Of a stretch of 64,000 nt of DNA, positions 1 to 64,000 are shown one piece after another. A program made the position numbers and the translations under genes. Where the stretch lies: positions 7,812 through 71,811 of the forward strand of contig JAUWHP010000033.1 in assembly GCA_030605765.1 (NCBI GenBank), read 5' to 3'. The notes beneath the pieces are model-generated. The model made no database searches, was not told the DNA's origin, and saw nothing but the letters and a program-made list of their open reading frames with translations. Source of the stretch: Dehalococcoidia bacterium. Lineage in GTDB: Bacteria > Chloroflexota > Dehalococcoidia > GIF9 > AB-539-J10. How positions within the stretch are numbered: position 1 is the first letter of the stretch; the number at the start of each line of letters is the position of its first letter.

Positions 1-1
1 A

Positions 2-1651
2 GTGTTAGACGAAATTCGCCAGGCAAGTGGAGAGGTCATCTTGTTTATTGATGAGCTTCATACTGTAGTAGGAGCTGGGGCTGCTGAGGGAGCAATTGAT
101 GCCAGTAATATGCTGAAGCCGGCACTGGCTCGGGGCGAGCTCCAATGTATCTGGGCTACTACACTTGGTGAGTATCGAAAGCATATCGAGAAAGATGCGG
201 CCTTGGCCAGAAGGTTCCAACCTGTTTTCACTGGCGAACCCAGCGTGGATACAACCATAGAGATGCTCAGAGGGCTTCGTCCCCGATATGAAGCTCATCA
301 CAAGATAAAGATTGATGATTCTGCTCTGGTAGCTGCTGCCAAGCTATCCCAGCGATATATCTCGGATAGATTCTTGCCTGATAAGGCAGTGGATCTGATC
401 GATGAAGCAGCGAGCAAGTTGCGTATTGATATGGAGAGTGCTCCAGAGGAAGTTAAGAAACTGGATCGAGAAATGAAGCACCTGCGTGATGAAAGAGAGG
501 CTGCTTCGCAACGACAGGATTATCAGAAGGCGGCTGAGCTAAAAGCGGAAGCATTGAGATTGGAGCAGGAATACAATAATGCTAAACTCCAATGGCAACG
601 AGAAAGGAAAATCGATACTGTGGTGGATGAGGAGGATGTAGCTCAACTGGTGTCTCAGTGGACAGGTATTCCAACCTCTCGAATGCTTGAAGCTGAAACT
701 GAAAAATTGGTTCACATGGAGGAAAGGCTGCATGAAAGGATAGTAAATCAGATGGAGGCAGTAAAGTCTGTCTGTGAAGCTATACGGCGGGGTCGAGCTG
801 GACTTAAAGACCCCAAGCGCCCTATTGGTAGCTTCATTTTCCTTGGGCCCACTGGTGTAGGTAAGACAGAGCTGGCTCGAGCGTTAGCACAATGTCTCTT
901 TAATGATGAAGATGCTATGGTAAGGGTGGATATGTCGGAATATATGGAAAAACATACTGTATCTCGCCTTCTTGGTGCACCACCTGGCTATGTGGGGTAT
1001 GAGGAAGGCGGCCAGCTAACTGAGGCGGTGAGGCGCCGCCCTTATAGGGTTATTCTCTTCGATGAGGTAGAAAAGGCGCACCGTGATGTATTCAATATAT
1101 TACTGCAGCTACTGGAGGATGGTAGGCTTACAGATGGGCATGGCCGCACTGTAGATTTCAAGAACACAGTGGTGATTATGACCAGCAACCTGGGCACTGA
1201 GGAATTCCAGCGCCAAGCCGTCGGCTTTGGGCACAGAGATGAAACTGATGAACAAAGAATGAGGCAGACCGTAGAGAGTGCTTTGAAGCAAACTTTTCGC
1301 CCTGAGCTGCTTAACAGAATAGACGATGTCATTATATTCCATCCTTTGACTGAGGAACACTTGAAGAGTATCGTTGATCTGCTCATTCGTGGGGTGGGAA
1401 TGAAATTAGCTGAACGGAGTATCAAACTTGAAGTCGATGATAAAGCCAAAGCTTGGCTGGTAAAGAGAGGTTATGACCCGGTATATGGGGCTCGCCCCCT
1501 ACGCCGTGCTATTCAGAGGTATGTGGAAAACCCGTTATCAACCAGCATATTGCAGGGCGAATTCAAAGAAGGGGACACTGTAGCTATTGGCTTGCAAGAA
1601 GACAATCTTAACTTCACTAACCGCGAAAAACCGACTAGAAAACGCAAATGA
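2..1651 (+). CDS. clpC: ATP-dependent Clp protease ATP-binding subunit, ClpC-like (5' partial; N-terminus lies outside the window)
   Basis: 549-aa ORF with AAA+ D1 C-terminal part, a short UVR-like coiled coil ([17 protein letters not shown]...), AAA+ D2 Walker [16 protein letters not shown], sensor/ClpB_D2-small region and C-terminus. It is highly similar to the full ClpC at 10793-13246. Confidence 0.9.
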
Positions 1652-1845
1652 AGTAACTTAGCAGCTCGACTATCGTCCTGAGTATGGTGGAGAATTTCAT
1701 ATCACTCAGGATAGGCTCCACGAAGAATCTTTAGGAAGTTTTGGGTGCCTCTTTGCTCTGTTTAGAGCTTCAGCCCGGAGGTGCAGAATAAGAAATCCCG
1801 TAAATGTTGGTTTTACTCGCAGTTTTTCCTGTATAATGTGGGTTT

Positions 1846-2415
1846 GTGAAAAGATGGCTGAGTGAACGAGGAGCCATAATAAGTGGAGTTTCCTTTGCAG
1901 TCACTATAGTTCTGTGTATTTTCATTATTCAACATCGAAGCTATCTCGGGCAGATAGAGAGCTGGGGTTATATTGGTTGTTTTATCATAAACATCTTCAC
2001 TAGTGGGACTCTGGTTATGCCTGGTCTCGGCATGATTTTTACATTCACCCTGGGCGGGGTACTGAATCCTGTTATAGTTGGCATTGTAGCCGGGGTTGGT
2101 GAAGCGATAGGTGCCGTTGGTGCCTATTTTACTGGCTACGGTGGTAAAGGATTACTCCGAGACTGTAATAACTGTCTTTATACCCGGTTTACCAGTATGT
2201 TACAGCGCCATGGCTCTAAGGCTGTTTTTATCATGGCATCTGTTTTAAATCCCATCTATTATCCGTTTGCTGTGTTCATGGGCATGCTCCGTTTTGGTCT
2301 GACCAGGTTTTTCTTCCTGACGTGGGCGGGGCGGACGGTCAAAAACGTGATTCTGGCCTACCTGGGATACTTTGGCTTACGGTCTATATTACAATGGCTG
2401 GGCTTGAGTTTCTAG
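1846..2415 (+). CDS. DedA/VTT-domain (YqaA-like) integral membrane protein
   Basis: 189-aa polytopic hydrophobic ORF with GTG start, containing the Gly-rich motif VGIVAGVGEAIGAVGAYFTGYGG typical of DedA/SNARE-associated family proteins. A TATAAT at 1832-1837 sits just upstream. The family assignment is tentative. Confidence 0.5.
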   Translation: MKRWLSERGAIISGVSFAVTIVLCIFIIQHRSYLGQIESWGYIGCFIINIFTSGTLVMPGLGMIFTFTLGGVLNPVIVGIVAGVGEAIGAVGAYFTGYGGKGLLRDCNNCLYTRFTSMLQRHGSKAVFIMASVLNPIYYPFAVFMGMLRFGLTRFFFLTWAGRTVKNVILAYLGYFGLRSILQWLGLSF

Positions 2416-2457
2416 CTTGAGTTTCTCTGCCTCTTTTGCTATATTTACTAAGTTGGA

Positions 2458-2533
2458 GGGGCTGTAGCTCAATTGGGAGAGCGTTTGACTGGCAGTCAAA
2501 AGGTAGAGGGTCCGAATCCCTCCAGCTCCACCA
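2458..2533 (+). tRNA. tRNA-Ala (anticodon GGC), CCA encoded
   Basis: Cloverleaf read by eye: acceptor ggggctg/cagctcc with the G3:U70 Ala identity pair, anticodon loop ctGGCag, T-loop tccgaat, and 3' ACCA. Confidence 0.85.
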
Positions 2534-2708
2534 AGGATATCAATAGGTAGAAGCCCTACTTGTTCCGTCGGCGTATCTTGTGGCAGAGGCAAGTTATGGA
2601 GTGGCGTAACCTGGTCTTTATTCACCTGGATATTTAGCAGTCGGCCCCTTAGAACAAAGCTGCTTCATTGCGAGCCGTTCCAGTTTCTGCACCGAAGGCT
2701 CTGTGGCA

Positions 2709-4460
2709 TCAATTTACCTGCTGCTTATAGACTACTCTGCCTTCTAGCAATGTCATTACGACTTTTGTCTCTAGAATCCTTTCAACGGGGATTTCGAAAA
2801 GGTTGTTGTCAAGAACAACTAAGTCTGCCTTTTTCCCCACTTCAATAGAACCTGTTTCCTTTTCCAGGAAATTTGCATACGCGCCGTTTATGGTAAAACT
2901 CGCAATCAGATCATCAAGGCCGACTCTCTCCTCAGGCCATAAAACTCCACTTTCGCCTTCCTTAAGCACCTTACTTGGGTCAGTTGTTGCTCCAGGGGCT
3001 GACCGCACCATGCCAATGTAAATGCCTGCCATCGGGTGCATAAATGGAGTTGCTTTGTGTGTAGAAGGGTCAGTGCTGGGTACCGGGAAATCGCTTGCGG
3101 CAGCCATCACAACCCCTGCATCCATAAGGCTCTTCATTGGATATTCTTTATCCGCCCTTTCTTTTCCCAGACACGGCAGCTGGAGAGTCCAGTAATAGTC
3201 ATCTTTCATAAACCAGTATGGTTGTGGAAGACCGACAACCCCAAGTTTACCCATCCTTTTTATATCTTCGGGCGTAACAAGCTGCAGGTGAGTTATGCTA
3301 TGGCGTGAATCTCTCTTACCATTGACTCTCTGCGCATATTCAAAAGCGTCAAGTGTCATACGTGTTGCTGCATCGCCAATTGCGTGAACATGAACCTGAA
3401 ACCCAGCTTTATCAAAAGCAGCAACGGCTTCTCGATATGCTTTAGGGTCCAAACTGAATTCTTCGCCGCAGCTATCAGGCTTATTTGTATAAGGCTCAAG
3501 AAGATAGGCGGTTCCTGCTTCAATCACTCCATCAGCGAAAAACTTCACGGCATTGACCTGGAATAAATCACCTGTATATTTTTTACTTTGTTCACGAAAC
3601 GCTGCAATCTGCTGTGCTACGTCTCTTTCAGGTATCTCTATCCATGACCCCCTGTAGCGAAGCGTAAGGCGGCCTTCTTTGCGAAGTTCTTCAATCGCCT
3701 GTGCGCCATTGTCACTTGCAGGATACTGTGTGCCTCCCAGCTTGTGGGGAAGTGCAGGATCGTGCACTGTTGTCAACCCCAGGGCATTTGCCGCTTCCTG
3801 AAATAGAGTAAGTCCCTCCCTGTAGTCTTCCACTGAGAAATCGGGAAGGCGTTTAGTTACCAGGCCCATCGCGCTCTCTTTCAATACCCCCGTAGGTTCA
3901 CCTGTCTCCGAATTCCTTTCAAGAGCTCCGCCTTGAGGATCAGGCGTGTCTTTCGTTATCCCTGCCATCTCAAGCGCTTTTGAGTTGGCCCATAGTGAGT
4001 GGCCATCTTCTGAAGTTAGAACTACGGGACGTCCAGGGGCTATACTGTCCAGAAGTTCTTTTTTGGGCCCTTCCACTCCAAAGACTGTATTACTCCAGCC
4101 ATTGCCCTGGATTACGGAAAGCTCAGGGTTAGCTGCAGCAAATTCACTAACTGCTTTCTCATAGGCTTTTATTGAATCGAGGCCGACGAGATGTGCTGTT
4201 TTGGTCAGTATTACCGCACCTATTGAAGCATGACAGTGGGCGTCAAAGAATCCTGGCAGAAGCATTTTTCCCTCAAGGTCGATAACTCTAGTATCAGTGT
4301 CTATGTATGGTGCAAGGCCATCATTTTTGCCAACATATACTATCAATCCATCGCGAATGGCTACAGCCTCAGCCCAGTTCCTTGCCACATCAACTGTGTA
4401 AACAGCTCCTTTCTTGAATACTAGATCTGCTGTCGGTTCTTTTGGTTTTGCCCCTTTCAT
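2709..4460 (-). CDS. amidohydrolase-family metal-dependent hydrolase (Amidohydro_3 / YtcJ-like)
   Basis: 583-aa ORF. The N-terminal region LLPGFFDAHCHASIGAV carries the HxH metal-binding motif of amidohydrolase-3 proteins, with conserved His/Asp further on. Confidence 0.8.
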   Translation of the reverse strand: MKGAKPKEPTADLVFKKGAVYTVDVARNWAEAVAIRDGLIVYVGKNDGLAPYIDTDTRVIDLEGKMLLPGFFDAHCHASIGAVILTKTAHLVGLDSIKAYEKAVSEFAAANPELSVIQGNGWSNTVFGVEGPKKELLDSIAPGRPVVLTSEDGHSLWANSKALEMAGITKDTPDPQGGALERNSETGEPTGVLKESAMGLVTKRLPDFSVEDYREGLTLFQEAANALGLTTVHDPALPHKLGGTQYPASDNGAQAIEELRKEGRLTLRYRGSWIEIPERDVAQQIAAFREQSKKYTGDLFQVNAVKFFADGVIEAGTAYLLEPYTNKPDSCGEEFSLDPKAYREAVAAFDKAGFQVHVHAIGDAATRMTLDAFEYAQRVNGKRDSRHSITHLQLVTPEDIKRMGKLGVVGLPQPYWFMKDDYYWTLQLPCLGKERADKEYPMKSLMDAGVVMAAASDFPVPSTDPSTHKATPFMHPMAGIYIGMVRSAPGATTDPSKVLKEGESGVLWPEERVGLDDLIASFTINGAYANFLEKETGSIEVGKKADLVVLDNNLFEIPVERILETKVVMTLLEGRVVYKQQVN

Positions 4461-4665
4461 TTTCCCTCCTTGAATTTATGACGGGCTGTTATTTATTGTC
4501 CAGCTAACTTTTGAGTTTAGCAGATTTTGCAGTATCGATAAAGAGCATGAAGCCGGATTGTGCAGTAATTTTTAGAAATCTCTGACTCTGTAAGAACTCT
4601 TCTGCGAATAAAGCTAGCCAGATAGCTATAATATGGCTCTAACAGGCAAGCATCGGAAAATGGGA

Positions 4666-4760
4666 AAAAAGAAGTGGCAGGGGAGATGCGCAGACAACTG
4701 TGTTTATGAAGCCACGGGGGATAGCAGTCGCCAAAGAATTTGTGCCTTGACCGTACCCCT
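4666..4760 (+). pseudogene. degenerate duplicate of the leuS 5' end (about 75% nt identity to leuS codons 10-43); leuS-fragment remnant
   Basis: The DNA aagaagtggcagg...gatagcagtcgcc...gtgccttgac parallels leuS 5139-5235 (aagaagtggcagg...gatagcagtcgcc...atgccttgac). Translation KKWQ...YEATGDSSRQRICALT matches LeuRS KKWQ...YEVTEDSSRPKFYALT, then homology is lost. Confidence 0.45.
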
Positions 4761-5105
4761 TTGTTTTTTGCTCTCGTGCTCTCTATATACACGCTGCCCC
4801 TGTGATATAATGCATATGTTGGCTTTCAAATGCTCATCTCTTAGGGGTTTGGTTGCTGTATTTGGCAAGGCTGCCAGAGATGATGATATGCTTAGGTCCG
4901 CCGGTGAAACTGCTGCCAAATTTGCCCGTACTCTCAAGGGCAAAGCTGACTTGCTATGTGTTGCAGAGGCACCATATAGGTTAGAGTGGAACGAACAATG
5001 GCCCTGCCTCAAAGAGAAGTTCAGACAAGAGCTAAATGGAATGGGAGTTAACATTAGCTCTGTATGAGCTTTTAATTTACCGTGAGTGTGTCAAATTTTT
5101 AGCAT

Positions 5106-7550
5106 ATGGTTCTAAAATACAATCCTCAGGAAATAGAAAAGAAGTGGCAGGCCAAATGGGCAGCTGACCACATTTATGAGGTCACAGAGGATAGCAGTCG
5201 CCCAAAATTCTATGCCTTGACTATGCTTCCTTACACCTCTGGAGACCTTCATATCGGGCATTGGTATGCCATGGCTCCTTCAGATGTATATGCTAGATTC
5301 AAGAGAATGCAGGGATACAATGTGCTCCACCCTATGGGCTTTGATGCTTTTGGATTGCCCGCAGAGAATGCTGCTATCAATCATGGTATACACCCTTATG
5401 ATTGGACAATGAGAAATGTAGAGCATATGCGACATCAGCTCAAGGGCATAGGGGCGATCTATGACTGGAACCGAGAGGTGATTAGCTGTCTCCCGGAGTA
5501 TTATAGGTGGACACAATGGTTTTTCTTGAAATTTTATCACGCTGGCCTGGCTTACCGTGCTAAAGCACCAGTCAACTGGTGCCCTAGCTGCCAAACAGTG
5601 TTAGCTAATGAACAGGTGGTGAGTGAGGGATTTTGTGAGCGTTGTGGCAGCCAGGTGACCAAGAAAGACTTGGAACAGTGGTTTTTCAAAATTACCAGAT
5701 ATGCTGAGGAACTTCTTGACTTTAACGATATAGATTGGCCAGAGCGTATAAAGACAATGCAGAGGAATTGGATTGGCAGGAGCGAAGGTGCTGAGATTTC
5801 CTTCAAATTGGAACACGAGGGCATAGAATCGAAGGAGCTAAGAGCATTCACCACTCGCCCTGATACTATTTTTGGTGTGACTTTCTTCCTTCTTGCTCCA
5901 GAGCATCCTTTAGTTCTTCAATTGACTGCCCCGGGGCGCAGAGGTGAGGTGGAGGAATATATTGCCTGGTGTCGGCGGCAAAGCGAATATGAACGTGCAG
6001 CTATGGGTAGAGAGAAAACAGGGGTCTTTCTGGGAAGCTATGTCGTCAATAGGCTAAGTGGTGAGAAGATACCCATCTGGATTACTGACTATGTCTCGTT
6101 GACTTATGGCACGGGAGCAGTGATGGGCGTCCCAGCTCATGATGAACGAGATTTTGAATTTGCCAGAAAATTTAACCTTCCTGTTCGAACTGTTATTGCC
6201 CCTCCTGGTTGGGCGGGCGAGGAATTAATGGAATCATACAGTGGTACAGGCATGATGGTAAATTCTGGAGAATTTAGTGGTTTATCCAGTGAGCAAGGAT
6301 GCTGTGAGATTTGTGATTTGCTGGAGAACAAGGGATGGGGTAAACGCGCTGTCACTTATCGCATTCGCGATTGGCTTATCTCCAGGCAGAGGTATTGGGG
6401 GGCACCTATTCCTATGGTTTATTGTAACAAGTGTGGCATTGTTCCTGTGCCTGAGAAAGACTTGCCTGTCTTACTTCCTCCCAATGCGGAATTCAAGCCC
6501 ACCGGGGAATCCCCCCTTAAACATTGCCAGTCGTTTGCTAATACTACTTGCCCTAGGTGTTCTGGGCCAGCGCAACGGGAAGTTGACACAATGGATACGT
6601 TTATGTGCTCCAACTGGTATTTCTTACGTTATACGAACCCCAAAATTGACAATGCTCCCTTTGAGGCTGAAAAGCTGGGGTATTGGCTGCCTGTGGATTT
6701 ATATACTGGAGGCGCTGAACATGCTGTCATGCACCTCCTTTATGCCCGTTTTTTCATTAAGGCAATTAGAGATATGGGATTGGTTGATTTCGATGAACCG
6801 TTCACTCGCCTTTTTAATCAGGGAACGATAATCTACCTCGGTGACAAAATGAGTAAATCAAAGGGCAATGTAATTGCTCCAGATGAATATGTGGCTGAAT
6901 TGGGAGCCGATGCTGTCCGTGCGTATCTCATGTTTATCGGACCATGGGAATTGGGTGGGGAGTGGAGTGATAGTGGGCTTGTAGGCATAAGCAGGTGGCT
7001 AAATCGAACGTGGGGTTTGATAGAAAGCGACTATACTAGCGAGGTGGTTGAACAAGCGGTGGAAAAAGAACTTCTTCATGTCATTCATAAAACCATTAAA
7101 AAGGTAAGTGAGGATTTGGGAAAATTCCGCTTTAACACTATGTTAGCTAGCCTGATGGAATTTACTAATTATCTGTTAAAAATACAGCAACCAGGGCATG
7201 TGTCCGTATTGCTGTGGCAGGAAGCTATCACGTATTTACTGCTGCTTCTGGCTCCTACTGTCCCTCATCTGGCTGAAGAGCTGTGGGTTAGAACTGGTCA
7301 CTCTTATAGCATTCATAGTCAATCTTGGCCTAATTGGGATGAAGAGCTAGTTAAAGAGGAGAGAATCACTTTGATTATCGAGGTAAACGGTAAATTACGA
7401 GATAGACTGCTTGTGCCTGTTTCCATAACTGAAGCCGAGGCCAAGGAATTAGCGCTGGGCCAGGAGAAAATAATGGCTCACACTAATGGAAAGGAGATTC
7501 ATAAGATCATTTATGTTCCTGGGCGAGTGGTGAATATTGTAGCGAAGTGA
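5106..7550 (+). CDS. leuS: leucine--tRNA ligase
   Basis: 814-aa ORF. The N-terminus MVLKYNPQEIEKKWQAKW, the HIGH-type motif (TSGDLHIGH) and the KMSKS motif (DKMSKSKGN) are all present. Confidence 0.97.
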   Translation: MVLKYNPQEIEKKWQAKWAADHIYEVTEDSSRPKFYALTMLPYTSGDLHIGHWYAMAPSDVYARFKRMQGYNVLHPMGFDAFGLPAENAAINHGIHPYDWTMRNVEHMRHQLKGIGAIYDWNREVISCLPEYYRWTQWFFLKFYHAGLAYRAKAPVNWCPSCQTVLANEQVVSEGFCERCGSQVTKKDLEQWFFKITRYAEELLDFNDIDWPERIKTMQRNWIGRSEGAEISFKLEHEGIESKELRAFTTRPDTIFGVTFFLLAPEHPLVLQLTAPGRRGEVEEYIAWCRRQSEYERAAMGREKTGVFLGSYVVNRLSGEKIPIWITDYVSLTYGTGAVMGVPAHDERDFEFARKFNLPVRTVIAPPGWAGEELMESYSGTGMMVNSGEFSGLSSEQGCCEICDLLENKGWGKRAVTYRIRDWLISRQRYWGAPIPMVYCNKCGIVPVPEKDLPVLLPPNAEFKPTGESPLKHCQSFANTTCPRCSGPAQREVDTMDTFMCSNWYFLRYTNPKIDNAPFEAEKLGYWLPVDLYTGGAEHAVMHLLYARFFIKAIRDMGLVDFDEPFTRLFNQGTIIYLGDKMSKSKGNVIAPDEYVAELGADAVRAYLMFIGPWELGGEWSDSGLVGISRWLNRTWGLIESDYTSEVVEQAVEKELLHVIHKTIKKVSEDLGKFRFNTMLASLMEFTNYLLKIQQPGHVSVLLWQEAITYLLLLLAPTVPHLAEELWVRTGHSYSIHSQSWPNWDEELVKEERITLIIEVNGKLRDRLLVPVSITEAEAKELALGQEKIMAHTNGKEIHKIIYVPGRVVNIVAK

Positions 7551-7560
7551 GAAAAGGAAA

Positions 7561-8352
7561 ATGAGAATAACTTTTGTTGGTGGTGGGACTATGGGGGGAG
7601 CAATGATAAGATGCCTTCTTAGACAAAAGATTACTGCCCCTGGAGATATTATGGTTAGCGACGTGAGCCAATCGCGACGAGAGTTGCTAAAAAGAGAATA
7701 TGGTGTGAACACCTTAGCTGATAACAGAGAAGCAGTGGAAAGTGCTGACTTAATTATCTTGGCGGTAAAGCCTCAGGATTTAGCTCAAGTGATGGAGGAA
7801 ATAGAAAACCCCGCGCCACAGCAAGTTGTATTATCCATAGTAGCCGGTGCTAGCTTAGCTGCTCTATGTCGTGGCTTGAACCACCCTTGTATAATTCGGG
7901 CTATGCCCAATATGCCAGCGCAAATTGGCGAAGGAATGGTTGTATGGGTAGCAACAACCGAAGTTAACCAAAAACAGAAAGAGATGGCTCAATCTGTCCT
8001 TGGTGCTTTGGGTGAGGAAATTTATGTTGATGATGAAAAGTATTTGGACATGGCTACAGCTTTAAGTGGGAGTGGTCCAGCCTATGTGTTTCTTTTCATC
8101 GAGGCACTGATTGATGCTGGGGTTCATATTGGTTTACCACGCAATATGGCAAAGAAGCTGGTGGTACAGACGATAATTGGTTCCACTGACACTGTTCAAA
8201 AAATGGACAAACACCCTGCAGAGCTAAGAAGTATGGTTACTTCACCGGGAGGTACGACTACTGAGGCTCTTGTTCAATTAGAAAGAGGATGTTTCCGTTC
8301 GCTTCTTCTTGAAGCTGTCGTTGCCGCTTATAGTAAAGCTAAGCATCTTTAG
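7561..8352 (+). CDS. proC: pyrroline-5-carboxylate reductase
   Basis: 263-aa ORF with the N-terminal Rossmann motif ITFVGGGTMGGAM and a P5CR dimerisation domain (SGSGPAYVFLFIEAL). Confidence 0.9.
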   Translation: MRITFVGGGTMGGAMIRCLLRQKITAPGDIMVSDVSQSRRELLKREYGVNTLADNREAVESADLIILAVKPQDLAQVMEEIENPAPQQVVLSIVAGASLAALCRGLNHPCIIRAMPNMPAQIGEGMVVWVATTEVNQKQKEMAQSVLGALGEEIYVDDEKYLDMATALSGSGPAYVFLFIEALIDAGVHIGLPRNMAKKLVVQTIIGSTDTVQKMDKHPAELRSMVTSPGGTTTEALVQLERGCFRSLLLEAVVAAYSKAKHL

Positions 8353-8375
8353 ATTTAGAGAAGCTATAGATTACG

Positions 8376-9296
8376 ATGGATTCGCTTTTTGAATACCGCA
8401 ATTGCCCTAATTGTGGGTGCAACGATTTTACTGTGCTATTCGACTCTAATATGAAACAAGATGATTTCCAAGAGGGCGTAGAGAGTGTATATATGCTACC
8501 TGGCGATGAATATGGAAGGCATGTCAAATGCCGGAATTGCCAGCTTGTATATGTAAATCCCATTGAGAAGGAAACCAAAATTAACGAAGATTACTCTAAA
8601 AGAAAGAGTGCTGATGTCTCTATTATTCGCGAGAGCCGCTTGCGGGCCTCTAAAGCACAGGTAGAATTGATTAAAAGATATAAGACTGACGCAAATCTTT
8701 TAGATATAGGTTGTGGTGAGGGTTTTTTTCTGTTTAATGCTTCCAAAGCTGGCTATAGCACTAAAGGAGTTGAATTATCACGGGATGCTGCGTTATACGC
8801 AAGAAGAGAATTCAGCTTGGAAGTGGAGGCAACAGCCTTCGAGGGACTGGAATTTCCAGCAAATTGTTTCGATGTAGTTACCCTGTGGCAGGTTCTGGAA
8901 CACGTGCCACAGCCACTCATGATTCTTAAAGAAGTTCACAGAACACTTAAGCCTGGAGGGCTGTTGGCGGCATCAACCCCGGATATCAATGGAGTGCCAG
9001 CGAAGATTTTGCGTAAGAGATGGTGGAATATAAGAAGACTCCATATCAATCAATTTACCCCAGGAACTCTTAGCAGCATCCTCAGAAATGCTGGGTTCAA
9101 AAACATAACCCTTACCTCTTATAGGGAATCTATAAGCTTACTTATGCTATTCATACCAATACTAAAGCACCTGAAGGTATATAAACCGTTAGAAGTTTTG
9201 TTTTACCCCAGCTCTATTATGGGCAGAATTATGAATAGGATCGTATTAACATACCCTGCCAGGCTTGATAATTGTACGGTGGTCGGTTTCAAATAA
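8376..9296 (+). CDS. class I SAM-dependent methyltransferase with N-terminal Cys4 zinc-ribbon
   Basis: CPNCGC...KCRNCQ zinc ribbon followed by methyltransferase motif I LDIGCGEGFF and a Methyltransf_11-like core. Confidence 0.75.
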   Translation: MDSLFEYRNCPNCGCNDFTVLFDSNMKQDDFQEGVESVYMLPGDEYGRHVKCRNCQLVYVNPIEKETKINEDYSKRKSADVSIIRESRLRASKAQVELIKRYKTDANLLDIGCGEGFFLFNASKAGYSTKGVELSRDAALYARREFSLEVEATAFEGLEFPANCFDVVTLWQVLEHVPQPLMILKEVHRTLKPGGLLAASTPDINGVPAKILRKRWWNIRRLHINQFTPGTLSSILRNAGFKNITLTSYRESISLLMLFIPILKHLKVYKPLEVLFYPSSIMGRIMNRIVLTYPARLDNCTVVGFK

Positions 9297-9300
9297 GATG

Positions 9301-9567
9301 CTAAGCAGTGGTTGGGGTCTGACCAGGGTTTTGCTTGTGCCATTTTTCCAAAAGTTGCTCATGTGTTTCTTTGTGGTCGGAATCAGGGACACAGCAATCT
9401 ACAGGGCAAACTTCAGCGCACTTAGGTGATTCAAACCAGCCCACACATTCTGTGCATTTGGCTGGGTTAATAACGTAAATCTCCTCGCCTTCACTAATTG
9501 CCTCATTCTTGCACTCCGATTCACAAGCACCACAACTAATACACTCATCAGTAATTTTATATGCCAT
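9301..9567 (-). CDS. 2[4Fe-4S] ferredoxin
   Basis: 88-aa ORF with [11 protein letters not shown] and CTECVGW...CAEVCPVDC cysteine clusters. Confidence 0.8.
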
Positions 9568-9603
9568 CTTTGAATCGCCTCCTTAAATTTTATATGCCTT
9601 ATT

Positions 9604-10119
9604 TTAACAGCTAGTCTCGTTTTTCGAAACCGGGGGAGCCTTTGCTGAGAATTTCTCTTTCAAGGCAATGGCAACATGGTCAGGAATCATGTCCTTAAGA
9701 CAACCTCCTAACCTAGCTACTTCTTTAATCAAGCTAGAGCTAAGGAATTGGTATTCAGAGCTTGTCATCAAACAAATTAGCTCGATGTCAGGCGCTAGTT
9801 TTTTATTCATCAGCGCTATTTCGAATTCCCGCTCGAAATCAGAGATTGCTCTTAACCCCCGTATCATGACTGTTCCCTTTACCTCATGAATCAAGTCAGC
9901 AGTGAGCCCAGTATAGGCTCTAACATATACATCAGGCAGATCAGCCACTACTTTTTTTACCATGTCTACCCTTTCCGTGATGGAGAAAAGCAGCTGTTTA
10001 TCAGGCTTGTCATAAACGCCGATAACCAACTTCTCAAAAATGTTTGATGCTCGTTTAATAATATCAGCATGACCGCTGGTGATGGGGTCAAAGGTGCCAG
10101 GATAAACTGCGATTGTCAT
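9604..10119 (-). CDS. coaD: phosphopantetheine adenylyltransferase
   Basis: The N-terminus MTIAVYPGTFDPITSGHADII carries the T/HxGH nucleotidyltransferase motif of CoaD. The stop overlaps the rsmD start. Confidence 0.9.
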   Translation of the reverse strand: MTIAVYPGTFDPITSGHADIIKRASNIFEKLVIGVYDKPDKQLLFSITERVDMVKKVVADLPDVYVRAYTGLTADLIHEVKGTVMIRGLRAISDFEREFEIALMNKKLAPDIELICLMTSSEYQFLSSSLIKEVARLGGCLKDMIPDHVAIALKEKFSAKAPPVSKNETSC

Positions 10120-10670
10120 CGTTTAACTCCTTTTTGATAAAGAGAGATGAATGTATCACCATAGCGACGTTGTTCAATTAGGTGCAATCCATCATAGTCA
10201 GGGTTTAGAGGGAAACGATTTGCGTGGCAAACTACGATTGTCGAGTTTTCCTCTATTAATTCTGAGTTAGCTAGAGCAACCAGCAAATTACTTGCATAGG
10301 GATTGGAATAAGGCGGATCTATAAAAACGATATTGTAGTTGTTATTAAGGAAGGTAATCGACTTGCTTGCCCTGCAGCAATAAATATGGGCTTTGCTTGA
10401 CAGTCCTGTTCTGTCCAGGTTGTATTTAATGATTCCGCAGCTTTTTCTACTTCGATCAACAAAATCAGCCCATTCTGCCTTGCGGCTTAAAGCTTCTATA
10501 CCCAGGGCACCACTGCCGGCGTATAAATCGAGAACGTGATCCCAACAACTGGCGGTGTTCTCCAAGATAGAAAAAATAGCTTCCTTTGCCAGGTTGGTTA
10601 TAGGTCGGGTTCGTCGCCCTGAGGGAGCTTTCAATTGGGTTCCTTTGGCCTTACCACCAATGACTCTCAT
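10116..10670 (-). CDS. rsmD: 16S rRNA (guanine966-N2)-methyltransferase RsmD
   Basis: 184-aa ORF with DLYAGSGALGIEALSR SAM-binding motif and the DPPY catalytic motif (FIDPPYSN). It is in the conserved rsmD-coaD arrangement. Confidence 0.85.
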   Translation of the reverse strand: MRVIGGKAKGTQLKAPSGRRTRPITNLAKEAIFSILENTASCWDHVLDLYAGSGALGIEALSRKAEWADFVDRSRKSCGIIKYNLDRTGLSSKAHIYCCRASKSITFLNNNYNIVFIDPPYSNPYASNLLVALANSELIEENSTIVVCHANRFPLNPDYDGLHLIEQRRYGDTFISLYQKGVKR

Positions 10671-10792
10671 TTAATGTATTTATTGTATTATGATTTGCTA
10701 CCTGTTTCAAGCAGCCCAGATAGTTTGACTCAAAGCAGTGCATAATCTATAATTGGCCTTGAGGAGCGAATACTGGTCGTGGAGATCTGAAT

Positions 10793-13246
10793 ATGGCTAC
10801 TGGATTTGAAAGATTCTCGGAAGGAGCCCGTAAGGTGCTAGCGCGAGCTCAAGAGGAGGCTAAGCGCTTAGGTCACAGTTACATTGATACTGAGCATGTA
10901 TTGTTGGGGTTAGTAGCGGATGAATCAGGGGGGGCAGCCAAAGTCTTAATCAAACTGGGTGTCCCGTTGAATAAAGTGCAAGCAGCAGTGGAATTTGTAG
11001 TTGGGAAGGGAGAGAAAGAAACCAGTGGAGCGATTAGCCTTGCTCCTAGGGCCAAAAGAGTTATCGAACTTGCTGTTGATGAAGCGCGGCGGTTGAATTC
11101 TAACTACATCGGAACTGAGCATCTTCTGCTTGGTTTATTGCACGGAGGTGAAGGAGTAGCTGGTAATGTTTTGGAGAGTTTCGGTATTACTCTGGAGATG
11201 GCGCGTGAGGAAGTTAGTAAGATTATGAAACATGAAGCAATACATGCTCGCGCAGCTCGCAGTCCTACACGCACCCCAACTTTGGATCACCTTGGAACAG
11301 ATCTAACTGCTCTGGCTAAGGCAGATAAACTTGACCCCGTTATTGGACGTATCAAGGAGATTGAGAGAGTAGTTCAAATACTAAGCCGTCGCACTAAGAA
11401 CAATCCAGCACTTATCGGTGAACCAGGTGTTGGCAAAACAGCCATTGTTGAAGGGTTGGCTCAGCGTATCATATCTGGAGAAGTCCCTGAGGTATTACAA
11501 GGCAAGAGAATAGTCTCCTTAGATATAGGTGCCTTGGTGGCTGGAACAAAGTATCGTGGTGAATTTGAGGAGAGACTGAAGAGAGTTATTGAGGAGGAAA
11601 AAACTGCCGGGAATTGTATCCTGTTTATCGATGAAATGCAGACTATCGTGGGTGCTGGAGCGGCTGAGGGTGCTGTTGATGCCTCTAATATATTGAAACC
11701 CTCACTAGCACGTGGTGAAATACAGTGTATTGGTGCCACTACCTTGAATGATTACCGTAAATATGTGGAGAAAGACCCTGCTCTGGAGCGGAGGTTTCAG
11801 ACTGTCTTGGTGACTGAACCGACCGTGGAAGAAACTTTGGATATCTTGCGAGGCATTAAACATAGATATGAAGAATTTCATCGCTTGATTATAAGTGACG
11901 AAGCCTTGCAGGCAGCAGCTTCTTTGGCTGCCAGATACATACCTGACCGATATTTGCCTGATAAGGCTATTGATTTAGTGGATGAATCTGGTTCTAGAAA
12001 GCGTATCAAGCATAGTAGTGCTCCTATTGGTTTAACTGAGGCGAGGCAGGCTCTAGAAAGCGTGCGTAAGGAGAAGGAAACGGCCATCGCTTCTCAACAG
12101 TATGAGTACTCCGCTGAACTGCGTGACCGTGAGCTTCAACTGATAGAAAAGGTTGGGCAGACGGAGAAAGAGTGGCAGGTTAAGCAGGAACTGGGAAAAC
12201 CCACTGTTACTGCAGATGATATTGCTGAGGTAACCGGTATGTGGACGGGGATTCCAGTGGTGAAGTTGACGACTGATGAAACTAGCCGCCTTCTGCAAAT
12301 GGAGGAGGCTTTGCATCGTCGCATAATTGGCCAGGATGAAGCTATAAACACAGTAGCCAAAGCAGTGCGAAGAGCTCGAGCAGGTTTGAAAGCTCCGCGA
12401 CACCCAATTGGAGTCTTTATATTTTTGGGGCCTACAGGTGTAGGTAAAACTGAATTAGTGAGAGCATTAGCTGAATTCATGTTTGGCAGCGAGGATACTT
12501 TAGTCAGACTTGATATGTCAGAATTCATGGAGCGCCATACGGTGGCTCGCTTGGTTGGAGCACCACCTGGATACATAGGCTATGAAGAAGGTGGGCAATT
12601 AACTGAGGCGGTGAGGCGAAAGCCATATTGTTGTATTCTTCTCGATGAAATTGAAAAGGCGCATTATGACGTGTTCAATATGCTGCTTCAGATTTTTGAT
12701 GATGGCCACTTAACCGATGCTAAAGGGCGTCGTGTCGATTTTCGTAATAGCATCATAGCGATGACTAGCAACATTGGTGCTGAGCTTATTAAGCGCGATA
12801 TGAGTATTGGCTTTGCTACTCATGTTGATAGTAAAGGGAGCCAGCAAGTAGGATATGAGAAAATGAAGGGGAAGGTGCTGGGGGAAATGAAGAAGAAATT
12901 TCGCCCTGAGTTTCTCAACCGAATTGATGCTACTGTTGTCTTTCACGCTTTAAGCAAAGAAGACATTCGTCAGATTGTCGAGTTAATGCTTGGTGAAGTT
13001 GCTACTTCGCTTAAAGAGAAAAATGTAGCTTTAGAAGTTACGGATGCTGCTAAGGACCTCCTAGGCAGTAAGGGCTATGACCCTGTTTTTGGAGCCCGCC
13101 CTCTGCGTCGTGTAATCCAGAATTTAGTTGAAGACCCGCTTTCTGAGTCGTTGCTGCGAGGCGAATTTGAATCAGGAGATACCGTAGAGGCAGATGCTGA
13201 CGGCGAGAAGATTGTAATGCGGTCATTAGTTAAGGAGACCTTATAA
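10793..13246 (+). CDS. clpC: ATP-dependent Clp protease ATP-binding subunit ClpC
   Basis: 817-aa ORF with two Clp_N repeats and two AAA+ modules (GEPGVGKTAIVEGLA and [15 protein letters not shown]). Confidence 0.95.
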   Translation: MATGFERFSEGARKVLARAQEEAKRLGHSYIDTEHVLLGLVADESGGAAKVLIKLGVPLNKVQAAVEFVVGKGEKETSGAISLAPRAKRVIELAVDEARRLNSNYIGTEHLLLGLLHGGEGVAGNVLESFGITLEMAREEVSKIMKHEAIHARAARSPTRTPTLDHLGTDLTALAKADKLDPVIGRIKEIERVVQILSRRTKNNPALIGEPGVGKTAIVEGLAQRIISGEVPEVLQGKRIVSLDIGALVAGTKYRGEFEERLKRVIEEEKTAGNCILFIDEMQTIVGAGAAEGAVDASNILKPSLARGEIQCIGATTLNDYRKYVEKDPALERRFQTVLVTEPTVEETLDILRGIKHRYEEFHRLIISDEALQAAASLAARYIPDRYLPDKAIDLVDESGSRKRIKHSSAPIGLTEARQALESVRKEKETAIASQQYEYSAELRDRELQLIEKVGQTEKEWQVKQELGKPTVTADDIAEVTGMWTGIPVVKLTTDETSRLLQMEEALHRRIIGQDEAINTVAKAVRRARAGLKAPRHPIGVFIFLGPTGVGKTELVRALAEFMFGSEDTLVRLDMSEFMERHTVARLVGAPPGYIGYEEGGQLTEAVRRKPYCCILLDEIEKAHYDVFNMLLQIFDDGHLTDAKGRRVDFRNSIIAMTSNIGAELIKRDMSIGFATHVDSKGSQQVGYEKMKGKVLGEMKKKFRPEFLNRIDATVVFHALSKEDIRQIVELMLGEVATSLKEKNVALEVTDAAKDLLGSKGYDPVFGARPLRRVIQNLVEDPLSESLLRGEFESGDTVEADADGEKIVMRSLVKETL

Positions 13247-13360
13247 ATATAGTGTAAGAGCTGATCTAAGAAAGGGCTGCCAGAAAATATAAAAGGTCGC
13301 TGTAACTGATGCTAGTGGTCTTGTGGTGGGATGTTAAACGGCTTAGTTGAAATTTAATAA

Positions 13361-14749
13361 TTGGACAAATCTAAGGTCAAGCGTATTTTTGTTTGTCAGC
13401 AATGCGGCAAGGAAAGTGCCAAATGGTTAGGGCGATGCCCCAATTGCCAGGCATGGAATAGCTTTGTAGAGACCGCGGTTGGCCTATCGCATATCCCCTC
13501 TGATTGGTCTTGCTCTAGGGAAAACAAACCTCAAGAGCTTTCTCAAGTGGATATAGGCTCCTTTTCTCGCTTTCACCTCGGCTTTGCCGAACTGAATCGG
13601 GTTCTCGGAGGTGGTTTAGTTCCGGGTTCTTTGGTGCTTATCGGAGGCGAACCGGGAATAGGTAAATCCACACTTTTGCTGCAGGCTTTAGCCATGGTAG
13701 CAGAGAGTAACGGACCTGTCGCTTATGTTTCTGGAGAGGAATCTATTAATCAAGTTAAGCTCAGGGCTGAGCGCTTAAACGTGAGAGGCAAGGGGCTTTT
13801 CATCTTATCCGAAACTAGCTTATCTGCACTCTTAGGGCATTTGGAAGCACTTCTACCTCACTTGGTGGCTATAGATTCAATTCAAAGCGTGTATCTGGAA
13901 GATGCGTCTGGTGTACCCGGCAGTATTGCTCAAGTACGTGAATGCACACTGAGGTTGATGTATTGGGCAAAGCAAAATAATGTGCCTGTATTTATCATAG
14001 GGCATGTGACTAAAGACGGTGCTATTGCTGGCCCTGGAGCGTTGGAGCACATCGTTGATGTAGTGCTTTATTTCGAAGGTGAACAATTCAGTAACTATAG
14101 GATGCTGCGGAGCGTAAAAAATCGCTTTGGCTCCACTAACGAAGTGGGCGTCTTTGAGATGGGCCGTAGTGGGCTGATAGAAATAGAGAACCCGTCTCAA
14201 GTTTTCTTATCTAATTATAAGGATGCTGCTATTGGCTCTGTCGTGGTGCCGGTGCTTGAGGGGACACGCCCCTTGTTGGTGGAAATTCAAGCCTTGATTA
14301 CCCCTGCCAGTTTTGGCCCACCCCGGCGCATTGCTAATGGCATCGATTTTAATCGTCTTCTGTTGATTAGTGCCGTGCTTAGTAAACGCGCTGGGCTGAA
14401 GGTTTCTAACCAGGATATCATGGTCAACGTTACTGGTGGACTCAAGGTCAATGAACCGGCAATTGACTTAGGAATTGCCTTGGCTATAGCCTCTAGCTTT
14501 CGTGATAGTAAACCGCTCTCTGGCTTGGTTGCGCTGGGAGAAGTAGGCCTGAACGGGGAACTCAGATCTGTAGCTCAGGCTGAGCGACGGATTGCTGAGG
14601 CTATCAGATTGGGCTTTAAATCTTGCCTTATGCCTAGATCTTCATCTGAGCTTTCTCTTGGCAAGGGGGACATTGAATTAATCGAAGCTAGCTCTGTAGC
14701 TGATGCCCTGCATTTAGGTTTGAGACGGGAGCCGAAAGGAAAGCAATAA
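13361..14749 (+). CDS. radA: DNA repair protein RadA
   Basis: N-terminal C4 zinc finger (CQQCG...CPNCQ), RecA-like Walker A GEPGIGKSTLLLQ, KNRFG motif and a Lon-protease-like C-terminal domain. The start codon is TTG. Confidence 0.93.
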   Translation: MDKSKVKRIFVCQQCGKESAKWLGRCPNCQAWNSFVETAVGLSHIPSDWSCSRENKPQELSQVDIGSFSRFHLGFAELNRVLGGGLVPGSLVLIGGEPGIGKSTLLLQALAMVAESNGPVAYVSGEESINQVKLRAERLNVRGKGLFILSETSLSALLGHLEALLPHLVAIDSIQSVYLEDASGVPGSIAQVRECTLRLMYWAKQNNVPVFIIGHVTKDGAIAGPGALEHIVDVVLYFEGEQFSNYRMLRSVKNRFGSTNEVGVFEMGRSGLIEIENPSQVFLSNYKDAAIGSVVVPVLEGTRPLLVEIQALITPASFGPPRRIANGIDFNRLLLISAVLSKRAGLKVSNQDIMVNVTGGLKVNEPAIDLGIALAIASSFRDSKPLSGLVALGEVGLNGELRSVAQAERRIAEAIRLGFKSCLMPRSSSELSLGKGDIELIEASSVADALHLGLRREPKGKQ

Positions 14750-15961
14750 ATGGGCGAGACCTCTGGAGTAGGGGTTATTATAGTTGCTGCTGGCAAGGCT
14801 GAGCGGATGGGTGCTACGGACAAAATCTTTGCTCCCTTGGCGGGCAAACCTGTATTAGCTTGGCCGGTGGATACATGCCAGCGATGTAGCTTAGTTAAGC
14901 AGATAATCATTACGCTGAATAATGGCAATCTAAAGCCAGGCCAGAAGTTAAAAGAAGAAAGAGCTTGGACCAAGGCTACTATGTGTCTTGGTGGTGCACA
15001 GCGACAAGACTCGGTAAAGGAAGGGCTACTCAAGCTGAAGGACTGTGATCGAGTCATAATTCACGATGGAGCTCGCCCTTTCCTGACTTCGGATTTAATT
15101 CAAAATGGCTTGGAGGCAGCCAAAGAAACTGGTGCTGCTGTAGCTGCCGTGCCGGTTAAGGATACCATCAAATTTACCGATGATACGGGGTTAATTACGG
15201 AAACGCTTCAGCGTAATAGGTTGTGGGCAGTACAAACTCCACAAATATTCAGCTTTGATGTAATAAACCAGGCTTACCAGGAACTCACAACCGAGATTAC
15301 TGATGACGCCGCTGCTGTGGAGCGCTCAGGACACAAAGTGAAGATTTATCCTGGCGATTACAATAATATAAAGATAACCACACCTGAGGATTTGGCGCTA
15401 GCGGAGATTATTGCACGGCTTAATCCTGAACAAAGCAAGTGCCCTCCTTGTTACCCTGAGCGGCACGAAGGAGCTAAGGAAGAACTGAGAGTTGGCATTG
15501 GCTATGATAGCCATCCTTTGGTTCCGGGGCGCAAGCTGGTTTTGGGTGGTGTGGATATTCCTTATGATAAGGGCTTATTAGGGCGGAGTGATGCTGATGT
15601 GGCCACTCACGCTATTATAGATGCTTTGTGTGGTGCCGCTGATCTTGGTGATATTGGCACTCGGTTCCCTCCGGAAGATCCGAGGCACGAAGGCATCTCC
15701 AGTTTGGATTTGCTGAATGAAATTCGTAAGCTACTTGAAGGAAAAAACTTTAAGGTAACTAATATCGATACTACTATCATTGCCCAACGTCCCAAACTTT
15801 CGCCTTTTGTTCCTGAGATGAGAAAACAAATCAGCCAAGCTTTAGGTATTAAAACGACACAGGTGACGATTAAAGCTACTACCACCGATGGTTTAGGTTT
15901 TATCGGTAGAGAAGAGGGAATAGCTGCTCAATCTGTAGCTTTAGTTACCACCATTTTATAA
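14750..15961 (+). CDS. ispDF: bifunctional 2-C-methyl-D-erythritol 4-phosphate cytidylyltransferase / 2-C-methyl-D-erythritol 2,4-cyclodiphosphate synthase
   Basis: N-terminal IspD (VIIVAAGKAERMG) fused to C-terminal IspF (RVGIGYDSHPL...GRSDADV). Confidence 0.92.
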   Translation: MGETSGVGVIIVAAGKAERMGATDKIFAPLAGKPVLAWPVDTCQRCSLVKQIIITLNNGNLKPGQKLKEERAWTKATMCLGGAQRQDSVKEGLLKLKDCDRVIIHDGARPFLTSDLIQNGLEAAKETGAAVAAVPVKDTIKFTDDTGLITETLQRNRLWAVQTPQIFSFDVINQAYQELTTEITDDAAAVERSGHKVKIYPGDYNNIKITTPEDLALAEIIARLNPEQSKCPPCYPERHEGAKEELRVGIGYDSHPLVPGRKLVLGGVDIPYDKGLLGRSDADVATHAIIDALCGAADLGDIGTRFPPEDPRHEGISSLDLLNEIRKLLEGKNFKVTNIDTTIIAQRPKLSPFVPEMRKQISQALGIKTTQVTIKATTTDGLGFIGREEGIAAQSVALVTTIL

Positions 15962-16212
15962 CTTGGTTTACCTTCTTCCCAGTAGACTATAAATTTGACT
16001 GCTCTCTGTTGTGTCAAATACTCTTCACTTTCCCGGCGCAGCTTTTTGAAATCCGTTGATTCTAAAAAGGCCTTGAGAAGCTCGATATTCATTGCTGCTT
16101 CTTTGTCTTCTTGCGCACTTTCCATATACTTGTTTACCAGGCTCCAGAATTCTTCTCTGGCTACAGTTTCTATGCAATGGGAAAGGCTGGGCAAAAGGTC
16201 TATACAACCCAT
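15928..16212 (-). CDS. hypothetical small acidic protein (convergent with ispDF, overlapping its 3' end)
   Basis: 94-aa ORF with no recognisable domain and helical/acidic composition. The real start may be an internal Met. Confidence 0.3.
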   Translation of the reverse strand: MGCIDLLPSLSHCIETVAREEFWSLVNKYMESAQEDKEAAMNIELLKAFLESTDFKKLRRESEEYLTQQRAVKFIVYWEEGKPSYKMVVTKATD

Positions 16213-16251
16213 ATTCTAATTTGTATCACTAACTAACAATATTTTCAAAAT

Positions 16252-16280
16252 TTGACAGCATTAATGATGGGTGTTAGAAT
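16252..16280 (+). promoter_or_regulatory. near-consensus sigma70-type promoter (TTGACA, 17-nt spacer, TAGAAT) for the DUF134 operon
   Basis: TTGACAgcattaatgatgggtgtTAGAAT read directly from the sequence, about 50 nt upstream of the DUF134 gene start. Confidence 0.55.
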
Positions 16281-16329
16281 CATTATTGACATATGTTCAT
16301 AATGACTAATGGAGATGAGGTGATTTCTG

Positions 16330-16794
16330 TTGGCTAGGCCGGTGAAATTGCGGTGTGTTGCCCAATTACCTAGAGCGGGTTTTTTTAGGCCGGTAGGGCC
16401 TCCAGCAAGTGCTTTACAAAAGGTTTGCCTTTCTGTGGAAGAAATCGAATCTATTCGGCTTAAGGATTTTGAGGGGTTGGAGCAGGAGGAATGTGCTCAA
16501 GAGATGCGCATCTCCAGGCCAACTTTCCACCGTATATTAGGGTCAGCCAGAAAGAAATTGGCCGATGCCTTGGTTAATGGCAAAGCGATTCAAGTTGAAG
16601 GTGGTAACTTTGGATTAGCTCAAAGTTATTTTAGGTGTAACAATGATGGACATGAATGGAATGTACCTTTTGAGGCTCTGGCACGTGGATTTCCATTATC
16701 TTGCCCTATATGCTCCAGTGCGAACATCCAGCCTTTGCCTTCATTTGGCTTTGGGAAAAGATATGGCAGGCGATTCCGTGGAGGAAGAGTTTAA
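16330..16794 (+). CDS. DUF134 (UPF0251) family putative DNA-binding protein with C-terminal Cys-containing extension
   Basis: N-terminus MARPVKLRCVAQLPRAGFFRPVGPP...VEEIESIRLKDFEGLEQEECAQEMRISRPTFHRILGSARKKLADALVNGKAI matches the DUF134 signature (sigma-70 region-4-like HTH). The C-terminal extension has C-x4-H ... CPIC. Confidence 0.8.
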   Translation: MARPVKLRCVAQLPRAGFFRPVGPPASALQKVCLSVEEIESIRLKDFEGLEQEECAQEMRISRPTFHRILGSARKKLADALVNGKAIQVEGGNFGLAQSYFRCNNDGHEWNVPFEALARGFPLSCPICSSANIQPLPSFGFGKRYGRRFRGGRV

Positions 16795-16837
16795 CAATGG
16801 AATACAAGAAGAATATAAGAAAAGGAGGTGAGTAAGA

Positions 16838-17077
16838 ATGCCATTTGGAGATGGAACAGGGCCAGTAGGGTTGGGTCCAATGACGGGCAGAGCAGCGGGT
16901 TTTTGTGCCGGTTTCGGCAGGCCTGGGTTTGCCAATCCCATTCCTGGAAGTTGGTTTGGCTTTGGCAGTGGGGCACCTTATGGGCATTACTATGCTGGGC
17001 GTTATAGCCGTTTCTATCCTTGGCGAGGTCGGGGCAGACGGTGGAGATGGTGGGCGCCCTATCGGTATTCCTGGTAA
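16838..17077 (+). CDS. Gly-rich small protein, DUF5320-like N-terminal module (MPFGDGTGPVGLGPMTGRAAGFC...); C-terminal part apparently out of frame
   Basis: Strong RBS aaggaggtg, conserved N-terminal motif shared with 17298 and 18548. The C-terminus (RGRGRRWRWWAPYRYSW) looks like frame-shifted sequence. Confidence 0.6.
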   Translation: MPFGDGTGPVGLGPMTGRAAGFCAGFGRPGFANPIPGSWFGFGSGAPYGHYYAGRYSRFYPWRGRGRRWRWWAPYRYSW

Positions 17078-17103
17078 GGAAGAAATTTAGGGGGGGTGAT
17101 ATA

Positions 17104-17280
17104 ATGTGGCCTTGGTTTGGACGGAATCCTTGGGGATGGCCTGCATATAGAATGCCTTATGGTTACCCGTGGGGAGCCATACCTAAAGAGGAAGAGATAA
17201 GAATGCTTAAAGAGCAAGAGAGATGGCTGACGAACGAACTGAATGATGTAAAGAAGAGACTTGAAGAAATTCGCAAATAA
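17104..17280 (+). CDS. small Trp/Pro-rich protein with C-terminal coiled-coil (DUF5320-like C-terminal module)
   Basis: 58 aa: MWPWFGRNPWGWPAYRMPYGYPWGAIPKEEEIRMLKEQERWLTNELNDVKKRLEEIRK. A G7 tract plus ATG sits at 17090-17106. The coiled-coil motif recurs in the 17298 and 17705 products. Confidence 0.5.
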   Translation: MWPWFGRNPWGWPAYRMPYGYPWGAIPKEEEIRMLKEQERWLTNELNDVKKRLEEIRK

Positions 17281-17297
17281 AATTAAGGAGGTGAATT

Positions 17298-17690
17298 ATG
17301 CCAGGATTTGATGGAACAGGACCAGGTGGAATGGGTCCGATGACAGGAGGTGGAAGGGGTTTTTGTAGCCCCTGGGGCTCAGGCGGTTGGCACGGTTTAG
17401 GGAGAGGAGGCGGTTTTGGATTTAGGGGAAGCTCTCCTCCGTGGCCTTTTGTTGGTATAGGTAGGGGGGGATTGCCCAGAGGTGCGTATCCGGGAGCTGC
17501 TGGGATGCCTGTATCACCAGCCTACCCCTCTTATAGTAGCCCTTCGACTATGCCTTATGGGAGTAGCCCTTACGCTGCACAAATGACTCGGGAGCAGGAA
17601 ATGGATTTTCTGAAGAGCCAAACTGAAGCAATGAAGGGGCAATTGGAGCAAATTGGTGCTAGAATGAAAGAACTGGAAACAGAAGAATAA
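17298..17690 (+). CDS. DUF5320-like Gly-rich protein (full length: N-terminal GDGTGP motif plus C-terminal coiled-coil)
   Basis: RBS aaggaggtg. Sequence MPGFDGTGPGGMGPMTGGGRGFC ... REQEMDFLKSQTEAMKGQLEQIGARMKELE. Confidence 0.75.
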   Translation: MPGFDGTGPGGMGPMTGGGRGFCSPWGSGGWHGLGRGGGFGFRGSSPPWPFVGIGRGGLPRGAYPGAAGMPVSPAYPSYSSPSTMPYGSSPYAAQMTREQEMDFLKSQTEAMKGQLEQIGARMKELETEE

Positions 17691-17704
17691 GAAGGAGGAG
17701 AATC

Positions 17705-18283
17705 ATGAAGATCGGAGTGTCAGCAATAGCTCCTAGTTTAGATGCTGAAGTGGACCCCCGGTTTGGAAGATGCCAATACTTTGTCATTGTTGATCCGCAA
17801 ACCATGGAATTTGAAGCTTTACAGAATTCTAGTGCCATGGCTGCAGGTGGAGCTGGCATTAGCACGGCTCAGATGATTGCCAATAAAGGGGTACAAGTAA
17901 TACTTACCGGCAATTGTGGGCCTAATGCTTATCAGACATTATCCGCTGCTGGACTTCAGGTGATCACTGGCGCTGCCGGCAGGATAAGGGATGTTGTGCA
18001 GGCTTATAAGGATGGTAAATTTCAACCAACTGCTCAGGCTAATGTAGGTAGCCATTATGGCATGGGCAGTGGCTCTGGTATGGGTATGGGCCGCGGCATG
18101 GGCATGGGCATGGGTAGAGGAATGGGGCGTGGTATGGGGATGGCATCTATGACAGAGCCAGTACCTCAAGCCGTGGGCCCAGAACAAGAGACAGAGATGC
18201 TTAAAAGCCAGGCACAGGTATTAGGGCAGCAATTAAATGAAATACAACGGCGTATTGAGGAGTTAAGTAAAAAGAAGGAGTAA
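17705..18283 (+). CDS. NifX/NafY-like dinitrogenase FeMo-cofactor-binding family protein (Nitro_FeMo-Co, PF02579-like) with Met/Gly-repeat and coiled-coil C-terminal tail
   Basis: MKIGVSA...VDPRFGRCQYFVIVD...GAGISTAQMIANKGVQVILTGNCGPNAYQTL is a Nitro_FeMo-Co fold signature. The tail has GMGSGSGMGMGRGMGMGMGRGMGRGMGM followed by ETEMLKSQAQVLGQQLNEIQRRIEEL. Confidence 0.8.
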   Translation: MKIGVSAIAPSLDAEVDPRFGRCQYFVIVDPQTMEFEALQNSSAMAAGGAGISTAQMIANKGVQVILTGNCGPNAYQTLSAAGLQVITGAAGRIRDVVQAYKDGKFQPTAQANVGSHYGMGSGSGMGMGRGMGMGMGRGMGRGMGMASMTEPVPQAVGPEQETEMLKSQAQVLGQQLNEIQRRIEELSKKKE

Positions 18284-18292
18284 GGAGGTGCT

Positions 18293-18505
18293 ATGCCCAT
18301 CTATGAATATCAATGCACTCAGTGCGGACAAAAATTCGAGGTTCGCCAAACGATTGGTGAGGGAGGTTCTAAGCTAAGCTGCCCTAAATGCCATGCCTCA
18401 AATCCTGAAAGGCTCTTTTCTTCGTTCTTCAGCCCAGCCTCAATCACAACTGAGTCTTCAGGGACAAGCTGTCCTACTTGCAACTCTGGAATTTGTGGGC
18501 TGTAG
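18293..18505 (+). CDS. FmdB-family zinc-ribbon protein
   Basis: MPIYEYQCTQCGQKFEV...LSCPKCHAS is the hallmark FmdB CxxC...CxxC. An extra C-terminal CPTCNSGIC is present. Confidence 0.8.
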   Translation: MPIYEYQCTQCGQKFEVRQTIGEGGSKLSCPKCHASNPERLFSSFFSPASITTESSGTSCPTCNSGICGL

Positions 18506-18547
18506 CCTAGAAGCTAAAGAGAGCCGATTTCTATTGGAGGTGTTATT

Positions 18548-18772
18548 ATGTCCAGAGGAGATGGCACAGGCCCTTTGGGTCAGGGACGGGGGACAGGAAA
18601 AGGGATGGGCCGTGGTATGGGAAGTGGGAGAATGGGAGGGAACCGCCCTGGAGCGGGTCCTAGCGGAAACTGCGTTTGCCCCAGTTGTGGGACAAAAGTC
18701 TCCCACCAGGTGGGCGTTCCCTGTTACAACCTGAGTTGTCCTAAGTGCGGGACGAAAATGATTAGAGAATAG
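18548..18772 (+). CDS. Gly-rich (GDGTGP motif) small protein fused to a C-terminal zinc ribbon
   Basis: MSRGDGTGPLGQGRGTGKGMGRGMG... then CVCPSCGTK...CPKCGTK. Confidence 0.65.
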   Translation: MSRGDGTGPLGQGRGTGKGMGRGMGSGRMGGNRPGAGPSGNCVCPSCGTKVSHQVGVPCYNLSCPKCGTKMIRE

Positions 18773-18773
18773 A

Positions 18774-19634
18774 ATGATAATCTCCGTTGCCAGCGGTAAA
18801 GGAGGCACAGGGAAAACGCTGGTAGCTGTAAATCTGGCTCTTACTTTGAGTGATGTGTACAGAGTACAGCTATTAGATTGTGATGTAGAGGAGCCAGATG
18901 CGCATATTTTTCTTCATTTAGCTACTAATCGAAGCGAAGCGGTAGTGATTCCTGTGCCTAGAATAGATGAGACGAAGTGTACCTATTGTGGCAGGTGTGC
19001 TGAAGTCTGTGTCTATAATGCTATCGCTGTGCTTAAGGGAAAGGTGCTCGTTTTCCCTGAGTTATGCCATGGCTGTGGAGCGTGTTCTTACTTATGCCCC
19101 GAGTCAGCTATTTCCGAGGAGGGGAGAGAAATAGGAGTGGTGGAAACAGGGGATTCAGGAAATATGGAGTTTATTCAGGGACGACTTGCCATTGGAGAGC
19201 CAATGGCTCCACCTATAATCAGGGAGGTAAAGAAGCACATTGATCGTGTAAGAGAGGTCATTATCGATGTTCCTCCAGGAACTTCTTGCCCCGTAGTAGA
19301 GGCAGTTAAGAGTAGTGACTTCTGCCTCTTGGTGACTGAGCCTACTCCTTTTGGGTTGAATGACCTTTCGCTAGCAGTAGAGCTGGTAAGAAAATTGCAA
19401 ATCCCATGCGGGGTGATAATTAACCGAAGTGGCGTAGGAGATGAAAAAGTTGAGCAATACTGTCAGGAGCAGGGGATACCCATCTTGCTGAAGATTCCTT
19501 TAGATAGAAATATTGCCACACTCTATTCGAAAGGAATCCCCTTGATAGCAGGTATGCCTGAGTGGCGTGGGGTCTTTGTTACTCTTTTTCAAAATATAAA
19601 GCAGATAGACTCAGCTAGTCGGGTGGTGAAATGA
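18774..19634 (+). CDS. MinD/ParA-superfamily P-loop ATPase with inserted 2x[4Fe-4S] ferredoxin domain
   Basis: Deviant Walker A SGKGGTGKT, ferredoxin insert CTYCGRCAEVC...CHGCGACSYLCP, then the continued ATPase fold (DVPPGTSCP). Confidence 0.85.
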   Translation: MIISVASGKGGTGKTLVAVNLALTLSDVYRVQLLDCDVEEPDAHIFLHLATNRSEAVVIPVPRIDETKCTYCGRCAEVCVYNAIAVLKGKVLVFPELCHGCGACSYLCPESAISEEGREIGVVETGDSGNMEFIQGRLAIGEPMAPPIIREVKKHIDRVREVIIDVPPGTSCPVVEAVKSSDFCLLVTEPTPFGLNDLSLAVELVRKLQIPCGVIINRSGVGDEKVEQYCQEQGIPILLKIPLDRNIATLYSKGIPLIAGMPEWRGVFVTLFQNIKQIDSASRVVK

Positions 19635-19759
19635 CGGCTTGGCAGCAAATTGCCATAGATGGTGAAACACACGTTAAGAGAATAACGGATCAGTATGAGG
19701 AGTTTGGTTTTCAAGTTCGCCTTGAAGAAGTTAAGCCTGCGGAAGCAGGAGGTTGGTAA
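19631..19759 (+). CDS. small ORF (42 aa) translationally coupled between the two MinD-ferredoxin ATPase genes
   Basis: ATGA start/stop overlap with the upstream gene. Sequence MTAWQQIAIDGETHVKRITDQYEEFGFQVRLEEVKPAEAGGW. It is too short to appear in the ORF track and there is no homology evidence. Confidence 0.3.
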   Translation: MTAWQQIAIDGETHVKRITDQYEEFGFQVRLEEVKPAEAGGW

Positions 19760-19765
19760 ATACAA

Positions 19766-20626
19766 ATGAAAGAGGTTGTGGTTCTGAGCGGCAAGGGAGG
19801 AACCGGGAAGACAAGCTTGGTAGCTTCGTTTGCCGCTTTAGCTCAAAGTAAAGTATTGGTTGACTGCGATGTTGATGCCGCAGACCTCTACCTTCTTCTC
19901 AAACCACAAGTTACGGAGGAAAACGAATTTTGGAGTGGCCAGATTGCCTTCATTGATAAAAAAGTATGCACTGAGTGTGGACTTTGCCAGGAAATGTGCC
20001 GTTTTGGAGCTATAAAGGATTACTTTGTTGATAAGATTTCTTGTGAGGGCTGCGGGCTATGTTCTCAAATCTGCCCCGTTAATGCTATTATTATGCAATC
20101 TTGTATGGCTGGACACTGGTTTATTTCTGAGACAAGCTATGGCACTCTCATTCATGCTAAATTGGGAATTACTGAGGAAAGCTCCGGCAAGTTAGTAACC
20201 TTGGTTCGGAATAGCGCCAGGCTTGTAGCGGAGGAGGGAAAATTCGATTATATCATCAGCGATGGTCCTCCAGGTATTGGCTGCCCGGTTATCGCTTCTC
20301 TATCCGGAGCTAATTTGGCACTCCTGGTAATCGAGCCTACATTATCAGGAATCCATGACCTCGAGCGTGTAATTGGTGTCTGCCGCCACTTTGGCATTCC
20401 CATTCTGGTTTGCATAAACAAATATGACATAAACGAAGAAAACTCTTATCGCATTGAAGATTACTGTCATAACAACGATATAGAAGTGGCAGTAAAAATT
20501 CCTTTTGACAATGTAGTGACTGAGGCAATTGTTGAGGGCTTACCTGTAGTGGAGTACTCCGACGGCAAAGTAACTCAGCAGGTGAGGGAGCTATGGAAAA
20601 TTGTTTCAGTAAAGTTAAATAATTAG
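19766..20626 (+). CDS. MinD/ParA-superfamily P-loop ATPase with inserted 2x[4Fe-4S] ferredoxin domain (paralog)
   Basis: SGKGGTGKT, ferredoxin insert CTECGLCQEMC...CEGCGLCSQICP, DGPPGIGCP. Confidence 0.85.
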   Translation: MKEVVVLSGKGGTGKTSLVASFAALAQSKVLVDCDVDAADLYLLLKPQVTEENEFWSGQIAFIDKKVCTECGLCQEMCRFGAIKDYFVDKISCEGCGLCSQICPVNAIIMQSCMAGHWFISETSYGTLIHAKLGITEESSGKLVTLVRNSARLVAEEGKFDYIISDGPPGIGCPVIASLSGANLALLVIEPTLSGIHDLERVIGVCRHFGIPILVCINKYDINEENSYRIEDYCHNNDIEVAVKIPFDNVVTEAIVEGLPVVEYSDGKVTQQVRELWKIVSVKLNN

Positions 20627-20636
20627 GAGGGAAGAG

Positions 20637-20879
20637 ATGCCAATTTATGAATATAGGTGTTTGAATTGTGGGAGGATATCAGAAATCCTCCTTCGCAATC
20701 TGGACAACGAAAACATTGAGTGCCCAATATGCGGCAGCGAGAATCTGGAAAAGCTTTTGTCTGCTTCCTATGCTATAAGGATGAATGATTCTATGCCTGC
20801 TGGAACTTGCTGCGGCAGAACAGAGCGCTGCGAGACACCTCCTTGCTCTGTGAATGGCACCTGTAGGAGGAATGACTGA
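20637..20879 (+). CDS. FmdB-family zinc-ribbon protein (paralog)
   Basis: MPIYEYRCLNCGRISEI...IECPICGSE, with a Cys-rich C-terminal tail. Confidence 0.8.
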   Translation: MPIYEYRCLNCGRISEILLRNLDNENIECPICGSENLEKLLSASYAIRMNDSMPAGTCCGRTERCETPPCSVNGTCRRND

Positions 20880-20881
20880 AA

Positions 20882-21220
20882 ATGAGATACGCGGTACCTG
20901 TAGTAGATGGCAAAGTGGCTGAGCACTTTGGCCATTGTAGCCATTTTGCCTTGTTTGATATCGATGAAACGAGCAAGGTGATTGTGAAGAAGGAGGTAAT
21001 AGCTTCGCCAGGACATCAACCTGGATTTCTTCCAGAGTGGCTGGCTGCGGAAGGAGTTTCCGTTGTTATAGCTAATGGCATGGGATCCAGGGCACAAAGC
21101 CTTTTTAGAGAGAGCCGTATTGAAGTTGTTACTGGCACGCTAGGAGATGAGCCACAGGAAGCCGTTCTAGCTTACCTGAGAGGTACATTGGCTACTGGCG
21201 ATAATTTGTGTGACCATTAA
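20882..21220 (+). CDS. NifX/NafY-like (Nitro_FeMo-Co family) protein (paralog, no tail)
   Basis: MRYAVPVVDGKVAEHFGHCSHFALFDIDE...VIANGMGSRAQSLF. Confidence 0.8.
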   Translation: MRYAVPVVDGKVAEHFGHCSHFALFDIDETSKVIVKKEVIASPGHQPGFLPEWLAAEGVSVVIANGMGSRAQSLFRESRIEVVTGTLGDEPQEAVLAYLRGTLATGDNLCDH

Positions 21221-21246
21221 GTACATGAAGATAGGAGGCAGATGTT

Positions 21247-22248
21247 ATGGCAACTGAAGATTCGGTGATTGAAGCGTTAAATAAAGTGCTTGTCCCTGGA
21301 GCAATGCGTAGCTTGGTGCAGATGAATTTGTTGCGAAACGTTGAAGTTAAAGATGGAGAGGCGAAAATCACTTTGGCTTCGACTGCTATCCCTGCCCAAT
21401 CTCAGGATTGGTTAAGGGCTAAAGTGACCACAGCAGTTCGCGAACTGCCTGAAGTGAAAGGAGTTGTTGTTGACCTTGTAGAAGCCAAACCTAAGGAACT
21501 TAACCAAATTCAGAATATAATAGCTGTGATGAGTGGAAAAGGTGGAGTGGGCAAATCTTTGGTAGCTGGCTTACTGGCTGTTGCTTTTGCTCGAGATGGT
21601 AAGGAGGTTGGTATACTTGATGCTGACATTACCGGCCCTAGCATCCCTAAAATGTTTGGTTTAAATATTCACCCTAGTGGCAGCGAGACAGGTATCTTGC
21701 CGATATTATCGAGGTCTGGAATTGAAGTTATGTCTATGAACCTTCTATTGCCTAGCGAAGATGAAGCAGTTATTTGGAGAGGCCCTCTTATGTCAAAAGC
21801 CATTACGCAGTTCTGGGAGGAGGTGCTTTGGGGCAACCTTGATTATCTCGTGGTTGATTTGCCACCTGGTACTGCGGATGCCGCATTGACAGTATTGCAG
21901 ACTTTACCGCTTGCCGGTGTAATCGACGTTTTTACTCCTCAGGAGTTGACGGGAATGATAGTGAAAAAGGCAGTGAAAATGGCAAGGAAATTAAACGTTC
22001 GTGTTCTGGGGGTAATAGAGAACATGAGCTATCTGTTGTTACCCGAAACGGGCAAAAAACTGGAGGTTTTTGGCCGGAGCAAGGGAGAGGAAATGGCTAA
22101 GGCCTGTGAAGCACCACTGTTAGGGCAATTGCCTATTGACCCTCAATTGGCTAAATTGTGTGATGAAGGAAATATTGAGAGATACAATTCGGATGCCTTG
22201 TCACAAATCTTTGCCAATGTAGGTGCTGCTCTAAATGAGAGAAAGTGA
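21247..22248 (+). CDS. Mrp/NBP35/ApbC-family P-loop ATPase with N-terminal DUF59/MIP18-like domain; lacks the canonical CxxC cluster-bridging motif
   Basis: DUF59-like N-terminus (LLRNVEVKDGEAKITL), Walker A SGKGGVGKS, and the conserved ENMS segment present as VIENMSYLLLPETGKK with no cysteines. Confidence 0.8.
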   Translation: MATEDSVIEALNKVLVPGAMRSLVQMNLLRNVEVKDGEAKITLASTAIPAQSQDWLRAKVTTAVRELPEVKGVVVDLVEAKPKELNQIQNIIAVMSGKGGVGKSLVAGLLAVAFARDGKEVGILDADITGPSIPKMFGLNIHPSGSETGILPILSRSGIEVMSMNLLLPSEDEAVIWRGPLMSKAITQFWEEVLWGNLDYLVVDLPPGTADAALTVLQTLPLAGVIDVFTPQELTGMIVKKAVKMARKLNVRVLGVIENMSYLLLPETGKKLEVFGRSKGEEMAKACEAPLLGQLPIDPQLAKLCDEGNIERYNSDALSQIFANVGAALNERK

Positions 22249-22266
22249 AATCCTAAGTCAGGAGGA

Positions 22267-22728
22267 ATGACAGTGGAAGTTGGAAATTCCTTTAAAGAGT
22301 TGGAGGAATCTGTTATGCAGGATATGCTAAAAACCTATTCTGAGGAAGCAATCGACCATTTTCTTAACCCGAGAAATCTGGGGCAGATTGAATCTCCAGA
22401 TGGGTTTGGAAGGGTAACCGGCCCTTGTGGGGATACCATGGAGATATATCTCAGGGTAAATGGAGGCAGGATTACAAATGCTACCTTCCTGACTGGTGGC
22501 TGTGGCCCCAGTATCGCCTCCGGCAGCATGGCCACTGAGCTAATTAAAGGAAAGAGCATTGTTGAGGCTCAGAACATAAGCCAAGATAATATTCTAAATG
22601 CCTTAGGAGGACTTCCTGAGGAGAGCCAGCACTGTGCCCTTCTGGCGGCAAATGCACTTAAAGAAACAGTTAGAGACTATTTAGCCTTCAAAAACGAACC
22701 TTGGAAAAGGCTTTATAAAGTCCACTAG
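22267..22728 (+). CDS. IscU/NifU-N-like Fe-S cluster scaffold protein
   Basis: Three conserved Cys in their expected contexts: GPCGDTM, GGCGPS, QHCALLA. An alternative start lies at the ATG near 22309. Confidence 0.8.
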   Translation: MTVEVGNSFKELEESVMQDMLKTYSEEAIDHFLNPRNLGQIESPDGFGRVTGPCGDTMEIYLRVNGGRITNATFLTGGCGPSIASGSMATELIKGKSIVEAQNISQDNILNALGGLPEESQHCALLAANALKETVRDYLAFKNEPWKRLYKVH

Positions 22729-22871
22729 AACCTGAAGCGGATAGAATGAATTTGCCACCTGTGGTATAGCCCTGCTTTGAGAGTGTGATGGTAGTTTGAA
22801 CCTTATGCCTGAAGGTAAGCCGCTGGATTTGTAGTAGATTTTGCGGCGAAGGCAAAACTTCTAGCCACCTT

Positions 22872-23141
22872 ATGTTAAAAGTAAATGTGAATCTTTGTGT
22901 GGGTTGTGCTTTATGCGCCCAGGTATGCCCTCAAGGGGCTATCAGCCTCATTGGGGGCAAAGCAGAGGTAGATACCAGTAAATGTGACTCTTGCTATTGG
23001 TGTCTTGAAGCGTGCCCTCGAGGCGCAATTTCTGAGTTGATTATAGTCTCCCCGGAGGAACTAAGAGTTACTGTTTCTACGCTAAAGCGACAAACAGATG
23101 ATATAATAAAGAGGATTAACAGGCTGGCTACCAAGGTTTAG
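22872..23141 (+). CDS. 2[4Fe-4S] ferredoxin
   Basis: CVGCALCAQVCP and CDSCYWCLEACP clusters. Confidence 0.75.
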   Translation: MLKVNVNLCVGCALCAQVCPQGAISLIGGKAEVDTSKCDSCYWCLEACPRGAISELIIVSPEELRVTVSTLKRQTDDIIKRINRLATKV

Positions 23142-23151
23142 GGTTATCGTC

Positions 23152-23607
23152 GTGAAAGAACAGCGGATTTTAGAATTGAAGCCCATAGGGGTAATCCATT
23201 CGCCTTACCCTGATAGGGGAGAAGCACCACGTCAGGGCTGCGGGCGAGATGAAATCTGCCGGGTAGAAGTGTTCAAAGAATTTGAAGAGGGCTTGAAAGA
23301 CATAGATGGTTTTTCCCACGTTAGCTTGATATATTGGTTTCATAAATCTGGAGGATATCGTCTGCTCATTACAACCCCGTGGGATACAAAGCTGCATGGG
23401 CTTTTTACTACGAGGTCGCCAAACAGACCCTGCCCATTGGGGTTATGCTTGGTGGAGTTGGTTGCCCGGGAAGGGAATATTCTCAGTGTAAAGGGGTTGG
23501 ATGCTATAGACGGCACTCCGCTTTTGGATATCAAGCCATACATTCCCTCTATAGATGAGAAAACTAACGGCCAAGTTGGGTGGCTTAAAGACAGATTCAA
23601 AGGTTAG
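23152..23607 (+). CDS. tsaA: tRNA (N6-threonylcarbamoyladenosine(37)-N6)-methyltransferase TrmO / TsaA (YaeB family)
   Basis: 151-aa ORF with GTG start. It contains the YaeB-like beta-barrel core (IGVIHSPY...RSPNRPCPLG...LDGTPLLDIKPY). Confidence 0.75.
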   Translation: MKEQRILELKPIGVIHSPYPDRGEAPRQGCGRDEICRVEVFKEFEEGLKDIDGFSHVSLIYWFHKSGGYRLLITTPWDTKLHGLFTTRSPNRPCPLGLCLVELVAREGNILSVKGLDAIDGTPLLDIKPYIPSIDEKTNGQVGWLKDRFKG

Positions 23608-23658
23608 GGGAGAGGGCGAAAGGGAGGATAATGAATGCCAATAACCTATGTTGGCATC

Positions 23659-24489
23659 TTAGTAAATTACTTTTACTTCATCTCCTATTTCCATGCCAAG
23701 AAAGTCGCAGGCACTTCCAGCTCTTAGCGATATTTCCAGATAACCACTGCTGCCCAGGATAGCTACTAACCCCTGTTCCTCTTCATAATAACGCGATATG
23801 CCTTGAATATGTTGCCCTGCTGCTTCGATAATAATGTTTCCCTGTGGCAAATCAGTGCTCTTTATATCAGTGATCAGGTTGCCAAAATTGTCAACGTATA
23901 GGATATGGCCTACTAGGTTACCTTGTGGGTCAAAGGATGGTTTTGGAGCAGGAAAAACATAAAGAGAGGTAATCCTTTCTCCAAACTCATAAAGTGATAT
24001 ACCTAAAGAGAGGCCAGCGGCAACCGGGGCAAAGATATCTCTACCATGAAAGGTAGGGCTGACTGGGTGCCGCCAAAACCGTGGTTCAGTAATGGCCACA
24101 GCTTCAATCCCCTTTTTAAAAGTTATCCTTTCAGGGCTTTTAGAATATTGATTCGAGGGCCTTTCATTAGAGGATAACTCATTAATTACATAACTGAGAA
24201 TGCCATTATCAGGAGCAAGGAAGAGGGATGAAGGCGTTTTCAGGATTATCCCTTGTCGCTCACTTCCTACGCCAGGGTCAACGATGGCTACATGGATGCT
24301 TTGCTGGGGAAAGTAGCGATAAGCGATATTGAGGATGAAAGCAGCTTGTGCAATATTCTGTGGCTTAACGGAGTGAGTAATATCGATGATAGTAGCTCCT
24401 GGGTTAGTACTCAGAATGACACCCTTCATAACGGCAACATAGGCATCACTGAAACCGAAGTCGGTAGTCAGCGTTATTATCGGATTCAT
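23659..24489 (-). CDS. SAM hydroxide adenosyltransferase (DUF62; fluorinase/chlorinase-like family)
   Basis: N-terminus MNPIITLTTDFGFSDAYVAVMKGVIL is typical of the family. Length is 276 aa. Confidence 0.8.
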   Translation of the reverse strand: MNPIITLTTDFGFSDAYVAVMKGVILSTNPGATIIDITHSVKPQNIAQAAFILNIAYRYFPQQSIHVAIVDPGVGSERQGIILKTPSSLFLAPDNGILSYVINELSSNERPSNQYSKSPERITFKKGIEAVAITEPRFWRHPVSPTFHGRDIFAPVAAGLSLGISLYEFGERITSLYVFPAPKPSFDPQGNLVGHILYVDNFGNLITDIKSTDLPQGNIIIEAAGQHIQGISRYYEEEQGLVAILGSSGYLEISLRAGSACDFLGMEIGDEVKVIY

Positions 24490-24495
24490 TCTTGG

Positions 24496-24717
24496 TTAGG
24501 TAGCTGAGGCAACTATTAATATTGCCAGAGCAACGAAGATGACAGCTAGGACAAGAGTGAGTTTAAACAAAGTTCTTTCTACCCCTCGCCGCGTTCGATA
24601 TGTTGACTCGGCTTGTCCGAAGATGCCTCCTAGGCCTCCTCCATGGAGTTGAAATAGCACAGTGGCAATTAAAGCTACAGCCACTAATATTTGAGCGATG
24701 GCAAAATATTTAGGCAA
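24496..24717 (-). CDS. secG: preprotein translocase subunit SecG
   Basis: 73 aa with two TM helices and a central LHGGGLGGIFG motif. Confidence 0.75.
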   Translation of the reverse strand: MPKYFAIAQILVAVALIATVLFQLHGGGLGGIFGQAESTYRTRRGVERTLFKLTLVLAVIFVALAILIVASAT

Positions 24718-26155
24718 CTTGTTTCCCTCCTAGTTCCTGTATGAGAATCTCCTTTACCAATGCAGGATTGGCTCTTCCTCTCGTAGTTTTCATTACCTGT
24801 CCAGTAATGAACATTAAAGCTTGTTGCTTACCGGCCTTATAATCTGACACAGCCTTGGCGTTATTGGCTATTACCTTTTTGACTGCGCCTCTCACTTTAG
24901 CAACATCGCTAATTTGGCTAAGTTCCTTTTCTGCCGCAATAGCGTTAGCTCTTTTGCCGCTATAGAACATCTCTTCAAACACCGCTTTGCTAGCTGGGCC
25001 ACTGATAATCCCTTCATCCACTAGGTTAACCATCTCCGCTAAATGCTCAGGGCTTACTTTCGTAGTTTCAATGTTAGTGTTAGTCGCATTGAGTAGTCGG
25101 CTGAAGTCACCTAGAAGCCAATTGCTTATCAGTTTTGCCTTGCCCTTATCCATTAGTTCAAGACAGTTCTCAAAGTAACTGGCCAATGCTTTGGAACTTG
25201 TTAAGATGCTAGCATCATATAAGGGCACCCCATATTGTGCCATAAAGCGCTGCTTTCTTGCCTCGGGTAACTCAGGTAGCTTTACTCTGATTTCCTCTAT
25301 CCAGGTTTTATCAAAGATCAGTGGAGGCAAATCAGGCTCAGGGAAATAGCGATAATCATCAGCATATTCCTTGCCTCTCTGGCTTACCGTTACGCCCTTT
25401 TCATCTACCCAACCTCTGGTTTCCTGTACCAGTTCGCCACCCTCTTCAAGTACGCTCCTTTGCCTCTTAGATTCATACTTCATAGCTTGATAAACCGCTT
25501 TGAAGCTATTCATGTTCTTGACCTCTACTTTAGACAGCAGTTTCCTGCTGCCCTTGGGGCGAATGCTTAGGTTAGCATCACATCTGAAGCTACCTTCCTC
25601 CATATTGCATGTAGATACTTCCAAATAGCGAAGGATGGAGTGTAGCATGATGAGGTAATCTCGAGCCTCTTCAGGCGAGCTGATTTCTGGCTCGCTGACA
25701 ATCTCCATCAATGGCACGCCAGACCGATTGACATCTATCAAACTATAGCCCTCTTTATGCCATAGTTTAGCCACATCCTCTTCAAGGTGTACTCTGGTGA
25801 TATTAATTCTTTTTTTGGTTCTGTTGCTATCAATGGTTAGACAACCTTGTCTTCCTACAGGAGCATCATACTGAGAAATCTGGTAGCCCTTCATTAGGTC
25901 GGGGTAGGAGTAGTTTTTACGGTCAAACTTGGTAGAATCATTGATGGTGCAGTTCAGAGCCAGAGCAGTCATCGCGGTATATTCCACCGCTTTCCTGTTA
26001 ACAATGGGTAGAGTGCCGGGCATGCCCAGGCAGACTGGGCAGACGTGAGTGTTAGGTGGGGCATTGATGTAATCGGTGCTACAGGAGCAAAACATCTTGC
26101 TCTTGGTTAGTAGTTGAGCATGAACCTCCAAACCTATAACAGTTTCATAATTCAT
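24710..26155 (-). CDS. gatB: Asp-tRNA(Asn)/Glu-tRNA(Gln) amidotransferase subunit B
   Basis: The conserved GatB N-terminus MNYETVIGLEVHAQL sits at an internal ATG (26155). The track ORF extends 23 codons further to a TTG at 26224. A GatB/YqeY C-terminal domain is present. Confidence 0.9.
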   Translation of the reverse strand: MNYETVIGLEVHAQLLTKSKMFCSCSTDYINAPPNTHVCPVCLGMPGTLPIVNRKAVEYTAMTALALNCTINDSTKFDRKNYSYPDLMKGYQISQYDAPVGRQGCLTIDSNRTKKRINITRVHLEEDVAKLWHKEGYSLIDVNRSGVPLMEIVSEPEISSPEEARDYLIMLHSILRYLEVSTCNMEEGSFRCDANLSIRPKGSRKLLSKVEVKNMNSFKAVYQAMKYESKRQRSVLEEGGELVQETRGWVDEKGVTVSQRGKEYADDYRYFPEPDLPPLIFDKTWIEEIRVKLPELPEARKQRFMAQYGVPLYDASILTSSKALASYFENCLELMDKGKAKLISNWLLGDFSRLLNATNTNIETTKVSPEHLAEMVNLVDEGIISGPASKAVFEEMFYSGKRANAIAAEKELSQISDVAKVRGAVKKVIANNAKAVSDYKAGKQQALMFITGQVMKTTRGRANPALVKEILIQELGGKQVA

Positions 26156-26247
26156 GAATTTGAAAATAGTATAGCAAGCATGCCAACCTGACACAAGGAA
26201 GCGTGAGCTTGACCTAAAGTTCAAGGCGTTGCTACAATTGAGCTTGC

Positions 26248-26320
26248 GGGGATATAGCTCAGTTGGGAGAGCGCTGCGTTCGCATCGCAGAGGTTGGGGG
26301 TTCGAATCCCCCTATCTCCA
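26248..26320 (+). tRNA. tRNA-Ala (anticodon CGC), no encoded CCA
   Basis: Acceptor ggggata/tatctcc with G3:U70, anticodon loop ttCGCat, T-loop ttcgaat. Confidence 0.85.
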
Positions 26321-26324
26321 CTGC

Positions 26325-26398
26325 GCCCCTGTAGCTCAGACGGATAGAGCAGCGGTTTCCTAAACCGCGTGTCGGGCGTTCGAATCGCCCCAGGGGTA
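26325..26398 (+). tRNA. tRNA-Arg (anticodon CCT), no encoded CCA
   Basis: Anticodon stem gcggt/accgc, loop ttCCTaa, T-arm gggcg-ttcgaat-cgccc. The acceptor begins with a G1:U72 wobble. Confidence 0.75.
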
Positions 26399-26418
26399 CT
26401 TGCTGTTGTGCAAGTTTT

Positions 26419-26495
26419 AGGGGTGTAGCTCAGTTGGCTAGAGCAGCGGTCTCCAAAACCGCAGGTCGCGGGTTCGAATCCTGCCGCCCCTGCCA
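26419..26495 (+). tRNA. tRNA-Trp (anticodon CCA), CCA encoded
   Basis: Anticodon loop ctCCAaa, T-loop ttcgaat, 3' GCCA. Confidence 0.85.
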
Positions 26496-26496
26496 T

Positions 26497-26583
26497 GCCG
26501 GGGTGGTGGAACAGGTAGACACGCCATCTTGAGGGGGTGGTGGGCGTGAGCCCGTGGGAGTTCAAGTCTCCCCCTCGGCACCA
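26497..26583 (+). tRNA. tRNA-Leu (anticodon GAG), long variable arm, CCA encoded
   Basis: Anticodon loop ttGAGgg, extended variable arm tgggcgtgagcccgtg, T-loop ttcaagt. Confidence 0.8.
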
Positions 26584-26627
26584 ATTTAGTTTGCTTGAAT
26601 TGAGGGAAAGCGGTAAAATTTAGTTAA

Positions 26628-26702
26628 GCGGAAGTAGTTCAGCGGTAGAATGCTTCCTTGCCAAGGAAGAGGTCGCGAGTTCGAATCTCGTCTTCCGCTC
26701 CA
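26628..26702 (+). tRNA. tRNA-Gly (anticodon GCC), CCA encoded
   Basis: Acceptor gcggaag/cttccgc, anticodon loop ttGCCaa. Confidence 0.85.
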
Positions 26703-26722
26703 TAAAATTTGAGCCCGGTTGT

Positions 26723-26795
26723 GGCGGCGTAGCCAAGAGGTTAAGGCAGGGGTCTGCAAAACCCTTATGCAGCGGTTCGAATCCGCTCGCCGCCT
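26723..26795 (+). tRNA. tRNA-Cys (anticodon GCA), no encoded CCA
   Basis: Acceptor ggcggcg/cgccgcc, anticodon loop ctGCAaa. Confidence 0.85.
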
Positions 26796-26856
26796 TTTTA
26801 GATTAAAGATAGTGCAAAACTTGAGCAAAATCTTATTATAGGCGGGTGTTTTAAGA

Positions 26857-26939
26857 GCCGAGGTGGCGGAATGGTAGACGCGGCGGACTTAAAATCCGTT
26901 TCCCGTGAGGGAGTGTGGGTTCGAGTCCCTCCCTCGGCA
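26857..26939 (+). tRNA. tRNA-Leu (anticodon TAA), long variable arm, no encoded CCA
   Basis: Acceptor gccgagg/cctcggc, anticodon loop ctTAAaa, long variable arm. Confidence 0.8.
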
Positions 26940-27101
26940 CGAATTCTTTAGCTTCCAATTGGTTTCACACATTTCCATCTTTGATATGGTGAATGGAGCT
27001 GGTCATTGTGCTGGTTTTTATTTGGCCGTAGTAGTGTAAGTATAACAAGGGAAGCATACTGGGGAAGCGGAGGTGATTACGAAACAGCGACTTGTGTTTT
27101 G

Positions 27102-28274
27102 CTAAGGGGTATTTTGGGTTGCTTGGAAATATTTCCCTTCCGTTTTTGTGGCCGGGGCAATGACCATTGTGGCCTTATGCATTTCTTTGATAGTTTTAAG
27201 ACCACAGACTCCCATGCTGGCGCGCAGGGCACCGATCAGATTTTGAGTGCCGTCGGTAACTGAGGCGGGGCCAAAAAGGATTTGTTCTAAAGGAGCACGA
27301 TTGCTAACCTTGATGCGTGTCCCCCGAGGTAATGTCGGGTGGGGATGGGACATACCCCAGTTATAACCTCTTCCTGGAGCTTCTATGGCTTGAGCCAAAG
27401 GTGAACCAATCATCACAGCGTCGGCCCCGGCAGCAAATGCTTTACATAAATCACCACCTGTGCGGATGCCTCCATCAGTTATGATTGGTACATAGTCACC
27501 ACTTTCTTTGAAATAAGTGTCTCTGGCAGCAGCGCAGTCCATGGTAGCGGTTACTTGTGGAACTCCAACGCCAATGACCTCTCTGGTAGTGCAAGCCGCT
27601 CCAGGGCCGATTCCAACCAGAATAGCGGAGATTCCTGTTCTCATCAGCTCTAACGCAGCGCTATAGCTGCAGCAATTACCTACTATAATAGGCAAGGCTA
27701 TCATCTGAGATAGCTCGGGAAAGGTGAGCCCTCGGTGGCTCTTGGAGATGTGCTTGGCGGTAGTGACTGTTGACTGCACTACTAGAATATCCATCCCTGC
27801 CTCTTTGGCTATAGGAGCTAGGCGTTTAGTATTGGCTGGAGTTAGTGATGCAGCACACGTAACACCTCCCTCTTTTATTGTATTTATGCGATCACCGATG
27901 AGATTTTCCCTGATAGGCGCTGAGTAAATTTTTTGCAGAAGAGGTGTAGCTTCAGTCTCAGAAGCTTGAGCAATTTGATTAAGGATTTCGTCAGGGTTTT
28001 CATAGCGTGTCTGTATCCCTTCGAGATTAAGGACAGCAAGACCACCTAATTTGCCAAACTTGATAGCCGATGCAGGCTCAACAACAGCATCCATGGCTGA
28101 AGCCAAGATGGGAATGGAGAATTTAAAGCTTCTAATAGTAATGAAAATAACGAAGCTCTTAATAGTAAAATGTATGTCTGTTTGGTCAGGATTGATGCTT
28201 ATATCGCCAGGGACGATAGCTACATCATCAAATCCGTAAGCTCGCTCCATTTCTTTGAATTTAGGGTGAGGCAT
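27102..28274 (-). CDS. IMP dehydrogenase / GMP reductase-family protein lacking CBS domains (GuaB-related)
   Basis: 390 aa with TIM-barrel IMPDH signatures (SIPILASAMDAVV, catalytic-loop region GIGPGAACTTREVIGVGVPQ). An atypical 14-aa insertion is present near the N-terminus. Confidence 0.8.
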   Translation of the reverse strand: MPHPKFKEMERAYGFDDVAIVPGDISINPDQTDIHFTIKSFVIFITIRSFKFSIPILASAMDAVVEPASAIKFGKLGGLAVLNLEGIQTRYENPDEILNQIAQASETEATPLLQKIYSAPIRENLIGDRINTIKEGGVTCAASLTPANTKRLAPIAKEAGMDILVVQSTVTTAKHISKSHRGLTFPELSQMIALPIIVGNCCSYSAALELMRTGISAILVGIGPGAACTTREVIGVGVPQVTATMDCAAARDTYFKESGDYVPIITDGGIRTGGDLCKAFAAGADAVMIGSPLAQAIEAPGRGYNWGMSHPHPTLPRGTRIKVSNRAPLEQILFGPASVTDGTQNLIGALRASMGVCGLKTIKEMHKATMVIAPATKTEGKYFQATQNTP

Positions 28275-28553
28275 TTTTCATTCGAGAGATAATTGCTATA
28301 AACTATACAAGGGTGACAATCTGGAGTCAAATTGACCACAGCCTTGTAATTGAAAATCGCCTGTTACCACAGGTTCATCTTGTATTGGAAGAGACTACCA
28401 GTGGATAAAATTGCCATTGCGTACTATAATTACCAGGCTACACTTGCTCTTCCGATTGGCGATTGGGAGAGATTGATTTCTGCGCATGTTGCAGCTTTTG
28501 TGGGGAGCTAAATTCAGGGTAAGTGCAGTTAATAATTGCTGAAGGAGGTTAAA

Positions 28554-28757
28554 GTGCGTCGTGGCTGTATTACTGTAGGTGAAGTGCAATGCGATGGGTG
28601 TCACAGATTTCTAGAATATGGTGAACGTTATTTGATAATTGATGAGGAGAAGGGAAACAGTCAGCGCTTTTGTGGTGATTGCTGTATGAAGCGTGGTTAC
28701 ACTTCATTTGGGGAGGGAAAAGGCAAGGAAATAGTTACTTTTTTCCCTCAGGATTAG
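28554..28757 (+). CDS. small Cys-rich (zinc-ribbon-like) hypothetical protein in the metG upstream region
   Basis: GGAGG RBS 7 nt upstream of GTG 28554. Sequence RGCITVGEVQCDGC...FCGDCC. No homology evidence. Confidence 0.3.
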   Translation: MRRGCITVGEVQCDGCHRFLEYGERYLIIDEEKGNSQRFCGDCCMKRGYTSFGEGKGKEIVTFFPQD

Positions 28758-28784
28758 GTATGATGACTCAAGTTTCTTTTTTAG

Positions 28785-30464
28785 GTGTATTTCTTGAGTG
28801 AGTGTATCTTTATAGGTGTTGCTTGGCCCTATGCGAATGGGCCTTTACATTTAGGGCATATTGCTGGAGCTTATCTACCAGCAGATATTTTTGCTCGCTA
28901 TCATCGCCTTAAGGGCGATGATGTGTTAATGGTTTCGGGCAGCGATCAACATGGAACACCGATTACAATTCGAGCTGAATTGGAATCCACATCACCACGG
29001 GAAATAGCGTCCAAATATCATCAACAATTTCTCGATTGCTGGCAGAAGCTGGGTATCTCCTTCGATTTATTTACCACTACTGGCACTGCAAATCATGCTC
29101 AGGTTACTCATGACATATTCACTACCTTACTCAATAAGGGCTATATTTATAAGGGTAAAATGCTTGGGGCTTACTGCCCCGGCTGCCAACGTTTTCTTCC
29201 TGATCGTTATCTTGAGGGCACATGCCCTTATTGTGGCTTTCCTAAAGCGCGAGGTGATGAATGTGATGAATGCGGTAAGCCTTTAGACCCTGCGGCCCTT
29301 GGAAATGTGCATTGTTCTCTTTGCTCTACCCCAGCGCGATTTGAGATGATGGAGCACTTTTTCTTGCGCCTCAGTGCTTTTCAGGATAGGCTAAAGGCGT
29401 GGATAAAAGAGCAATCTCAGTGGCGACGTCATGTACTTAGCACTACCTGGAAATTCCTGGACGAAGAACTAAAGGATAGAGCTATAACCCGTGATATAAA
29501 TTGGGGAGTGACTGTACCGCAACCAGGCTTTGAACAAAAACGGATTTATGTGTGGTTTGAAGCTGTCATAGGTTATTTATCAGCAAGCAAAGAGTGGGCA
29601 AAATTACGTGGCGATGATACGGGTTGGCAGGCATTTTGGCAGGGCGACTCCAAGAGTTTTTACTTTATTGGCAAAGATAACATTTTTTTTCATACTCTCA
29701 TTTGGCCAGCGATGTTGATGGGCTGCGGTGGTTTGGCTCTTCCTTATGATGTTCCAGCCAATGAATTCTTGACTATCGAGGGTAGGAGGCTTTCTACTAG
29801 CCGCAACTGGGCAGTTTGGCTCCCTGATTATCTGGAGCGATATGACCCAGACCCAGTGAGGTATGCTTTAGCAGCAAGTATGCCTGAGACTGCAGATAGC
29901 GATTTTACTTGGTATAAGTTTGTTCATCGTAATAACGATGAATTAGTGGCTACTTATGGCAACTTAGTTCATCGTGTCCTTAGTTTTACTTATCGTAATT
30001 TCACGGGAGTCGTGCCTTCACCCGGTGAACTTGATGAGCAAAGTCAAGCATTGCTTTGTAAGGCTGAAACTACATTGGTTGAAGTTGATAGAGCGCTCCA
30101 TCGTTGTAGTTTCAGGGAAGCAATTAGACATGCTATGTCTCTAGCTCAAGAAACCAATCGCTATCTTGATGTTCAATCGCCCTGGAAGGTGATTAGAGAA
30201 GCCCCTGATGCCGCAGCCAAATCTACCTACATTGCTTTATCTGTGTTGTCAGCTTTAAAGACTGTGCTTTATCCCTTTATCCCTTTCAGTTCAGAGAAAC
30301 TTCATACTCTTCTTGGCTTTACGGGAAGTGTGAGGGAAGCTGGTTGGAAATTTGAGCCACCGCGGCCTGGACAGAAGATTCGTCAACCACAGCCATTGTT
30401 CGTTAAGCTGGATGACAGCATTATTGAGCAAGAAACCAGCCGGATTGGCTGTGTATCCTATTGA
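28785..30464 (+). CDS. metG: methionine--tRNA ligase (short form without C-terminal tRNA-binding domain)
   Basis: HLGH (P..GPLHLGH), a zinc knuckle (CPGCQ...CPYCG / CDECG...CSLC) and KMSKS-equivalent RLSTSRN. The start is GTG 28785 or the in-frame TTG 28794. Confidence 0.92.
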   Translation: MYFLSECIFIGVAWPYANGPLHLGHIAGAYLPADIFARYHRLKGDDVLMVSGSDQHGTPITIRAELESTSPREIASKYHQQFLDCWQKLGISFDLFTTTGTANHAQVTHDIFTTLLNKGYIYKGKMLGAYCPGCQRFLPDRYLEGTCPYCGFPKARGDECDECGKPLDPAALGNVHCSLCSTPARFEMMEHFFLRLSAFQDRLKAWIKEQSQWRRHVLSTTWKFLDEELKDRAITRDINWGVTVPQPGFEQKRIYVWFEAVIGYLSASKEWAKLRGDDTGWQAFWQGDSKSFYFIGKDNIFFHTLIWPAMLMGCGGLALPYDVPANEFLTIEGRRLSTSRNWAVWLPDYLERYDPDPVRYALAASMPETADSDFTWYKFVHRNNDELVATYGNLVHRVLSFTYRNFTGVVPSPGELDEQSQALLCKAETTLVEVDRALHRCSFREAIRHAMSLAQETNRYLDVQSPWKVIREAPDAAAKSTYIALSVLSALKTVLYPFIPFSSEKLHTLLGFTGSVREAGWKFEPPRPGQKIRQPQPLFVKLDDSIIEQETSRIGCVSY

Positions 30465-30746
30465 TAGTGAAAAGGTCCATTGCAGAGATTCTTCGCCATA
30501 GGCGGAGAATGACGGTAGCGGGGAATTTCCAAGTACTAATGTCCAAACCAATTTGAATATCTAACTCCTGAAAGAGAGGATAACACCAAGTAGTTGGAAT
30601 TCAGAAACCAGAATCCTTTCTGTCCCTGCTGATTACTGACTTCAGGCCACTAATTGAGCCTTGCTCATTTGACCTTTAGGTAGTAAGAATATTGTTTGGA
30701 GTTTAACTCCTGCCATGGGGCTTATATGTGAACTATTGCGTCTTGT

Positions 30747-32573
30747 TTAGCTGGAAGCTGGATGTGGCGTTAATCCTTCAAATAGTTTGTTAAGGTCGTC
30801 TTCTTCCAGTGTTTCACGAATCATGAGTTGCTCAGCAATTTCTTTTAGTTTTGCTTTGTTCTTGGTGAGTATTTGTTTGGCAACGGTATAAGCCCGCTGA
30901 ATAATATTATGTACCTCTTCATCTATGTCTTGAGCGACCTTGTCGCCATAATCTCTTTGCTCGCTAATTTCACGCCCTAAGAAAACAAGTTCGTGTCTTT
31001 GTCCAAAAGTTCGTGGTCCTAACTTATCACTCATTCCATATTCAGTAACCATCTTCCTGGCTAACTTAGTTGCCTCGGCTAAATCGTCTTGTGCTCCTGT
31101 TGTTATTTCCCCAAATCTGATTTCCTCAGCAACGCGTCCGCCCAGGCTTATTGCCAATCGGTCGTCAAATTGAGAACGAGACCACAAATAGCGATCCTCA
31201 GTGGGGAGCAAGCGTGTCCAACCTCCTGTGGCTCCCCGAGCGATGATGGTGACTTTGTGCACGGGGTCGGCGTTGGGCAGCATTCTGGCGGTTAATGCGT
31301 GTCCGCTTTCGTGATAGGCTGTGATTTCCTTTTCCCTGGGGCTTATTCTTCGACTTTTCTTTTCTGGACCAGCAATCACCCGGTCTATAGACTCCTCAAG
31401 TTCTTGCATCTGGATATCCTTTTTGTCATGCCTGGCGGCTAAAATGGCTGCTTCATTAAGAAGGTTAGCTAAATCAGCGCCGGTGAAGCCAGGTGTCTCC
31501 TTGGCTATTGTTTCTAAGTTGGCTTCTTTGGCTAATGGCTTGTCTTTTGCATGTATCTCCAGGATGGCTTTGCGGCCATTAATGTCTGGTAAATCTACTA
31601 CAATATGACGATCAAAGCGGCCAGGGCGTAGTAACGCTGGGTCGAGAACATCAGGTCGATTGGTAGCAGCGACGACAATGATATTAGTATTGGTATCGAA
31701 ACCGTCCATCTCGGACAGAATTTGATTTAAAGTTTGCTCTCTTTCATCATGTCCTCCGCCCAAACCGGCGCCACGGTGCCGCCCTACAGCATCAATTTCG
31801 TCCATAAAGACTATGCATGGAGCGTTACGTTTAGCCTGTTCAAAAAGATCTCTTACTCTGGCTGCACCAACGCCGACAAACATCTCCACGAATTCGCTAC
31901 CACTAATGGAGTAAAAAGGCACTTCGGCTTCCCCTGCTATAGCCTTGGCCAGTAGAGTTTTGCCTGTTCCCGGCGGTCCCACCAGGAGCACGCCTCTAGG
32001 TATGCGGCCGCCTAACGTGCGGAATTTCTCAGGTGATTTGAGAAATTCTACTATTTCTTGAACTTCTTCCTTTGCTTCCTCAATCCCAGCAACATCAGCA
32101 AAAGTCATACTAGGTTTATTGCCGGAACTTAGTCTGGCGCGACTTCTACCGAAATTGAGAGCTTGCGTGCCAGCTCCACGGGCTGAACGGAATAGAAAAT
32201 AGAATAGTGCTCCAAGCAACACGATTGGTAAGATAACTTGCAGAGCTATCACTCCCCAGTTGGTGCCGATAGGCTCAACATTGATTTCCACTGTACTAAG
32301 ATCTATACCTTCCTCTTGTAGTAATTTTCGTAAGTCAGCGTAGCTGCCACCGAACCCCGACTTAAAGATTTTTTTGCTGTCTTGATAGCCAATCATGTTC
32401 CCATCATCCAATGTGATAGCATCAATTTCCCCGTCTTTGACTATTTTTATGAATTCATCGGTCGTTACAGGTTGGGGGATACTATTGCGCTGCAGAGCGA
32501 CGAATACCAAGGTTGATATAGCTACCAGAAGCAGCAAATAAACGTATCTATTGTGCCACGATTTCATATTCAT
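30747..32573 (-). CDS. ftsH: ATP-dependent zinc metalloprotease FtsH
   Basis: N-terminal TM segments, AAA Walker [12 protein letters not shown] region, and Zn-binding HESGHA. Confidence 0.95.
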
Positions 32574-32874
32574 ATCTAATTCACCCTTATTATAGCAGAG
32601 GTGCTATGAATAGAAAAATTGCAGACTGCATGGTAATTAGTGAGAAAACTCAAGGAAATCTTCAAGGAGTACTGCTTTCGCAGTTGAACGTGAAGGAGGT
32701 GCGCCAACAGAAATCTAGGTTCGCAAGGAAACAATCGTGAAGTGAGGGGATATATGGGCATACAAACATTCATAGTTTGCATAATATACAGGAGGGATGC
32801 ATTTTAGCGAGAGTATTCCGTGTAGAATGAGTTATGTGAAATGGCCGCGCTCCTCGGATTAGAATGAGAATAGG

Positions 32875-33240
32875 GTGCTAATAACAAATTTTGGTAGATA
32901 TGATGGCCATGAATGCCACCAAATTTCCACGGGAGGTTTTATTTGCCCTGATGAACTTATAGCTTTTGGGCCAGGAGCCAGTATCCAGCAATGCCTGAGG
33001 AGTACTCGATATTTAATCAACGAAACAGGTGGCGAAGAGACTCTATACGGAGCCCACACATGCTCGGAACACCCCTCCCCATTTCTTAAATGCAAGGCAC
33101 TAGCAGAGATGGATGTTGCACTGGAGAAAATGATGCGACGTAATTTAGAGTGGGAACGCGAGTTTCTTTTCCGGAGGCATCCAATAAATCCTTACATGTC
33201 AATTATTGCAGCTGGCTCTATCAATGGAAGGGGTGGTTAA
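32875..33240 (+). CDS. hypothetical protein
   Basis: 121-aa ORF in the 730-bp ftsH/rsfS divergent region with no recognisable motif. An overlapping antisense ORF (32859-33095) is equally unsupported. Confidence 0.2.
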   Translation: MLITNFGRYDGHECHQISTGGFICPDELIAFGPGASIQQCLRSTRYLINETGGEETLYGAHTCSEHPSPFLKCKALAEMDVALEKMMRRNLEWEREFLFRRHPINPYMSIIAAGSINGRGG

Positions 33241-33313
33241 AGGGAGTTTATAGTGGGTCAATTATAAAAGTGGTATAATAGATATAACATAAATGAAAGG
33301 GGGTTAGTCTTTT

Positions 33314-33658
33314 CTGGAAGCGGAAGTAATAGCGCGTTTAGCTACAAAAGTTGCTACTGAGAAGCAAGCAAGCGATATTGTGATGCTAGATCTTCGGGGG
33401 CTGTGTTCGTTTGCAGATTTTTTTGTTATTTGTAATGGAGATACCAAGCGTCATATTGAAGGTGTGTGGCGGGGTATCATTGATGAAATGAAGAAAAATG
33501 GGGTGGTATCTCATCATAATGAGGGCACTCCGGATTCAGGTTGGGTCCTTGTTGACTTCGGGTCGGTGGTTGTTCACATATTTACATCGGCAGAACGGGA
33601 TTATTACCAGCTAGATGAATTTTGGGGTAAGGCAACGCCTGTACTCAGAATCCAATAA
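33314..33658 (+). CDS. rsfS: ribosome silencing factor RsfS (Iojap family); start uncertain (possible CTG 33314, GTG 33377 or ATG 33380)
   Basis: Conserved RsfS sequence EAEVIARLATKVATEKQASDIVMLDLRGLCSFADFFVICNG extends upstream of the first ATG of the track ORF (33380). An in-frame ATG at 33293 is followed by TAG at 33305. Confidence 0.7.
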   Translation: MEAEVIARLATKVATEKQASDIVMLDLRGLCSFADFFVICNGDTKRHIEGVWRGIIDEMKKNGVVSHHNEGTPDSGWVLVDFGSVVVHIFTSAERDYYQLDEFWGKATPVLRIQ

Positions 33659-33665
33659 ATGAATT

Positions 33666-34112
33666 CTAGCCAATCCACTTGTTAATATCTTTGTGGTAAT
33701 CGATAATTTCCTCTGTTGAGAAAAAGAGCTCAATTTCCTTAGAAGCATTCTCTGCTGAATCGGAGCCGTGAATTAGATTGTGTTCGATATCGAGGCCAAA
33801 GTCGCCCCTAATTGTGCCTGCCTGGGCTTTAACTGGGTCAGTTTCGCCCATTGTTCGTCTTATTACCCCCACTGCATCTTTCCCTTGAAAAACAATAGCG
33901 ATGGTAGGGCTGGAGGTAATGAAATCCACTAACCTGTCAAAAAAAACTTTGCCTTTGTGAATAGCATAGTGGCGCTGAGCTAGGTTTTTATCCATTTGTA
34001 GCATTTTCATAGCTATAATTTTGAGCCCTTTTCTTTCAAGGCGAGTGACTATTTCCCCGGCTAACCCCCTTTGCATAGCATCGGGTTTGATAAGTACTAA
34101 GCTTTTCTCCAT
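33666..34112 (-). CDS. ndk: nucleoside-diphosphate kinase
   Basis: MEKSLVLIKPDAMQRGLAGEI...NLIHGSD with the catalytic His motif. Confidence 0.92.
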   Translation of the reverse strand: MEKSLVLIKPDAMQRGLAGEIVTRLERKGLKIIAMKMLQMDKNLAQRHYAIHKGKVFFDRLVDFITSSPTIAIVFQGKDAVGVIRRTMGETDPVKAQAGTIRGDFGLDIEHNLIHGSDSAENASKEIELFFSTEEIIDYHKDINKWIG

Positions 34113-34124
34113 CTTCCCTCCAGG

Positions 34125-35189
34125 CTAAATCCTTTGAATCAGGCTAATTAGGTCCATATCTTCTAAAGAATCAACTATTTTATCAGCTTTTCCAAGATCT
34201 TCTTTAGGATGAGTATTGGTTACCGCTAGGCATCTCATTCCGGCAGCCTTAGCTGCTTCAATACCGAAAGGGGAATCTTCAATTACAATGCAGTTTTCAG
34301 GTTGAGTTTCTAGTTTTTCCGCGGCCAAAAGATATATCTGGGGATTCGGCTTGCTTTCAGCTACTTCATGACCAGAAACAATGCAGTTGAAATATCCTCC
34401 TATGTTGAGTTCGTTACTGAGTAAATCTATGTTTTCTTTTGGTGCTGAAGAAACCAGTGCTAATTTGAAGTTTCCCCTTTTAATCGTATTCAGTAGCTTA
34501 ATTACCCCGGGGAGTGGTTTCGTATTGCCTTTAGCTTTCTCTCGAAAACTTGTCTCTTTTTCCTGTACTATAGCCTTGATATCCTCTTTAGACAATCCTT
34601 CGCCTAGGATCTTATGAATTATGAAGTCGTTTCTGGTGCCAAAGAGTTTGGTAAAATCCTGCTTGGTAAAGTTTGGCCTCCTTTTAGAAAAAGTTTCTTG
34701 CCAAGCAGCAAAGTGAAATGAGTTAGAATCAGCGATAACCCCATCCATATCCCATAGAACTGCCTTTTTTGACCATCTCCAAACGTAGAATAGGGAGCTA
34801 CCTTCAGCTATAACCGTGTTATCCTTAAGAGTAAGCATTCCCTTGGTTTCCACCAGTCTCTTTGTCAATTTGGTAACCCAAGCAGAAATTTGGATTGACT
34901 CTCCGGTGGGCGCTACGTGTCTAAACCTTATCTCACTTTTGGTAGTAACGCCAAAATCAATTCCATGGCAGAGAATAGCATAAGCGGTTACCTCATCAAG
35001 GAGGGTGTACAAAATGCCCCCATGGGTGGCATTTTCCCAGCCTTGGTGGAGTTCTCCTGGAATGAACTCTGCTGTGACCTTTCCTCCATCATAAACGGGT
35101 TCCAGTTTTAGCCCTATGGGGTTATCTTGACCACAAGCAAAGCAAAGCTTGCTTCCAGCGAGATTAAGGTCTAATTTTGGAATTTCCAC
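34125..35189 (-). CDS. fusion protein: PaaI/hotdog-fold thioesterase domain + HAD-superfamily hydrolase (beta-phosphoglucomutase-like)
   Basis: N-terminal Cys-containing hotdog fold (CFACG..., GGILYTLLDE), then HAD motif I LWDMDGVI and motif IV (EDSPFGIEAAKAAGM). Confidence 0.75.
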   Translation of the reverse strand: MEIPKLDLNLAGSKLCFACGQDNPIGLKLEPVYDGGKVTAEFIPGELHQGWENATHGGILYTLLDEVTAYAILCHGIDFGVTTKSEIRFRHVAPTGESIQISAWVTKLTKRLVETKGMLTLKDNTVIAEGSSLFYVWRWSKKAVLWDMDGVIADSNSFHFAAWQETFSKRRPNFTKQDFTKLFGTRNDFIIHKILGEGLSKEDIKAIVQEKETSFREKAKGNTKPLPGVIKLLNTIKRGNFKLALVSSAPKENIDLLSNELNIGGYFNCIVSGHEVAESKPNPQIYLLAAEKLETQPENCIVIEDSPFGIEAAKAAGMRCLAVTNTHPKEDLGKADKIVDSLEDMDLISLIQRI

Positions 35190-35874
35190 CTGTAATCCTC
35201 CTTTCCTTGGGCTTCGTTATGTGGGGAGGGCGAAGATACAGAGGTTGCAAAGTGGCTGGATTGTCCTGTTCTCCTTTGCTCAACTTTTGCCAGCCCAATA
35301 TGGCTAAGAAGCTAGCCCGAGGCAGCATACTAGTTTGTGGTATTATAGCTCGTTTGCCTAGGTTTCGTTGTATTTCATTTACCGTGTTAGGCGGGGTTTC
35401 ACCACAAAAAAGTGTTTCACGATGTACTCGCTGGCATAAAGCATCGAGGGTGGTTAAATGTTCTTTTTCCAAGCAGCGCCATTGGTCATTTTTTTGTTGA
35501 TAAAAGGCAGTGGCAATTTCCGCGCCACCAACTTTGTGAATGGGACATATGGGCAGACCAGTATGAGCAAAGGGATAAGCTTCATTTTCTAAGGTGCTTA
35601 TGCCAAGCAAAGGAATATTTAATGAGAAAGCTAGTCCTTTGGCTACGCCTATTCCTACTCGTAGCCCATTAAAACTCCCTGGGCCTTTGGCTACTATGAC
35701 CGCCTCTATGGAATTTGGCTTTACTTTAGTTTGTTGTAATAGACGAACCAAATTTGGCAACAGTTTCACAGTGTGGTTTTGAGCCGATTGCCAAGTTAGC
35801 CCGGTTAGAATCTCCCCTTTATGAGATAGGGCAATGCTAGCAGTGTTGGAGGAGGTATCTATGGTTAACTCCAT
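35164..35874 (-). CDS. tsaB: tRNA threonylcarbamoyladenosine biosynthesis protein TsaB
   Basis: MELTIDTSSNTASIAL...VAKGPGSFNGLRVGIGVAKGLA. Confidence 0.85.
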   Translation of the reverse strand: MELTIDTSSNTASIALSHKGEILTGLTWQSAQNHTVKLLPNLVRLLQQTKVKPNSIEAVIVAKGPGSFNGLRVGIGVAKGLAFSLNIPLLGISTLENEAYPFAHTGLPICPIHKVGGAEIATAFYQQKNDQWRCLEKEHLTTLDALCQRVHRETLFCGETPPNTVNEIQRNLGKRAIIPQTSMLPRASFLAILGWQKLSKGEQDNPATLQPLYLRPPHITKPKERRITGGNSKIRP

Positions 35875-36359
35875 ACCTTTTCCTTGTCTAAAACCGATTT
35901 GAGCTCTCTTATTAATCCTGAGTAGCGCTCACCTTTGGCTCTAAGATAGATAGTGCGTTCTGTCTCGCATTTAGAGACATAGTTAAGCTGTATGAGCAAA
36001 TTGTTTTGTGGTAATAGTTGTAGCCCCCTTTCTGCCCATTCAACTACGCAGACTCCCTCGTTATAGAAAAGTTCATCCAATCCCAGGTTAGCAATTTCCT
36101 CAATATTATCAAGGCGGTAGAGATCAATGTGATATAAACGAAGCCTGCCGTTATATTGCCTGACTATGACAAAAGATGGGCTGAGAGCATTCTCCTTAAT
36201 GCCCAACCCCTGTGTAATGCCCTGGACGAGGCAAGTTTTGCCTGTTCCCAAATCACCCATAAGCAGAAAAGCGTCACCTTCTTGGGCTAGCTTACCTAAG
36301 TAGCTTCCTAGAAGTTGAGTTTGCTCTGGACTATGCGAACTTAGCTTTAGGGATTTCAC
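35865..36359 (-). CDS. tsaE: tRNA threonylcarbamoyladenosine biosynthesis protein TsaE
   Basis: P-loop GDLGTGKT, 164 aa, in the tsaE-tsaB arrangement. Confidence 0.85.
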   Translation of the reverse strand: MKSLKLSSHSPEQTQLLGSYLGKLAQEGDAFLLMGDLGTGKTCLVQGITQGLGIKENALSPSFVIVRQYNGRLRLYHIDLYRLDNIEEIANLGLDELFYNEGVCVVEWAERGLQLLPQNNLLIQLNYVSKCETERTIYLRAKGERYSGLIRELKSVLDKEKVWS

Positions 36360-37359
36360 TCCTAAAGTGTTCCCAACCTCCTTTCTTAGTAGGGATGATA
36401 TTCCCTTTAGTGTCTAGCAAGGTTACTCGATCTGGAAGGGTTTCTTCCACTATGTCGCCGATTATAGCTATGGGGCAGTCTAGAGCTTGTTTGGCTTGGT
36501 CAATAATGCTTTTGTCAGCGGTGAAAAGTAGCTCATAGTCCTCTCCTCCATATAGAGCTAATTCATGATAGTTTGGGAAATTAGCTTTGACCAAGGGGTG
36601 TGTGGGGACTTGCTCCATTTCTATTTTGGCACCGACTTTGCTAGCCTCACATATGTGACCAAGGTCAGCGATTAGTCCGTCGCTTATATCTATAGCGGTC
36701 TTGACCCCATGCTGGGCTAGAATCTGTCCCTCTCTTATTCTAGGTACAGGTTGAAGGTGAGCTCTTCTTAGGATGCTGGTTGTCTGAGTGTCTAAGCTAA
36801 TGTTTTCCTTGAACATTTTCAAACCTGCCGCTGATAGCCCTAAGGGTCCTGTAACAGCTACCTGCTCGCCAGGTGTGGCTGTTGACCTTCTAAGTACGGA
36901 TTTGGTTTTTGAGTTGCCCAGGACAGTAACAGTGATAACTATATTGGGGGAAGTAGTGATGTTGCCTCCAGCTATGGCTACCCCAAATTCTGCGGCCAAG
37001 GATGCTATGCTGTGGCAGAACTGAGAGATGTTTTCCGTTTCAAGTTCACCGGGCAAAGCTAGGGAAATCAAGGCGTATTTTGGAGTGCCCCCCATAGCAG
37101 CTATGTCACTTAAGTTTACTGCTAATGCCTTCCAACCCAATTCCTCCCAAGTAGTATTGTTTAGATCAAAGTGGATACCTTGGACTAAGCTGTCTGTAGT
37201 AGCCAGTTGGATGTAGTTATCGCCTTGCCAGGCGGCAGCGTCATCACCAATACCAACTAACAATTGCTGCCATGAAGCCTGCTGAAGATCCTTGGATTTA
37301 TTGGTGATGTTGCGTACGAGGGTAATTAAAGCAAATTCACCCAACTCCGATAGTTTCAT
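36331..37359 (-). CDS. thiL: thiamine-monophosphate kinase
   Basis: AIR-synthase-related fold with N-terminal LGEFALI and GDDAA motifs. Confidence 0.85.
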   Translation of the reverse strand: MKLSELGEFALITLVRNITNKSKDLQQASWQQLLVGIGDDAAAWQGDNYIQLATTDSLVQGIHFDLNNTTWEELGWKALAVNLSDIAAMGGTPKYALISLALPGELETENISQFCHSIASLAAEFGVAIAGGNITTSPNIVITVTVLGNSKTKSVLRRSTATPGEQVAVTGPLGLSAAGLKMFKENISLDTQTTSILRRAHLQPVPRIREGQILAQHGVKTAIDISDGLIADLGHICEASKVGAKIEMEQVPTHPLVKANFPNYHELALYGGEDYELLFTADKSIIDQAKQALDCPIAIIGDIVEETLPDRVTLLDTKGNIIPTKKGGWEHFRSEIPKAKFA

Positions 37360-37435
37360 ACTCGAGAGTATAACATTGGCTTCAGCGTAGCTTCAACTTT
37401 AACAATCTAGGTTGCTAATGCTATAGTTTGCCATC

Positions 37436-38170
37436 ATGAGACATGCTATTCTTGGTGATATTCATGCTAATTTAGCTGCTTTCCAAGCTGTGCTTGAGGA
37501 TATAGAAACCAGAGGGGGATTTGGTGAGATATGGTGTTTAGGGGATATAGTAGGATATGGCCCTGACCCCCATGCTTGCATTGAGCTGTTGCAGCAATAT
37601 AAGAGCGCTTGTGTTGTTGGTAATCATGATTGGGCTGCTATTGGCAGGATTGATATTTTGGATTTCAATCCTGATGCTGCCAGGGCCTGCCGGTGGACGG
37701 CAAAACAACTAACTACCGAGGATGCAGATTACTTGCAAAGCCTTGCTGTTAAACTAACGCGAGGCGATTTTACTCTGGTTCATGGCAGCCCTCGACAGCC
37801 TATCTGGGAATATTTGCTCTCAGTGGATGGCGCCAAGGATAATTTTAGCGATTTTGATACCAGATTCTGCCTTGTAGGACATTCCCACGTGCCACTAATT
37901 TTTCGGCAGACTAAAGATGGCAATTGCTTTGTGGCAGAAATCCCTGATACAATAAACTTGGAGTATGAAAAGCACCGCTTAATTATTAACCCTGGCGGTG
38001 TAGGCCAACCTCGTGATGGCGATCCCAGGGCGAGTTATGCTATTTATGATAGCGATGCTCAAGTCATATATCATTATCGTGTTGATTATGATATTGCAGT
38101 TACCCAAAAGAAAATGGTGGAATACGGTTTACCTTTGCCACTAGCTCTTCGCTTAAATTATGGTCATTAG
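37436..38170 (+). CDS. metallophosphoesterase (calcineurin-like phosphodiesterase, YfcE-like)
   Basis: GDIHAN, GDIVGYGP and VVGNHD metallophosphatase motifs. Confidence 0.8.
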   Translation: MRHAILGDIHANLAAFQAVLEDIETRGGFGEIWCLGDIVGYGPDPHACIELLQQYKSACVVGNHDWAAIGRIDILDFNPDAARACRWTAKQLTTEDADYLQSLAVKLTRGDFTLVHGSPRQPIWEYLLSVDGAKDNFSDFDTRFCLVGHSHVPLIFRQTKDGNCFVAEIPDTINLEYEKHRLIINPGGVGQPRDGDPRASYAIYDSDAQVIYHYRVDYDIAVTQKKMVEYGLPLPLALRLNYGH

Positions 38171-38211
38171 CATGTTATAATACAGGGAAATTTGTTTTAT
38201 GGTGTCTAAAA

Positions 38212-38502
38212 ATGAGTAAGTATGAATTGGTGACGGTGATTAGTCCTGAAATTGATGAAGGAAAAGCGTCCGAAACCACGGACAAAGTGAACCGGTTTAT
38301 TAGTGAGAGAGGAGGAGTTGTGGAAGAGAGCAAGCAGTGGGGACGAAAGAAGCTAGCTTATCCGATAAAACGGTTTATGGAGGCTGATTATACCTTGACT
38401 CTTTTTAAGTTAGAGCCAAAATTGCTTAAGGAATTTGAAGCAGATCTTAGAACTTCGGGAGAGATTTTGAGACATCTTGTGGTGAAAGTAGGAGAGGAAT
38501 AA
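38212..38502 (+). CDS. rpsF: 30S ribosomal protein S6
   Basis: MSKYELVTVISPEIDE..., 96 aa, first gene of the rpsF-ssb-rpsR cluster. Confidence 0.92.
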   Translation: MSKYELVTVISPEIDEGKASETTDKVNRFISERGGVVEESKQWGRKKLAYPIKRFMEADYTLTLFKLEPKLLKEFEADLRTSGEILRHLVVKVGEE

Positions 38503-38892
38503 ATGGCAAGCTTAAACAAAGTCATTCTCATAGGCAATGTCGGTGCTGACCCTGAGATGCGATATACACCGGATGGCAACCCAGTCACTTCCTTTCGTGT
38601 GGCTACCAATTATCGTTATACTGGCGCCAATGATGAACCAAAGGAAGAGACAGAGTGGTTTAAGGTAATTGCGTGGCGTAAACTGGCTGAACAGTGCAAC
38701 CAATTCTTGGTTAAAGGACGCCAAGTTTATGTTGAGGGGAGATTACGTACCCGCAATTGGGAAGGGCAGGATGGGCAGAAGCGAGTTAGTGTTGAGGTAG
38801 TGGCAAACAGGGTAATTTTTCTTGGTAAACGGGCATTGACCTCTCTCCCCGAGGAGGGTGAACTTGAACCTGAGGATCTGCCTTTTAATTAA
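38503..38892 (+). CDS. ssb: single-stranded DNA-binding protein
   Basis: MASLNKVILIGNVGADPEMRYTPDG OB-fold, with an acidic C-terminal tail DLPF. Confidence 0.92.
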   Translation: MASLNKVILIGNVGADPEMRYTPDGNPVTSFRVATNYRYTGANDEPKEETEWFKVIAWRKLAEQCNQFLVKGRQVYVEGRLRTRNWEGQDGQKRVSVEVVANRVIFLGKRALTSLPEEGELEPEDLPFN

Positions 38893-38909
38893 TGTGAAGG
38901 AGTTGGAAA

Positions 38910-39200
38910 TTGGTTAACGCTGGAGAGATAAGGAAACCGAGAAATTTTGTTCGGAGACCAGCGGTTTGCCCTTTTTGCGCGGGGAAGGCGAGTATAGATT
39001 ATAAAAATGCCTCTGTTTTGTCGCAGTATATCTCCAGCCGCGGCAAAATCGGGTCGCGGCGGAGAACTAAGGCTTGTGCTAAACACCAACGGAAATTGGC
39101 ACAAGCCATAAAGAGAGCTCGATTTTTGGCCCTATTGCCTTATGCGCCAAGCCACATTTGGAAAACAGGTGGTGTAGGCTTGCATCGATTGATGTCTTAA
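38910..39200 (+). CDS. rpsR: 30S ribosomal protein S18
   Basis: CPFCAG...IDYKN...LSQYIS...[15 protein letters not shown] motif set. Confidence 0.9.
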
Positions 39201-39211
39201 ACTAACTGCAC

Positions 39212-39352
39212 ATGCCAAAGCGTACTTACCAGCCAAAAAAAATCCCTCGCAAGCGTAAATTGGGCTTCCGTGCTAGGCTGGCTACTCGTGGTGGCAGGAA
39301 AGTGCTTAAGGCAAGACGCCTTAAGGGGCGACGGAGGTTAACTCCAGTTTAG
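39212..39352 (+). CDS. rpmH: 50S ribosomal protein L34
   Basis: 46-aa [49 protein letters not shown]. It is absent from the track (<60 aa) but the sequence is unmistakable. It immediately precedes rnpA. Confidence 0.92.
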
Positions 39353-39362
39353 TTGTATCTTT

Positions 39363-39689
39363 ATGAAGGCACATTGGGCTTTAACCGAAAGAGCACAATA
39401 TGCGTTGGTTTACCAGAAGGGGAGCACATATATAGATAATTTAATTGTGATGAAAATATTGCCTAATGAGTTGGATTTAAGCAGGTACGGATTCTCAGTA
39501 ACTAAGAAAGTAGGCAAAGCGGTACAACGCAACCGATTGAAGCGGTTGCTTAGACAGATACTAAAGCTGCAACTGATAAAACCAGGGTGGGATATTGTCT
39601 TCATTGTTCGACGGCAAGCAGGTGCTGCTGGATACCATGAGTTAGAAAAGGCAATAACTAATTTATTAGGTCAAGCATGTTTACTATAG
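39363..39689 (+). CDS. rnpA: ribonuclease P protein component
   Basis: FSVTKKVGKAVQRNRLKRLLRQ is the RnpA RNR-motif region. Confidence 0.9.
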   Translation: MKAHWALTERAQYALVYQKGSTYIDNLIVMKILPNELDLSRYGFSVTKKVGKAVQRNRLKRLLRQILKLQLIKPGWDIVFIVRRQAGAAGYHELEKAITNLLGQACLL

Positions 39690-39696
39690 GGAAGTA

Positions 39697-39906
39697 GTGA
39701 AGCAACTAGCGCTGAAGTTAATTAAACTATATCAGGCAACAGCATCAGAGGTTACTCCTCACTCTTGCCGCTTCCAACCTACATGTTCTCACTATGCCCA
39801 GGCTGCGATTGGGAGATATGGGCTTGGTAAAGGTAGTTGGCTAACACTTAAGCGATTAGCCCGCTGTAATCCATTTTTTGAGGGTGGCTATGATCCTGTG
39901 CCTTAG
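39697..39906 (+). CDS. yidD: membrane protein insertion efficiency factor YidD
   Basis: CRFQPTCSHYAQAAIGRYG...RLARCNPF. Confidence 0.9.
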   Translation: MKQLALKLIKLYQATASEVTPHSCRFQPTCSHYAQAAIGRYGLGKGSWLTLKRLARCNPFFEGGYDPVP

Positions 39907-39928
39907 TTCGACGTTCTAGTGTATTGAA

Positions 39929-41134
39929 ATGAAGATCAAAATATTAATTGCGCTGGGCATTTTTTGCTTGCTTGTCTTAGGCGCTGGTGGTTGTATAGGA
40001 GGGCAAGCAAAACCTCAAGGGTTCTCTGGAGTTATGTCTGATGATGAGATTCTCTATTTAGGCTCTGTGGATGGCAAAATAATGGCGATAAGCCCTTCAG
40101 CACGAGATCAGGAGCTGGATTTCCCTTCCTTGTCTAATGGAGAATGGTCTTTCGCCTTTACTATGCCTTCTAAAGGTATGGCGTGTGGCAGTTCATCTGT
40201 ATCAATTGTCATATATGGCACACCTGTCATGGCAAATGGCCTGGTTTGTATTGGCATCTACAATGGAAAGGTGTTAATGATAAATCCTTCAGCTAGGAGT
40301 CAAAATTTGTCCTTCCCACAAGGAAGGAGTGGCGAGTGGTCTTACCCTAGAACGGACGATGCAATAGAGCCTATTGTGGGCAGTCCTGTGGTAGCCAATG
40401 ACACTATCTATGTGTGCAGCTCAGATAGTAGAGTCTATGCTTTGGATATGACTTATGGCGATGAAAAGTGGAGATCTGTCCCTCTGGATGGCAAGTTATG
40501 GACGACGCCACTGGTTGATGGAGATACTATATATGTGAGTACTTTTGATGGACATATCTATGCTTTGTCAATCAATGATGGTAGTTTATTACCCTGGGTT
40601 TTTGAGGCAAAGGTGGGATTTGCTTCGCCTCCAGAGATGTATAAAGGTACTATATTTGTAGGCTCCTTCGACCGCAACCTCTATGCAGTGAAAGTGGGTG
40701 ACGATAAACCGTTGTGGGAATTCACAGGTGGTAATTGGTTTTGGGCAACCCCTGTAGTTAGTGAAGATATTGTGTATGCTGGCTGCCTCGACGGTAAATT
40801 GTATGCCATCAGTAGCAAGACAGGTGAGGAATTATGGAGATTCGATGCTGGAAGCGGCATCGTTTCTTCACCGGTCATGACAGACGATTTGCTAGTGGTA
40901 ACCTGCGAATCTGGTGATGTATATCTTGTTAATGTGCAGACAGGTGAAGGCAGACGAATAAAAAATCCAGATGATCCCCAAAGTGCCGATAGACCATCCA
41001 TTGATGCTTCTATCCGAGGGCATCTTTGTGTGCTGGATGGTATAGTCTATATCGGTGCTCAAGATAATCGTCTCTACGCTGTAGATATTGACCGAGGGAA
41101 AATAGATTGGAAATTCCCCTTGGCTGTTGAATAA
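39929..41134 (+). CDS. PQQ-like beta-propeller repeat lipoprotein (BamB-like fold)
   Basis: Lipoprotein signal MKIKILIALGIFCLLVLGAGGC. Repeated YA(L/V)..DGK.LW motifs (8 blades). Confidence 0.75.
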   Translation: MKIKILIALGIFCLLVLGAGGCIGGQAKPQGFSGVMSDDEILYLGSVDGKIMAISPSARDQELDFPSLSNGEWSFAFTMPSKGMACGSSSVSIVIYGTPVMANGLVCIGIYNGKVLMINPSARSQNLSFPQGRSGEWSYPRTDDAIEPIVGSPVVANDTIYVCSSDSRVYALDMTYGDEKWRSVPLDGKLWTTPLVDGDTIYVSTFDGHIYALSINDGSLLPWVFEAKVGFASPPEMYKGTIFVGSFDRNLYAVKVGDDKPLWEFTGGNWFWATPVVSEDIVYAGCLDGKLYAISSKTGEELWRFDAGSGIVSSPVMTDDLLVVTCESGDVYLVNVQTGEGRRIKNPDDPQSADRPSIDASIRGHLCVLDGIVYIGAQDNRLYAVDIDRGKIDWKFPLAVE

Positions 41135-41146
41135 AGGTTTCTAGAT

Positions 41147-41899
41147 ATGGTGAATTTATGGAATTTGATTATTCTTGACCCAATGCTTAATGGGTTGGTC
41201 GCTTTATCCAGTCTTTTGCCTGAAGAAGTAGAGTTTGGTCTGGCTATTATTATCCTTACCGTTGTGGTTCGCTTGATACTCATGCCTCTTACCTTAAGGC
41301 AACTGAATTCTACCAAAGCCTTGCAAAGTATGCAGCCCAAGATTCAGGAGCTGCAGAAGAAATACGGTAGGGATAAGCGAAAACTTCAGCAAGAAATGGC
41401 GAAAATCTATAAAGAGGCTGGTGTTAATCCTGCAGGTTGTATATGGCCTATGTTAATCCAGTTTCCTATCTGGATTGCTCTTTATCAATCCATTATGAGA
41501 GCCCTGGCTACTGCTCCGGAGAACTTGCTTGACTTATCCAGGCACCTTTATTCCTGGCAAATAGTGAATCAAGCAATTCCGTTAAACAGCTATTTCTTGG
41601 GGCTTAATCTGGGGCAGCAAAGTAGTAGTGCAGGAATTGGCGGTCTAATTTTAGCTATTCTAGTTGGTGCTACAATGTGGGTGCAGCAGAAAATGACGAC
41701 CGCGCCATCTGCTGACCCAAAACAGCAGTCCCAAAGTGGTATGATGTTGCTAATGATGCCGCTCATGTTTGGCATGTTTGCTTTGATGTTTCCTAGTGGC
41801 TTAGCCCTTTATTGGCTGGCTTCCAACGTGATTGGTGTCGTAACTCAGTATTTCATTGGTGGGGGTTGGGGTTATTTGGTATCTTCCTCTCACACGTAA
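41147..41899 (+). CDS. yidC: membrane protein insertase YidC (short form)
   Basis: 250 aa with the conserved PL..RQL...KA.Q.MQP....ELQKKYG region and a C-terminal TM bundle. Confidence 0.9.
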   Translation: MVNLWNLIILDPMLNGLVALSSLLPEEVEFGLAIIILTVVVRLILMPLTLRQLNSTKALQSMQPKIQELQKKYGRDKRKLQQEMAKIYKEAGVNPAGCIWPMLIQFPIWIALYQSIMRALATAPENLLDLSRHLYSWQIVNQAIPLNSYFLGLNLGQQSSSAGIGGLILAILVGATMWVQQKMTTAPSADPKQQSQSGMMLLMMPLMFGMFALMFPSGLALYWLASNVIGVVTQYFIGGGWGYLVSSSHT

Positions 41900-41986
41900 T
41901 CAATGCCGAAACAGATGGGGGGAAAGCACACTAAAAGTAATGTTGTGTTGCACTGAGGCAAATTGCTGAAAGTGAGGACTTAAAAG

Positions 41987-42616
41987 ATGGAAGAGCTGGA
42001 GATAACTGCTGAAACAGTGGAACAAGCAACCAGAGAGGCAGAAAAGCAGCTAGGGGCAAATCGTGATCAAATTGAGATAGTAGTTATACGGGAGGGCAAG
42101 TCAGGACTTTTTGGGATTGGGAGTGAAGAGGCTGTAATTAAAATAAAAGCGTTAGCTAGGCCAGACAAAGACATTGAGGTGGCCATAGACGTGTTGGAAA
42201 CCTTGCTTAGGTTAATGGGGTTAGTGGGTGTGGTTAAAACATCACGTGACGAGATGCGGCTAATTCTGAATATTGAAGGTGATGACTTGGGCATCTTGAT
42301 TGGTAGGATGGGTCAGACTTTGGCTTGCTTGCAATATATCGTTAGACTCATAGTAGCTGGGCGGCTAAAGGACTGGTTGCCATTAAATGTTGATGTTTGT
42401 GGATATAAAAAACGCCGTTGTGATTCTTTGCGAGAGCTAGCCTTGAGGCTGGCGGGACAGGTGAAATTGAGGCGCCGTTCTGTGACCCTTGAACCAATGC
42501 CGCCCGCTGAACGTCGTGTTATTCATTTAGCTTTAACCAATCATCCTGATGTCATTACTCACAGCATAGGGGAAGGTACAAGCAGAAAAATTGTCATTTC
42601 GTTGAAAAGAAGCTGA
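41987..42616 (+). CDS. khpB: RNA-binding protein Jag/KhpB (KH + R3H domains)
   Basis: Conserved position after yidC. The KH-like region, then R3H region (PMPPAERRVIHLAL). Confidence 0.85.
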   Translation: MEELEITAETVEQATREAEKQLGANRDQIEIVVIREGKSGLFGIGSEEAVIKIKALARPDKDIEVAIDVLETLLRLMGLVGVVKTSRDEMRLILNIEGDDLGILIGRMGQTLACLQYIVRLIVAGRLKDWLPLNVDVCGYKKRRCDSLRELALRLAGQVKLRRRSVTLEPMPPAERRVIHLALTNHPDVITHSIGEGTSRKIVISLKRS

Positions 42617-42619
42617 TCC

Positions 42620-45600
42620 ATGTTCCACAAGGTGAGTAGTAAACCAAATTTTCCTGGAATAGAGCAGCATATCCTTCATTTTTGGAGCGAGCATGACATT
42701 TTTAATAAAAGTGTAAAAGCGAGACAAGGAGCACCGCATTTTGCCTTCTATGAAGGCCCTCCTACAGCTAATGGTAGCCCAGGGATTCACCATGTACTGG
42801 CTCGACTGTTCAAGGATATTGTTTGCCGCTACAAGACAATGAAAGGTTACCATGTACCACGCAAGGCGGGATGGGATACCCATGGACTGCCTGTAGAGCT
42901 CGAAATAGAGAGTTCTCTTGGTTTCAGCAACAAGACTGAAATTGAGAAATATGGTGTAGCTCAATTCAATCAGAAGTGCCGGGAAAGTGTCTTTCAATAC
43001 ATCAGGGAATGGGAAGCTAACACTGAACGCATCGGTTATTGGTTAGATATGAAACATCCTTATACAACTTGGGATAATGGCTATATTGAATCTTGCTGGT
43101 GGATAGTGAAAGAACTATGGGATAAAGGTCTTGTTTATCAAGGCTATAAGGTAACGCCACATTGCCCTAGATGTGGCACTTCACTCAGTTCCCACGAGGT
43201 AGCTCTGGGCTACCGAGATGATGCTGAGGACCCTTCAGTTTACATAAAGTTTAGACTGCATATTCCTTCGTTGTTGAAGCGGGACTCGGCTCTTTGCTCT
43301 ATTCTTGAACCTTCGTCTTTGCTTGAGAAACCTGCTTATTTTCTTGTCTGGACAACTACTCCTTGGACTTTGCCTGGCAATACTGCTTTGGCAATAGCCC
43401 CTAATGCTGAATACAGTGTAATGGAAGGGGAGCAGGATTACCTCATTCTAGCTAAAGAACTTACGGGGCAAATTGAACTTGTGGACTATAAGGAATTGGC
43501 TATTATATCAGGAAAAGCTCTTCTCTATCTTGAATACGAACCTTTGTTTAATCCGCATGATTTTGTTGTAGACCGTAAAACCTTGCCTTCTCTAAATATG
43601 CAAGTAGCAAAGGAGGATTTGACCTATCCGGTGATTGGCGCTAATTTTGTCTCCTTGAAGGAAGGTACAGGCATTGTTCATATGGCTCCTGCTTTTGGTG
43701 AGGTTGACTTCGACGTGGGAATGGACAAAGGACTTGATTTCGTTCAGCCTGTGGACTTAGAGGGGAAAATCACTGGCACGTACCCCTTTGCCGGCAAGTT
43801 TGTTAAGGATGCTGACCCTTTTGTTCTTGATAACCTTAAATCGCGTGGTTTGCTTTACCACAGTGAGAAAATTATTCACACCTATCCGTTTTGCTGGAGA
43901 TGCGGTGCGCCTGTTCTCTACTATGCCAAGAGGGCGTGGTACATCAAGACGACGGCAGTAAAGGACAAGCTTATTTCTGGAAATGAGGATATAAATTGGT
44001 ATCCAAATCACATTAAGTACGGCCGTTTTGGTGATTGGTTAGAAAGCAATGTTGATTGGGCTTTTTCCAGAGAGAGGTATTGGGGGACTCCCCTTAACAT
44101 TTGGCACTGTTCTTCCTGTGACAACTATGAATGTGTTGGCAGCATTGGCGAATTAAAGGCGAAGCCAAATCTTAGTGGCTTAGATGTGCTTTTAGATCTG
44201 CATCGCCCTTATGTAGATAAGGTTACTTTTGGTTGCCCTAAATGCGGGGGCGAGTTACAGCGTGTTCCCGAAGTAGTTGATTGTTGGCTTGATTCAGGCG
44301 CCATGCCTATAGCCCAATGGCATTACCCTTTCGAGAATAAAGATCAATTTGAGCAAAACTTTCCTGCTGATTTTATTTGTGAAGCTATTGACCAGACGCG
44401 GGGATGGTTCTATAGCTTGCACGCCATATCTATCTTGCTGTTTGAGAGGCCTTGCTTTAGAAATGTGATTTGCCTGGGACATGTTGTTGATGCGCATGGT
44501 GAGAAGATGAGTAAAAGCAAAGGCAATGTAATCGATGCTGGAGCAGTGATTAATGAATATGGTGCGGATGCTCTCCGTTGGTATTTATTGACTTGTGCGC
44601 CAGCGGAAAATATTCATCACTTCTCTATCCGAATGCTTACTGAGACCATACGGAAAGTTCTGCTCACTTTGTGGAATATTTATTCTTTTTTTACTCTCTA
44701 TGCCAACATCGATCATTTTGTTCCCCAGCCTTCAGCTTCACTATCCTTTACTGAACTGGATAATTGGATTACCTCGGAGCTTAATCTACTTATAGCTGAG
44801 GTAACTAAAGCACTAGATGCTTATGAGCCTGTATCAGCGGCGCGCCATATCCAAGGCTTTGTCGATAAACTTTCCAATTGGTATGTGAGACGTAATCGCC
44901 GGCGATTCTGGAAAAGTGAGAGCGATGCTGATAAGCTAGCAGCTTATACCACATTGTATCAGTGTTTGGTGGTCTTATCTCAACTTTTGGCTCCCTTCAC
45001 CCCATTTATTGCAGAGGAACTTTATCAAAATCTGCTTCGTTCTGTTGACACTAAAGCTAAAGAGAGCGTACACCTAACTGATTTCCCTGTAGTTGATAAG
45101 GCTAAAATAGATGATAAACTGAATCGCGAAATTGATCTAATTAGGAGAATATCGAGTTTGGGTAGGGCAGCACGGGCGAAGGCAAGAATTAAAGTACGCC
45201 AGCCCTTGGCAAAGGTTGTAGTCAAGGTGGAATCTGAAGAAGAAACAGAGGTTTTAATCAAATTGGCCGCCGAAATAAAAGAAGAGATAAATGTCAAAAA
45301 TATGGATTTTTCCCTTGAGGAATCTTTTTTGGATGCACCTGGCTACAGCGTGGCTGCTGATGGCCGGTATTGGGTAGCCATAAACACTGAATTGACCCCC
45401 GAGCTGGTTGCAGAGGGAATAAGTAGGGAAATCGTGCGGCACCTGCAGGTTATGCGCCGCTCTGCTAACTTCGACGTTGCTGAATATATCGTTGCTTATT
45501 ACCAGGCAGCAGACTCGGTTGAACAGGTTATGACTGATTTTGCAGATTATATCAAGCGGGAAACGTTATCTCGGGAACTTATTGATGGCCTTCCGCCTCA

Positions 45601-45670
45601 TGGGTCTTACACTGAAAAGCATCGTATTTCAGGCAGCGATATTTTGCTGGCGGTTAAGCAAGTGAATTAA
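42620..45670 (+). CDS. ileS: isoleucine--tRNA ligase
   Basis: 1016 aa with HIGH-type motif (PPTANGSPGIHH), CP1 editing domain, KMSKS and a C-terminal zinc-binding region. Confidence 0.97.
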   Translation: MFHKVSSKPNFPGIEQHILHFWSEHDIFNKSVKARQGAPHFAFYEGPPTANGSPGIHHVLARLFKDIVCRYKTMKGYHVPRKAGWDTHGLPVELEIESSLGFSNKTEIEKYGVAQFNQKCRESVFQYIREWEANTERIGYWLDMKHPYTTWDNGYIESCWWIVKELWDKGLVYQGYKVTPHCPRCGTSLSSHEVALGYRDDAEDPSVYIKFRLHIPSLLKRDSALCSILEPSSLLEKPAYFLVWTTTPWTLPGNTALAIAPNAEYSVMEGEQDYLILAKELTGQIELVDYKELAIISGKALLYLEYEPLFNPHDFVVDRKTLPSLNMQVAKEDLTYPVIGANFVSLKEGTGIVHMAPAFGEVDFDVGMDKGLDFVQPVDLEGKITGTYPFAGKFVKDADPFVLDNLKSRGLLYHSEKIIHTYPFCWRCGAPVLYYAKRAWYIKTTAVKDKLISGNEDINWYPNHIKYGRFGDWLESNVDWAFSRERYWGTPLNIWHCSSCDNYECVGSIGELKAKPNLSGLDVLLDLHRPYVDKVTFGCPKCGGELQRVPEVVDCWLDSGAMPIAQWHYPFENKDQFEQNFPADFICEAIDQTRGWFYSLHAISILLFERPCFRNVICLGHVVDAHGEKMSKSKGNVIDAGAVINEYGADALRWYLLTCAPAENIHHFSIRMLTETIRKVLLTLWNIYSFFTLYANIDHFVPQPSASLSFTELDNWITSELNLLIAEVTKALDAYEPVSAARHIQGFVDKLSNWYVRRNRRRFWKSESDADKLAAYTTLYQCLVVLSQLLAPFTPFIAEELYQNLLRSVDTKAKESVHLTDFPVVDKAKIDDKLNREIDLIRRISSLGRAARAKARIKVRQPLAKVVVKVESEEETEVLIKLAAEIKEEINVKNMDFSLEESFLDAPGYSVAADGRYWVAINTELTPELVAEGISREIVRHLQVMRRSANFDVAEYIVAYYQAADSVEQVMTDFADYIKRETLSRELIDGLPPHGSYTEKHRISGSDILLAVKQVN

Positions 45671-46824
45671 TCTGGAGGCGGTGGACTTTCCTGTAGTTGC
45701 GCCCAGGTTGTCTTGGTATCTGTACCTCTGACAAAGGCTATCTTTACCCGCTGGTCAGTTTGGCACGTAAGTATAGCTTGGATAAGATCTTCTTTTGTGT
45801 CTATTTTTTTCTCGTCGAAGCGGATGATGACATCTCTCTCTTTTAGTCCGGCAGCTTCGGCTGGGCTACCGCTAACCACTTCTACAATAAGCACCCCTTT
45901 CTCAACAGAAAGGTTGTTCACCGCGGCTATGAAGGAATCCACAGTATATAATGCTACGCCTAGCCATGGGCGCGTTACATAACCCTGGTGGATTAAAGCT
46001 TCAATAATGGGCTTAGCACTGTTTATACTTATGGCGTAGCCCATGCCTTCTATCCCGGTTGCAGCTATTTTAACACTGGTTATGCCTACGATTTCACCTG
46101 ATATGTTTACCAGCGGGCCACCACTGTTACCAGGATTGATAGCTGTGGTGGTTTGGATTAAACCTGAAAGGCTGTTTCCTTGAACGGTCACTGAGACATT
46201 TAAGCGGCTGACGATCCCTTCGCTAGCTGATATTCCTTGTCCCAGGGCATTGCCGATGGCCACTACCCAATCACCTATGACAAGCAGGTCTGAATCACCA
46301 AGGCGAGCATAAGGCAAATCTGCTGCCTTGATCTGGAGCACTGCTAAATCAGTTAGAGCATCGGTGCCTACTGTGTTGGCGGGGAAAGTCCTGCCGTCAG
46401 CTAGTTTCACTTGTACACTCTCAGCATTTTGCACTACATGATTATTGGTAACAATATATCCCTCATATTTTTCCTCACTGCGGATTAGGAATCCAGAGCC
46501 GGCAGCAGTTTGCTTGTGTTCTTCCTGGAAAATATCATACACTACTATCTCGGTGGTAACAGAGACTACGGAGGGCATTGCCTCCCTAACGACGCTGGCA
46601 ATATCAGGTAGTGGCTGAGCTGTCTGGCTGTTCTCTGAAGGAAATGTCCACTCAGGGTTGGTGTATTCACTCGAGTTACTGGGTGGAGGTGAAGTGGGTA
46701 GAGATGGAGTAGGTGACCACGGTAATGCTAAAGAGCAAGCGCTGGAGCCTAATGTTAGGCTTAGTAGCGCTAATGCCATAAGGATATTTTTGATTTTCTT
46801 TAGCATTTTGCCTGCACGGTTCAA
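45667..46824 (-). CDS. htrA: HtrA/DegP-family serine protease with one PDZ domain
   Basis: Signal/TM N-terminus, catalytic triad context (TNNHVV, D, GNSGGPLV), and a PDZ domain (GVLIVEVVSGSPAEAAGL). Confidence 0.9.
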   Translation of the reverse strand: MNRAGKMLKKIKNILMALALLSLTLGSSACSLALPWSPTPSLPTSPPPSNSSEYTNPEWTFPSENSQTAQPLPDIASVVREAMPSVVSVTTEIVVYDIFQEEHKQTAAGSGFLIRSEEKYEGYIVTNNHVVQNAESVQVKLADGRTFPANTVGTDALTDLAVLQIKAADLPYARLGDSDLLVIGDWVVAIGNALGQGISASEGIVSRLNVSVTVQGNSLSGLIQTTTAINPGNSGGPLVNISGEIVGITSVKIAATGIEGMGYAISINSAKPIIEALIHQGYVTRPWLGVALYTVDSFIAAVNNLSVEKGVLIVEVVSGSPAEAAGLKERDVIIRFDEKKIDTKEDLIQAILTCQTDQRVKIAFVRGTDTKTTWAQLQESPPPPD

Positions 46825-46956
46825 TTATATCACTGTTGCTGTTATCTGAGAATTGGGGTAGTTAGCGCGGCTCATAGTTCATTCATTTGCATTTCTGCCT
46901 CAAAGAGCCAATCAAGTCAATTTCAACTGCGTGTTTCGCTCTTGCTATTGCCTTAT

Positions 46957-47112
46957 TTACCTGTTGTACTTGGTTAACTCTTCCTTCAAGATTTCTATTG
47001 GCCCAACCAGTATAATTGCTGCATCTCCGTTTTGAGCAGCTATGGCTGCTCCCTTGATTATTTCATCCGGGGCATAATCACCACCCATCGTATCCTCTGC
47101 TATCCTTACCAT
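46957..47112 (-). pseudogene. plsX (phosphate acyltransferase) N-terminal remnant, 51 codons then stop
   Basis: The minus-strand translation MVRIAEDTMGGDYAPDEIIKGAAIAAQNGDAAIILVGPIEILKEEL matches the PlsX N-terminus (I..D.MGGD.AP..I..G......IILVG), then terminates. No remainder of plsX follows. Confidence 0.45.
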
Positions 47113-47418
47113 TTGCTAACACGAGTTAGGGGAACATACCTCCCTCTTGCAATTTCAGATTAATAGCTAGCCATTGAACAGTATCTCAGCTATATGAATC
47201 TTTTTCCTTCTTTAGTAATTATTATGGAATATTATATATGCTTCTCGTTTGTAAAGCGGCAAAGAAAGGATGTCTCAATAATCTATTGAATGGGAAGTGG
47301 CTGAAATTTCCGGGAGTATTTAGCAAGTAGTGAAATTATGTCTGTATGAGTGTAGGGTGGTTGTATTTAGGAATGACACCAGAGCAGTCCAGTGCTCCGG
47401 TGTCATTCCCTTTTTTCC

Positions 47419-48783
47419 TCAACCTACCTTTGGTAGTTGAGCTAGTGCTTCCTCTATCTTCTCGGTCGGATACTCGTAGTCTTGCAGCTTGCCTGAGAGA
47501 TAGGCATCATAAGCAGCCATATCGACATGTCCATGTCCGCTGTGAGCCAGCAGTATGGTTTTTGACTCGCCAGATTCTTTGCACTTGAGGGCTTCGTCAA
47601 TAACCACCTTGATGGCGTGGTTTGGCTCTGGAGCGCTGATAATGCCCTGGGTACGGGCAAAAGTTACACCAGCCTCAAAGGTAGCCAGCTGGTGCTCAGC
47701 TCTAGCTTCAACGAACCCTAATTTACAGAGATGACATATGATAGGTGCCATCCCATGGTAACGTAAACCACCAGCGTGAATTGGAGGCGGAATAAAACCA
47801 TGCCCCAGGGTAAACATCTTAATTATGGGAGCGAGGCCAGCTTCATCGCCAAAATCATAGGCATAGGGCCCCTTTGTCACGCTAGGGCAGCTTGCGGGCT
47901 CTACATTGATGATACGTAGACTTGGTTTCATTCCATCGAGTTTATCTTTGACAAAGGGCAAATATAGCCCAGCGAAGTTTGAACCACCTCCGATACAGCC
48001 CACAATAATATCTGGATAGGCATTTGCTTTCTCCATCAGTTTCTTTGCCTCCAGGCCGTTAACGGTTTGATGCAGCAGAACATGGTTAAGCACGCTACCT
48101 ATAGCATAGTGAGTGTCATCGTGAGAAACGGTATCCTCTACTGCTTCACTAATAGCAAGTCCTAAGCTACCTGGACAATCAGGGTCCTTTGCCAGCATGT
48201 CTCGTCCTGCCTTGGTATCCGAGCTGGGGCTGGGTATACATTTGGCTCCCCATGTCTCCATCATGATGCGGCGATATGGCTTCTGGTTGTAGCTAATCTT
48301 GACCATATAAACCTTAATTTCAAGGTTGAAGCAAGCACCGCCGAAGGACAAAGCGCTCCCCCACTGACCAGCGCCAGTCTCTGTGACCATACGTTTAACC
48401 CCTTCTTGCTTGTTGTAATAAGCCTGGGCTACAGCAGTGTTAGGTTTGTGGCTTCCAGGAGGGCTGGTTCCCTCGTATTTGTAGAATATCTTGGCTGGCG
48501 TATCCAAGGCTTTCTCCAATCTGTGTGCTCGATATAGAGTTGTGGGCCTCCATAGTCTGTAGATATCCCGCACCTCGTCGGGGATTTCGATCCAGCGCTC
48601 AGTGCTTACCTCTTGCTTGATTAACTCCATAGGGAATAAGGGAGCTAGATCCTCAGGCTTTAATGGTTTTCCTGTAGCTGGATGCAAAGCCGCTGGTAGT
48701 GGCTCTGGCAAATCTGCCTGAATGTTGTACCAGTATCGTGGTATTTCCTCTTCATCTAAAGTAAACTTTGTTCTCTTATCCAT
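47419..48783 (-). CDS. trpB: tryptophan synthase beta chain, TrpB2 type
   Basis: 454 aa. It has a TrpB2-style N-terminal extension ([28 protein letters not shown]), the PLP-lysine region and a GGGSNFAG loop. Confidence 0.9.
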
Positions 48784-49234
48784 TTGCGTGTCTCCTTTCT
48801 TGTTTTTTTAATTGTTTTTAATTTTCAACCTTTACGTTTTAATACTGATATTTGCCCCCGTGGGGGCCATGTTCTTAATATGTTAAACATATTTATTACC
48901 TCCAATAACAAAAATAATAAGCCTCTCGTCCAAGGGGCGAGAGGCTTAGCCTTCACGGTGCCACCCTATTTAGTCGTTCCTCAATCAATGGAGAGGATTA
49001 CAACCATCTTTTCTTCAGGTACAGAGCCAACTTATCCCTTTTGTGTCTCTATACCCTAGGTTATGATAACGCTACCCTTTGCGGCGAAACCTACTAAGTT
49101 ATGAACTTTTCAGCTTGCGGCTCCCGAGCCCATTCCAGCTTCACATAAGTATCGGCTCACACCTCACCCGACTCTCTGAACTCTGTTCTAAGCTGTACTA
49201 ATCTCGTTCTCAGCCTTTCTCTATATTCAATTCT
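48784..49234 (-). promoter_or_regulatory. T-box riboswitch leader upstream of trpB (putative tRNA-Trp sensing)
   Basis: The minus strand carries AAATAGGGTGGCACCGTG (T-box consensus AAUUAGGGUGGNACCGCG; complement of plus 48956-48971), followed by a terminator hairpin and U-tract. An upstream promoter TTGACA-18-TAGCAT lies at 49242-49271. Confidence 0.65.
48908..48947 (-). terminator. intrinsic terminator of the T-box leader (10-bp perfect stem aagcctctcg/cgagaggctt, 9-nt loop, then UUAUUAUUUUUG)
   Basis: Read directly from the sequence. The hairpin sits immediately 3' of the T-box motif and about 120 nt upstream of the trpB start. Confidence 0.7.
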
Positions 49235-49461
49235 CCAGGGAATGCTAGCATGGACAGCTTGAATTTGTCAATGTGCATGTGGCTCTATTGTTGATGTTCT
49301 ATACTGATTTGTGTAGAAAAATGGTAAGGTGGTAAGAACCCTAGAGCAAGGGAAATAAAAGAAAGGATGACTTAACCTGAGATGGCCCCCGAATTTTGGG
49401 CAGGTAGTTAAGCGAGGGTTCTGCTCATGGAATAAAATATAGGTAGAAGGAGGAGCAGGCA

Positions 49462-49668
49462 TTGAAACGCCCTGTATGCATTAAAGGGAGGCGGGCATGT
49501 CCACCTGAGGACTGCGGTGGTACAGGAGGTTACACTGACTTGCTTAGAATCATACGCAATCCACGAGATGAGCAATACGAGAGAATGATGCAATGGCTGG
49601 GAGGCAAGTTCGACCCTGAATATTTTGATCTGGATACGGTTAATCGAAAGTTGAAACGTATCAGGTGA
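49462..49668 (+). CDS. pRiA4b ORF-3-like family protein, C-terminal fragment only (likely mobile-element-associated remnant)
   Basis: CPPEDCGGTGGY...FDPEYFDLDTVN is the conserved C-terminal core of the PRiA4_ORF3 family. There is no in-frame upstream ORF (stop at 49444). Candidate TTG start with a GGAGG RBS. Confidence 0.5.
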   Translation: MKRPVCIKGRRACPPEDCGGTGGYTDLLRIIRNPRDEQYERMMQWLGGKFDPEYFDLDTVNRKLKRIR

Positions 49669-49874
49669 GGAATCTCCTGTAATTGACTATGTTGGCAGGC
49701 TCAGGGGAATATCCTCACCTTAATCCTTTCCCTCACAGGGAGAGGAACACAACCTGCTATCTCTTGTCCAAAGGTTTCCCCCTTTTTGCACCAGCCCATA
49801 TATGAATATTTGTTGAATCTCAGATTGGGCGATGCTAATATGATACTGCTAATAAGGAGCAGGCTTAAATAGGT

Positions 49875-50153
49875 ATGGTAAATTGGCAGGTAACCGCAAC
49901 TACTATTTATTGTGATGCGGTGGACGATGACGTAACGCTGTTGGTGTATAAAGATTGGTCAGTCAAATGTACTGGTTACAGTAAGTATGGTGAGCGGAGT
50001 AAGGACACAATTAGACTACTGAAGAAGGCCGGGCAGTTGAAGCGGCAACTGGGGTGTGCGGGCTTGGAATGCTACCGAGTGATTCAGTATAAGGAGAAGC
50101 TGTTTTCTGAGGAAGCGAAAAGAGGGACTCAGAGTGAACCAGTAGATGAATAA
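49875..50153 (+). CDS. hypothetical protein
   Basis: 92-aa ORF with no recognisable motif, in the accessory-looking gap between trpB and livG. Confidence 0.3.
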   Translation: MVNWQVTATTIYCDAVDDDVTLLVYKDWSVKCTGYSKYGERSKDTIRLLKKAGQLKRQLGCAGLECYRVIQYKEKLFSEEAKRGTQSEPVDE

Positions 50154-50187
50154 TTGCGCCTTCCCGAAATAGCTGAGCTGGCTAAAG

Positions 50188-51006
50188 ATGAGAAGTAGAA
50201 ATCAGGCAAAGATACGAATTGAGAACCTTTCGCTCTCCTTTCGTGGTGTGAAAGCTCTTGATGATGTCAGCCTCGACATAAGAGACAATGAGATCCTGGC
50301 GATTATAGGGCCGAATGGTGCTGGTAAGACTTGCCTGCTAAACTGTATAAACGGTTTTTACAAGCCACAAAAAGGTGAAATATATTATGAAGGCCAGAAT
50401 ATTACTCGGATTCGTCCTGATAAGGCAGCTCGTCTCGGCCTGGCCAGAACTTTCCAGAACATCGAGCTGTATACAGGGCTAAGCACCCTGGATAATATAA
50501 TGGCCGCCAGACACGTCCTTATGAGGCAGAATGTTCTTAGTGGAGCTCTGTATTTCGGCTGGGCTCGTGAGGAGGAAATTGAACATCGTAAGACAGTGGA
50601 AGACATCATCGATTTCCTGGAAATAGAGCCGATTAGAAAGAAAACCGTCGGCACCCTTCCCTATGGAATGCGTAAGAGGGTTGAGTTGGGTAGAGCCCTG
50701 GCTCTGGAACCGAAAATCCTGCTCCTTGATGAACCAATGGCAGGAATGAATCTGGAAGAGAAAGAAGATATTGCCCGATTTATCATTGATATATTTGAGG
50801 GACAGGGGGATACATACAGGGAGGCGGCAGTTCTGAGGGATGGTGTTACTTGCATTGTTCTAATCGAGCATGATATGGGAGTAGTTATGGATTTAGCCGA
50901 TAGGATTGTAGTCCTCGATTTTGGACGGAAGATTGCTGAAGGTACTCCAGATGAAATTAGAACCAATCCGCAAGTTATCTCCGCCTATCTGGGAAAGGAG
51001 GAATAG
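50188..51006 (+). CDS. livG: branched-chain amino acid ABC transporter ATP-binding protein (LivG-like)
   Basis: Walker A GPNGAGKT, signature LPYGMRKRVELGRA, Walker B LLLDEP, and the LivG-specific C-terminal extension. Confidence 0.85.
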   Translation: MRSRNQAKIRIENLSLSFRGVKALDDVSLDIRDNEILAIIGPNGAGKTCLLNCINGFYKPQKGEIYYEGQNITRIRPDKAARLGLARTFQNIELYTGLSTLDNIMAARHVLMRQNVLSGALYFGWAREEEIEHRKTVEDIIDFLEIEPIRKKTVGTLPYGMRKRVELGRALALEPKILLLDEPMAGMNLEEKEDIARFIIDIFEGQGDTYREAAVLRDGVTCIVLIEHDMGVVMDLADRIVVLDFGRKIAEGTPDEIRTNPQVISAYLGKEE

Positions 51007-51023
51007 TCGCAAATGTGTCTGGC

Positions 51024-52310
51024 TTACTTCCAGGTTCTTTCATCTATTAGCTTTTGATGCTCGTCCGGGATGCTCCCCTTCTCCACAAATTCGATCCTAT
51101 CTATCTTAACTCGACACAGGTTCTGGAATCTCTTATTCAAATCATCAGCTAGTTTTTCTCTGTCTATGGTTTCATCCTTCAACTCAATCTTAAGAGTCAT
51201 TTCGTCCCGTTGCTCCCTACGTCTGATCACTATTTGGAATTGGGAAATCGGTTTTAAGTCAAGAATTGCCTGTTCGGCTTGTTTAGCAATGACAAACATA
51301 CCTCTCACTTTGATTGCATCACCAGTTCTGCCAAGAATTGCTGTCAGCCTGTTGGCTGTCCGGCCACATGGGCAGAGTGCGGTGGTATATGATGACATAT
51401 CACCAGTGCCGAAGCGGATAATGCCCCAAGCTTTATTATGAATCGGGGTTACCACTATTTCACCTATCTCCCCGGGACCTAGCTGTTTTCCTGTCTCGGG
51501 GTCAACTATCTCTACTATGTATTCATCCATAAGGTGCATGCCCGATTTCTGGCGGCATTCGTAGGCGATGGCACCACCTGGTTCGGTAACTGCATAAGCT
51601 TGTGTGGTGGCAATCTGGTAGTCTTCTTCCAGGGTTTTCCGCAGTGAGTCCGGGAGCATCTCACCAGTAAACCAGGCACGCTCAAGAGTAAAATCCCGCT
51701 GAAAATTATGTCCCATTTCCTCTGCTCTTTTAATGATGGTCATTAGGAAAGAGGGTGTGCCCACGAATCCCGTAACTTTCAAATCACGCATAGTCCTAAT
51801 CTGAATTTCAGTATTGCCTGTGCCTGTGGCGACAACAGTAGTCCCACAATCCCTCAAGGCTTCGTGGAATAGAATACCGGCCGGAGACAAATGGTAAGTG
51901 AATGTGTTAATGACCACATCTCCCTTTCTAAACCCGGCAGCACAAAATGATTTAGCAAACCATTTGATAGCCCCGGTATGGAGTGGCTCATAAATAGGGC
52001 CTGGTGAGATGAATACACGGTCAACATCTTCAGGCGGAATGGCAAGAAAGCCTCCATAGGGTGGTTTCTCCCTTTGTAACTCTATCAAGTCGGTTTTCCT
52101 GATGATGGGTAATCTTTCCAGGTCTCTTATTGTATGGATTTCGGGTGGATTGACTTTGGCCCCATCAAATATCTCCCTGGTAGCAGGAGCGTTGCGGTAA
52201 GCATGATCAACTGCCTCACATAATCTCTGATTTAAATACCCCTCTCTTGCCTCGGGAGCCATTGTCTCCAATTCGTCAAAGAATTTATCCTGATTACCTG
52301 CTATAGCCAT
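51024..52310 (-). CDS. paaK: phenylacetate-CoA ligase family protein (PaaK-like / coenzyme F390 synthetase-like adenylate-forming enzyme)
   Basis: 428 aa with the PaaK N-terminal region (REIFDGAKVNPPEIHTIRDLERLPIIRKTDL) and an AMP-binding core. Confidence 0.8.
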   Translation of the reverse strand: MAIAGNQDKFFDELETMAPEAREGYLNQRLCEAVDHAYRNAPATREIFDGAKVNPPEIHTIRDLERLPIIRKTDLIELQREKPPYGGFLAIPPEDVDRVFISPGPIYEPLHTGAIKWFAKSFCAAGFRKGDVVINTFTYHLSPAGILFHEALRDCGTTVVATGTGNTEIQIRTMRDLKVTGFVGTPSFLMTIIKRAEEMGHNFQRDFTLERAWFTGEMLPDSLRKTLEEDYQIATTQAYAVTEPGGAIAYECRQKSGMHLMDEYIVEIVDPETGKQLGPGEIGEIVVTPIHNKAWGIIRFGTGDMSSYTTALCPCGRTANRLTAILGRTGDAIKVRGMFVIAKQAEQAILDLKPISQFQIVIRRREQRDEMTLKIELKDETIDREKLADDLNKRFQNLCRVKIDRIEFVEKGSIPDEHQKLIDERTWK

Positions 52311-53092
52311 CGTTTTCGCCTCTTATAGTGTTTTACTTCTCGGTAGCTTTTCTTCTTGCCCATGGCAGATAGCCCTATATAAAATTCCTTCACATCCTCA
52401 TTATTCTTCAGGAAATCGGCTGTACCGTCGAGCACAACCCGACCGTTTTCCATAACATAACCATATTGGGCGATACTTAGGGCAATTCTGACATTCTGCT
52501 CGACAAGGAGAACTGACGTTTTGTGTTCAATATTAAACCGCTCGATAATATGGTATATTTCTTCAACTAGCCGCGGTGCCAGGCCCAGTGATGGTTCGTC
52601 AAGCATCATTAGCTTGGGCGTAGCCATCATAGCCCTGCCGATGACCAGCATTTGCTGCTCGCCTCCGGAAAGATAGCCAGCAGTATTATGCCGACGGTCC
52701 TTGAGTAGCGGGAAGTAGCCATAAACCATGTCCAGGTCTTCTTTGACAGCACGACGGTCGCTGCGCTGATAAGCCCCCACCAGCAAATTTTCCTCTGTAG
52801 TGAGATGTTCGAAGACCCTACGTCCCTCGAGTGCTTGTATAATACCTAGTTTACCTATTTCTTCGGCGCTTTTTCCATCTATTCTTTTGCCGTTCCACTC
52901 GATGTTGCCATCAGTTACCTCGCCCTCCTCAACATGGAGTAGTCCCGATATTGCCTTGAGAGTGGTGCTTTTACCGGCGCCATTGGCCCCGAGTATGGCA
53001 ACAACTGAGCCTTCCTCTACATTTAGGGAAACGCCATGGAGCACCCGTATAGCATTAAGATAGGCAACCTCTACATTATTCAGTTTGAGCAT
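52301..53092 (-). CDS. livF: branched-chain amino acid ABC transporter ATP-binding protein (LivF-like)
   Basis: Walker A GANGAGKST, signature LSGGEQQMLVIGRA, Walker B MLDEPS. Confidence 0.85.
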   Translation of the reverse strand: MLKLNNVEVAYLNAIRVLHGVSLNVEEGSVVAILGANGAGKSTTLKAISGLLHVEEGEVTDGNIEWNGKRIDGKSAEEIGKLGIIQALEGRRVFEHLTTEENLLVGAYQRSDRRAVKEDLDMVYGYFPLLKDRRHNTAGYLSGGEQQMLVIGRAMMATPKLMMLDEPSLGLAPRLVEEIYHIIERFNIEHKTSVLLVEQNVRIALSIAQYGYVMENGRVVLDGTADFLKNNEDVKEFYIGLSAMGKKKSYREVKHYKRRKRWL

Positions 53093-53149
53093 AGAAAACC
53101 TTCTGTTGGCAGGAGCCTCTGCTGCCGACAGAGGCTCCCGACTGAATCA

Positions 53150-54400
53150 CTATTTGCCGAACCATTCAAAATCTTCGTATTTTATCAGTGGTGCCTCTAC
53201 CCAGTCGCTAATGGGTACGATTGCGCCACCCTGTATTTGGAAAACTCTGTTCGATTTGCTTAATCGGTTGTCACCCGGGGTATAGCTTACCGGGCCATGC
53301 AGGCCACCAACATCAAAGTTGTCTAGCTTCTTGAAGCCATATTCCTCGGCTGCTTGTGGGGTGAGGTTGTCGACACCCACATTCTCGATTGCCAGTCTTA
53401 GAATCTCAGCCACGATTAGACCCTCTGCCCACGAGGTGATATAGTCCATGTTGCCATAATCCTCGGGGTGATATTTCTGACAGTATTCGGTCATCTTGGC
53501 CATAGCCGGCACGTTATCGCCCCAATTCACGGTAGGGAAGACACCGTAGACACCTTCAGCATTAGTTCCAGCCAGGTCAACAAGAACGCTGGTGAAGCTA
53601 GCATGACCACAAGCAATAGTGATATCTGGATACATACCCAATTCGACGGCGTTCTTGATGATGATAGAAGTAGGCTGTGGGGTGCTGGATATGTACAGGA
53701 TATCAGGATTCAGTGCCTTAATCCTGGTCAGGCTTTCTATCTCAGATATAGTTGTGGCGGTATGCTCGTCAATAGACACGATCTCAATACCTAGTTCATC
53801 GGCTAAGGCCTGAGCCGCATCTCTGGCTCCATAACCGGTAGGGTTGTTCAGGAGGTGTAGTGCCATCTTGGCTTTTCCTGTGCCCTGCCAGATATTCTCC
53901 AGGTAGTATCTGGCAAAGGCGGCCCAGTCATCGCCATAATCAGGCATCTGTCCATAGATATGCTGTGGTGGATGAGTGAGTGCTGGAGCACTGAAGACGG
54001 TGAAGCCAGCAAACTCAGCGCGATTGGCGACCTCCATAGATGCCCCCATCATTTTGGAAGAGTTAGTGGTGAAGAACAAACAGCCCTTGCTTATTAGCTC
54101 GTTAATGATGGTGGTTGCCTTTGCGGCATCATATTGATTGTCACGCCATATCACCTCAATCTGATGTCCGGCGACTCCGCCTAGTTCCTCATTAATGTAT
54201 TTCATACAGTCCAGTTTAGCATTACCCATGGGACGTCCCTTTTCAGCAGCAACCCCCGTGTAACAAATACTGAAGCCCACCTTTACCTTATTGCCACTAT
54301 CAGCACCACCGGCACAACCGCCGCTCAGTAGTGGAATTATGGCTATGATTAGTGCCAGGCATATAACTACTGCTACTTTCAATGTTTTCTTGAAATTCAT
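53150..54400 (-). CDS. ABC transporter substrate-binding lipoprotein (LivK / periplasmic-binding-protein type I family)
   Basis: Lipoprotein signal ...LLSGGCAGG, 416 aa, adjacent to livHMF. Confidence 0.8.
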   Translation of the reverse strand: MNFKKTLKVAVVICLALIIAIIPLLSGGCAGGADSGNKVKVGFSICYTGVAAEKGRPMGNAKLDCMKYINEELGGVAGHQIEVIWRDNQYDAAKATTIINELISKGCLFFTTNSSKMMGASMEVANRAEFAGFTVFSAPALTHPPQHIYGQMPDYGDDWAAFARYYLENIWQGTGKAKMALHLLNNPTGYGARDAAQALADELGIEIVSIDEHTATTISEIESLTRIKALNPDILYISSTPQPTSIIIKNAVELGMYPDITIACGHASFTSVLVDLAGTNAEGVYGVFPTVNWGDNVPAMAKMTEYCQKYHPEDYGNMDYITSWAEGLIVAEILRLAIENVGVDNLTPQAAEEYGFKKLDNFDVGGLHGPVSYTPGDNRLSKSNRVFQIQGGAIVPISDWVEAPLIKYEDFEWFGK

Positions 54401-54477
54401 CTATGATTCCTCCTTCTTTTAGTCTAATCCACAAGGTCTTTGGGCGGTATTACATTCTCCTATCCTCCTTACTCAGA

Positions 54478-55536
54478 CTAATATGAGAATGGCCAAAGCC
54501 GGTAGGAAGTTCTAAACAGCGCCCACCGGTGTGCCAGCCCGCGGGGCTCCAGTATCAGGAACAGGACAATTACCAGACCAAATACCATTGGTCCGATGCC
54601 GGTGGTAAACCCGGCAGGCAAATCCAGAAAGCTGCCTTCCAGCATCGGTGAGATGAACATTACTCCCTGCTGCAGCATCCGAATAGAAATGACGCCAAAA
54701 ATGGGACCGACAGCAGTGCCTGAGCCGCCGATGATTATCATGCCAATGTACAAAATTGAGTCCATGAAGGTGAAATTCTCCGCGTTCATAAAGCCCGTCC
54801 AGTGGGCAAGTAGTGAACCGGCAATTCCGGCCAGGAAACAGCCAACGAAGAACGCCATGAATTTATAGCGAAAGAGGTTAATCCCCATCACCTCGGCGGC
54901 CAGATCATTATCCCTGATGGCAACAAAGGCTCTACCTACCCTTGTCCTTGCCAGGTTCTTGGCAAAGAAAACTGTCAGCGCCGTGATTGCCATGATTAGA
55001 TAGAACTGACTGGCCTGGCTAACGAAGGTAATGCCACCGATTGAAGCCGGTGGTACTCTTATGCCAGTAAAACCGCCGGTTACACCAGTCCAGTGATTGA
55101 TGACCCAGATGATGATAAACTGGGCAGCAATAGTGGAGATTGCCAGGTAAAAGCCCTTGACGCGCATTGAAGGAATGCCAAAGACAAGTCCGATGAGCCC
55201 GGCAACAAGCCCGGCAGCGATTAGCCCTACCAGGAAGGGCCATTCAAATCGGTTAGTTAACACGGCAGAGGTATAGGCACCCACGGCAATGAAGCCAGCA
55301 TGGCCGATGGATAACTGCCCGCAGTAACCAGTCAGAATATTCAGCCCGGTGGCAGCAACTATAGTGATGCCAATCAGGTTAGCGACACCCAACCAGTAGT
55401 TTCCCCAATATAGTGGCGCGGTGAACACGAAGACTAGTAGAGATAAGAGCAATGCCCAGTGGGCTCTGGTTCGAAAAATAGCCATATCTTTGGCGTAAGA
55501 ATAATTACGAGTGCCAGCGGGTAAATCTACATTCAC
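54478..55536 (-). CDS. livM: branched-chain amino acid ABC transporter permease (LivM-like)
   Basis: 352-aa polytopic membrane protein with LivM-like topology, adjacent to livH. Confidence 0.8.
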   Translation of the reverse strand: MNVDLPAGTRNYSYAKDMAIFRTRAHWALLLSLLVFVFTAPLYWGNYWLGVANLIGITIVAATGLNILTGYCGQLSIGHAGFIAVGAYTSAVLTNRFEWPFLVGLIAAGLVAGLIGLVFGIPSMRVKGFYLAISTIAAQFIIIWVINHWTGVTGGFTGIRVPPASIGGITFVSQASQFYLIMAITALTVFFAKNLARTRVGRAFVAIRDNDLAAEVMGINLFRYKFMAFFVGCFLAGIAGSLLAHWTGFMNAENFTFMDSILYIGMIIIGGSGTAVGPIFGVISIRMLQQGVMFISPMLEGSFLDLPAGFTTGIGPMVFGLVIVLFLILEPRGLAHRWALFRTSYRLWPFSY

Positions 55537-55540
55537 TTGG

Positions 55541-56425
55541 CTAAATCCTCTCTATACGGGGCTCTCCAAATAGCCCATAAGGCTTCACGAACATAACGAT
55601 TATGATAATAATAAATGGGATAACCTCTCTGATGCCTGGCCAGGTTAATGGGGTTAGATAGCCGCCGCCAAGGCTTTCGGCCAGGCCAATTATGGGTCCG
55701 GCCAGGATAGCGCCGAGGAAGGAATCAAGGCCACCGAGTATCACTACCGAGAAGGCCTTGAGCCCGGTTTCAGCCAGGCCAAAAGTTATGCCGCCAATGC
55801 TGGACATAAGTATGCCGCCAATGGCGGCCAGCATACAGGCAAGCATCCATGACCTGGAAAAAATTTTGGTTACTGGAATACCACAGGCCTGGATTGCTAA
55901 CTGGTCATCGGCAGTCGCCCTCATTACGACACCCATTTTGTTGTATTTGAAGTACAAGGATAGGAGAATAAATAGAACCAGGGATATAGCTGCTGCCCAG
56001 AGGTATTCTTGTGACACAACCGCTGTGCCTATGCGGACAACCTCTTGTGGGAAGATGCGAGGTAAAGCAGCTACACTTTTAGGCCAGATAAAACTCACCG
56101 CGCCTTCAATAAAATAGGCCACCCCCAGTGTAACTGTGATTAAGGACAAGATAGGCTGGGCAATAAGTGGACGCAGGATAAATCGCTCAATCATCCAGCC
56201 GAGAGCCAGGGAGAAGAGGATAACCAGTGGAAAGCCAAGCCACAGGGGAAGGCCAGCCTGAACCAGCATTCCATAGGTGAACCATGAAGAAAGCAGCACC
56301 AGTTGCCCCAATGCTAGATTGGCAACGCCGCTGGATTTCCATATCAAAACAAAGCCCAGAGCAATTAGGGAGTAGACCATGCCTACCGTTACTCCGGTAA
56401 TCGCAAATTGGAGAAGCTCATCCAT
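55541..56425 (-). CDS. livH: branched-chain amino acid ABC transporter permease (LivH-like)
   Basis: 294-aa polytopic membrane protein with N-terminus MDELLQFAITGVTVGMVYSLIALG. Confidence 0.8.
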   Translation of the reverse strand: MDELLQFAITGVTVGMVYSLIALGFVLIWKSSGVANLALGQLVLLSSWFTYGMLVQAGLPLWLGFPLVILFSLALGWMIERFILRPLIAQPILSLITVTLGVAYFIEGAVSFIWPKSVAALPRIFPQEVVRIGTAVVSQEYLWAAAISLVLFILLSLYFKYNKMGVVMRATADDQLAIQACGIPVTKIFSRSWMLACMLAAIGGILMSSIGGITFGLAETGLKAFSVVILGGLDSFLGAILAGPIIGLAESLGGGYLTPLTWPGIREVIPFIIIIIVMFVKPYGLFGEPRIERI

Positions 56426-58361
56426 TTTCTATCAGTCCTTCCTGTACCGACCTTACCTTAATGCCAGTTGTTACTATACCTTTCCTGCCATCTCTATAGG
56501 TTACCGCAGCTTCAACCTTTATCTCTTTTCCATCATTATACATGCTCTCTATTAAGTGTCCATATCGCTCTTTGATAAAATCCCTTCTTAACTTCCTGGT
56601 TCTGGTAAGTTCAGCTTCATCAGGGTCAAACTCTTTGTGCAGCAAGACAAATTTCCTCACTCTGGTTGGCTCAGGCAGATAGCTGTTTACGCGCACCACA
56701 TCCTTTTGCACCAGGTCAGCAACTTCTTTTTTCTGGGACAGGTCAGCAAAAGTGGTATAGGGCAGCCGACTATGTTCTGCCCACTTGCCTACCATGGTGA
56801 AATCGATGTTTATTATGGCTGAGACAAAATCTTTATCTTTACCGCCTATGACCATAGCATCCTTAATATACGGGCTGAATCTTAGTCTGCCCTCAATATA
56901 TTGGGGAGCGTATTTGACCCCTGAACTTAGCTCACTCATATGGTTCAGTCGGTCCAGGAATATCAGATGCCCTTTTGCATCAATATTGACTGCATCCCCA
57001 GTATGGCACCAGCCATCTATCAAGACAGCAGCAGTTTTTTCTGGGTCCTTATGATAACCAGCAAACATAGAATCACTTCTAACCAGGAGCTCTCCTTCAT
57101 CAGTTATCCTGGCCTCAGTGTCAAGTGCTGGTCGCCCTACACTTTCAAAATTGATTTCCCCTTTACTGTGTGAAGAGATGAAGCCAGCTTCCGTACTAGC
57201 GTAATTCTGTCTTAACTCAATGCCTATGGCATGAATTAGCCGGAAGGTGTCCAGGCTCAATGTAGAACTTCCGGTGACAGCAAACCTGAGTTTACTCAGT
57301 CCTAGTTTATCCTTGAGTGGTCTGAATAGAAATAAATCGGCGATGCCGTGAAGAGCTCGCCAGAACAGGTTCGGAGTTTTACCCTGGAAATCGATATCTG
57401 CAATTTTATGCCCCACCGGCAGAAATAGGTTATAGCAAAAGCGTTTTAAGGGGTTCGCATCGATCATCTTCACCTGGATTTCACTAACCAGGTTTTCCCA
57501 TTGCCGCGGACCATATATCACGAAGTTGGGGCCGGTTTCACGAGTATCCCCGATAATGGTTTCAGGCTCCTCAGGAAAGTTCAGTCTGGCGCCAGTCAAT
57601 AGATGGGGAATAGTAGCGAAAAAGCTGTCACCTACCCAGGCAATCGGGAAGTTGGACACTAAATCATCGGTTTCGTTTAAGGGATAACGACTGAGGAACC
57701 CTCGAGCCGTATTTATTAAAGCTCGATGGGTAAGTCTAGCGCCCTTAGGCAAACCAGTGGTTCCTGAGGTATAGTAAATGAAGGCGATGTCATCTTCTCG
57801 GCCTTTCTCTACATTTTGCTCAAACAAACCGGCATGTGTTTCCTCGTATTCTTTGCCCAGCTTCATTACTGTGGTCAAGCTGATAAGAATGGGTTCATCA
57901 TAGTTCTTCAGGCCCTTGGGATCCCAGTAAATGACCTTCTTAAGTAAAGGTAGTTCATCCTTGATTTCCAAAAACTTATCAGCCTGCTCCTGATCGTTAA
58001 CCAGGGCAAATTTGGCATCAGAGTGAGTAGCAATGTATTTCACCTCAGAAGGAATACAGTCAACAAAGATCCCAGTAACAATACCTCCGGCTGCCTGAGT
58101 GGCAAATTCTCCCCATAACCATTCCGGTTCATTGTCTCCAATAATGCAAACCACATCTCCTTGTTCCAATCCTAGGCTTATCAGGCCGAGCGAGATGTAT
58201 TTTACGTTTTCATAGTAATCCTTCCAGCTATACCTTTGCCAGATACCGAACTTTTTCATGCACATGGCCGTCCACTCGCCCCATTTTGCATAGTTACCTT
58301 GAATGACCTGGGGAAGTGTATTCCCATTTTCCCTCGCCATCGTTTTCATCTTGTTATCCAT
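56418..58361 (-). CDS. AMP-dependent synthetase/ligase (long-chain acyl-CoA synthetase-like)
   Basis: 647 aa with AMP-binding motifs YTSGTTGLPKG and GWCHTGD. Confidence 0.85.
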   Translation of the reverse strand: MDNKMKTMARENGNTLPQVIQGNYAKWGEWTAMCMKKFGIWQRYSWKDYYENVKYISLGLISLGLEQGDVVCIIGDNEPEWLWGEFATQAAGGIVTGIFVDCIPSEVKYIATHSDAKFALVNDQEQADKFLEIKDELPLLKKVIYWDPKGLKNYDEPILISLTTVMKLGKEYEETHAGLFEQNVEKGREDDIAFIYYTSGTTGLPKGARLTHRALINTARGFLSRYPLNETDDLVSNFPIAWVGDSFFATIPHLLTGARLNFPEEPETIIGDTRETGPNFVIYGPRQWENLVSEIQVKMIDANPLKRFCYNLFLPVGHKIADIDFQGKTPNLFWRALHGIADLFLFRPLKDKLGLSKLRFAVTGSSTLSLDTFRLIHAIGIELRQNYASTEAGFISSHSKGEINFESVGRPALDTEARITDEGELLVRSDSMFAGYHKDPEKTAAVLIDGWCHTGDAVNIDAKGHLIFLDRLNHMSELSSGVKYAPQYIEGRLRFSPYIKDAMVIGGKDKDFVSAIINIDFTMVGKWAEHSRLPYTTFADLSQKKEVADLVQKDVVRVNSYLPEPTRVRKFVLLHKEFDPDEAELTRTRKLRRDFIKERYGHLIESMYNDGKEIKVEAAVTYRDGRKGIVTTGIKVRSVQEGLIENG

Positions 58362-58683
58362 GCGTTCGTTTATGAAACGCTATTTAATAAAAGAGGGTAC
58401 CTCTCGCTTAGAGGCGCCCTTCATCAGATTACCGAATCAAAATTATTTACTTACATAAATACACGTCAAGTCCTCTAAGCGCACCCGGGTGCGCTTGGTA
58501 AAGACGAATTCAAATCCACCTCTTCTATGAAAATCAGTCAACATCGCGGTAGTATGCTCATTCACTAACTTAATAATAGATATCCTATCATAACCAAAAT
58601 CATTCTGTCAAAACAAAGAGTAACAGTAACGCTGGCTATCAGGTGACTCTTTTAGCTTTTGGCATACTATAGTTGAGCGGCAG

Positions 58684-59115
58684 TCAATGATTGAGCCTGG
58701 CCATGGGAATGGTTGTACCTGTGGCCTTGGCTATGATCTTGCCCTTCTGGTTAGTCACCGTCATTTCGGAGATACCAACCCTTCGGCCGCTCTTCAGCAC
58801 CCAGCACTCAGCGGTGAGTTCGTCACCGATGCTAGCACCGGCTAGAAAGTGAATGTTGAACTGGGAAGCTATGCTAGGATGAGTTAGAGAATTGGATGCA
58901 TAGGCAAATGCCTGATCAGCCACTGCCATAATGATACCACCGAAGATTAGCCCATTAAAATTTTGGTATTCAGGCACTAATTTCATCGTCACCTTGGCAT
59001 GGCCCTGGGATAGCTCCAGCAAGTGCATTTCAAGAAGAGAGGCAATGGGCTCTCCGTCTACTTTGGCTTTCAATTCTGCTAGAGCATGAGATGCTTCGTT
59101 TCCTTGTCCTGACAT
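58684..59115 (-). CDS. PaaI-type hotdog-fold thioesterase
   Basis: Hotdog motif GLIFGGIIMAVADQAFA. Strong RBS AAGGAG 6 nt upstream of ATG 59115. The track ORF runs further upstream without support. Confidence 0.75.
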   Translation of the reverse strand: MSGQGNEASHALAELKAKVDGEPIASLLEMHLLELSQGHAKVTMKLVPEYQNFNGLIFGGIIMAVADQAFAYASNSLTHPSIASQFNIHFLAGASIGDELTAECWVLKSGRRVGISEMTVTNQKGKIIAKATGTTIPMARLNH

Positions 59116-59167
59116 CTTAACTCCTTTCGTTTCTTTTTGAGCCTGTGATGCTTTCCACAGTGGTAGT

Positions 59168-60379
59168 TCATGAACTTGGGTTGAATTTCTGGGCAGCCTT
59201 TCGGAAACCAGCCAGGGAACCTTTGATTGTCCTGTCATCAACACAGTACGATATGCGAAAATATCCGGGTGACCCAAAGCCGCGGCCGGGCACAGTCAGC
59301 ACCTTCATCTGTTGTAGCTCTCGCACAAAAGCAGCGTCATCTTTCAGAGGGGATTTGGGAAACATGTAAAAAGCCCCTTGAGGTTTTATTACTGAATAGC
59401 CCATCTTGGTAAGGCTGCTATACAGGAAATCTCTCTTTCTCTGATACTCGGCCACAGGTATGGTAACCTGCTGCAGGTGGCGTACTATGCGCTGCATCAA
59501 AGCTGGGGCATTGACATAGCCCAGCGTTCGGTTGCAGAAGGTAAGGCCATTTACTAGCTCCTGTTGCTGGTTACAGGCAGGACTCACGGCAATGTAGCCA
59601 ATACGTTCACCGGGTAGTGACAAATCCTTGGAGTGGGAAGTGGCGATAATACTGCGTGGATGATGCTGCAGAATTGATGGATATTTCAATCCGTCGTAGA
59701 TAATTCTGCGATAGGCTTCATCACTGATGAGAGAAATTTGTGTCTCGTATTGGGCTTCCTTTTTGCGAAGCATTTCTCCCAGCTGATGTAGAGAGTCCTC
59801 ACTATAGACAATGCCCGTAGGGTTGTTGGGGGAATTTATGATTACCGCTTTGGTTTTAGCTCCAATAGTAGGTTCGAGAGCACCGAGATTGATTGTGAAC
59901 TGCTCCCCTGCGGGCAGAATCCTGGCTACTCCGCCGTGGTTGTCAACATAGTTGATGTACTCCGCAAAATAAGGTGCGAATATAATAACCTCATCTCCCG
60001 GATTGAGTATTGTTTTCAGTACTACGTTCAATGCTCCTGCAGCCCCACAGGTCATGATAATATCGTTCATGGTGAACTTGAAACCGGTCTCCAGGGATAG
60101 CTGTTTGGCAACAGCCGCCCTTGTTTCGGCATAACCGGCATTTTCCATATATCTATGCATTCCTGGCAAGGGATGCTCTGCCAGATTTCTCAGCTCCTGG
60201 TGAAACTCAGCAGGCGGTTCAATTATCGGATTGCCTAGAGAAAGATCGAAGACATTCTCCTCACCATAGCGCTGTTTCAGGATAGTCCCTTCCTCAAACA
60301 TTCGTCTGATCCAGGATCCCTCAATTATGCCTTTCTGTATTTTCTCAGAGATGGACACTGCGCATTTCCTTTCTACCAT
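59168..60379 (-). CDS. pyridoxal-phosphate-dependent aminotransferase, class I/II (aromatic/aspartate aminotransferase-like)
   Basis: Conserved N-terminus ISEKIQKGIIEGSWIRRMFE...NVFDLSLGNP and PLP-lysine region SHSKDLSLPGERIGY. Start is ATG 60379, or GTG 60358 with an AGGA RBS. Confidence 0.85.
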   Translation of the reverse strand: MVERKCAVSISEKIQKGIIEGSWIRRMFEEGTILKQRYGEENVFDLSLGNPIIEPPAEFHQELRNLAEHPLPGMHRYMENAGYAETRAAVAKQLSLETGFKFTMNDIIMTCGAAGALNVVLKTILNPGDEVIIFAPYFAEYINYVDNHGGVARILPAGEQFTINLGALEPTIGAKTKAVIINSPNNPTGIVYSEDSLHQLGEMLRKKEAQYETQISLISDEAYRRIIYDGLKYPSILQHHPRSIIATSHSKDLSLPGERIGYIAVSPACNQQQELVNGLTFCNRTLGYVNAPALMQRIVRHLQQVTIPVAEYQRKRDFLYSSLTKMGYSVIKPQGAFYMFPKSPLKDDAAFVRELQQMKVLTVPGRGFGSPGYFRISYCVDDRTIKGSLAGFRKAAQKFNPSS

Positions 60380-60941
60380 TGCGGAAGGCGGTAATGTTGA
60401 TTTCACGGATATTTGGTGATAGGCGTTGGGAGATACCATCTTCCCAGGCATGGACTTCGAGAGGTACAAAAACTGAGGCAGTCCCCAGCATGAACATGTT
60501 GAGTGTTCTGATATTGCCCAGTTCTCTGGCCCGGCGTGTGGCATCGATGAAATAAATACGGTCTGTCTGCCGCTTCAGAATATCGGTTATCTCTTTATCG
60601 CTGGGGTATCGTTCGTTGCCCATATTGACGGATAACGGCGGGAGCGCCAGGTTATTGATAATCGCTATTCCTCCATGTCGGAGGTAGTAACACCACCTGG
60701 CCGCCTCCAACTTCTCAAAGGCGACCAGTATGTCGACATCGCCTTTCTTGATTAAGGGAGAGCAGACCCGCTGGCCTATTCGCACATGGCTTACCACACT
60801 GCCGCCTCGCTGTGCCATACCTAGGGTATCCGTTTTCTTAACATCGTATCCAGCAATTAAAGCTGCCTCGGCTATTATGTCAGTGGCTAGAACAATTCCC
60901 TGGCCTCCCACCCCGGTAACAAACATATCTAATTTCTTCAC
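60345..60941 (-). CDS. iorB: indolepyruvate ferredoxin oxidoreductase subunit beta
   Basis: 198 aa with N-terminus MKKLDMFVTGVGGQGIVLATDI typical of IorB and the pyruvate/ketoisovalerate oxidoreductase gamma family. Confidence 0.85.
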   Translation of the reverse strand: MKKLDMFVTGVGGQGIVLATDIIAEAALIAGYDVKKTDTLGMAQRGGSVVSHVRIGQRVCSPLIKKGDVDILVAFEKLEAARWCYYLRHGGIAIINNLALPPLSVNMGNERYPSDKEITDILKRQTDRIYFIDATRRARELGNIRTLNMFMLGTASVFVPLEVHAWEDGISQRLSPNIREINITAFRNGRKEMRSVHL

Positions 60942-62764
60942 AGTGATTTCGCGGCCTCAATCTTGGATTGCTGATCTATTGCCTGCCGGGGGCAAATCTG
61001 CTGACAAATTGTGCAGGCGGCACCCACACACATACTGGTGTCAATGTAAACTCGTTCTTTTTCCCTTTGAATAGCTGGGCAGCCAAGCTGGAGGCAAATG
61101 CCACACAGGTTGCATTTCTCAGTATCAATGGCCCTGGGCTCAGAGCGTGTCGGCACACGCACCGAACAGGCACCACGGGCTATAATGACCGACAATTCGG
61201 GGCTCTCTAGTGCGCTCTTGACAGCATTCCTCAGTTGTTTCATATTGAAGGCATCGACCACCTTGACATCGCTGACGCCGATACCCCGAACCAGTTGCTC
61301 TAGTTCCACTGCCTTGGTCTTTTTGCCTTGTGCTGAAATACCAGTGCCCGGGTGTTCCTGATGGCCAGTCATGGCAGTGGTGCCATTATCGAGGATTATG
61401 ATTGTTATCTGTCCTTTAGTGTAAACAGCGTTGACCAATCCGGTGATACCAGAATGCATGAAGGTAGAATCACCGATGATGGCTACCAATTTCTTTGCTA
61501 TACCAGCTTTCTCCATGCCCAGGGCGTTGCCAATGCTGGCACCCATACAGGCACAGGTGTCCATGGCATTGAGGGGGGGATAGGTGCCCAGGGTGTAGCA
61601 GCCAATATCTCCGGTTATGACCAGGCTCGATTCCTTCGGTGTCTTAACCCGGGATTTCATTGGTTTGGAACGCTGCCCGATACTGCTGAGCGTAAAGAAT
61701 ATGCCAGTATGTGGGCAGCCGGGGCATAAGAGGGGAGGGCGTTTGGGCAAATTCAGTGCTGTATCTTCCACATGCCGTGGTGAAGTTTCAGACAGTAACC
61801 CTGTGCGCTGGCCTCCTTTCTCAATAATATCCACGTTTAACTCACCTACCGCGGGGATGAATTCTTTCCCCGTAACTTTTATCCCCATGGCCTGGATATT
61901 TTCTTGCAGAAATGGGTCGAGTTCCTCTATGACTATTACCCTGTCCACTTGAGCGGCGAAACTAAGGAGTAAATTTTGGGGAAGGGGGTAGGTCATACCC
62001 AGTTTAAGAAAGGAGGCTTGAGGGAAGGCCTCTCTGGCATACTGGTAAGCAACGCCGCTGGTCACTATGCCAAGACGGTGTTCACCCCATAATGCCTGAT
62101 TAAAAGTGAAGGTCTCGGCATAAGCGGCTAGCTTGGCCAGGCGCTCCTCTATCAATGGATGTCTGAGCCGGGCATGAATCGGCAGCATGACATATTTTTT
62201 TGCAGCGTAGTGGAAATTTGCCTGCCTGGCTGGTGCCAATCTCTTCTGGTTCACCTCCACCACTGACTTTGAGTGGGAGATGCGAGTGGTGACGCGCACC
62301 AGCACGGGCGTGTCAAATTTTTCGCTGATGTCAAAAGCGTATGCCATAAGCTTATAGGCTTCCTGGCTATCGCTGGGCTCCAGCATAGGCACTTTGGCTA
62401 ATCTGGCATAGTGGCGGTTATCCTGCTCGTTCTGTGAGCTATGTATTCCCGGGTCATCGGCGCAGATTATAACCATCCCGGCATTGACCCCGGTTGTCGA
62501 GGCTGCCATAAAAGGGTCGCTGGCCACATTCAAGCCCACCTGTTTCAAAGACACCAGTGAGCGCACGCCAGCGTAGGCTGCCCCCATCGCCACCTCCATA
62601 GCTACCTTTTCATTTGTTGACCATTCGGCGTAGATGTCGTCGTGGCGAGCCAGAGATTCAAGTATTTCGGTGCTCGGGGTTCCGGGATAAGCGGTGGCTA
62701 TCTTTACGCCAGCATGGTAGGCCCCTAAGGCTAGAGCCTCGTTCCCGGATAGGAGTTTTATCAT
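60938..62764 (-). CDS. iorA: indolepyruvate ferredoxin oxidoreductase subunit alpha
   Basis: Conserved N-terminus MIKLLSGNEALALGAYHAGVKIATAYPGTPSTEI at an internal Met (the track ORF extends 31 codons further). A TPP-binding GDIGCYTLG region and a C-terminal 2x[4Fe-4S] region (CNLCGICLQLGCP...CVGAACTICQQICP) are present. Confidence 0.9.
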   Translation of the reverse strand: MIKLLSGNEALALGAYHAGVKIATAYPGTPSTEILESLARHDDIYAEWSTNEKVAMEVAMGAAYAGVRSLVSLKQVGLNVASDPFMAASTTGVNAGMVIICADDPGIHSSQNEQDNRHYARLAKVPMLEPSDSQEAYKLMAYAFDISEKFDTPVLVRVTTRISHSKSVVEVNQKRLAPARQANFHYAAKKYVMLPIHARLRHPLIEERLAKLAAYAETFTFNQALWGEHRLGIVTSGVAYQYAREAFPQASFLKLGMTYPLPQNLLLSFAAQVDRVIVIEELDPFLQENIQAMGIKVTGKEFIPAVGELNVDIIEKGGQRTGLLSETSPRHVEDTALNLPKRPPLLCPGCPHTGIFFTLSSIGQRSKPMKSRVKTPKESSLVITGDIGCYTLGTYPPLNAMDTCACMGASIGNALGMEKAGIAKKLVAIIGDSTFMHSGITGLVNAVYTKGQITIIILDNGTTAMTGHQEHPGTGISAQGKKTKAVELEQLVRGIGVSDVKVVDAFNMKQLRNAVKSALESPELSVIIARGACSVRVPTRSEPRAIDTEKCNLCGICLQLGCPAIQREKERVYIDTSMCVGAACTICQQICPRQAIDQQSKIEAAKSL

Positions 62765-62898
62765 CTTCGCCAAATCATACCATAGCTTGCCTGTTAGAGA
62801 AACATAGATAAAAACAGAGAATAAACCCTTCGCCATATTGACAAACAGGTAAGCCATGTCCGCATAATATGGTCAAAGAATCTGGCTAGAAGGAGGTA

Positions 62899-63204
62899 GT
62901 GATGTCTGTTTATCTTATGCTTACCACTCTTACTGACAATGGCAGGGAAGCCGTTCAGGAAGACCCGGAGAGGCTCAGGGAAATTAATAAGGAGGTGGAG
63001 TATATGGGAATTAAGATACTGAGCCAGTATGCCCTTTTGGGTCAGTATGACTTCGTCAATATAGTCGAAGCTCCGAGCAATGAAGCTATGGCTAAGCTGG
63101 CAATAAGGTTGAGCGTTAAGGGAACCTTCCAAACCCTGACTCTGGCAGCAATTACTATCAAATCTCTAATTGCTGCTCTGAAGAAGCGGGAAAGTCCGTG
63201 GTAA
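62899..63204 (+). CDS. GYD-domain protein
   Basis: MMSVYLMLTTLTDNGREAVQEDPERLREINKEVEYMGIKILSQYALLGQYDFVNIVEAPSNE matches the GYD family signature. Confidence 0.75.
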   Translation: MMSVYLMLTTLTDNGREAVQEDPERLREINKEVEYMGIKILSQYALLGQYDFVNIVEAPSNEAMAKLAIRLSVKGTFQTLTLAAITIKSLIAALKKRESPW

Positions 63205-63352
63205 TTCATTTGATATCTTATGCTTTCCCGCACTGATGCCCAAAATTGATAGGGAGTAACCTGTGTTGCTCGTGACAAATTAGCCTTAAGCTCTTCACTA
63301 ATGAGGTTGACCAGAAGGTATTACCAAAGTTGCCTTGCTTTGTTGTTGATTC

Positions 63353-63429
63353 TTGGTGAGCCGTGAGGGAGTCGAACCCTCGACACCCTGATTAAAAGTC
63401 AGGTGCTCTACCAACTGAGCTAACGGCCC
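63353..63429 (-). tRNA. tRNA-Lys (anticodon TTT), CCA encoded
   Basis: Minus-strand sequence gggccgttagctcagttggtagagcacctgaCTTTTAAtcagg...gagggttcgactccctc...cacca. The D-arm and anticodon arm are near-identical to bacterial tRNA-Lys(UUU). Exact ends are +/-2 nt because of an ambiguous acceptor pairing in my hand fold. Confidence 0.8.
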
Positions 63430-63485
63430 CTGATTTACGAGCTGTAGTTAAGAAAACTGCTGTGATGATACAGAATATGATTTTT

Positions 63486-63758
63486 CTATTCTGGTGTCAA
63501 AAGAGTAGAGATATAACAAGCAAACGCAGGATGAACATCACAGATATAGCCACCGTCAACGGCTTCAACAGAAAAAGCTACTCTGTTTGGTTTTCTAATC
63601 GGGTCACCAAATTTACTCAGCCCTGTTTCATCCCAGGGCATATTATGCCCTAATATCTCCAGAAAACCCTTCACATCTCTGGGATGGTCCAACATCACTT
63701 CAAAAGGAAGTTGCTGGGCTAACCCTGTTAGTTGTTCAGTTTTCAGTTTTACTCGCAT
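63486..63758 (-). CDS. hypothetical protein
   Basis: 90-aa ORF with no recognisable motif. Confidence 0.3.
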   Translation of the reverse strand: MRVKLKTEQLTGLAQQLPFEVMLDHPRDVKGFLEILGHNMPWDETGLSKFGDPIRKPNRVAFSVEAVDGGYICDVHPAFACYISTLLTPE

Positions 63759-63819
63759 ACGTAGTGAAGATTATACTTTGGTAGATGCAGAGTGTCAACA
63801 GAAGCTCTTCCATAGATTT

Positions 63820-64000
63820 TTATGTTCTCCGCCAGCTCAGAACGGCTAGAGTGCTAAGGCCAACGCCCGCAATTATTGCTCCATGCCAGCCAAGCAGACA
63901 CAGGCTGGTGACAATTGCCCCTGCAATGATTATCCCTGTAAGAATAGATAGAAAGGCATATCTGAATCTTAAGCCGAGCAAGAAAGCGGCAATAGACCCG
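63820..64000 (-). CDS. hypothetical membrane protein, C-terminal part (gene continues beyond the window end)
   Basis: Hydrophobic minus-strand ORF ...AAFLLGLRFRYAFLSILTGIIIAGAIVTSLCLLGWHGAIIAGVGLSTLAVLSWRRT with stop at 63820-63822. Confidence 0.35.
   Translation of the reverse strand, partial: GSIAAFLLGLRFRYAFLSILTGIIIAGAIVTSLCLLGWHGAIIAGVGLSTLAVLSWRRT

Follow-up and report, generated by a model that had tools for sequence, protein, structure and literature searches.

The stretch of DNA analysed here (64 kb, referred to as the window) contains a run of plus-strand genes at 16252-23141 that had been put forward in a first-pass annotation as an undescribed system for metal clusters. The locus is in fact a homologue of the gene cluster for the ORP (orange protein) complex of Desulfovibrio. 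With a probability of about 70%, it is the Dehalococcoidia version of this anaerobe-specific system, which would be self-contained and both hold and pass on an inorganic metal-sulfur cluster species, and not an accessory set of some neighbouring enzyme.

Layout of the locus and promoter

All fifteen plus-strand open reading frames of the proposed operon-like group are present in the ORF list, sixteen when a TrmO-like gene is counted. The spacing between the genes ranges from -4 to 43 nt with a single exception of 143 nt 5' of the ferredoxin gene. Among the three start/stop overlaps reported before, the ATGA at 19631-19634 is genuine, while at 18772/18774 and 20879/20882 the genes stand 1 and 2 nt apart, respectively. 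The sigma-70-type promoter was found as annotated at 16252-16280 (+), with TTGACA at 16252-16257, a 17-nt spacer and TAGAAT at 16275-16280. It has a TG extended -10 element and is, with 11 of 12 matches, the top promoter-like site within 15800-24600. The number of such sites in this region showed no excess over chance (12 found vs. 12.6 expected) and therefore, the argument for the promoter is one of position and conservation and not of count. In L001 and L003, TTGACA and a -10-like box recur at the corresponding position. Transcription of the cluster probably starts at this promoter.

Homology of the core proteins to the ORP complex

The family names given earlier to all modules were confirmed by Pfam profile searches. 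The product of 17705-18283 (+) consists of an ORP-type NifX-like domain (Orp8-like), a Gly/Met/Arg tail and a DUF5320 coiled coil, an architecture common to more than 6000 homologues. Its tail matches DUF5320 with 44 bits, and the two NifX-like proteins of the locus matched Nitro_FeMo-Co with 87.6 and 74.6 bits. Among PDB structures, the D. gigas ORP (2WFB, E 3.4e-21) matched best and MTH1175 came next. Homology and synteny identify the product as an Orp8/ORP-type NifX-fold carrier.

Two MinD-type ATPases are encoded at 18774-19634 and 19766-20626 (both +). Both have the MinD fold (CbiA and ParA matches) with an inserted 2x[4Fe-4S] ferredoxin domain, two Fer4 motifs and eight invariant Cys. 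The first one carries the deviant Walker A motif SGKGGTGKT and belongs to a family of 915 clusters (50% identity) at E ≤ 1e-30. By homology and synteny, they are the Orp3/Orp4-type pair, namely, dimerising deviant-Walker-A ATPases with two [4Fe-4S] sites each.

The second NifX-like protein (20882-21220, +) is of the Di-Nase type. It matched positions 265-365 of the NCBIfam model MrpORP (117 bits, E 9e-34) and has the HFGHC and the terminal CDH described for MrpORP's Di-Nase domain (PMC6345978). The Mrp/NBP35-type ATPase at 21247-22248 (+) has an N-terminal FeS_assembly_P domain (ParA/NUBPL and FeS_assembly_P (Mrp) in Pfam, 298.7 bits) and covers positions 1-239 of the same model with 309.6 bits (cut-off 450), compared to 223 bits for ApbC. 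Whereas MrpORP/Orp9 is one fused protein, the Mrp of the window is thus below the MrpORP cut-off and the Di-Nase domain is encoded separately; by homology and synteny, the two genes represent the two domains of MrpORP/Orp9. Fused proteins of Desulfobacterales that score above the cut-off (501-518 bits) have the same neighbours as those in the window. Mrp/NBP35 proteins bind a bridging [4Fe-4S] cluster with a CxxC pair, but the Mrp of the window has ENMSYLLLPETGKK where CPxC stands in other ORP-cluster Mrps. This loss of the cluster-binding motif is new.

An IscU/NifU_N-type scaffold protein with three Cys (22267-22728, +; NifU_N 121 bits, TIGR03419 135 bits with a cut-off of 188) and a 2x[4Fe-4S] ferredoxin (22872-23141, +; Pfam) follow. 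The C-terminal helix of the ferredoxin weakly resembles the DUF5320 coiled coil (E 5.6e-4 with the coiled-coil HMM, 17 sequences searched), and ferredoxin-DUF5320 fusions occur in L085, L155, L156 and L069.

A relative with 75% identity to the D. gigas ORP is encoded in a locus with the order DUF134, Gly/Arg-rich protein, ORP, MinD, MinD, NifX and Zn_ribbon_8. The previous analogies to NifX/NafY with FeMo-co and to CooC hold at the level of family resemblance only. For the ORP system itself, Fe-S clusters pass from MrpORP to Orp3-Orp4-Orp8 and orp gene expression is restricted to low redox potential (PMC6345978, PMC8359166).

Small glycine-rich and zinc-ribbon proteins

Three of the four small proteins annotated as DUF5320-like were above the DUF5320 gathering score of 27, while the fourth (18548-18772) remained below with 19.3 bits, though it has the N-terminal DGTGP motif of the family and a Cys-rich ribbon. 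The three are encoded on the plus strand at 16838-17077 (79 aa, N-half, DUF5320 positions 1-61, 48.1 bits), 17104-17280 (58 aa, C-half, positions 43-99, 28.5 bits) and 17298-17690 (130 aa, full length, positions 1-99, 49.8 bits). The full-length protein heads the DUF5320 alignment (first row of A2), and DUF5320 proteins share an invariant MPxxDGTGPxGxGPxTG...C motif in the alignments. The N-half protein has a pI of 10.9 with 18 Gly, 10 Arg, 20 aromatic residues, 9 Pro and 1 Cys. The C-half protein has a Trp/Pro/Gly-rich stretch and a coiled coil; the most likely start of its gene is ATG 17104 and not 17020, and the Shine-Dalgarno-like GGGGGGTGA lies upstream of this ATG. The split into two genes was also found in L003, L006, L086, L094 and L095; L069 and L078 encode both halves in one fused protein. 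Most of the small proteins are rich in Gly, Arg and aromatic residues; the description as Gly/Met-rich applies only to the tail of 17705-18283. In other phyla, the mid-regions of DUF5320 proteins are GRGRGWG-type repeats. That DUF5320 proteins with their Gly/Arg/aromatic repeats and coiled coil are regular members of ORP clusters is a new finding, as is the similarity of their composition to IssA's thioferrate-binding tail.

The fourth small protein, termed GlyZn (18548-18772, +), has Gly/Arg repeats behind the DGTGP motif and a CxCPxCG...PC...CPxCG ribbon. In 35 of 80 genome loci, among them loci with a bona fide MrpORP, a homologue immediately precedes the MinD pair. On the basis of gene order, and not of D. 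vulgaris sequences, GlyZn can be considered as positional equivalent of Orp5 and the Gly/Arg-rich protein as that of Orp7.

FmdB-type zinc-ribbon proteins are encoded at 18293-18505 (+; 7 Cys, Zn_ribbon_8 61 bits, TIGR02605 66 bits) and 20637-20879 (+; 9 Cys, 51.8 and 56.7 bits, respectively). A 42-aa acidic ORF lies between both ATPase genes (19631-19759, +, beginning in the ATGA overlap). It had no family match in Pfam and NCBIfam profile scans; in L003, L004, L005 and L008, ORFs of 66-84 aa conserve its N-terminal 39 aa (27-74 bits).

Candidate DUF134 regulator and palindromic operator candidate

The first gene of the run (16330-16794, +) encodes a DUF134/UPF0251 HTH protein (87.6 bits in Pfam, with weak sigma-70 region 4 matches). 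It has a C-terminal C-x4-H...CPxC ribbon and an Arg/Gly tail. The Cys and His of this tail region are invariant across 44 homologues and occur in other phyla too. The AF2 model of the protein was poor and unreliable (pLDDT 49).

A palindromic operator candidate, the DUF134 box TTATTGACATATGTTCATAA, is located at 16283-16302 within a full inverted repeat at 16280-16305 with arms of 13 nt. It lies just 3' of the -10 box and overlaps the expected transcript start. When TTATGRRCATATGYYCATAA was searched with up to 3 mismatches, this site was the sole match in the window (1 mismatch; 0.04 expected). In 37 out of 53 DUF134 genes, the palindrome ATGrrCATATGyyCAT stands downstream of the -10 box and ahead of the start codon, approx. 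400-fold over background (≤2 mismatches in the core, ≤150 nt upstream; background 0.0017 per 150 nt). In L008, L078 and L084, it precedes the first cluster gene and DUF134 itself is distal or absent. The locus of the 75%-identical D. gigas ORP relative has the palindrome GAACATACGTTC 3' of its -10 box. This conserved box upstream of DUF134 genes, also beside a protein closely related to D. gigas ORP, is new.

The DUF134 protein is a candidate autoregulating repressor that, judged by position only, may bind the palindrome. A dimer on 16283-16302 would cover the transcript start and repress the cluster, and its ribbon probably senses metal, Fe-S or redox status. In Desulfovibrio, an Fe-S-containing sigma-54 activator, OrpR, has the role that the ribbon protein would take here. 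The proposed replacement of sigma-54/OrpR by DUF134 in this ORP-type cluster is likewise new.

Co-conservation across genomes

The module set is strongly co-conserved across anaerobes, as shown for 80 genomes of more than 15 phyla, archaea included, around a MinD-Fer4 anchor. A second MinD-Fer4 copy was present within 5 kb in 84% of the loci and a NifX-like gene in 92% (at least two copies in 76%), followed by a DUF5320 or GlyZn protein (68%), Mrp (48%), Zn_ribbon_8 (40%), NifU_N (31% within 5 kb, often immediately 5' of the MinD pair) and DUF134 (26%). In the reverse test from DUF5320, 50 of 56 loci had a NifX-like gene directly downstream; MinD-Fer4 was downstream in 22 of 27 and DUF134 upstream in 22 of 26. 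Among the loci counted, many come from closely related Dehalococcoidia and some of the counts thus reflect shared ancestry. In the related Dehalococcoidia loci L003 and L004, unrelated genes separate Mrp and NifU_N from the core, so that their membership is looser. Recurrent extra neighbours include FUR (10 loci), FeoB (4) and DtxR-like regulators (4).

Alternative functions

It is possible, if unlikely, that the locus serves for iron-sulfur storage similar to IssA. The ORP-type NifX domain would nucleate an anionic, thioferrate-like iron-sulfide polymer wrapped by cationic Gly/Arg/aromatic DUF5320 segments, free-standing or fused; coiled coils would form a large particle or condensate, and the ATPase pair and IscU-like protein would mobilise the store. 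IssA consists of an IPR003731 (NifX-like) domain and a 70-residue tail with 15 Gly, 7 cationic and 14 aromatic residues, 11 Pro, 1 Cys and a pI of 10.7 (PMC5524996). The composition of the N-half protein is near this tail, and the GRGRGWG-type repeats, a 67-aa Trp/Gly/Arg-rich ORF in L008 and the recurring Fur, FeoB and DtxR-like genes point in the same direction. ORP, MTH1175 and IssA are on one branch of the NifX-like family (PDB matches, legend of Fig. S2). However, the likeness of DUF5320 to the thioferrate-binding tail is one of composition only, and low-complexity Gly/Arg-rich regions easily arise. The product of 17705-18283 lies outside the IssA and IssX clades by their published operational criteria, with a pI of 7.8 and, since the coiled coil comes after the Gly-rich stretch, a Gly content of 5% over the last 40 residues, and its Gly/Met/Arg-rich tail has zero aromatic residues. 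Furthermore, IssA of P. furiosus does without an ATPase pair.

In known systems, NifX/NafY, CooC/NifH-type ATPases, Mrp and IscU all take part in the maturation of enzymes. A system dedicated to the maturation or repair of one metalloenzyme encoded elsewhere in the genome, such as a reductive dehalogenase, hydrogenase or CODH/ACS in Dehalococcoidia, is nevertheless improbable. The visible part of the genome is 64 kb, and 15 of 80 loci have a radical SAM gene close to the cluster. Yet, in line with the original statement that the window holds no cognate enzyme, Pfam scans of the remaining sequence revealed no candidate but housekeeping genes only, with the exception of an IorA-like 2-oxoacid:ferredoxin oxidoreductase 38 kb away. 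The neighbours in 80 loci, drawn from more than 15 phyla whose metabolisms differ widely, include no recurring metalloenzyme family, and the genes near the cluster of the window are of the housekeeping type, in L001 as well.

Handling of Mo/W-Cu thiometallates is very unlikely. The ORP-type protein would carry [S2MoS2CuS2MoS2]3- as the D. gigas orange protein does, and buffer or detoxify thiomolybdate and copper in sulfidic habitats. The nearest solved relative of 17705-18283 is this Mo-Cu-binding protein (PMC6345978) and NifX-fold proteins bind Mo-containing clusters; still, mod/tup transporters, Moco genes and a Moco riboswitch are all absent from the window and the recurrent neighbours are related to iron and not to Mo or Cu. 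The ORP cluster is bound non-covalently, and ligand residues can therefore not be checked from the sequence.

Both ATPases match MinD models and structures, but a role in spatial positioning or cell division is very unlikely, given that no min, fts or par genes were found nearby (ORF list, Pfam scans of the window), that the co-conserved partners are all metal-cluster proteins and that NifH, CooC, HypB-type and Mrp metal-insertion ATPases also have the MinD fold. The resemblance of Orp3 and Orp4 to MinD was the reason why such a role was at first proposed for ORP. In D. vulgaris, MrpORP is found at the cell pole and a part in cell division was suggested (PMC6345978, PMC3897727).

Proposed mechanism of the ORP-type locus

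The mechanism is deduced from domain chemistry. The IscU-like scaffold and Mrp-like ATPase would supply Fe-S clusters to both MinD-type ATPases as well as to the small Cys-rich ribbon proteins. With ATP and its redox-active clusters, the ATPase pair may put a labile cluster on the NifX-fold carriers or take it off. DUF5320 proteins could tether several carriers, possibly the ferredoxin too, by the shared C-terminal coiled coil, and their cationic Gly/Arg/aromatic segments might bind anionic cluster species.

Genes at the borders of the cluster

The gene list of the first-pass annotation ended too early at the ferredoxin, as a gene for a TrmO_N (TsaA-like) protein (23152-23607, +; TrmO_N 120.8 bits, TIGR00104 144 bits with a cut-off of 93) adjoins after 10 nt and is probably co-transcribed. 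Six other loci have a homologue (E 1e-30 to 1e-37) within an ORP-like cluster, in one case as a fusion with a MinD-Fer4 ATPase.

At the other border, a divergent gene (15928-16212, -) for an AF_2379-like acidic protein of 94 aa is a conserved part of the neighbourhood. Its product had no match in the local Pfam and NCBIfam copies; PF27306 is given in the precomputed annotation of orthologues, which were found in Dehalococcoidia only among the loci compared. They are divergent and 5' of DUF134 in L001, L003, L004, L006, L007 and several metagenome loci, and inside the cluster on the plus strand in L012, L016, L104, L118 and L128. The cluster as a whole is surrounded by housekeeping genes (radA, ispDF), as is that of L001.

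Gene content of the locus

The + strand genes at 16252-23141, which the first-pass annotation had put forward as an undescribed metallocluster system, belong by sequence homology to a system already described. The locus is a homologue of the gene cluster for the orange protein (ORP) complex of Desulfovibrio and a variant of it. Noteworthy in this variant are a DUF134 regulator with a candidate operator that spans phyla, DUF5320 proteins as regular members, and a split MrpORP without CxxC in its Mrp half. The families, the co-conservation and the missing enzyme partner of the original interpretation stood, while the undescribed status did not.

All 15 ORFs listed earlier were found on the + strand between 16330 and 23141. 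They are closely packed, with gaps of -4 to 43 nt and a single exception of 143 nt 5' of the ferredoxin gene. A true overlap is present at one junction only (ATGA, 19631); two other junctions cited as start/stop overlaps are gaps of 1-2 nt. Searches with Pfam profiles confirmed the named families, namely DUF134, Nitro_FeMo-Co (two proteins), Zn_ribbon_8 (two), MinD/CbiA with two Fer4 domains (two), NifU_N, a 2x[4Fe-4S] ferredoxin and an Mrp protein with a FeS_assembly_P domain. The core of the locus comprises DUF134, the DUF5320 copies, the ORP-type NifX protein, a Zn ribbon, GlyZn (a protein with a DGTGP motif, Gly/Arg repeats and a Cys ribbon), a MinD-type ATPase, a small ORF, a second MinD-type ATPase, another Zn ribbon and the Di-Nase-type NifX protein.

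Two genes had been missed. A TrmO_N gene (23152-23607, + strand) begins 10 nt past the ferredoxin gene, and a conserved acidic protein of 94 aa is transcribed divergently from 15928-16212 (- strand). The latter had no match in the local Pfam and NCBIfam libraries; its orthologues are annotated AF_2379 (PF27306) and are located inside the cluster or divergent from DUF134 in related Dehalococcoidia. The third small gene probably starts with the ATG at 17104.

The proposed promoter, TTGACA (16252-57) and TAGAAT (16275-80) on the + strand with a 17-nt spacer and a TG extended -10, is present and is the sole 11/12 match within 15800-24600. The number of promoter-like sites in this range is at chance level, so that position and conservation carry the weight.

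Homology to the ORP complex

The ORP complex of D. vulgaris is made up of the MinD-type ATPases Orp3 and Orp4, the small Cys-rich [2Fe-2S] protein Orp5, the NifX-fold carrier Orp8 and Orp9 (MrpORP). Fe-S clusters are transferred in vitro from MrpORP to Orp3-Orp4-Orp8, and expression of the orp genes, under the Fe-S-containing sigma-54 activator OrpR, is confined to low redox potential (PMC6345978, PMC8359166, PMC3897727).

The NifX-like domain of the protein encoded at 17705-18283 had its best PDB match with the D. gigas orange protein (2WFB, E 3.4e-21), covering the whole domain (residues 2-110); a DUF5320 tail follows. The NCBIfam equivalog model for MrpORP (NF041136) has 365 positions and a cut-off of 450 bits. 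The Mrp protein (21247-22248) matched its positions 1-239 with 309.6 bits, higher than ApbC (223), and the Di-Nase-type NifX protein (20882-21220) matched positions 265-365 with 117.3 bits. The latter has the HFGHC and C-terminal CDH motifs, which are those of the MrpORP Di-Nase domain (PMC6345978). The two proteins match the two halves of the model and are therefore Orp9/MrpORP domains, separately encoded and in reversed order. A single fused MrpORP was not found in the window, where there are two genes, each below 450 bits, and the Mrp half lacks CxxC. As a control, the fused Mrp-Di-Nase proteins of three Desulfobacterales loci (L030, L031, L040) scored 501-518 bits.

Both ATPases (18774-19634 and 19766-20626) have the architecture of Orp3/Orp4, with a CbiA/ParA MinD fold, the deviant Walker A motif SGKGGTGKT and two CxxCxxCxxxC (Fer4) motifs. 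The eight Cys of these MinD-Fer4 ATPases are invariant across 47 diverse sequences. At E<=1e-30, the family numbers 915 clusters (50% identity). Among the closest representatives (P0121-P0162 and others), many are about 600 aa long and hold two full copies of the module; they are tandem fusions of the Orp3-Orp4 type, which speaks for a heterodimeric unit. An acidic ORF of 42 aa (19631-19759, + strand) with protein-level conservation lies between the ATPase genes. Since its counterparts in relatives have 66-84 aa, even in the 98%-identical locus L005, the copy in the window may have been shortened by an indel.

The locus thus shares with the Desulfovibrio cluster an adjacent pair of MinD-type ATPases with 2x[4Fe-4S] inserts, a single-domain ORP-type NifX-like protein, the two halves of MrpORP, a restriction to anaerobes and the lack of an enzyme partner. 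Two further likenesses concern gene order only: GlyZn (18548-18772), a small Cys-rich protein, is encoded directly 5' of the ATPase pair as is Orp5, and a Gly/Arg-rich protein precedes ORP as Orp7 precedes orp8 (order: PMC8359166). There are also differences. In the window, MrpORP is divided into two genes in reversed order, CxxC is gone from Mrp, which has acquired FeS_assembly_P at its N-terminus, a DUF5320 tail is attached to the ORP domain, four to five DUF5320 paralogues are present, and IscU-like, ferredoxin and TrmO-like genes are added. The window cluster is predicted to be a single sigma-70 operon, with DUF134 as regulator and a palindrome as candidate operator, whereas the orp genes of D. 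vulgaris are divided between two divergent operons that depend on sigma-54 and are activated by OrpR and IHF. In place of sigma-54 promoters under the Fe-S PAS regulator OrpR with IHF, the window has a sigma-70-type promoter and DUF134; OrpR is restricted to delta-Proteobacteria according to its authors (PMC8359166).

Like Mrp/NBP35/ApbC proteins, the window Mrp has the P-loop fold with deviant Walker A (SGKGGVGKS) and scores highly with ParA/NUBPL, and the NifU_N protein has three Cys like IscU. However, the CxxC motif of the bridging cluster is missing in this Mrp, with LPET in its place (ENMSYLLLPETGKK), and no cysteine desulfurase gene is located beside the IscU-like gene. All Dehalococcoidia orthologues with FeS_assembly_P and Mrp have LPET or LPDS instead of CPxC, which is kept in every other ORP-cluster Mrp examined. 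Judged by this motif, the window Mrp cannot hold a bridging cluster in the canonical way, and the loss weakens a simple reading as Fe-S carrier. In L003 and L004, ABC-transporter, CoaE and DUF123 genes separate Mrp and NifU_N from the core, which makes both looser members than the core genes.

The TrmO_N protein passed the TrmO equivalog model (TIGR00104, 144.2 bits vs cut-off 93.25). Homologues with E-values of 1e-30 to 1e-37 are found inside ORP-like clusters of other phyla at six loci (L043, L049, L064, L069, L070 and L077), and the L077 homologue forms a 472-aa fusion protein with a MinD-Fer4 ATPase. In view of this recurrence and the fusion, tRNA methyltransferase is a tentative assignment for the TrmO-like protein.

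Co-conservation across genomes

With an alignment of 47 MinD-Fer4 members, 80 genomic loci were retrieved. Their bacterial sources are Chloroflexota, Acidobacteriota, Zixibacteria, Ignavibacteria, Omnitrophota, Bacillota, Planctomycetota, Desulfobacterota and Atribacteria; the archaeal ones are Bathy-, Thor- and Heimdallarchaeota, Thermoplasmata, Methanosarcina, Methanothrix and others. The window proteins were compared with the six-frame ORFs of these loci and counted up to 5 kb from the MinD-Fer4 anchor. Single-pass phmmer with domain resolution was used, and iterated whole-ORF HMMs were dropped due to drift (NifU, TrmO and DUF5320 with more than 200 hits each). The proposed conservation of the module set as a neighbourhood was borne out. 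Any NifX-like gene was present in 92% of the loci and two or more in 76%, a second MinD-Fer4 gene in 84%, DUF5320 in 56% (68% with the GlyZn type included), Mrp in 48%, Zn_ribbon_8 in 40%, NifU_N in 31% and DUF134 in 26%. Bona fide ORP loci of Desulfobacterales with fused Mrp-Di-Nase share the neighbours ORP with DUF5320 tail, GlyZn and the MinD pair.

In the reverse test, metagenome contigs were anchored on the DUF5320 motif and only loci with sufficient flanks were counted. A NifX-like gene followed downstream within 700 bp in 50/56 and MinD-Fer4 within 2.5 kb in 22/27, while DUF134 was found upstream within 3 kb in 22/26. As the best 80 hits lean toward relatives of the query, these values do not give unbiased frequencies for the whole family.

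The D. gigas ORP sequence was rebuilt from the PDB alignment and used as query to reach a Desulfovibrio-type locus (L165). It encodes, in this order, DUF134, a Gly/Arg/Gln-rich protein of 112 aa, an ORP that is 75% identical to that of D. gigas, two MinD-Fer4 ATPases, a NifX-like protein and Zn_ribbon_8. The DUF134-regulated form therefore occurs directly beside the biochemically defined orange protein lineage. The 112-aa protein (7414-7752 of L165) is rich in (GQGR)n, contains one Cys and stands in the usual place of DUF5320 without having MPxxDGTGP.

The absence of a cognate enzyme, as claimed earlier, also held. Clustering of the unassigned neighbours over the 80 loci gave no recurrent metalloenzyme. 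The recurrent extra neighbours were radical SAM proteins (15 of 80 loci), a metallo-beta-lactamase fold (14), a third NifX-like type (13), sigma-54 activators (12, mainly in Desulfobacterota), ARMT1/DUF89 (11), FUR (10), DUF364 with DUF4213 'heavy-metal chelation' (8), CGGC (8), DUF1847 (5), FeoB (4) and DtxR-like proteins (4).

The putative DUF134 regulator and its candidate operator

The DUF134/UPF0251 protein (PF02001) scored 87.6 bits against a gathering score of 27, and 69.9 bits with NCBIfam NF003257, which is under the cut-off of 115. It is the only DNA-binding candidate of the cluster, with an HTH that gave sigma-70 region 4-like matches. The protein ends in an extension, C-x4-H...CPxC with an Arg/Gly tail behind it, that does not vary among 44 homologues and is found in several phyla; this Cys/His ribbon is likely the sensor. 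No relative was found among solved structures, and an AF2 model from 44 close homologues reached a pLDDT of only 49, so that the order of secondary-structure elements alone was taken from it. A literature search on DUF134, UPF0251, COG1342, DUF5320 and COG1149 returned no functional study.

Directly past the -10 box, an inverted repeat (TCATTATTGACAT/ATGTTCATAATGA) is located at 16280-16305. The candidate operator palindrome (16283-16302), which includes ATTGACATATGTTCAT, is the sole match to the derived consensus TTATGRRCATATGYYCATAA within the window (0.04 expected). With up to 2 mismatches, the core ATGrrCATATGyyCAT occurred 55 times in 164 loci (1.56 Mb). Of these copies, 37 lie within 150 nt upstream of DUF134 genes (n=53 with enough upstream sequence), at a background of 0.0017 per 150 nt. 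Perfect copies were found in Dehalococcoidia and Zixibacteria (L017) and a one-mismatch copy in Ignavibacteria (L018), and the intergenic sequence flanking the palindrome differs among these loci. L165 carries TGTGAACATACGTTCAAA in the same position. Two planctomycetotal loci (L078, L084) and L008 have the palindrome in front of the first cluster gene, which is DUF89-like or DUF364-like, and DUF134 at the far end or beyond the fetched region. This argues for an operator of the cluster and not a mere DUF134 leader. A DUF134 dimer would bind the palindrome and repress from this site, which covers the predicted transcript start.

A second inverted repeat (CATTAATGAT / ATCATTATTG) flanks the -10 box at 16259-16288, and L003 and L004 have another palindrome (GTCAAAACTTGACAATTTTGAC) that overlaps the -35 box. 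Both may be further regulatory sites.

DUF5320 proteins

Four small proteins had been called DUF5320-like, and three of them scored above the gathering score of PF17253 (27 bits), with 48.1, 28.5 and 49.8 bits. They are encoded on the + strand as an N-half gene (16838-17077), a C-half gene (17104-17280) and a full-length gene (17298-17690). The fourth, GlyZn, remained under the cut-off with 19.3 bits and has the N-terminal motif of the family together with a six-Cys ribbon. The tail of the ORP-type protein scored 44.0 bits.

In an alignment of 17 diverse members (A2), M1, P2, G6, T7, G8, P9, G11, G13, G17, G21 and C23 of the N-terminus were invariant, with the consensus MPxxDGTGPxGxGPMTGRxxGxC. 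Variable Gly/Arg/aromatic repeats (e.g. GRGRGWGGFGLGRGRGRG) and a Pro/Tyr-rich linker follow, and the C-terminus is a conserved amphipathic helix (EQELDFLKxQAxxLKxQLExIExRIxELE). A frameshift artefact does not explain the division into N-half and C-half genes, because Dehalococcoidia keep it (L003, L006, L086, L094, L095) and Planctomycetota encode both halves as one fused protein (L069, L078). The C-terminal helix of the ferredoxin weakly resembles the DUF5320 coiled coil, and ferredoxin-DUF5320 fusions are present in other loci, which makes it plausible that a shared coiled coil gathers several different heads.

The N-half protein has 79 aa, a pI of 10.9, 18 Gly, 10 Arg, 20 aromatic residues, 9 Pro and 1 Cys. 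Its composition is nearly equal to that of the tail of IssA from Pyrococcus furiosus, as compared by published composition; this tail has 70 aa, a pI of 10.7, 15 Gly, 7 cationic and 14 aromatic residues, 11 Pro and 1 Cys, and binds anionic thioferrate (PMC5524996). In L008, an ORF of 67 aa rich in Trp, Gly and Arg (9139-9342, GRGWGRRGWGRGWGGRGYGRGWGWRG) is located just upstream of a DUF5320 gene and is here the closest to the IssA tail chemistry.

Possible function of the cluster

Homology or synteny shows that the locus has an ORP-type composition and no enzyme partner, that its gene set is co-conserved and that the candidate operator is conserved. In published work on homologues, the cluster of ORP is bound non-covalently, the Mrp domain donates [4Fe-4S] to Orp3/Orp4/Orp8, which co-purify, and the Di-Nase domain carries [3Fe-4S]. 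As a mechanism, the ATPase pair may act as an ATP- and redox-driven loader or unloader of the NifX-fold carriers, while the DUF5320 segments would bind anionic cluster species and their coiled coils would assemble the complex.

A reading that extends this explanation more than it contradicts it is storage in the manner of IssA. DUF5320 and ORP-type NifX proteins would then form a widespread Fe-S store or buffer of anaerobes, similar to IssA in principle and switched by DUF134, which we regard as rather unlikely. The cationic Gly/Arg/aromatic segments would hold an anionic Fe-S polymer, the shared coiled coil would build a particle, and the ferredoxin-bearing ATPase pair would load and unload it. 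DUF134 would repress at the ATGrrCATATGyyCAT sites and sense the cluster status through its Cys/His ribbon. If true, the ORP complex would serve to store Fe-S dynamically and to deliver it. IssA likewise combines a NifX-like domain (IPR003731) with a following disordered, Gly-rich cationic segment in an anaerobe rich in Fe-S proteins, and this domain was found in the protein at 17705-18283 (Nitro_FeMo-Co, 87.6 bits). However, this protein has a pI of 7.8 and 2 Cys, and Gly makes up 5% (2) of its last 40 residues, which places it outside the definitions of both IssA (pI >= 9, fewer than 5 Cys, at least 20% Gly over the last 40 residues) and IssX (pI >= 8, fewer than 10 Cys, at least 10% Gly). 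Unlike in IssA, a coiled coil closes the tails here, and the free-standing proteins start with an invariant MPxxDGTGP. Two ATPases and several ribbon proteins are present, whereas IssA needs none. IssA binds thioferrate and forms nanoparticles; for ORP-cluster proteins, thioferrate would be a hypothetical ligand. The likeness would be one of chemistry and not of membership, because IssA was compared at the level of composition.

Alternatively, the cluster could be a dedicated maturase for a distant enzyme. The NifX-like proteins of the locus share with the FeMo-co carriers of nitrogenase assembly (NifX, NafY and the C-terminal domain of NifB) the Nitro_FeMo-Co domain (PF02579), which binds complex metal-sulfur clusters non-covalently. 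They matched ORP, MTH1175 and MrpORP better than any Nif model, no window protein matched the NifB model TIGR01290, and no nitrogenase genes (nifHDK, nifEN, nifB) were found in the window or among the recurrent neighbours of the 80 loci. The sole Fe-S enzyme elsewhere in the window is an IorA-like oxidoreductase 38 kb away.

A third explanation is the handling of Mo/W-Cu thiometallates. A fourth is positioning in cell division, proposed early as a role of the ORP complex (PMC6345978, PMC8359166, PMC3897727).

The ORP complex has been the subject of more than a decade of biochemistry, and the new handles make two questions more testable, namely its purpose and the way in which strict anaerobes store and move Fe-S. 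The ORP core is a module across bacterial and archaeal phyla and no speciality of Desulfovibrio. Outside delta-Proteobacteria, it comes with an uncharacterised DUF134 family and a clear candidate operator, which provides a direct experimental handle. DUF5320, an unstudied Gly/Arg-rich coiled-coil family, is a regular ORP component, and by analogy with IssA its chemistry points to the binding of anionic iron-sulfide. NifX-like domains outside nitrogenase are found in 65% of anaerobes and 7.6% of aerobes and are among the strongest genomic markers of anaerobes (PMC13386939). The ORP complex is constructed around such domains.

Genomic surroundings

The remainder of the window is housekeeping, with ClpB/C, LeuRS, ProC, CoaD, RsmD, RadA, IspDF, GatB, MetRS, FtsH, Ndk, TsaB/E, ThiL, YidC, IleRS and HtrA, besides genes for a Liv-type ABC transporter and acyl-CoA ligases. 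A mobile island was considered and rejected, as the GC content is unremarkable and the radA-ispDF adjacency of the locus is kept in L001. The nearest genome is the Dehalococcoidia MAG RS_17_36, whose first ATPase is 98% identical. Rfam detected only tRNAs in the window and none in the locus, where no riboswitch or other RNA was found. A convergent gene of the SAM hydroxide adenosyltransferase / (R)-SAM hydrolase family (23659-24489, - strand, SAM_HAT_N and SAM_HAT_C) marks the downstream limit of the operon. Further downstream, seven tRNA genes (Ala, Arg, Trp, Leu, Gly, Cys, Leu) are located at 26248-26940 (+ strand), and the - strand ORFs at 26221-26565 and 26586-26828 over this cluster are probably spurious.

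What the first reader, a model, noticed from the sequence alone, without database searches (positions are those of the whole stretch)
16838..18772. Family of four Gly/Met-rich small proteins sharing an N-terminal GDGTGPxGxGP(M)TG motif, and a recurring C-terminal coiled-coil motif
Read directly from the translations, the N-terminal motif M-P/S-x-GDGTGP-x-G-x-G-P/x-x-TG-x-G occurs in the ORFs at 16838, 17298 and 18548, with a conserved Cys about 22-24 residues in. A C-terminal heptad motif occurs three times: EEEIRMLKEQERWLTNELNDVKKRLEEI (17104), EQEMDFLKSQTEAMKGQLEQIGARMKELE (17298) and ETEMLKSQAQVLGQQLNEIQRRIEEL (NifX-like tail, 17705). So two sequence modules are shuffled among at least five genes of the locus. 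The Gly-rich module is joined to a coiled coil (17298), to a zinc ribbon (18548), or stands alone (16838). The coiled coil is joined to a W/P-rich segment (17104) or to a NifX-like domain (17705). Modular tails of this kind are typical of proteins that dock onto a shared partner. The Gly/Met/Arg-rich low-complexity stretches are unusual for bacterial cytoplasmic proteins.
Basis: seen in the sequence. Interest (0 to 1): 0.8.

Follow-up and report, generated by a model that had tools for sequence, protein, structure and literature searches.

The report
DUF5320 proteins in an iron-sulfur operon
Five neighbouring small genes of an uncultured Dehalococcoidia bacterium encode floppy glycine/arginine-rich proteins of a catalogued but never studied family (DUF5320); they sit inside an iron-sulfur-cluster handling operon that many anaerobes share, and probably join each other and a cluster-binding protein through a common helical tail.

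Summary
HMMs built only from other genomes find exactly three N-terminal motifs (16838, 17298, 18548) and three C-terminal helices (17104, 17298, 17705) in the 64-kb window. They score 17-71 bits; residue-shuffled copies reach at most 12.

Both "modules" are the two ends of one Pfam family, DUF5320 (PF17253). It has no described function and at least 2,736 clusters at 50% identity.

The genes are real: each has a Shine-Dalgarno site, dN/dS is 0.01-0.2, and the gene order recurs in other Dehalococcoidia.

AlphaFold2 models residues 1-97 of the 130-aa protein as disordered, followed by one helix with a clean a/d heptad pattern.

In 80 loci from more than 12 anaerobic phyla, DUF5320 genes lie beside NifX-like genes (62 loci) and MinD-like ATPases carrying 4Fe-4S motifs (58 loci). 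The helix is also fused to NifX-like and ferredoxin domains. The window locus resembles the Desulfovibrio orange-protein (ORP) cluster, with a split MrpORP.

The 16838 product matches the composition of the thioferrate-binding tail of Pyrococcus IssA.

Best reading, inferred only: these are disordered cationic subunits of an ORP/IssA-type metal-sulfur system, assembled through the shared coiled coil.

They are new members of a known, uncharacterised family. Interest is moderate.

The parts
16252..16280 (+). Sigma-70-like promoter (TTGACA-17-TAGAAT with TG) upstream of the first gene of the operon-like array.
   Evidence: 11 of 12 consensus matches. This is a consensus match only. The total number of promoter-like sites in the region is no higher than in shuffled sequence.
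16330..16794 (+). DUF134 (PF02001) predicted HTH DNA-binding protein, with a Cys-rich C-terminal part and an RG-rich tail. Candidate regulator of the locus.
   Evidence: E 8.5e-25. Found in 38 of 80 DUF5320 loci from other genomes. Tail sequence.
16838..17077 (+). Class A DUF5320 protein, 79 aa. It has the N motif (16838-16915) and then an acid-free Arg/Gly/Trp/Tyr-rich tail ending in Trp. It has no helix. pI is 10.9.
   Evidence: Pfam E 2.7e-12, profile 1-61. N-motif HMM 46.3 bits. Composition. Class A is conserved in Dehalococcoidia, Anaerolineae and Deltaproteobacteria, and 16 of 29 members end in W. dN/dS is 0.01-0.21.
17104..17280 (+). Class D protein, 58 aa. A Trp/Pro/Tyr-rich segment is followed by the coiled-coil helix (17158-17277).
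   Evidence: Pfam E 3.7e-6, 28.5 bits, profile 43-99. Helix HMM 44.2 bits. Orthologues directly follow class A genes in L007, L008, L009, L023, L027, L028 and L034. It has its own SD site.
17298..17690 (+). Class B, full-length DUF5320, 130 aa. It has the N motif (17298-17378), a disordered Gly/Pro/aromatic region, and the C-terminal helix (17562-17687).
   Evidence: Pfam E 8.1e-13, profile 1-99. AlphaFold2 gives pLDDT of about 40-45 for residues 1-97 and a helix at 98-129 with pLDDT 70-83. 2687 homologues were found.
17705..18283 (+). NifX-like (Nitro_FeMo-Co, PF02579) domain, then a (GMGRGM)n linker encoded by the hexanucleotide repeat at 18076-18143, then the C-terminal helix (18152-18277). 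192 aa.
   Evidence: Pfam PF02579 E 6.8e-25 and PF17253 E 5.2e-11, profile 30-99. The fusion is very common in Chloroflexota, with lengths of 174-205 aa. Tandem repeat.
18293..18505 (+). FmdB-family zinc-ribbon protein (Zn_ribbon_8 / TIGR02605), 70 aa.
   Evidence: E 9.9e-17 and 1.9e-18.
18548..18772 (+). Class C protein, 74 aa. It has a variant N motif (18548-18625), a Gly/Arg/Met linker, and a Cys6-His zinc-ribbon-like domain (CxCxxC..H..C..CxxC).
   Evidence: N-motif HMM 16.7 bits, E 3.8e-4. Pfam 19.3 bits, below threshold. There are 632 homologous clusters, about 40% of the 120 listed pre-annotated PF17253. C42, C44, C47, H53, C64 and C67 are invariant and C59 nearly so. AlphaFold2 models residues 40-74 as folded, pLDDT about 80. 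Only generic zinc-ribbon or rubredoxin-knuckle matches were found.
18774..19634 (+). MinD/ParA-type P-loop ATPase with two inserted [4Fe-4S] ferredoxin motifs (Orp3/Orp4-like).
   Evidence: Pfam ParA/CbiA plus two Fer4 matches. Homologues occur in 58 of 80 DUF5320 loci.
19766..20626 (+). Second MinD/ParA-type ATPase with two [4Fe-4S] motifs (Orp3/Orp4-like).
20637..20879 (+). Second FmdB-family zinc-ribbon protein, 80 aa.
20882..21220 (+). Stand-alone NifX-like (Di-Nase) protein that matches the C-terminal domain of MrpORP.
   Evidence: NCBIfam NF041136, positions 265-365, E 9.1e-34.
21247..22248 (+). Mrp/NBP35 Fe-S carrier ATPase that matches the N-terminal domain of MrpORP.
   Evidence: NF041136, positions 1-239, E 3.2e-92. 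Pfam ParA (NUBPL) E 4e-89.
22267..22728 (+). NifU/IscU-type Fe-S scaffold.
   Evidence: TIGR03419 E 1.2e-39.

Best explanation
The five genes are paralogous members of DUF5320 (PF17253), an anaerobe-wide family of small proteins.

Shown by the tools:
- Each protein is mostly intrinsically disordered and rich in Gly, Arg and aromatic residues. Acidic residues are almost absent outside the helix.
- A full-length member has an N-terminal block, MPxxDGTGPxGxGPMTGxGxGxC, at the very start of the protein.
- It also has a C-terminal amphipathic helix of about 30 residues with a 3-4-3-4 hydrophobic repeat, which indicates a coiled coil.
- The genes are subunit-like components of an operon of the orange-protein (ORP) type. 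That operon encodes NifX-like cluster-binding proteins, two MinD-like ATPases with [4Fe-4S] motifs, Mrp/NBP35 and NifU.

Inferred mechanism:
- The shared helix bundles the DUF5320 proteins with the NifX-like protein that carries the same helix. In other genomes it would also bundle ferredoxins that carry it.
- The globular metal-sulfur binding domain would then be surrounded in trans by several cationic disordered arms.
[quoted passage not shown] Alternatively they would hold it for hand-over.
- Oligomerisation would bring the single conserved Cys23 of several N motifs together, as a possible bridging ligand or a contact point for the ATPases.
For: Family membership:
- Pfam hits lie above the gathering score for four of the five products.

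Positional conservation:
- Module HMMs built from other genomes score 17-71 bits. Shuffled modules reach at most 12 bits.
- In nine N-motif proteins of A2 (the window's 17298 and 16838 products plus close relatives), M1, P2, D5, G6, T7, G8, P9, G11, G13, P14, T16, G17, G21 and C23 are invariant; the consensus of 110 N modules from the 80 loci shows the same positions conserved across phyla.

The genes are real:
- Every ORF is preceded by an SD site.
- dN/dS is 0.01-0.21, against about 0.10-0.12 for the flanking MinD-like and DUF134 genes.

Disorder plus helix:
- AlphaFold2 gives pLDDT of about 40-45 for residues 1-97 and a helix at 98-129.
- The only weak PDB sequence matches are to coiled coils.
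- The consensus ELDFLKEQAEALKQQLEEIEKRIEEL places hydrophobic residues at a/d positions.

Genomic linkage:
- At least 398 confirmed loci were found, and 80 were kept, from more than 12 phyla.
- NifX-like genes occur in 62 of the 80 loci and MinD+Fer4 ATPases in 58. Seventy-five loci have one of these or DUF134.
- Among 29 loci with full 8-kb flanks, 23 have both NifX-like and MinD+Fer4 genes. In 21 of 26 loci the nearest such gene is within 300 bp.

Fusions of the helix:
- The helix is fused to NifX-like domains of two types and to ferredoxin domains. L076 carries NifX, linker, helix and ferredoxin in one chain.

ORP identity of the locus:
- 21247 matches MrpORP positions 1-239 (E 3e-92) and 20882 matches positions 265-365 (E 9e-34).
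- The ORP complex contains Orp3/Orp4 (MinD-like with Fe-S), Orp8 (NifX-like) and MrpORP (PMC6345978).

IssA analogy:
- The IssA tail of 70 aa has 15 Gly, 11 Pro, 7 cationic and 14 aromatic residues, 1 Cys, and pI 10.7. It is proposed to wrap anionic thioferrate (PMC5524996).
- The last 70 aa of the 16838 product have 15 Gly, 7 Pro, 10 cationic, 0 acidic and 19 aromatic residues, 1 Cys, and pI 11.2.
Against: - No interaction, metal binding or oligomeric state was tested. The mechanism rests on gene neighbourhood, fusions and composition.
- The P. furiosus IssA sequence could not be obtained, so there is no sequence comparison of its tail with DUF5320.
- The NifX fusion (17705) fails the published IssA and IssX screening criteria. 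Its pI is 7.75, and Gly is only 5% of its last 40 residues.
- Its linker is Gly/Met-rich with only 3 cationic residues in 40 and almost no aromatics. It is therefore chemically unlike the IssA tail.
- The full-length protein (17298) is near neutral overall, with pI 6.6.
- Helices in one locus show no sign of co-evolution.
- Class A proteins lack the helix, so they cannot join by that route.
- A few loci with full flanks (L020, L039, L068) have neither a NifX-like nor a MinD-like gene within 8 kb.
Confidence: 0.5

Rival explanations
1. DUF5320 proteins are adaptor or activator partners of the two MinD/ParA-type ATPases, working like McdB with McdA or ParB with ParA. The conserved N-terminal peptide would contact and stimulate the ATPase. 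The disordered region and coiled coil would give multivalency or condensation. The C-terminal Trp of class A would bind the cargo.
For: - MinD-like ATPases with Fe-S motifs are adjacent in 58 of 80 loci, usually as a pair.
- The motif sits at the extreme N terminus: 113 of 118 proteins begin with M/V/L followed by P.
- The N-terminal disordered region plus coiled coil matches the McdB architecture (PMC10554743).
- Class A proteins end in Trp in 16 of 29 cases, including the window protein. This recalls the invariant C-terminal Trp of McdB that mediates carboxysome binding (PMC11321042).
- MrpORP is polar in Desulfovibrio, and Orp3/Orp4 carry a MinD-like amphipathic helix (PMC6345978).
Against: - There is no sequence similarity to McdB, ParB or MinE.
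- The terminal Trp and the coiled coil occur in different classes: 0 of 77 helix-bearing proteins end in W.
- The N motif is Gly-rich with one Cys and few charges, unlike the Lys/Arg-rich ATPase-stimulating peptides.
- The helix is fused to NifX and ferredoxin domains, which points to cofactor chemistry rather than positioning.
- No cargo is known.
Confidence: 0.2
2. They are RGG/RG-type nucleic-acid-binding proteins (RNA or G-quadruplex binders or chaperones). Their link to the Fe-S genes would then reflect only co-regulation.
For: - RG/RGG repeats and aromatic residues are typical of such binders.
- The only paper in the library that mentions DUF5320 lists a Hadesarchaea DUF5320 protein and a DUF134 protein among hits to an RG-rich G4-binding motif (PMC7565180).
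- The DUF134 protein here also ends in an RG-rich tail.
Against: - The conserved elements are the N motif, Cys23 and the helix, not the RG repeats, which vary freely in number and sequence.
- The same helix is covalently fused to NifX-like and ferredoxin domains.
- Linkage to metal-sulfur genes holds across more than 12 phyla.
Confidence: 0.08
3. They are precursor peptides of a ribosomally made, post-translationally modified product, or substrates of a modifying enzyme. The conserved N motif would be the recognition sequence.
For: The genes are small and occur as several paralogous copies in a row. They encode a conserved N-terminal block, a Cys, and a variable Gly-rich remainder.
Against: - No radical-SAM enzyme, cyclodehydratase, lanthipeptide synthetase, protease or exporter genes are conserved beside them.
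- The proteins are 58-190 aa and have a conserved C-terminal helix.
- The N motif is fused to a folded zinc ribbon in class C.
Confidence: 0.03
4. The similarity is only low-complexity composition, or the small ORFs are not genes.
For: None beyond the Gly-rich composition.
Against: - Real modules score 17-71 bits and shuffles reach at most 12 bits.
- dN/dS is 0.01-0.21.
- SD sites precede each ORF.
- The ORFs are conserved in hundreds of genomes.
Confidence: 0.01

Closest known systems
Pfam PF17253, DUF5320 (family of unknown function)
   Same: Four of the five products score above the family's gathering threshold. NCBI already names relatives 'DUF5320 domain-containing protein' or 'DUF5320 family protein'.
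   Different: Pfam treats the family as one domain. Here and in related genomes it resolves into separable pieces and conserved classes:
- N motif with a cationic Trp-ended tail
- Trp-rich segment with the helix
- full-length form
- N motif with a Cys6-His zinc ribbon
- NifX-like domain with the helix
- ferredoxin domain with the helix

Some of these fall below the Pfam threshold: 18548 scores 19.3 bits, and the second type of NifX fusion scores 17.9 bits. No function has been published.
Orange-protein (ORP) complex and orp operons of Desulfovibrio vulgaris (Orp3, Orp4, Orp5, Orp8, Orp9/MrpORP)
   Same: The locus encodes two MinD-like ATPases, each with two [4Fe-4S] ferredoxin motifs, as in Orp3/Orp4. 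It encodes single-domain NifX-like proteins, as in Orp8. It encodes both domains of MrpORP (NF041136, E 3e-92 and 9e-34). It also encodes small Cys-rich proteins (PMC6345978, PMC8359166). The cluster is restricted to anaerobes.
   Different: - MrpORP is split into two genes here, in permuted order.
- The adjacent regulator is DUF134, not the sigma-54 activator OrpR.
- The ORP papers I could read do not describe DUF5320 proteins.
- I could not check whether Orp7 (DVU2107) or Orp5 correspond to any gene here.
- The ORP function is itself unresolved; it is described as 'putatively cell division'.
IssA, the iron-sulfur storage protein of Pyrococcus furiosus, and the uncharacterised 'IssX' clade
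   Same: IssA has a NifX-like (IPR003731) domain followed by a disordered Gly-rich tail, as does 17705. The IssA tail is rich in Gly, Arg, Trp/Tyr and Pro, has one Cys and pI 10.7. The 16838 product reproduces this chemistry almost number for number (PMC5524996).
   Different: - The IssA-like chemistry is here on a separate polypeptide (16838), not on the NifX protein.
- The NifX protein's own linker is Gly/Met-rich and ends in a coiled coil that is not described for IssA.
- 17705 fails the published pI and terminal-Gly screening criteria.
- No sequence comparison with IssA was possible.
McdB, the adaptor of the ParA-type ATPase McdA in carboxysome positioning
   Same: Both are small proteins with an N-terminal disordered region and a coiled coil, encoded beside a ParA/MinD-family ATPase. 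Class A DUF5320 proteins have a conserved C-terminal Trp, as McdB does (PMC11321042, PMC10554743).
   Different: There is no sequence similarity. The Trp and the coiled coil are on different DUF5320 classes. The ATPases here carry Fe-S motifs. No positioned cargo is known.

Membership tests
Pfam PF17253 (DUF5320) | Whole-protein score at or above the curated gathering score of 27 bits. | tested here: met
   16838 scores 48.1 bits, 17104 (scanned as ORF 17020-17280) 28.5 bits, 17298 49.8 bits, and 17705 44.0 bits.
Pfam PF17253 (DUF5320) | The same threshold applied to the 74-aa N-motif plus zinc-ribbon protein (18548). | tested here: not met
   19.3 bits, E 0.0026, profile positions 1-40 only. 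Close homologues with the consensus MPRGDGTGP..GQGPGTGRG do carry a precomputed PF17253 hit. The window copy has S2, R14 and K18 in place of P2, P14 and R18. It is therefore a related architecture that shares the N block, not a full member.
Pfam PF17253 (DUF5320) | N-terminal block at residue 1 with a conserved Cys at about position 23, and a C-terminal amphipathic helix. | tested here: met
   17298 has both features. 16838 has only the N block with Cys23. 17104 and 17705 have only the helix.
ORP (orange protein) gene cluster / complex | Two paralogous MinD-like ATPases, each with two [4Fe-4S] ferredoxin motifs (Orp3/Orp4). | tested here: met
   18774-19634 and 19766-20626 each match CbiA/ParA and have two Fer4 stretches. 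The definition is taken from PMC6345978.
ORP (orange protein) gene cluster / complex | Single-domain NifX-like (Di-Nase) protein (Orp8) that binds the Mo-Cu sulfide cluster. | tested here: inconclusive
   The domain is present (PF02579 in 17705 and 20882). Cluster binding cannot be tested in silico.
ORP (orange protein) gene cluster / complex | MrpORP: Mrp/NBP35 domain fused to a Di-Nase domain (NCBIfam NF041136, cutoff 450 bits). | tested here: inconclusive
   Both domains are present but on two adjacent genes in reversed order. They score 309.6 bits (positions 1-239) and 117.3 bits (positions 265-365). Each is below the equivalog cutoff.
ORP (orange protein) gene cluster / complex | Control by the sigma-54 activator OrpR encoded between divergent orp operons. 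| tested here: not met
   No AAA+ enhancer-binding protein is encoded at 12000-24000. The array is co-directional behind a DUF134 gene and a sigma-70-like promoter.
ORP (orange protein) gene cluster / complex | Physical multiprotein complex. | not testable with these tools
   This needs pull-down or native mass spectrometry.
IssA / IssX (Vaccaro et al. 2017 screening criteria) | IPR003731 NifX-like globular domain. | tested here: met
   17705: PF02579 E 6.8e-25, residues 13-102.
IssA / IssX (Vaccaro et al. 2017 screening criteria) | Protein pI of at least 9 (IssA) or at least 8 (IssX). | tested here: not met
   The 17705 product has pI 7.75.
IssA / IssX (Vaccaro et al. 2017 screening criteria) | At least 20% Gly (IssA) or at least 10% Gly (IssX) in the last 40 residues. 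| tested here: not met
   The last 40 residues have 2 Gly (5%) because the helix occupies the C terminus. The Gly-rich stretch is internal: residues 113-152 have 15 Gly in 40.
IssA / IssX (Vaccaro et al. 2017 screening criteria) | Fewer than 5 Cys (IssA). | tested here: met
   The 17705 product has 2 Cys.
IssA / IssX (Vaccaro et al. 2017 screening criteria) | [quoted passage not shown] | not testable with these tools
   This needs anoxic purification or reconstitution with XAS and TEM.
McdB-like adaptors of ParA/MinD ATPases | Disordered N terminus, coiled coil and invariant C-terminal Trp in one protein encoded beside its ATPase. | tested here: inconclusive
   The adjacent ATPases, the disordered region and the coiled coil are present. 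The terminal Trp occurs only in class A (16 of 29), which lacks the coiled coil. None of 77 helix-bearing proteins has it. No sequence homology was sought beyond the Pfam and NCBIfam scans.

The most novel reading that the evidence does not exclude
DUF5320 proteins are the missing matrix components of a widespread, anaerobe-specific iron-sulfur storage or trafficking body. Free-standing IssA-tail-like polypeptides and NifX-like and ferredoxin domains would co-assemble through a common coiled coil into a cationic disordered scaffold, possibly a condensate, that holds polyanionic Fe-S material. The Fe-S-bearing MinD-like ATPases of the ORP cluster would load, unload or position this body. This would give the long-enigmatic ORP complex a function and extend IssA-type storage from Thermococcales to more than a dozen bacterial phyla.
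Probability: 0.15. Interest if true: 0.8.

Novelty: new member of a known kind. Interest (0 to 1): 0.45.

Why it matters
The function of the ORP-type cluster (NifX-like proteins plus MinD-like Fe-S ATPases) is an open question in anaerobe physiology. The cluster is expressed only at very low redox potential and is widespread in anaerobic Bacteria, with DUF5320 relatives also seen in Archaea.

This analysis shows that DUF5320 proteins are regular, tightly linked members of that cluster in more than 12 phyla. Their helix is a portable tail shared with NifX-like and ferredoxin domains. One class also copies the chemistry of the IssA thioferrate-binding tail.

Together these results give concrete, cheap experiments on a family of at least 2,700 sequence clusters with no assigned function. 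If the storage-scaffold reading holds, it would link two separate lines of work, ORP and IssA, and add a bacterial example of a functional disordered or condensate-forming protein in metal homeostasis. If it does not hold, the finding remains a correct but ordinary rediscovery of a catalogued DUF.

Tried and rejected
- IssA comparison: I could not obtain the P. furiosus IssA (Q8TZG9) sequence. Only a compositional comparison was possible.

- Co-evolution of helices: identity within a locus between the NifX-fused and DUF5320 helices is 0.374, against 0.361 between loci, and 324 of 2000 permutations reached the observed value. This is uninformative.

- Sixth module: the helical tail of the 89-aa ferredoxin at 22872-23141 looked like another module, but the helix HMM does not match it even at E<=10. 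Rejected.

- Split pseudogene idea: 16838 plus 17104 looked like a recently broken DUF5320 gene. This was rejected. Both halves are conserved as separate genes with their own SD sites in several Dehalococcoidia, and both are under purifying selection.

- Solved structures: profile searches of PDB sequences gave only weak coiled-coil or zinc-ribbon hits at E>=0.03. Foldseek with the 18548 model gave only generic zinc-ribbon or rubredoxin knuckles at E>0.8.

- NCBIfam has no model for any of the DUF5320 products.

- Literature: searches for DUF5320, PF17253, IPR035205 and the DGTGP motif gave nothing functional. The founding ORP paper (PMC3133258) is not held, so the identity of Orp7 and Orp5 relative to these genes remains unknown.

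- Complex prediction: prediction of helix-helix or N-motif-ATPase complexes was not possible, because only single window sequences can be submitted.

Full report
**1. What is in the window**

Between 16330 and 23607 on the + strand lies a tight, co-directional gene array. Intergenic gaps range from a 4-bp overlap to about 140 bp; those among the small genes at 16794-18774 are 1-43 bp. Most genes, including all the small ones, have a Shine-Dalgarno site. The genes, in order, are:

- DUF134 (16330-16794)
- a 79-aa protein (16838-17077)
- a 58-aa protein (17104-17280)
- a 130-aa protein (17298-17690)
- a 192-aa NifX-like protein (17705-18283)
- an FmdB zinc ribbon (18293-18505)
- a 74-aa protein (18548-18772)
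- two MinD-like ATPases, each with two 4Fe-4S motifs (18774-19634 and 19766-20626)
- a second FmdB zinc ribbon (20637-20879)
- a stand-alone NifX-like protein (20882-21220)
- Mrp/NBP35 (21247-22248)
- NifU (22267-22728)
- a small ferredoxin (22872-23141)
- TrmO (23152-23607)

A strong sigma-70-like site lies at 16252-16280. The same locus occurs in six metagenome contigs. Close homologues are named as Dehalococcoidia.

**2. Check of the observation**

I built one HMM for the N motif and one for the helix, using only sequences from 80 loci of other genomes. I then scanned every stop-to-stop segment of the window in six frames.

The scan found exactly three N motifs and three helices, and nothing else at E<=10:

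| Module | Coordinates | Score (bits) |
|---|---|---|
| N motif | 16838-16915 | 46.3 |
| N motif | 17298-17378 | 45.4 |
| N motif | 18548-18625 | 16.7 |
| Helix | 17158-17277 | 44.2 |
| Helix | 17562-17687 | 71.4 |
| Helix | 18152-18277 | 60.5 |

One thousand shuffles of each module reached at most 7-12 bits. The similarity is therefore positional.

Two details need correcting. Only three proteins carry the N motif. The Cys at residue 23 is absent from the 18548 product, and in other genomes it is present in 27/29 and 76/77 proteins of the two non-ribbon classes but in 0/12 of the ribbon class.

**3. The small ORFs are genes**

Against orthologues in other Dehalococcoidia, dN/dS is 0.01-0.21 for the small ORFs. 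It is about 0.10-0.12 for the flanking MinD-like and DUF134 genes. Each class is conserved in many genomes.

**4. What the modules are**

Both are parts of one Pfam family, DUF5320 (PF17253, profile length 99). The products map onto the profile as follows:

- 16838 covers positions 1-61.
- 17104 covers positions 43-99.
- 17298 covers positions 1-99.
- 17705 covers positions 30-99, after a Nitro_FeMo-Co (NifX-like) domain.
- 18548 covers positions 1-40, below threshold.

A profile search of 1.84 billion representatives found 2,736 clusters at E<=1e-3. Nearly all are 60-200 aa, with the motif at residue 1. NCBIfam has no model for these proteins. The paper library holds nothing functional on the family. 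The single mention lists a Hadesarchaea DUF5320 protein as a hit to an RG-rich G-quadruplex-binding motif.

**5. Anatomy**

With a 24-sequence alignment, AlphaFold2 models the 130-aa protein as disordered over residues 1-97 (pLDDT about 40-45). A single helix follows at residues 98-129 (pLDDT 70-83).

The consensus of 140 helices is ..EQELDFLKEQAEALKQQLEEIEKRIEELE... Hydrophobic residues are spaced 3-4-3-4, which is a short coiled coil. The only weak PDB hits are coiled coils.

The N block consensus is MPGFDGTGPRGMGPMTGRGRGYC. M1, P2, D5, G6, T7, G8, P9, G11, G13, P14, T16, G17, G21 and C23 are invariant in the nine-sequence alignment A2, which holds the window's two proteins and close relatives. 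The consensus of 110 N modules from other genomes shows the same positions highly conserved across phyla.

The 74-aa protein is disordered to residue 38. It then forms a zinc-ribbon-like fold (pLDDT about 80), with C42, C44, C47, H53, C64 and C67 invariant and C59 nearly so. Only generic zinc-ribbon or rubredoxin knuckles resemble it.

**6. Classes seen across genomes**

- **Class A:** N motif plus an acid-poor Arg/Gly/aromatic tail. Median pI is 11.5, and 16 of 29 members end in Trp. The 16838 product belongs here.
- **Class B:** full-length form (17298).
- **Class C:** N-motif variant plus the Cys6-His ribbon (18548). There are 632 clusters, found in more than 10 phyla.
- **Class D:** Trp-rich segment plus helix (17104). 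Seen in Dehalococcoidia only, always directly after a class A gene.
- **Class E:** NifX-like domain, (GMGRGM)n linker and helix (17705).
- **Class F:** a second type of NifX-like domain, an acidic linker and the helix (Anaerolineae).
- **Class G:** the helix joined to 2x[4Fe-4S] ferredoxin domains.
- L076 carries NifX, linker, helix and ferredoxin in one chain.
- Many Dehalococcoidia paralogues lack the N motif but keep a middle block (FGFRGSSPPWPYVGxGRGGLPRC) and the helix.

So 16838 plus 17104 is not a freshly broken gene. It is a conserved pair.

**7. Genomic context elsewhere**

The 80 kept come from these groups:

- Dehalococcoidia and Anaerolineae
- Bipolaricaulota, Atribacterota and Omnitrophota
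- KSB1, Planctomycetia and Kiritimatiellia
- Actinomycetota and Bacillota (Pelotomaculum)
- Desulfobacterales, Syntrophia relatives and Leptospirales
- Endomicrobiales and Armatimonadia
- one archaeon

Within 8 kb, NifX-like genes occur in 62 of the 80 loci, MinD+Fer4 ATPases in 58, and DUF134 in 38. At least one of these occurs in 75.

Of the 29 loci with full flanks, 23 have both NifX-like and MinD+Fer4 genes. In 21 of 26 loci the nearest such gene is within 300 bp. Gene maps are collinear across phyla.

**8. Identity of the surrounding system**

The 21247 product matches NCBIfam MrpORP (NF041136) positions 1-239 at E 3e-92. The 20882 product matches positions 265-365 at E 9e-34. MrpORP is therefore split here and its parts are in permuted order.

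Together with the two MinD-like Fe-S ATPases and the NifX-like proteins, this is the gene set of the Desulfovibrio orange-protein (ORP) complex: Orp3/4, Orp8 and Orp9 (PMC6345978). That complex is expressed only at very low redox potential, and its function is still unknown (PMC8359166). The regulator differs here: it is DUF134 rather than the sigma-54 activator OrpR.

**9. Link to IssA**

IssA of P. furiosus has a NifX-like domain and a 70-residue disordered tail. The tail has 15 Gly, 11 Pro, 7 cationic and 14 aromatic residues, one Cys, and pI 10.7. It is proposed to wrap anionic thioferrate (PMC5524996).

The last 70 residues of the 16838 product have 15 Gly, 7 Pro, 10 cationic, 0 acidic and 19 aromatic residues, one Cys, and pI 11.2.

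The NifX fusion (17705) itself does not meet the published IssA or IssX screening criteria. Its pI is 7.75 and its last 40 residues are 5% Gly. Its linker is Gly/Met-rich rather than Arg/aromatic-rich. No sequence comparison with IssA could be made.

**10. Explanation**

Shown by the tools:
- The products belong to DUF5320.
- The genes are real.
- The proteins have a disordered region followed by a coiled-coil helix.
- They are tightly linked to, and sometimes fused with, NifX-like, ferredoxin and MinD-like Fe-S proteins of an ORP-type cluster.

Inferred:
- The common helix assembles these proteins into hetero-oligomers.
- The cationic disordered arms bind or shield anionic Fe-S species.
- Cys23 of the N motif, brought together by oligomerisation, may ligate metal or contact the ATPases.

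The main rival is a McdB-like adaptor or activator of the MinD-like ATPases. It is supported by the N-terminal position of the motif and by the terminal Trp of class A. It is weakened because the Trp and the coiled coil are on different classes. The RGG nucleic-acid-binding, RiPP-precursor and artefact readings are less likely, for the reasons given in their entries.

**11. Verdict**

But the pair of modules is the already catalogued DUF5320 domain, and the genes are ordinary members of conserved classes. The value lies in the context now documented: DUF5320 is a regular component of ORP-like clusters, and class A has IssA-tail chemistry. That context turns an unstudied DUF into a testable hypothesis.

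Noticed in passing
window 18076-18143 (inside 17705-18283); L001, L004, L006; P0121-P0125: The Gly-Met-Arg linker of the NifX fusion is encoded by an imperfect ATGGGC hexanucleotide/18-nt tandem repeat. Near-identical strains (97-100% DNA identity) differ by in-frame 6- and 18-nt indels there, giving proteins of 174-192 aa. Across Chloroflexota the length runs from 174 to 205 aa. The linker length appears to vary freely by slippage.
   Followed up: partly
window 20882-21220 and 21247-22248: MrpORP (NF041136) is encoded as two separate adjacent genes in permuted order, with the Di-Nase domain first (E 9e-34) and the Mrp/NBP35 domain second (E 3e-92). In Desulfovibrio the two domains form one fused protein.
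   Followed up: partly
window 17075 (C terminus of the 16838 product); class A ORFs in L007, L016, L023, L034, L038, L039, L046, L049, L054, L062, L064, L067, L068, L072, L081, L082: Helix-less class A DUF5320 proteins end with Trp as the very last residue in 16 of 29 cases, against 0 of 77 helix-bearing proteins. Often the ending is ...GRGRGRW. The function is unknown. It recalls the invariant C-terminal Trp of McdB.
   Followed up: partly
window 16330-16794: Besides its HTH, the DUF134 protein has a Cys-rich C-terminal part (FRCNNDGHEW...CPICSS, a weak treble-clef hit) and an RG-rich tail (GKRYGRRFRGGRV). It may be a metal- or redox-sensing regulator of the operon. A DUF134 protein was also flagged as an RG-motif hit in Hadesarchaea.
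   Followed up: no
window 19631-19759: A 42-aa acidic ORF sits between the two ATPase genes and overlaps the stop of the first. Strain L001 has a 68-aa call at the same place. Similar ORFs were found in only 2 of 80 other loci. It is unclear whether this is a gene.
   Followed up: partly
window 18548-18772 and alignment A4: The 74-aa class has seven conserved potential ligands (C42, C44, C47, H53, C59, C64, C67), more than a Cys4 zinc ribbon needs. It might bind an Fe-S cluster or a second metal, like the small [2Fe-2S] protein reported from the ORP operon of D. alaskensis (cited in PMC6345978). Their relationship was not checked.
   Followed up: no
L076 8473-10296 and 10205-11068; L085 9020-10846: In Desulfobacterales and Kiritimatiellia the two MinD+Fer4 ATPases are fused into one protein of about 607 aa. 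L076 also has NifX, GM linker, helix and 2x[4Fe-4S] ferredoxin in a single chain.
   Followed up: partly
P0437, P0444, P0388, P0406, P0471: Some predicted proteins carry two N motifs in tandem. The first is followed by a 'GYCxL...GFAGxxGxP' block, as in L064 7659-7961. These may be true fusions of a class A-like and a class B gene, or merged gene calls.
   Followed up: no
L060 6277-7149: In a Bacillota MAG, an ORF has an N-motif-like stretch followed by about 190 residues with weak winged-HTH/MarR-like matches. It may be an assembly or gene-call artefact.
   Followed up: partly
window 22872-23141: An 89-aa 2x[4Fe-4S] ferredoxin has a C-terminal helical tail (..EELRVTVSTLKRQTDDIIKRINRLATKV). 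It looks like the DUF5320 helix but is not matched by the helix HMM. It may be a diverged or independent coiled-coil tail.
   Followed up: partly
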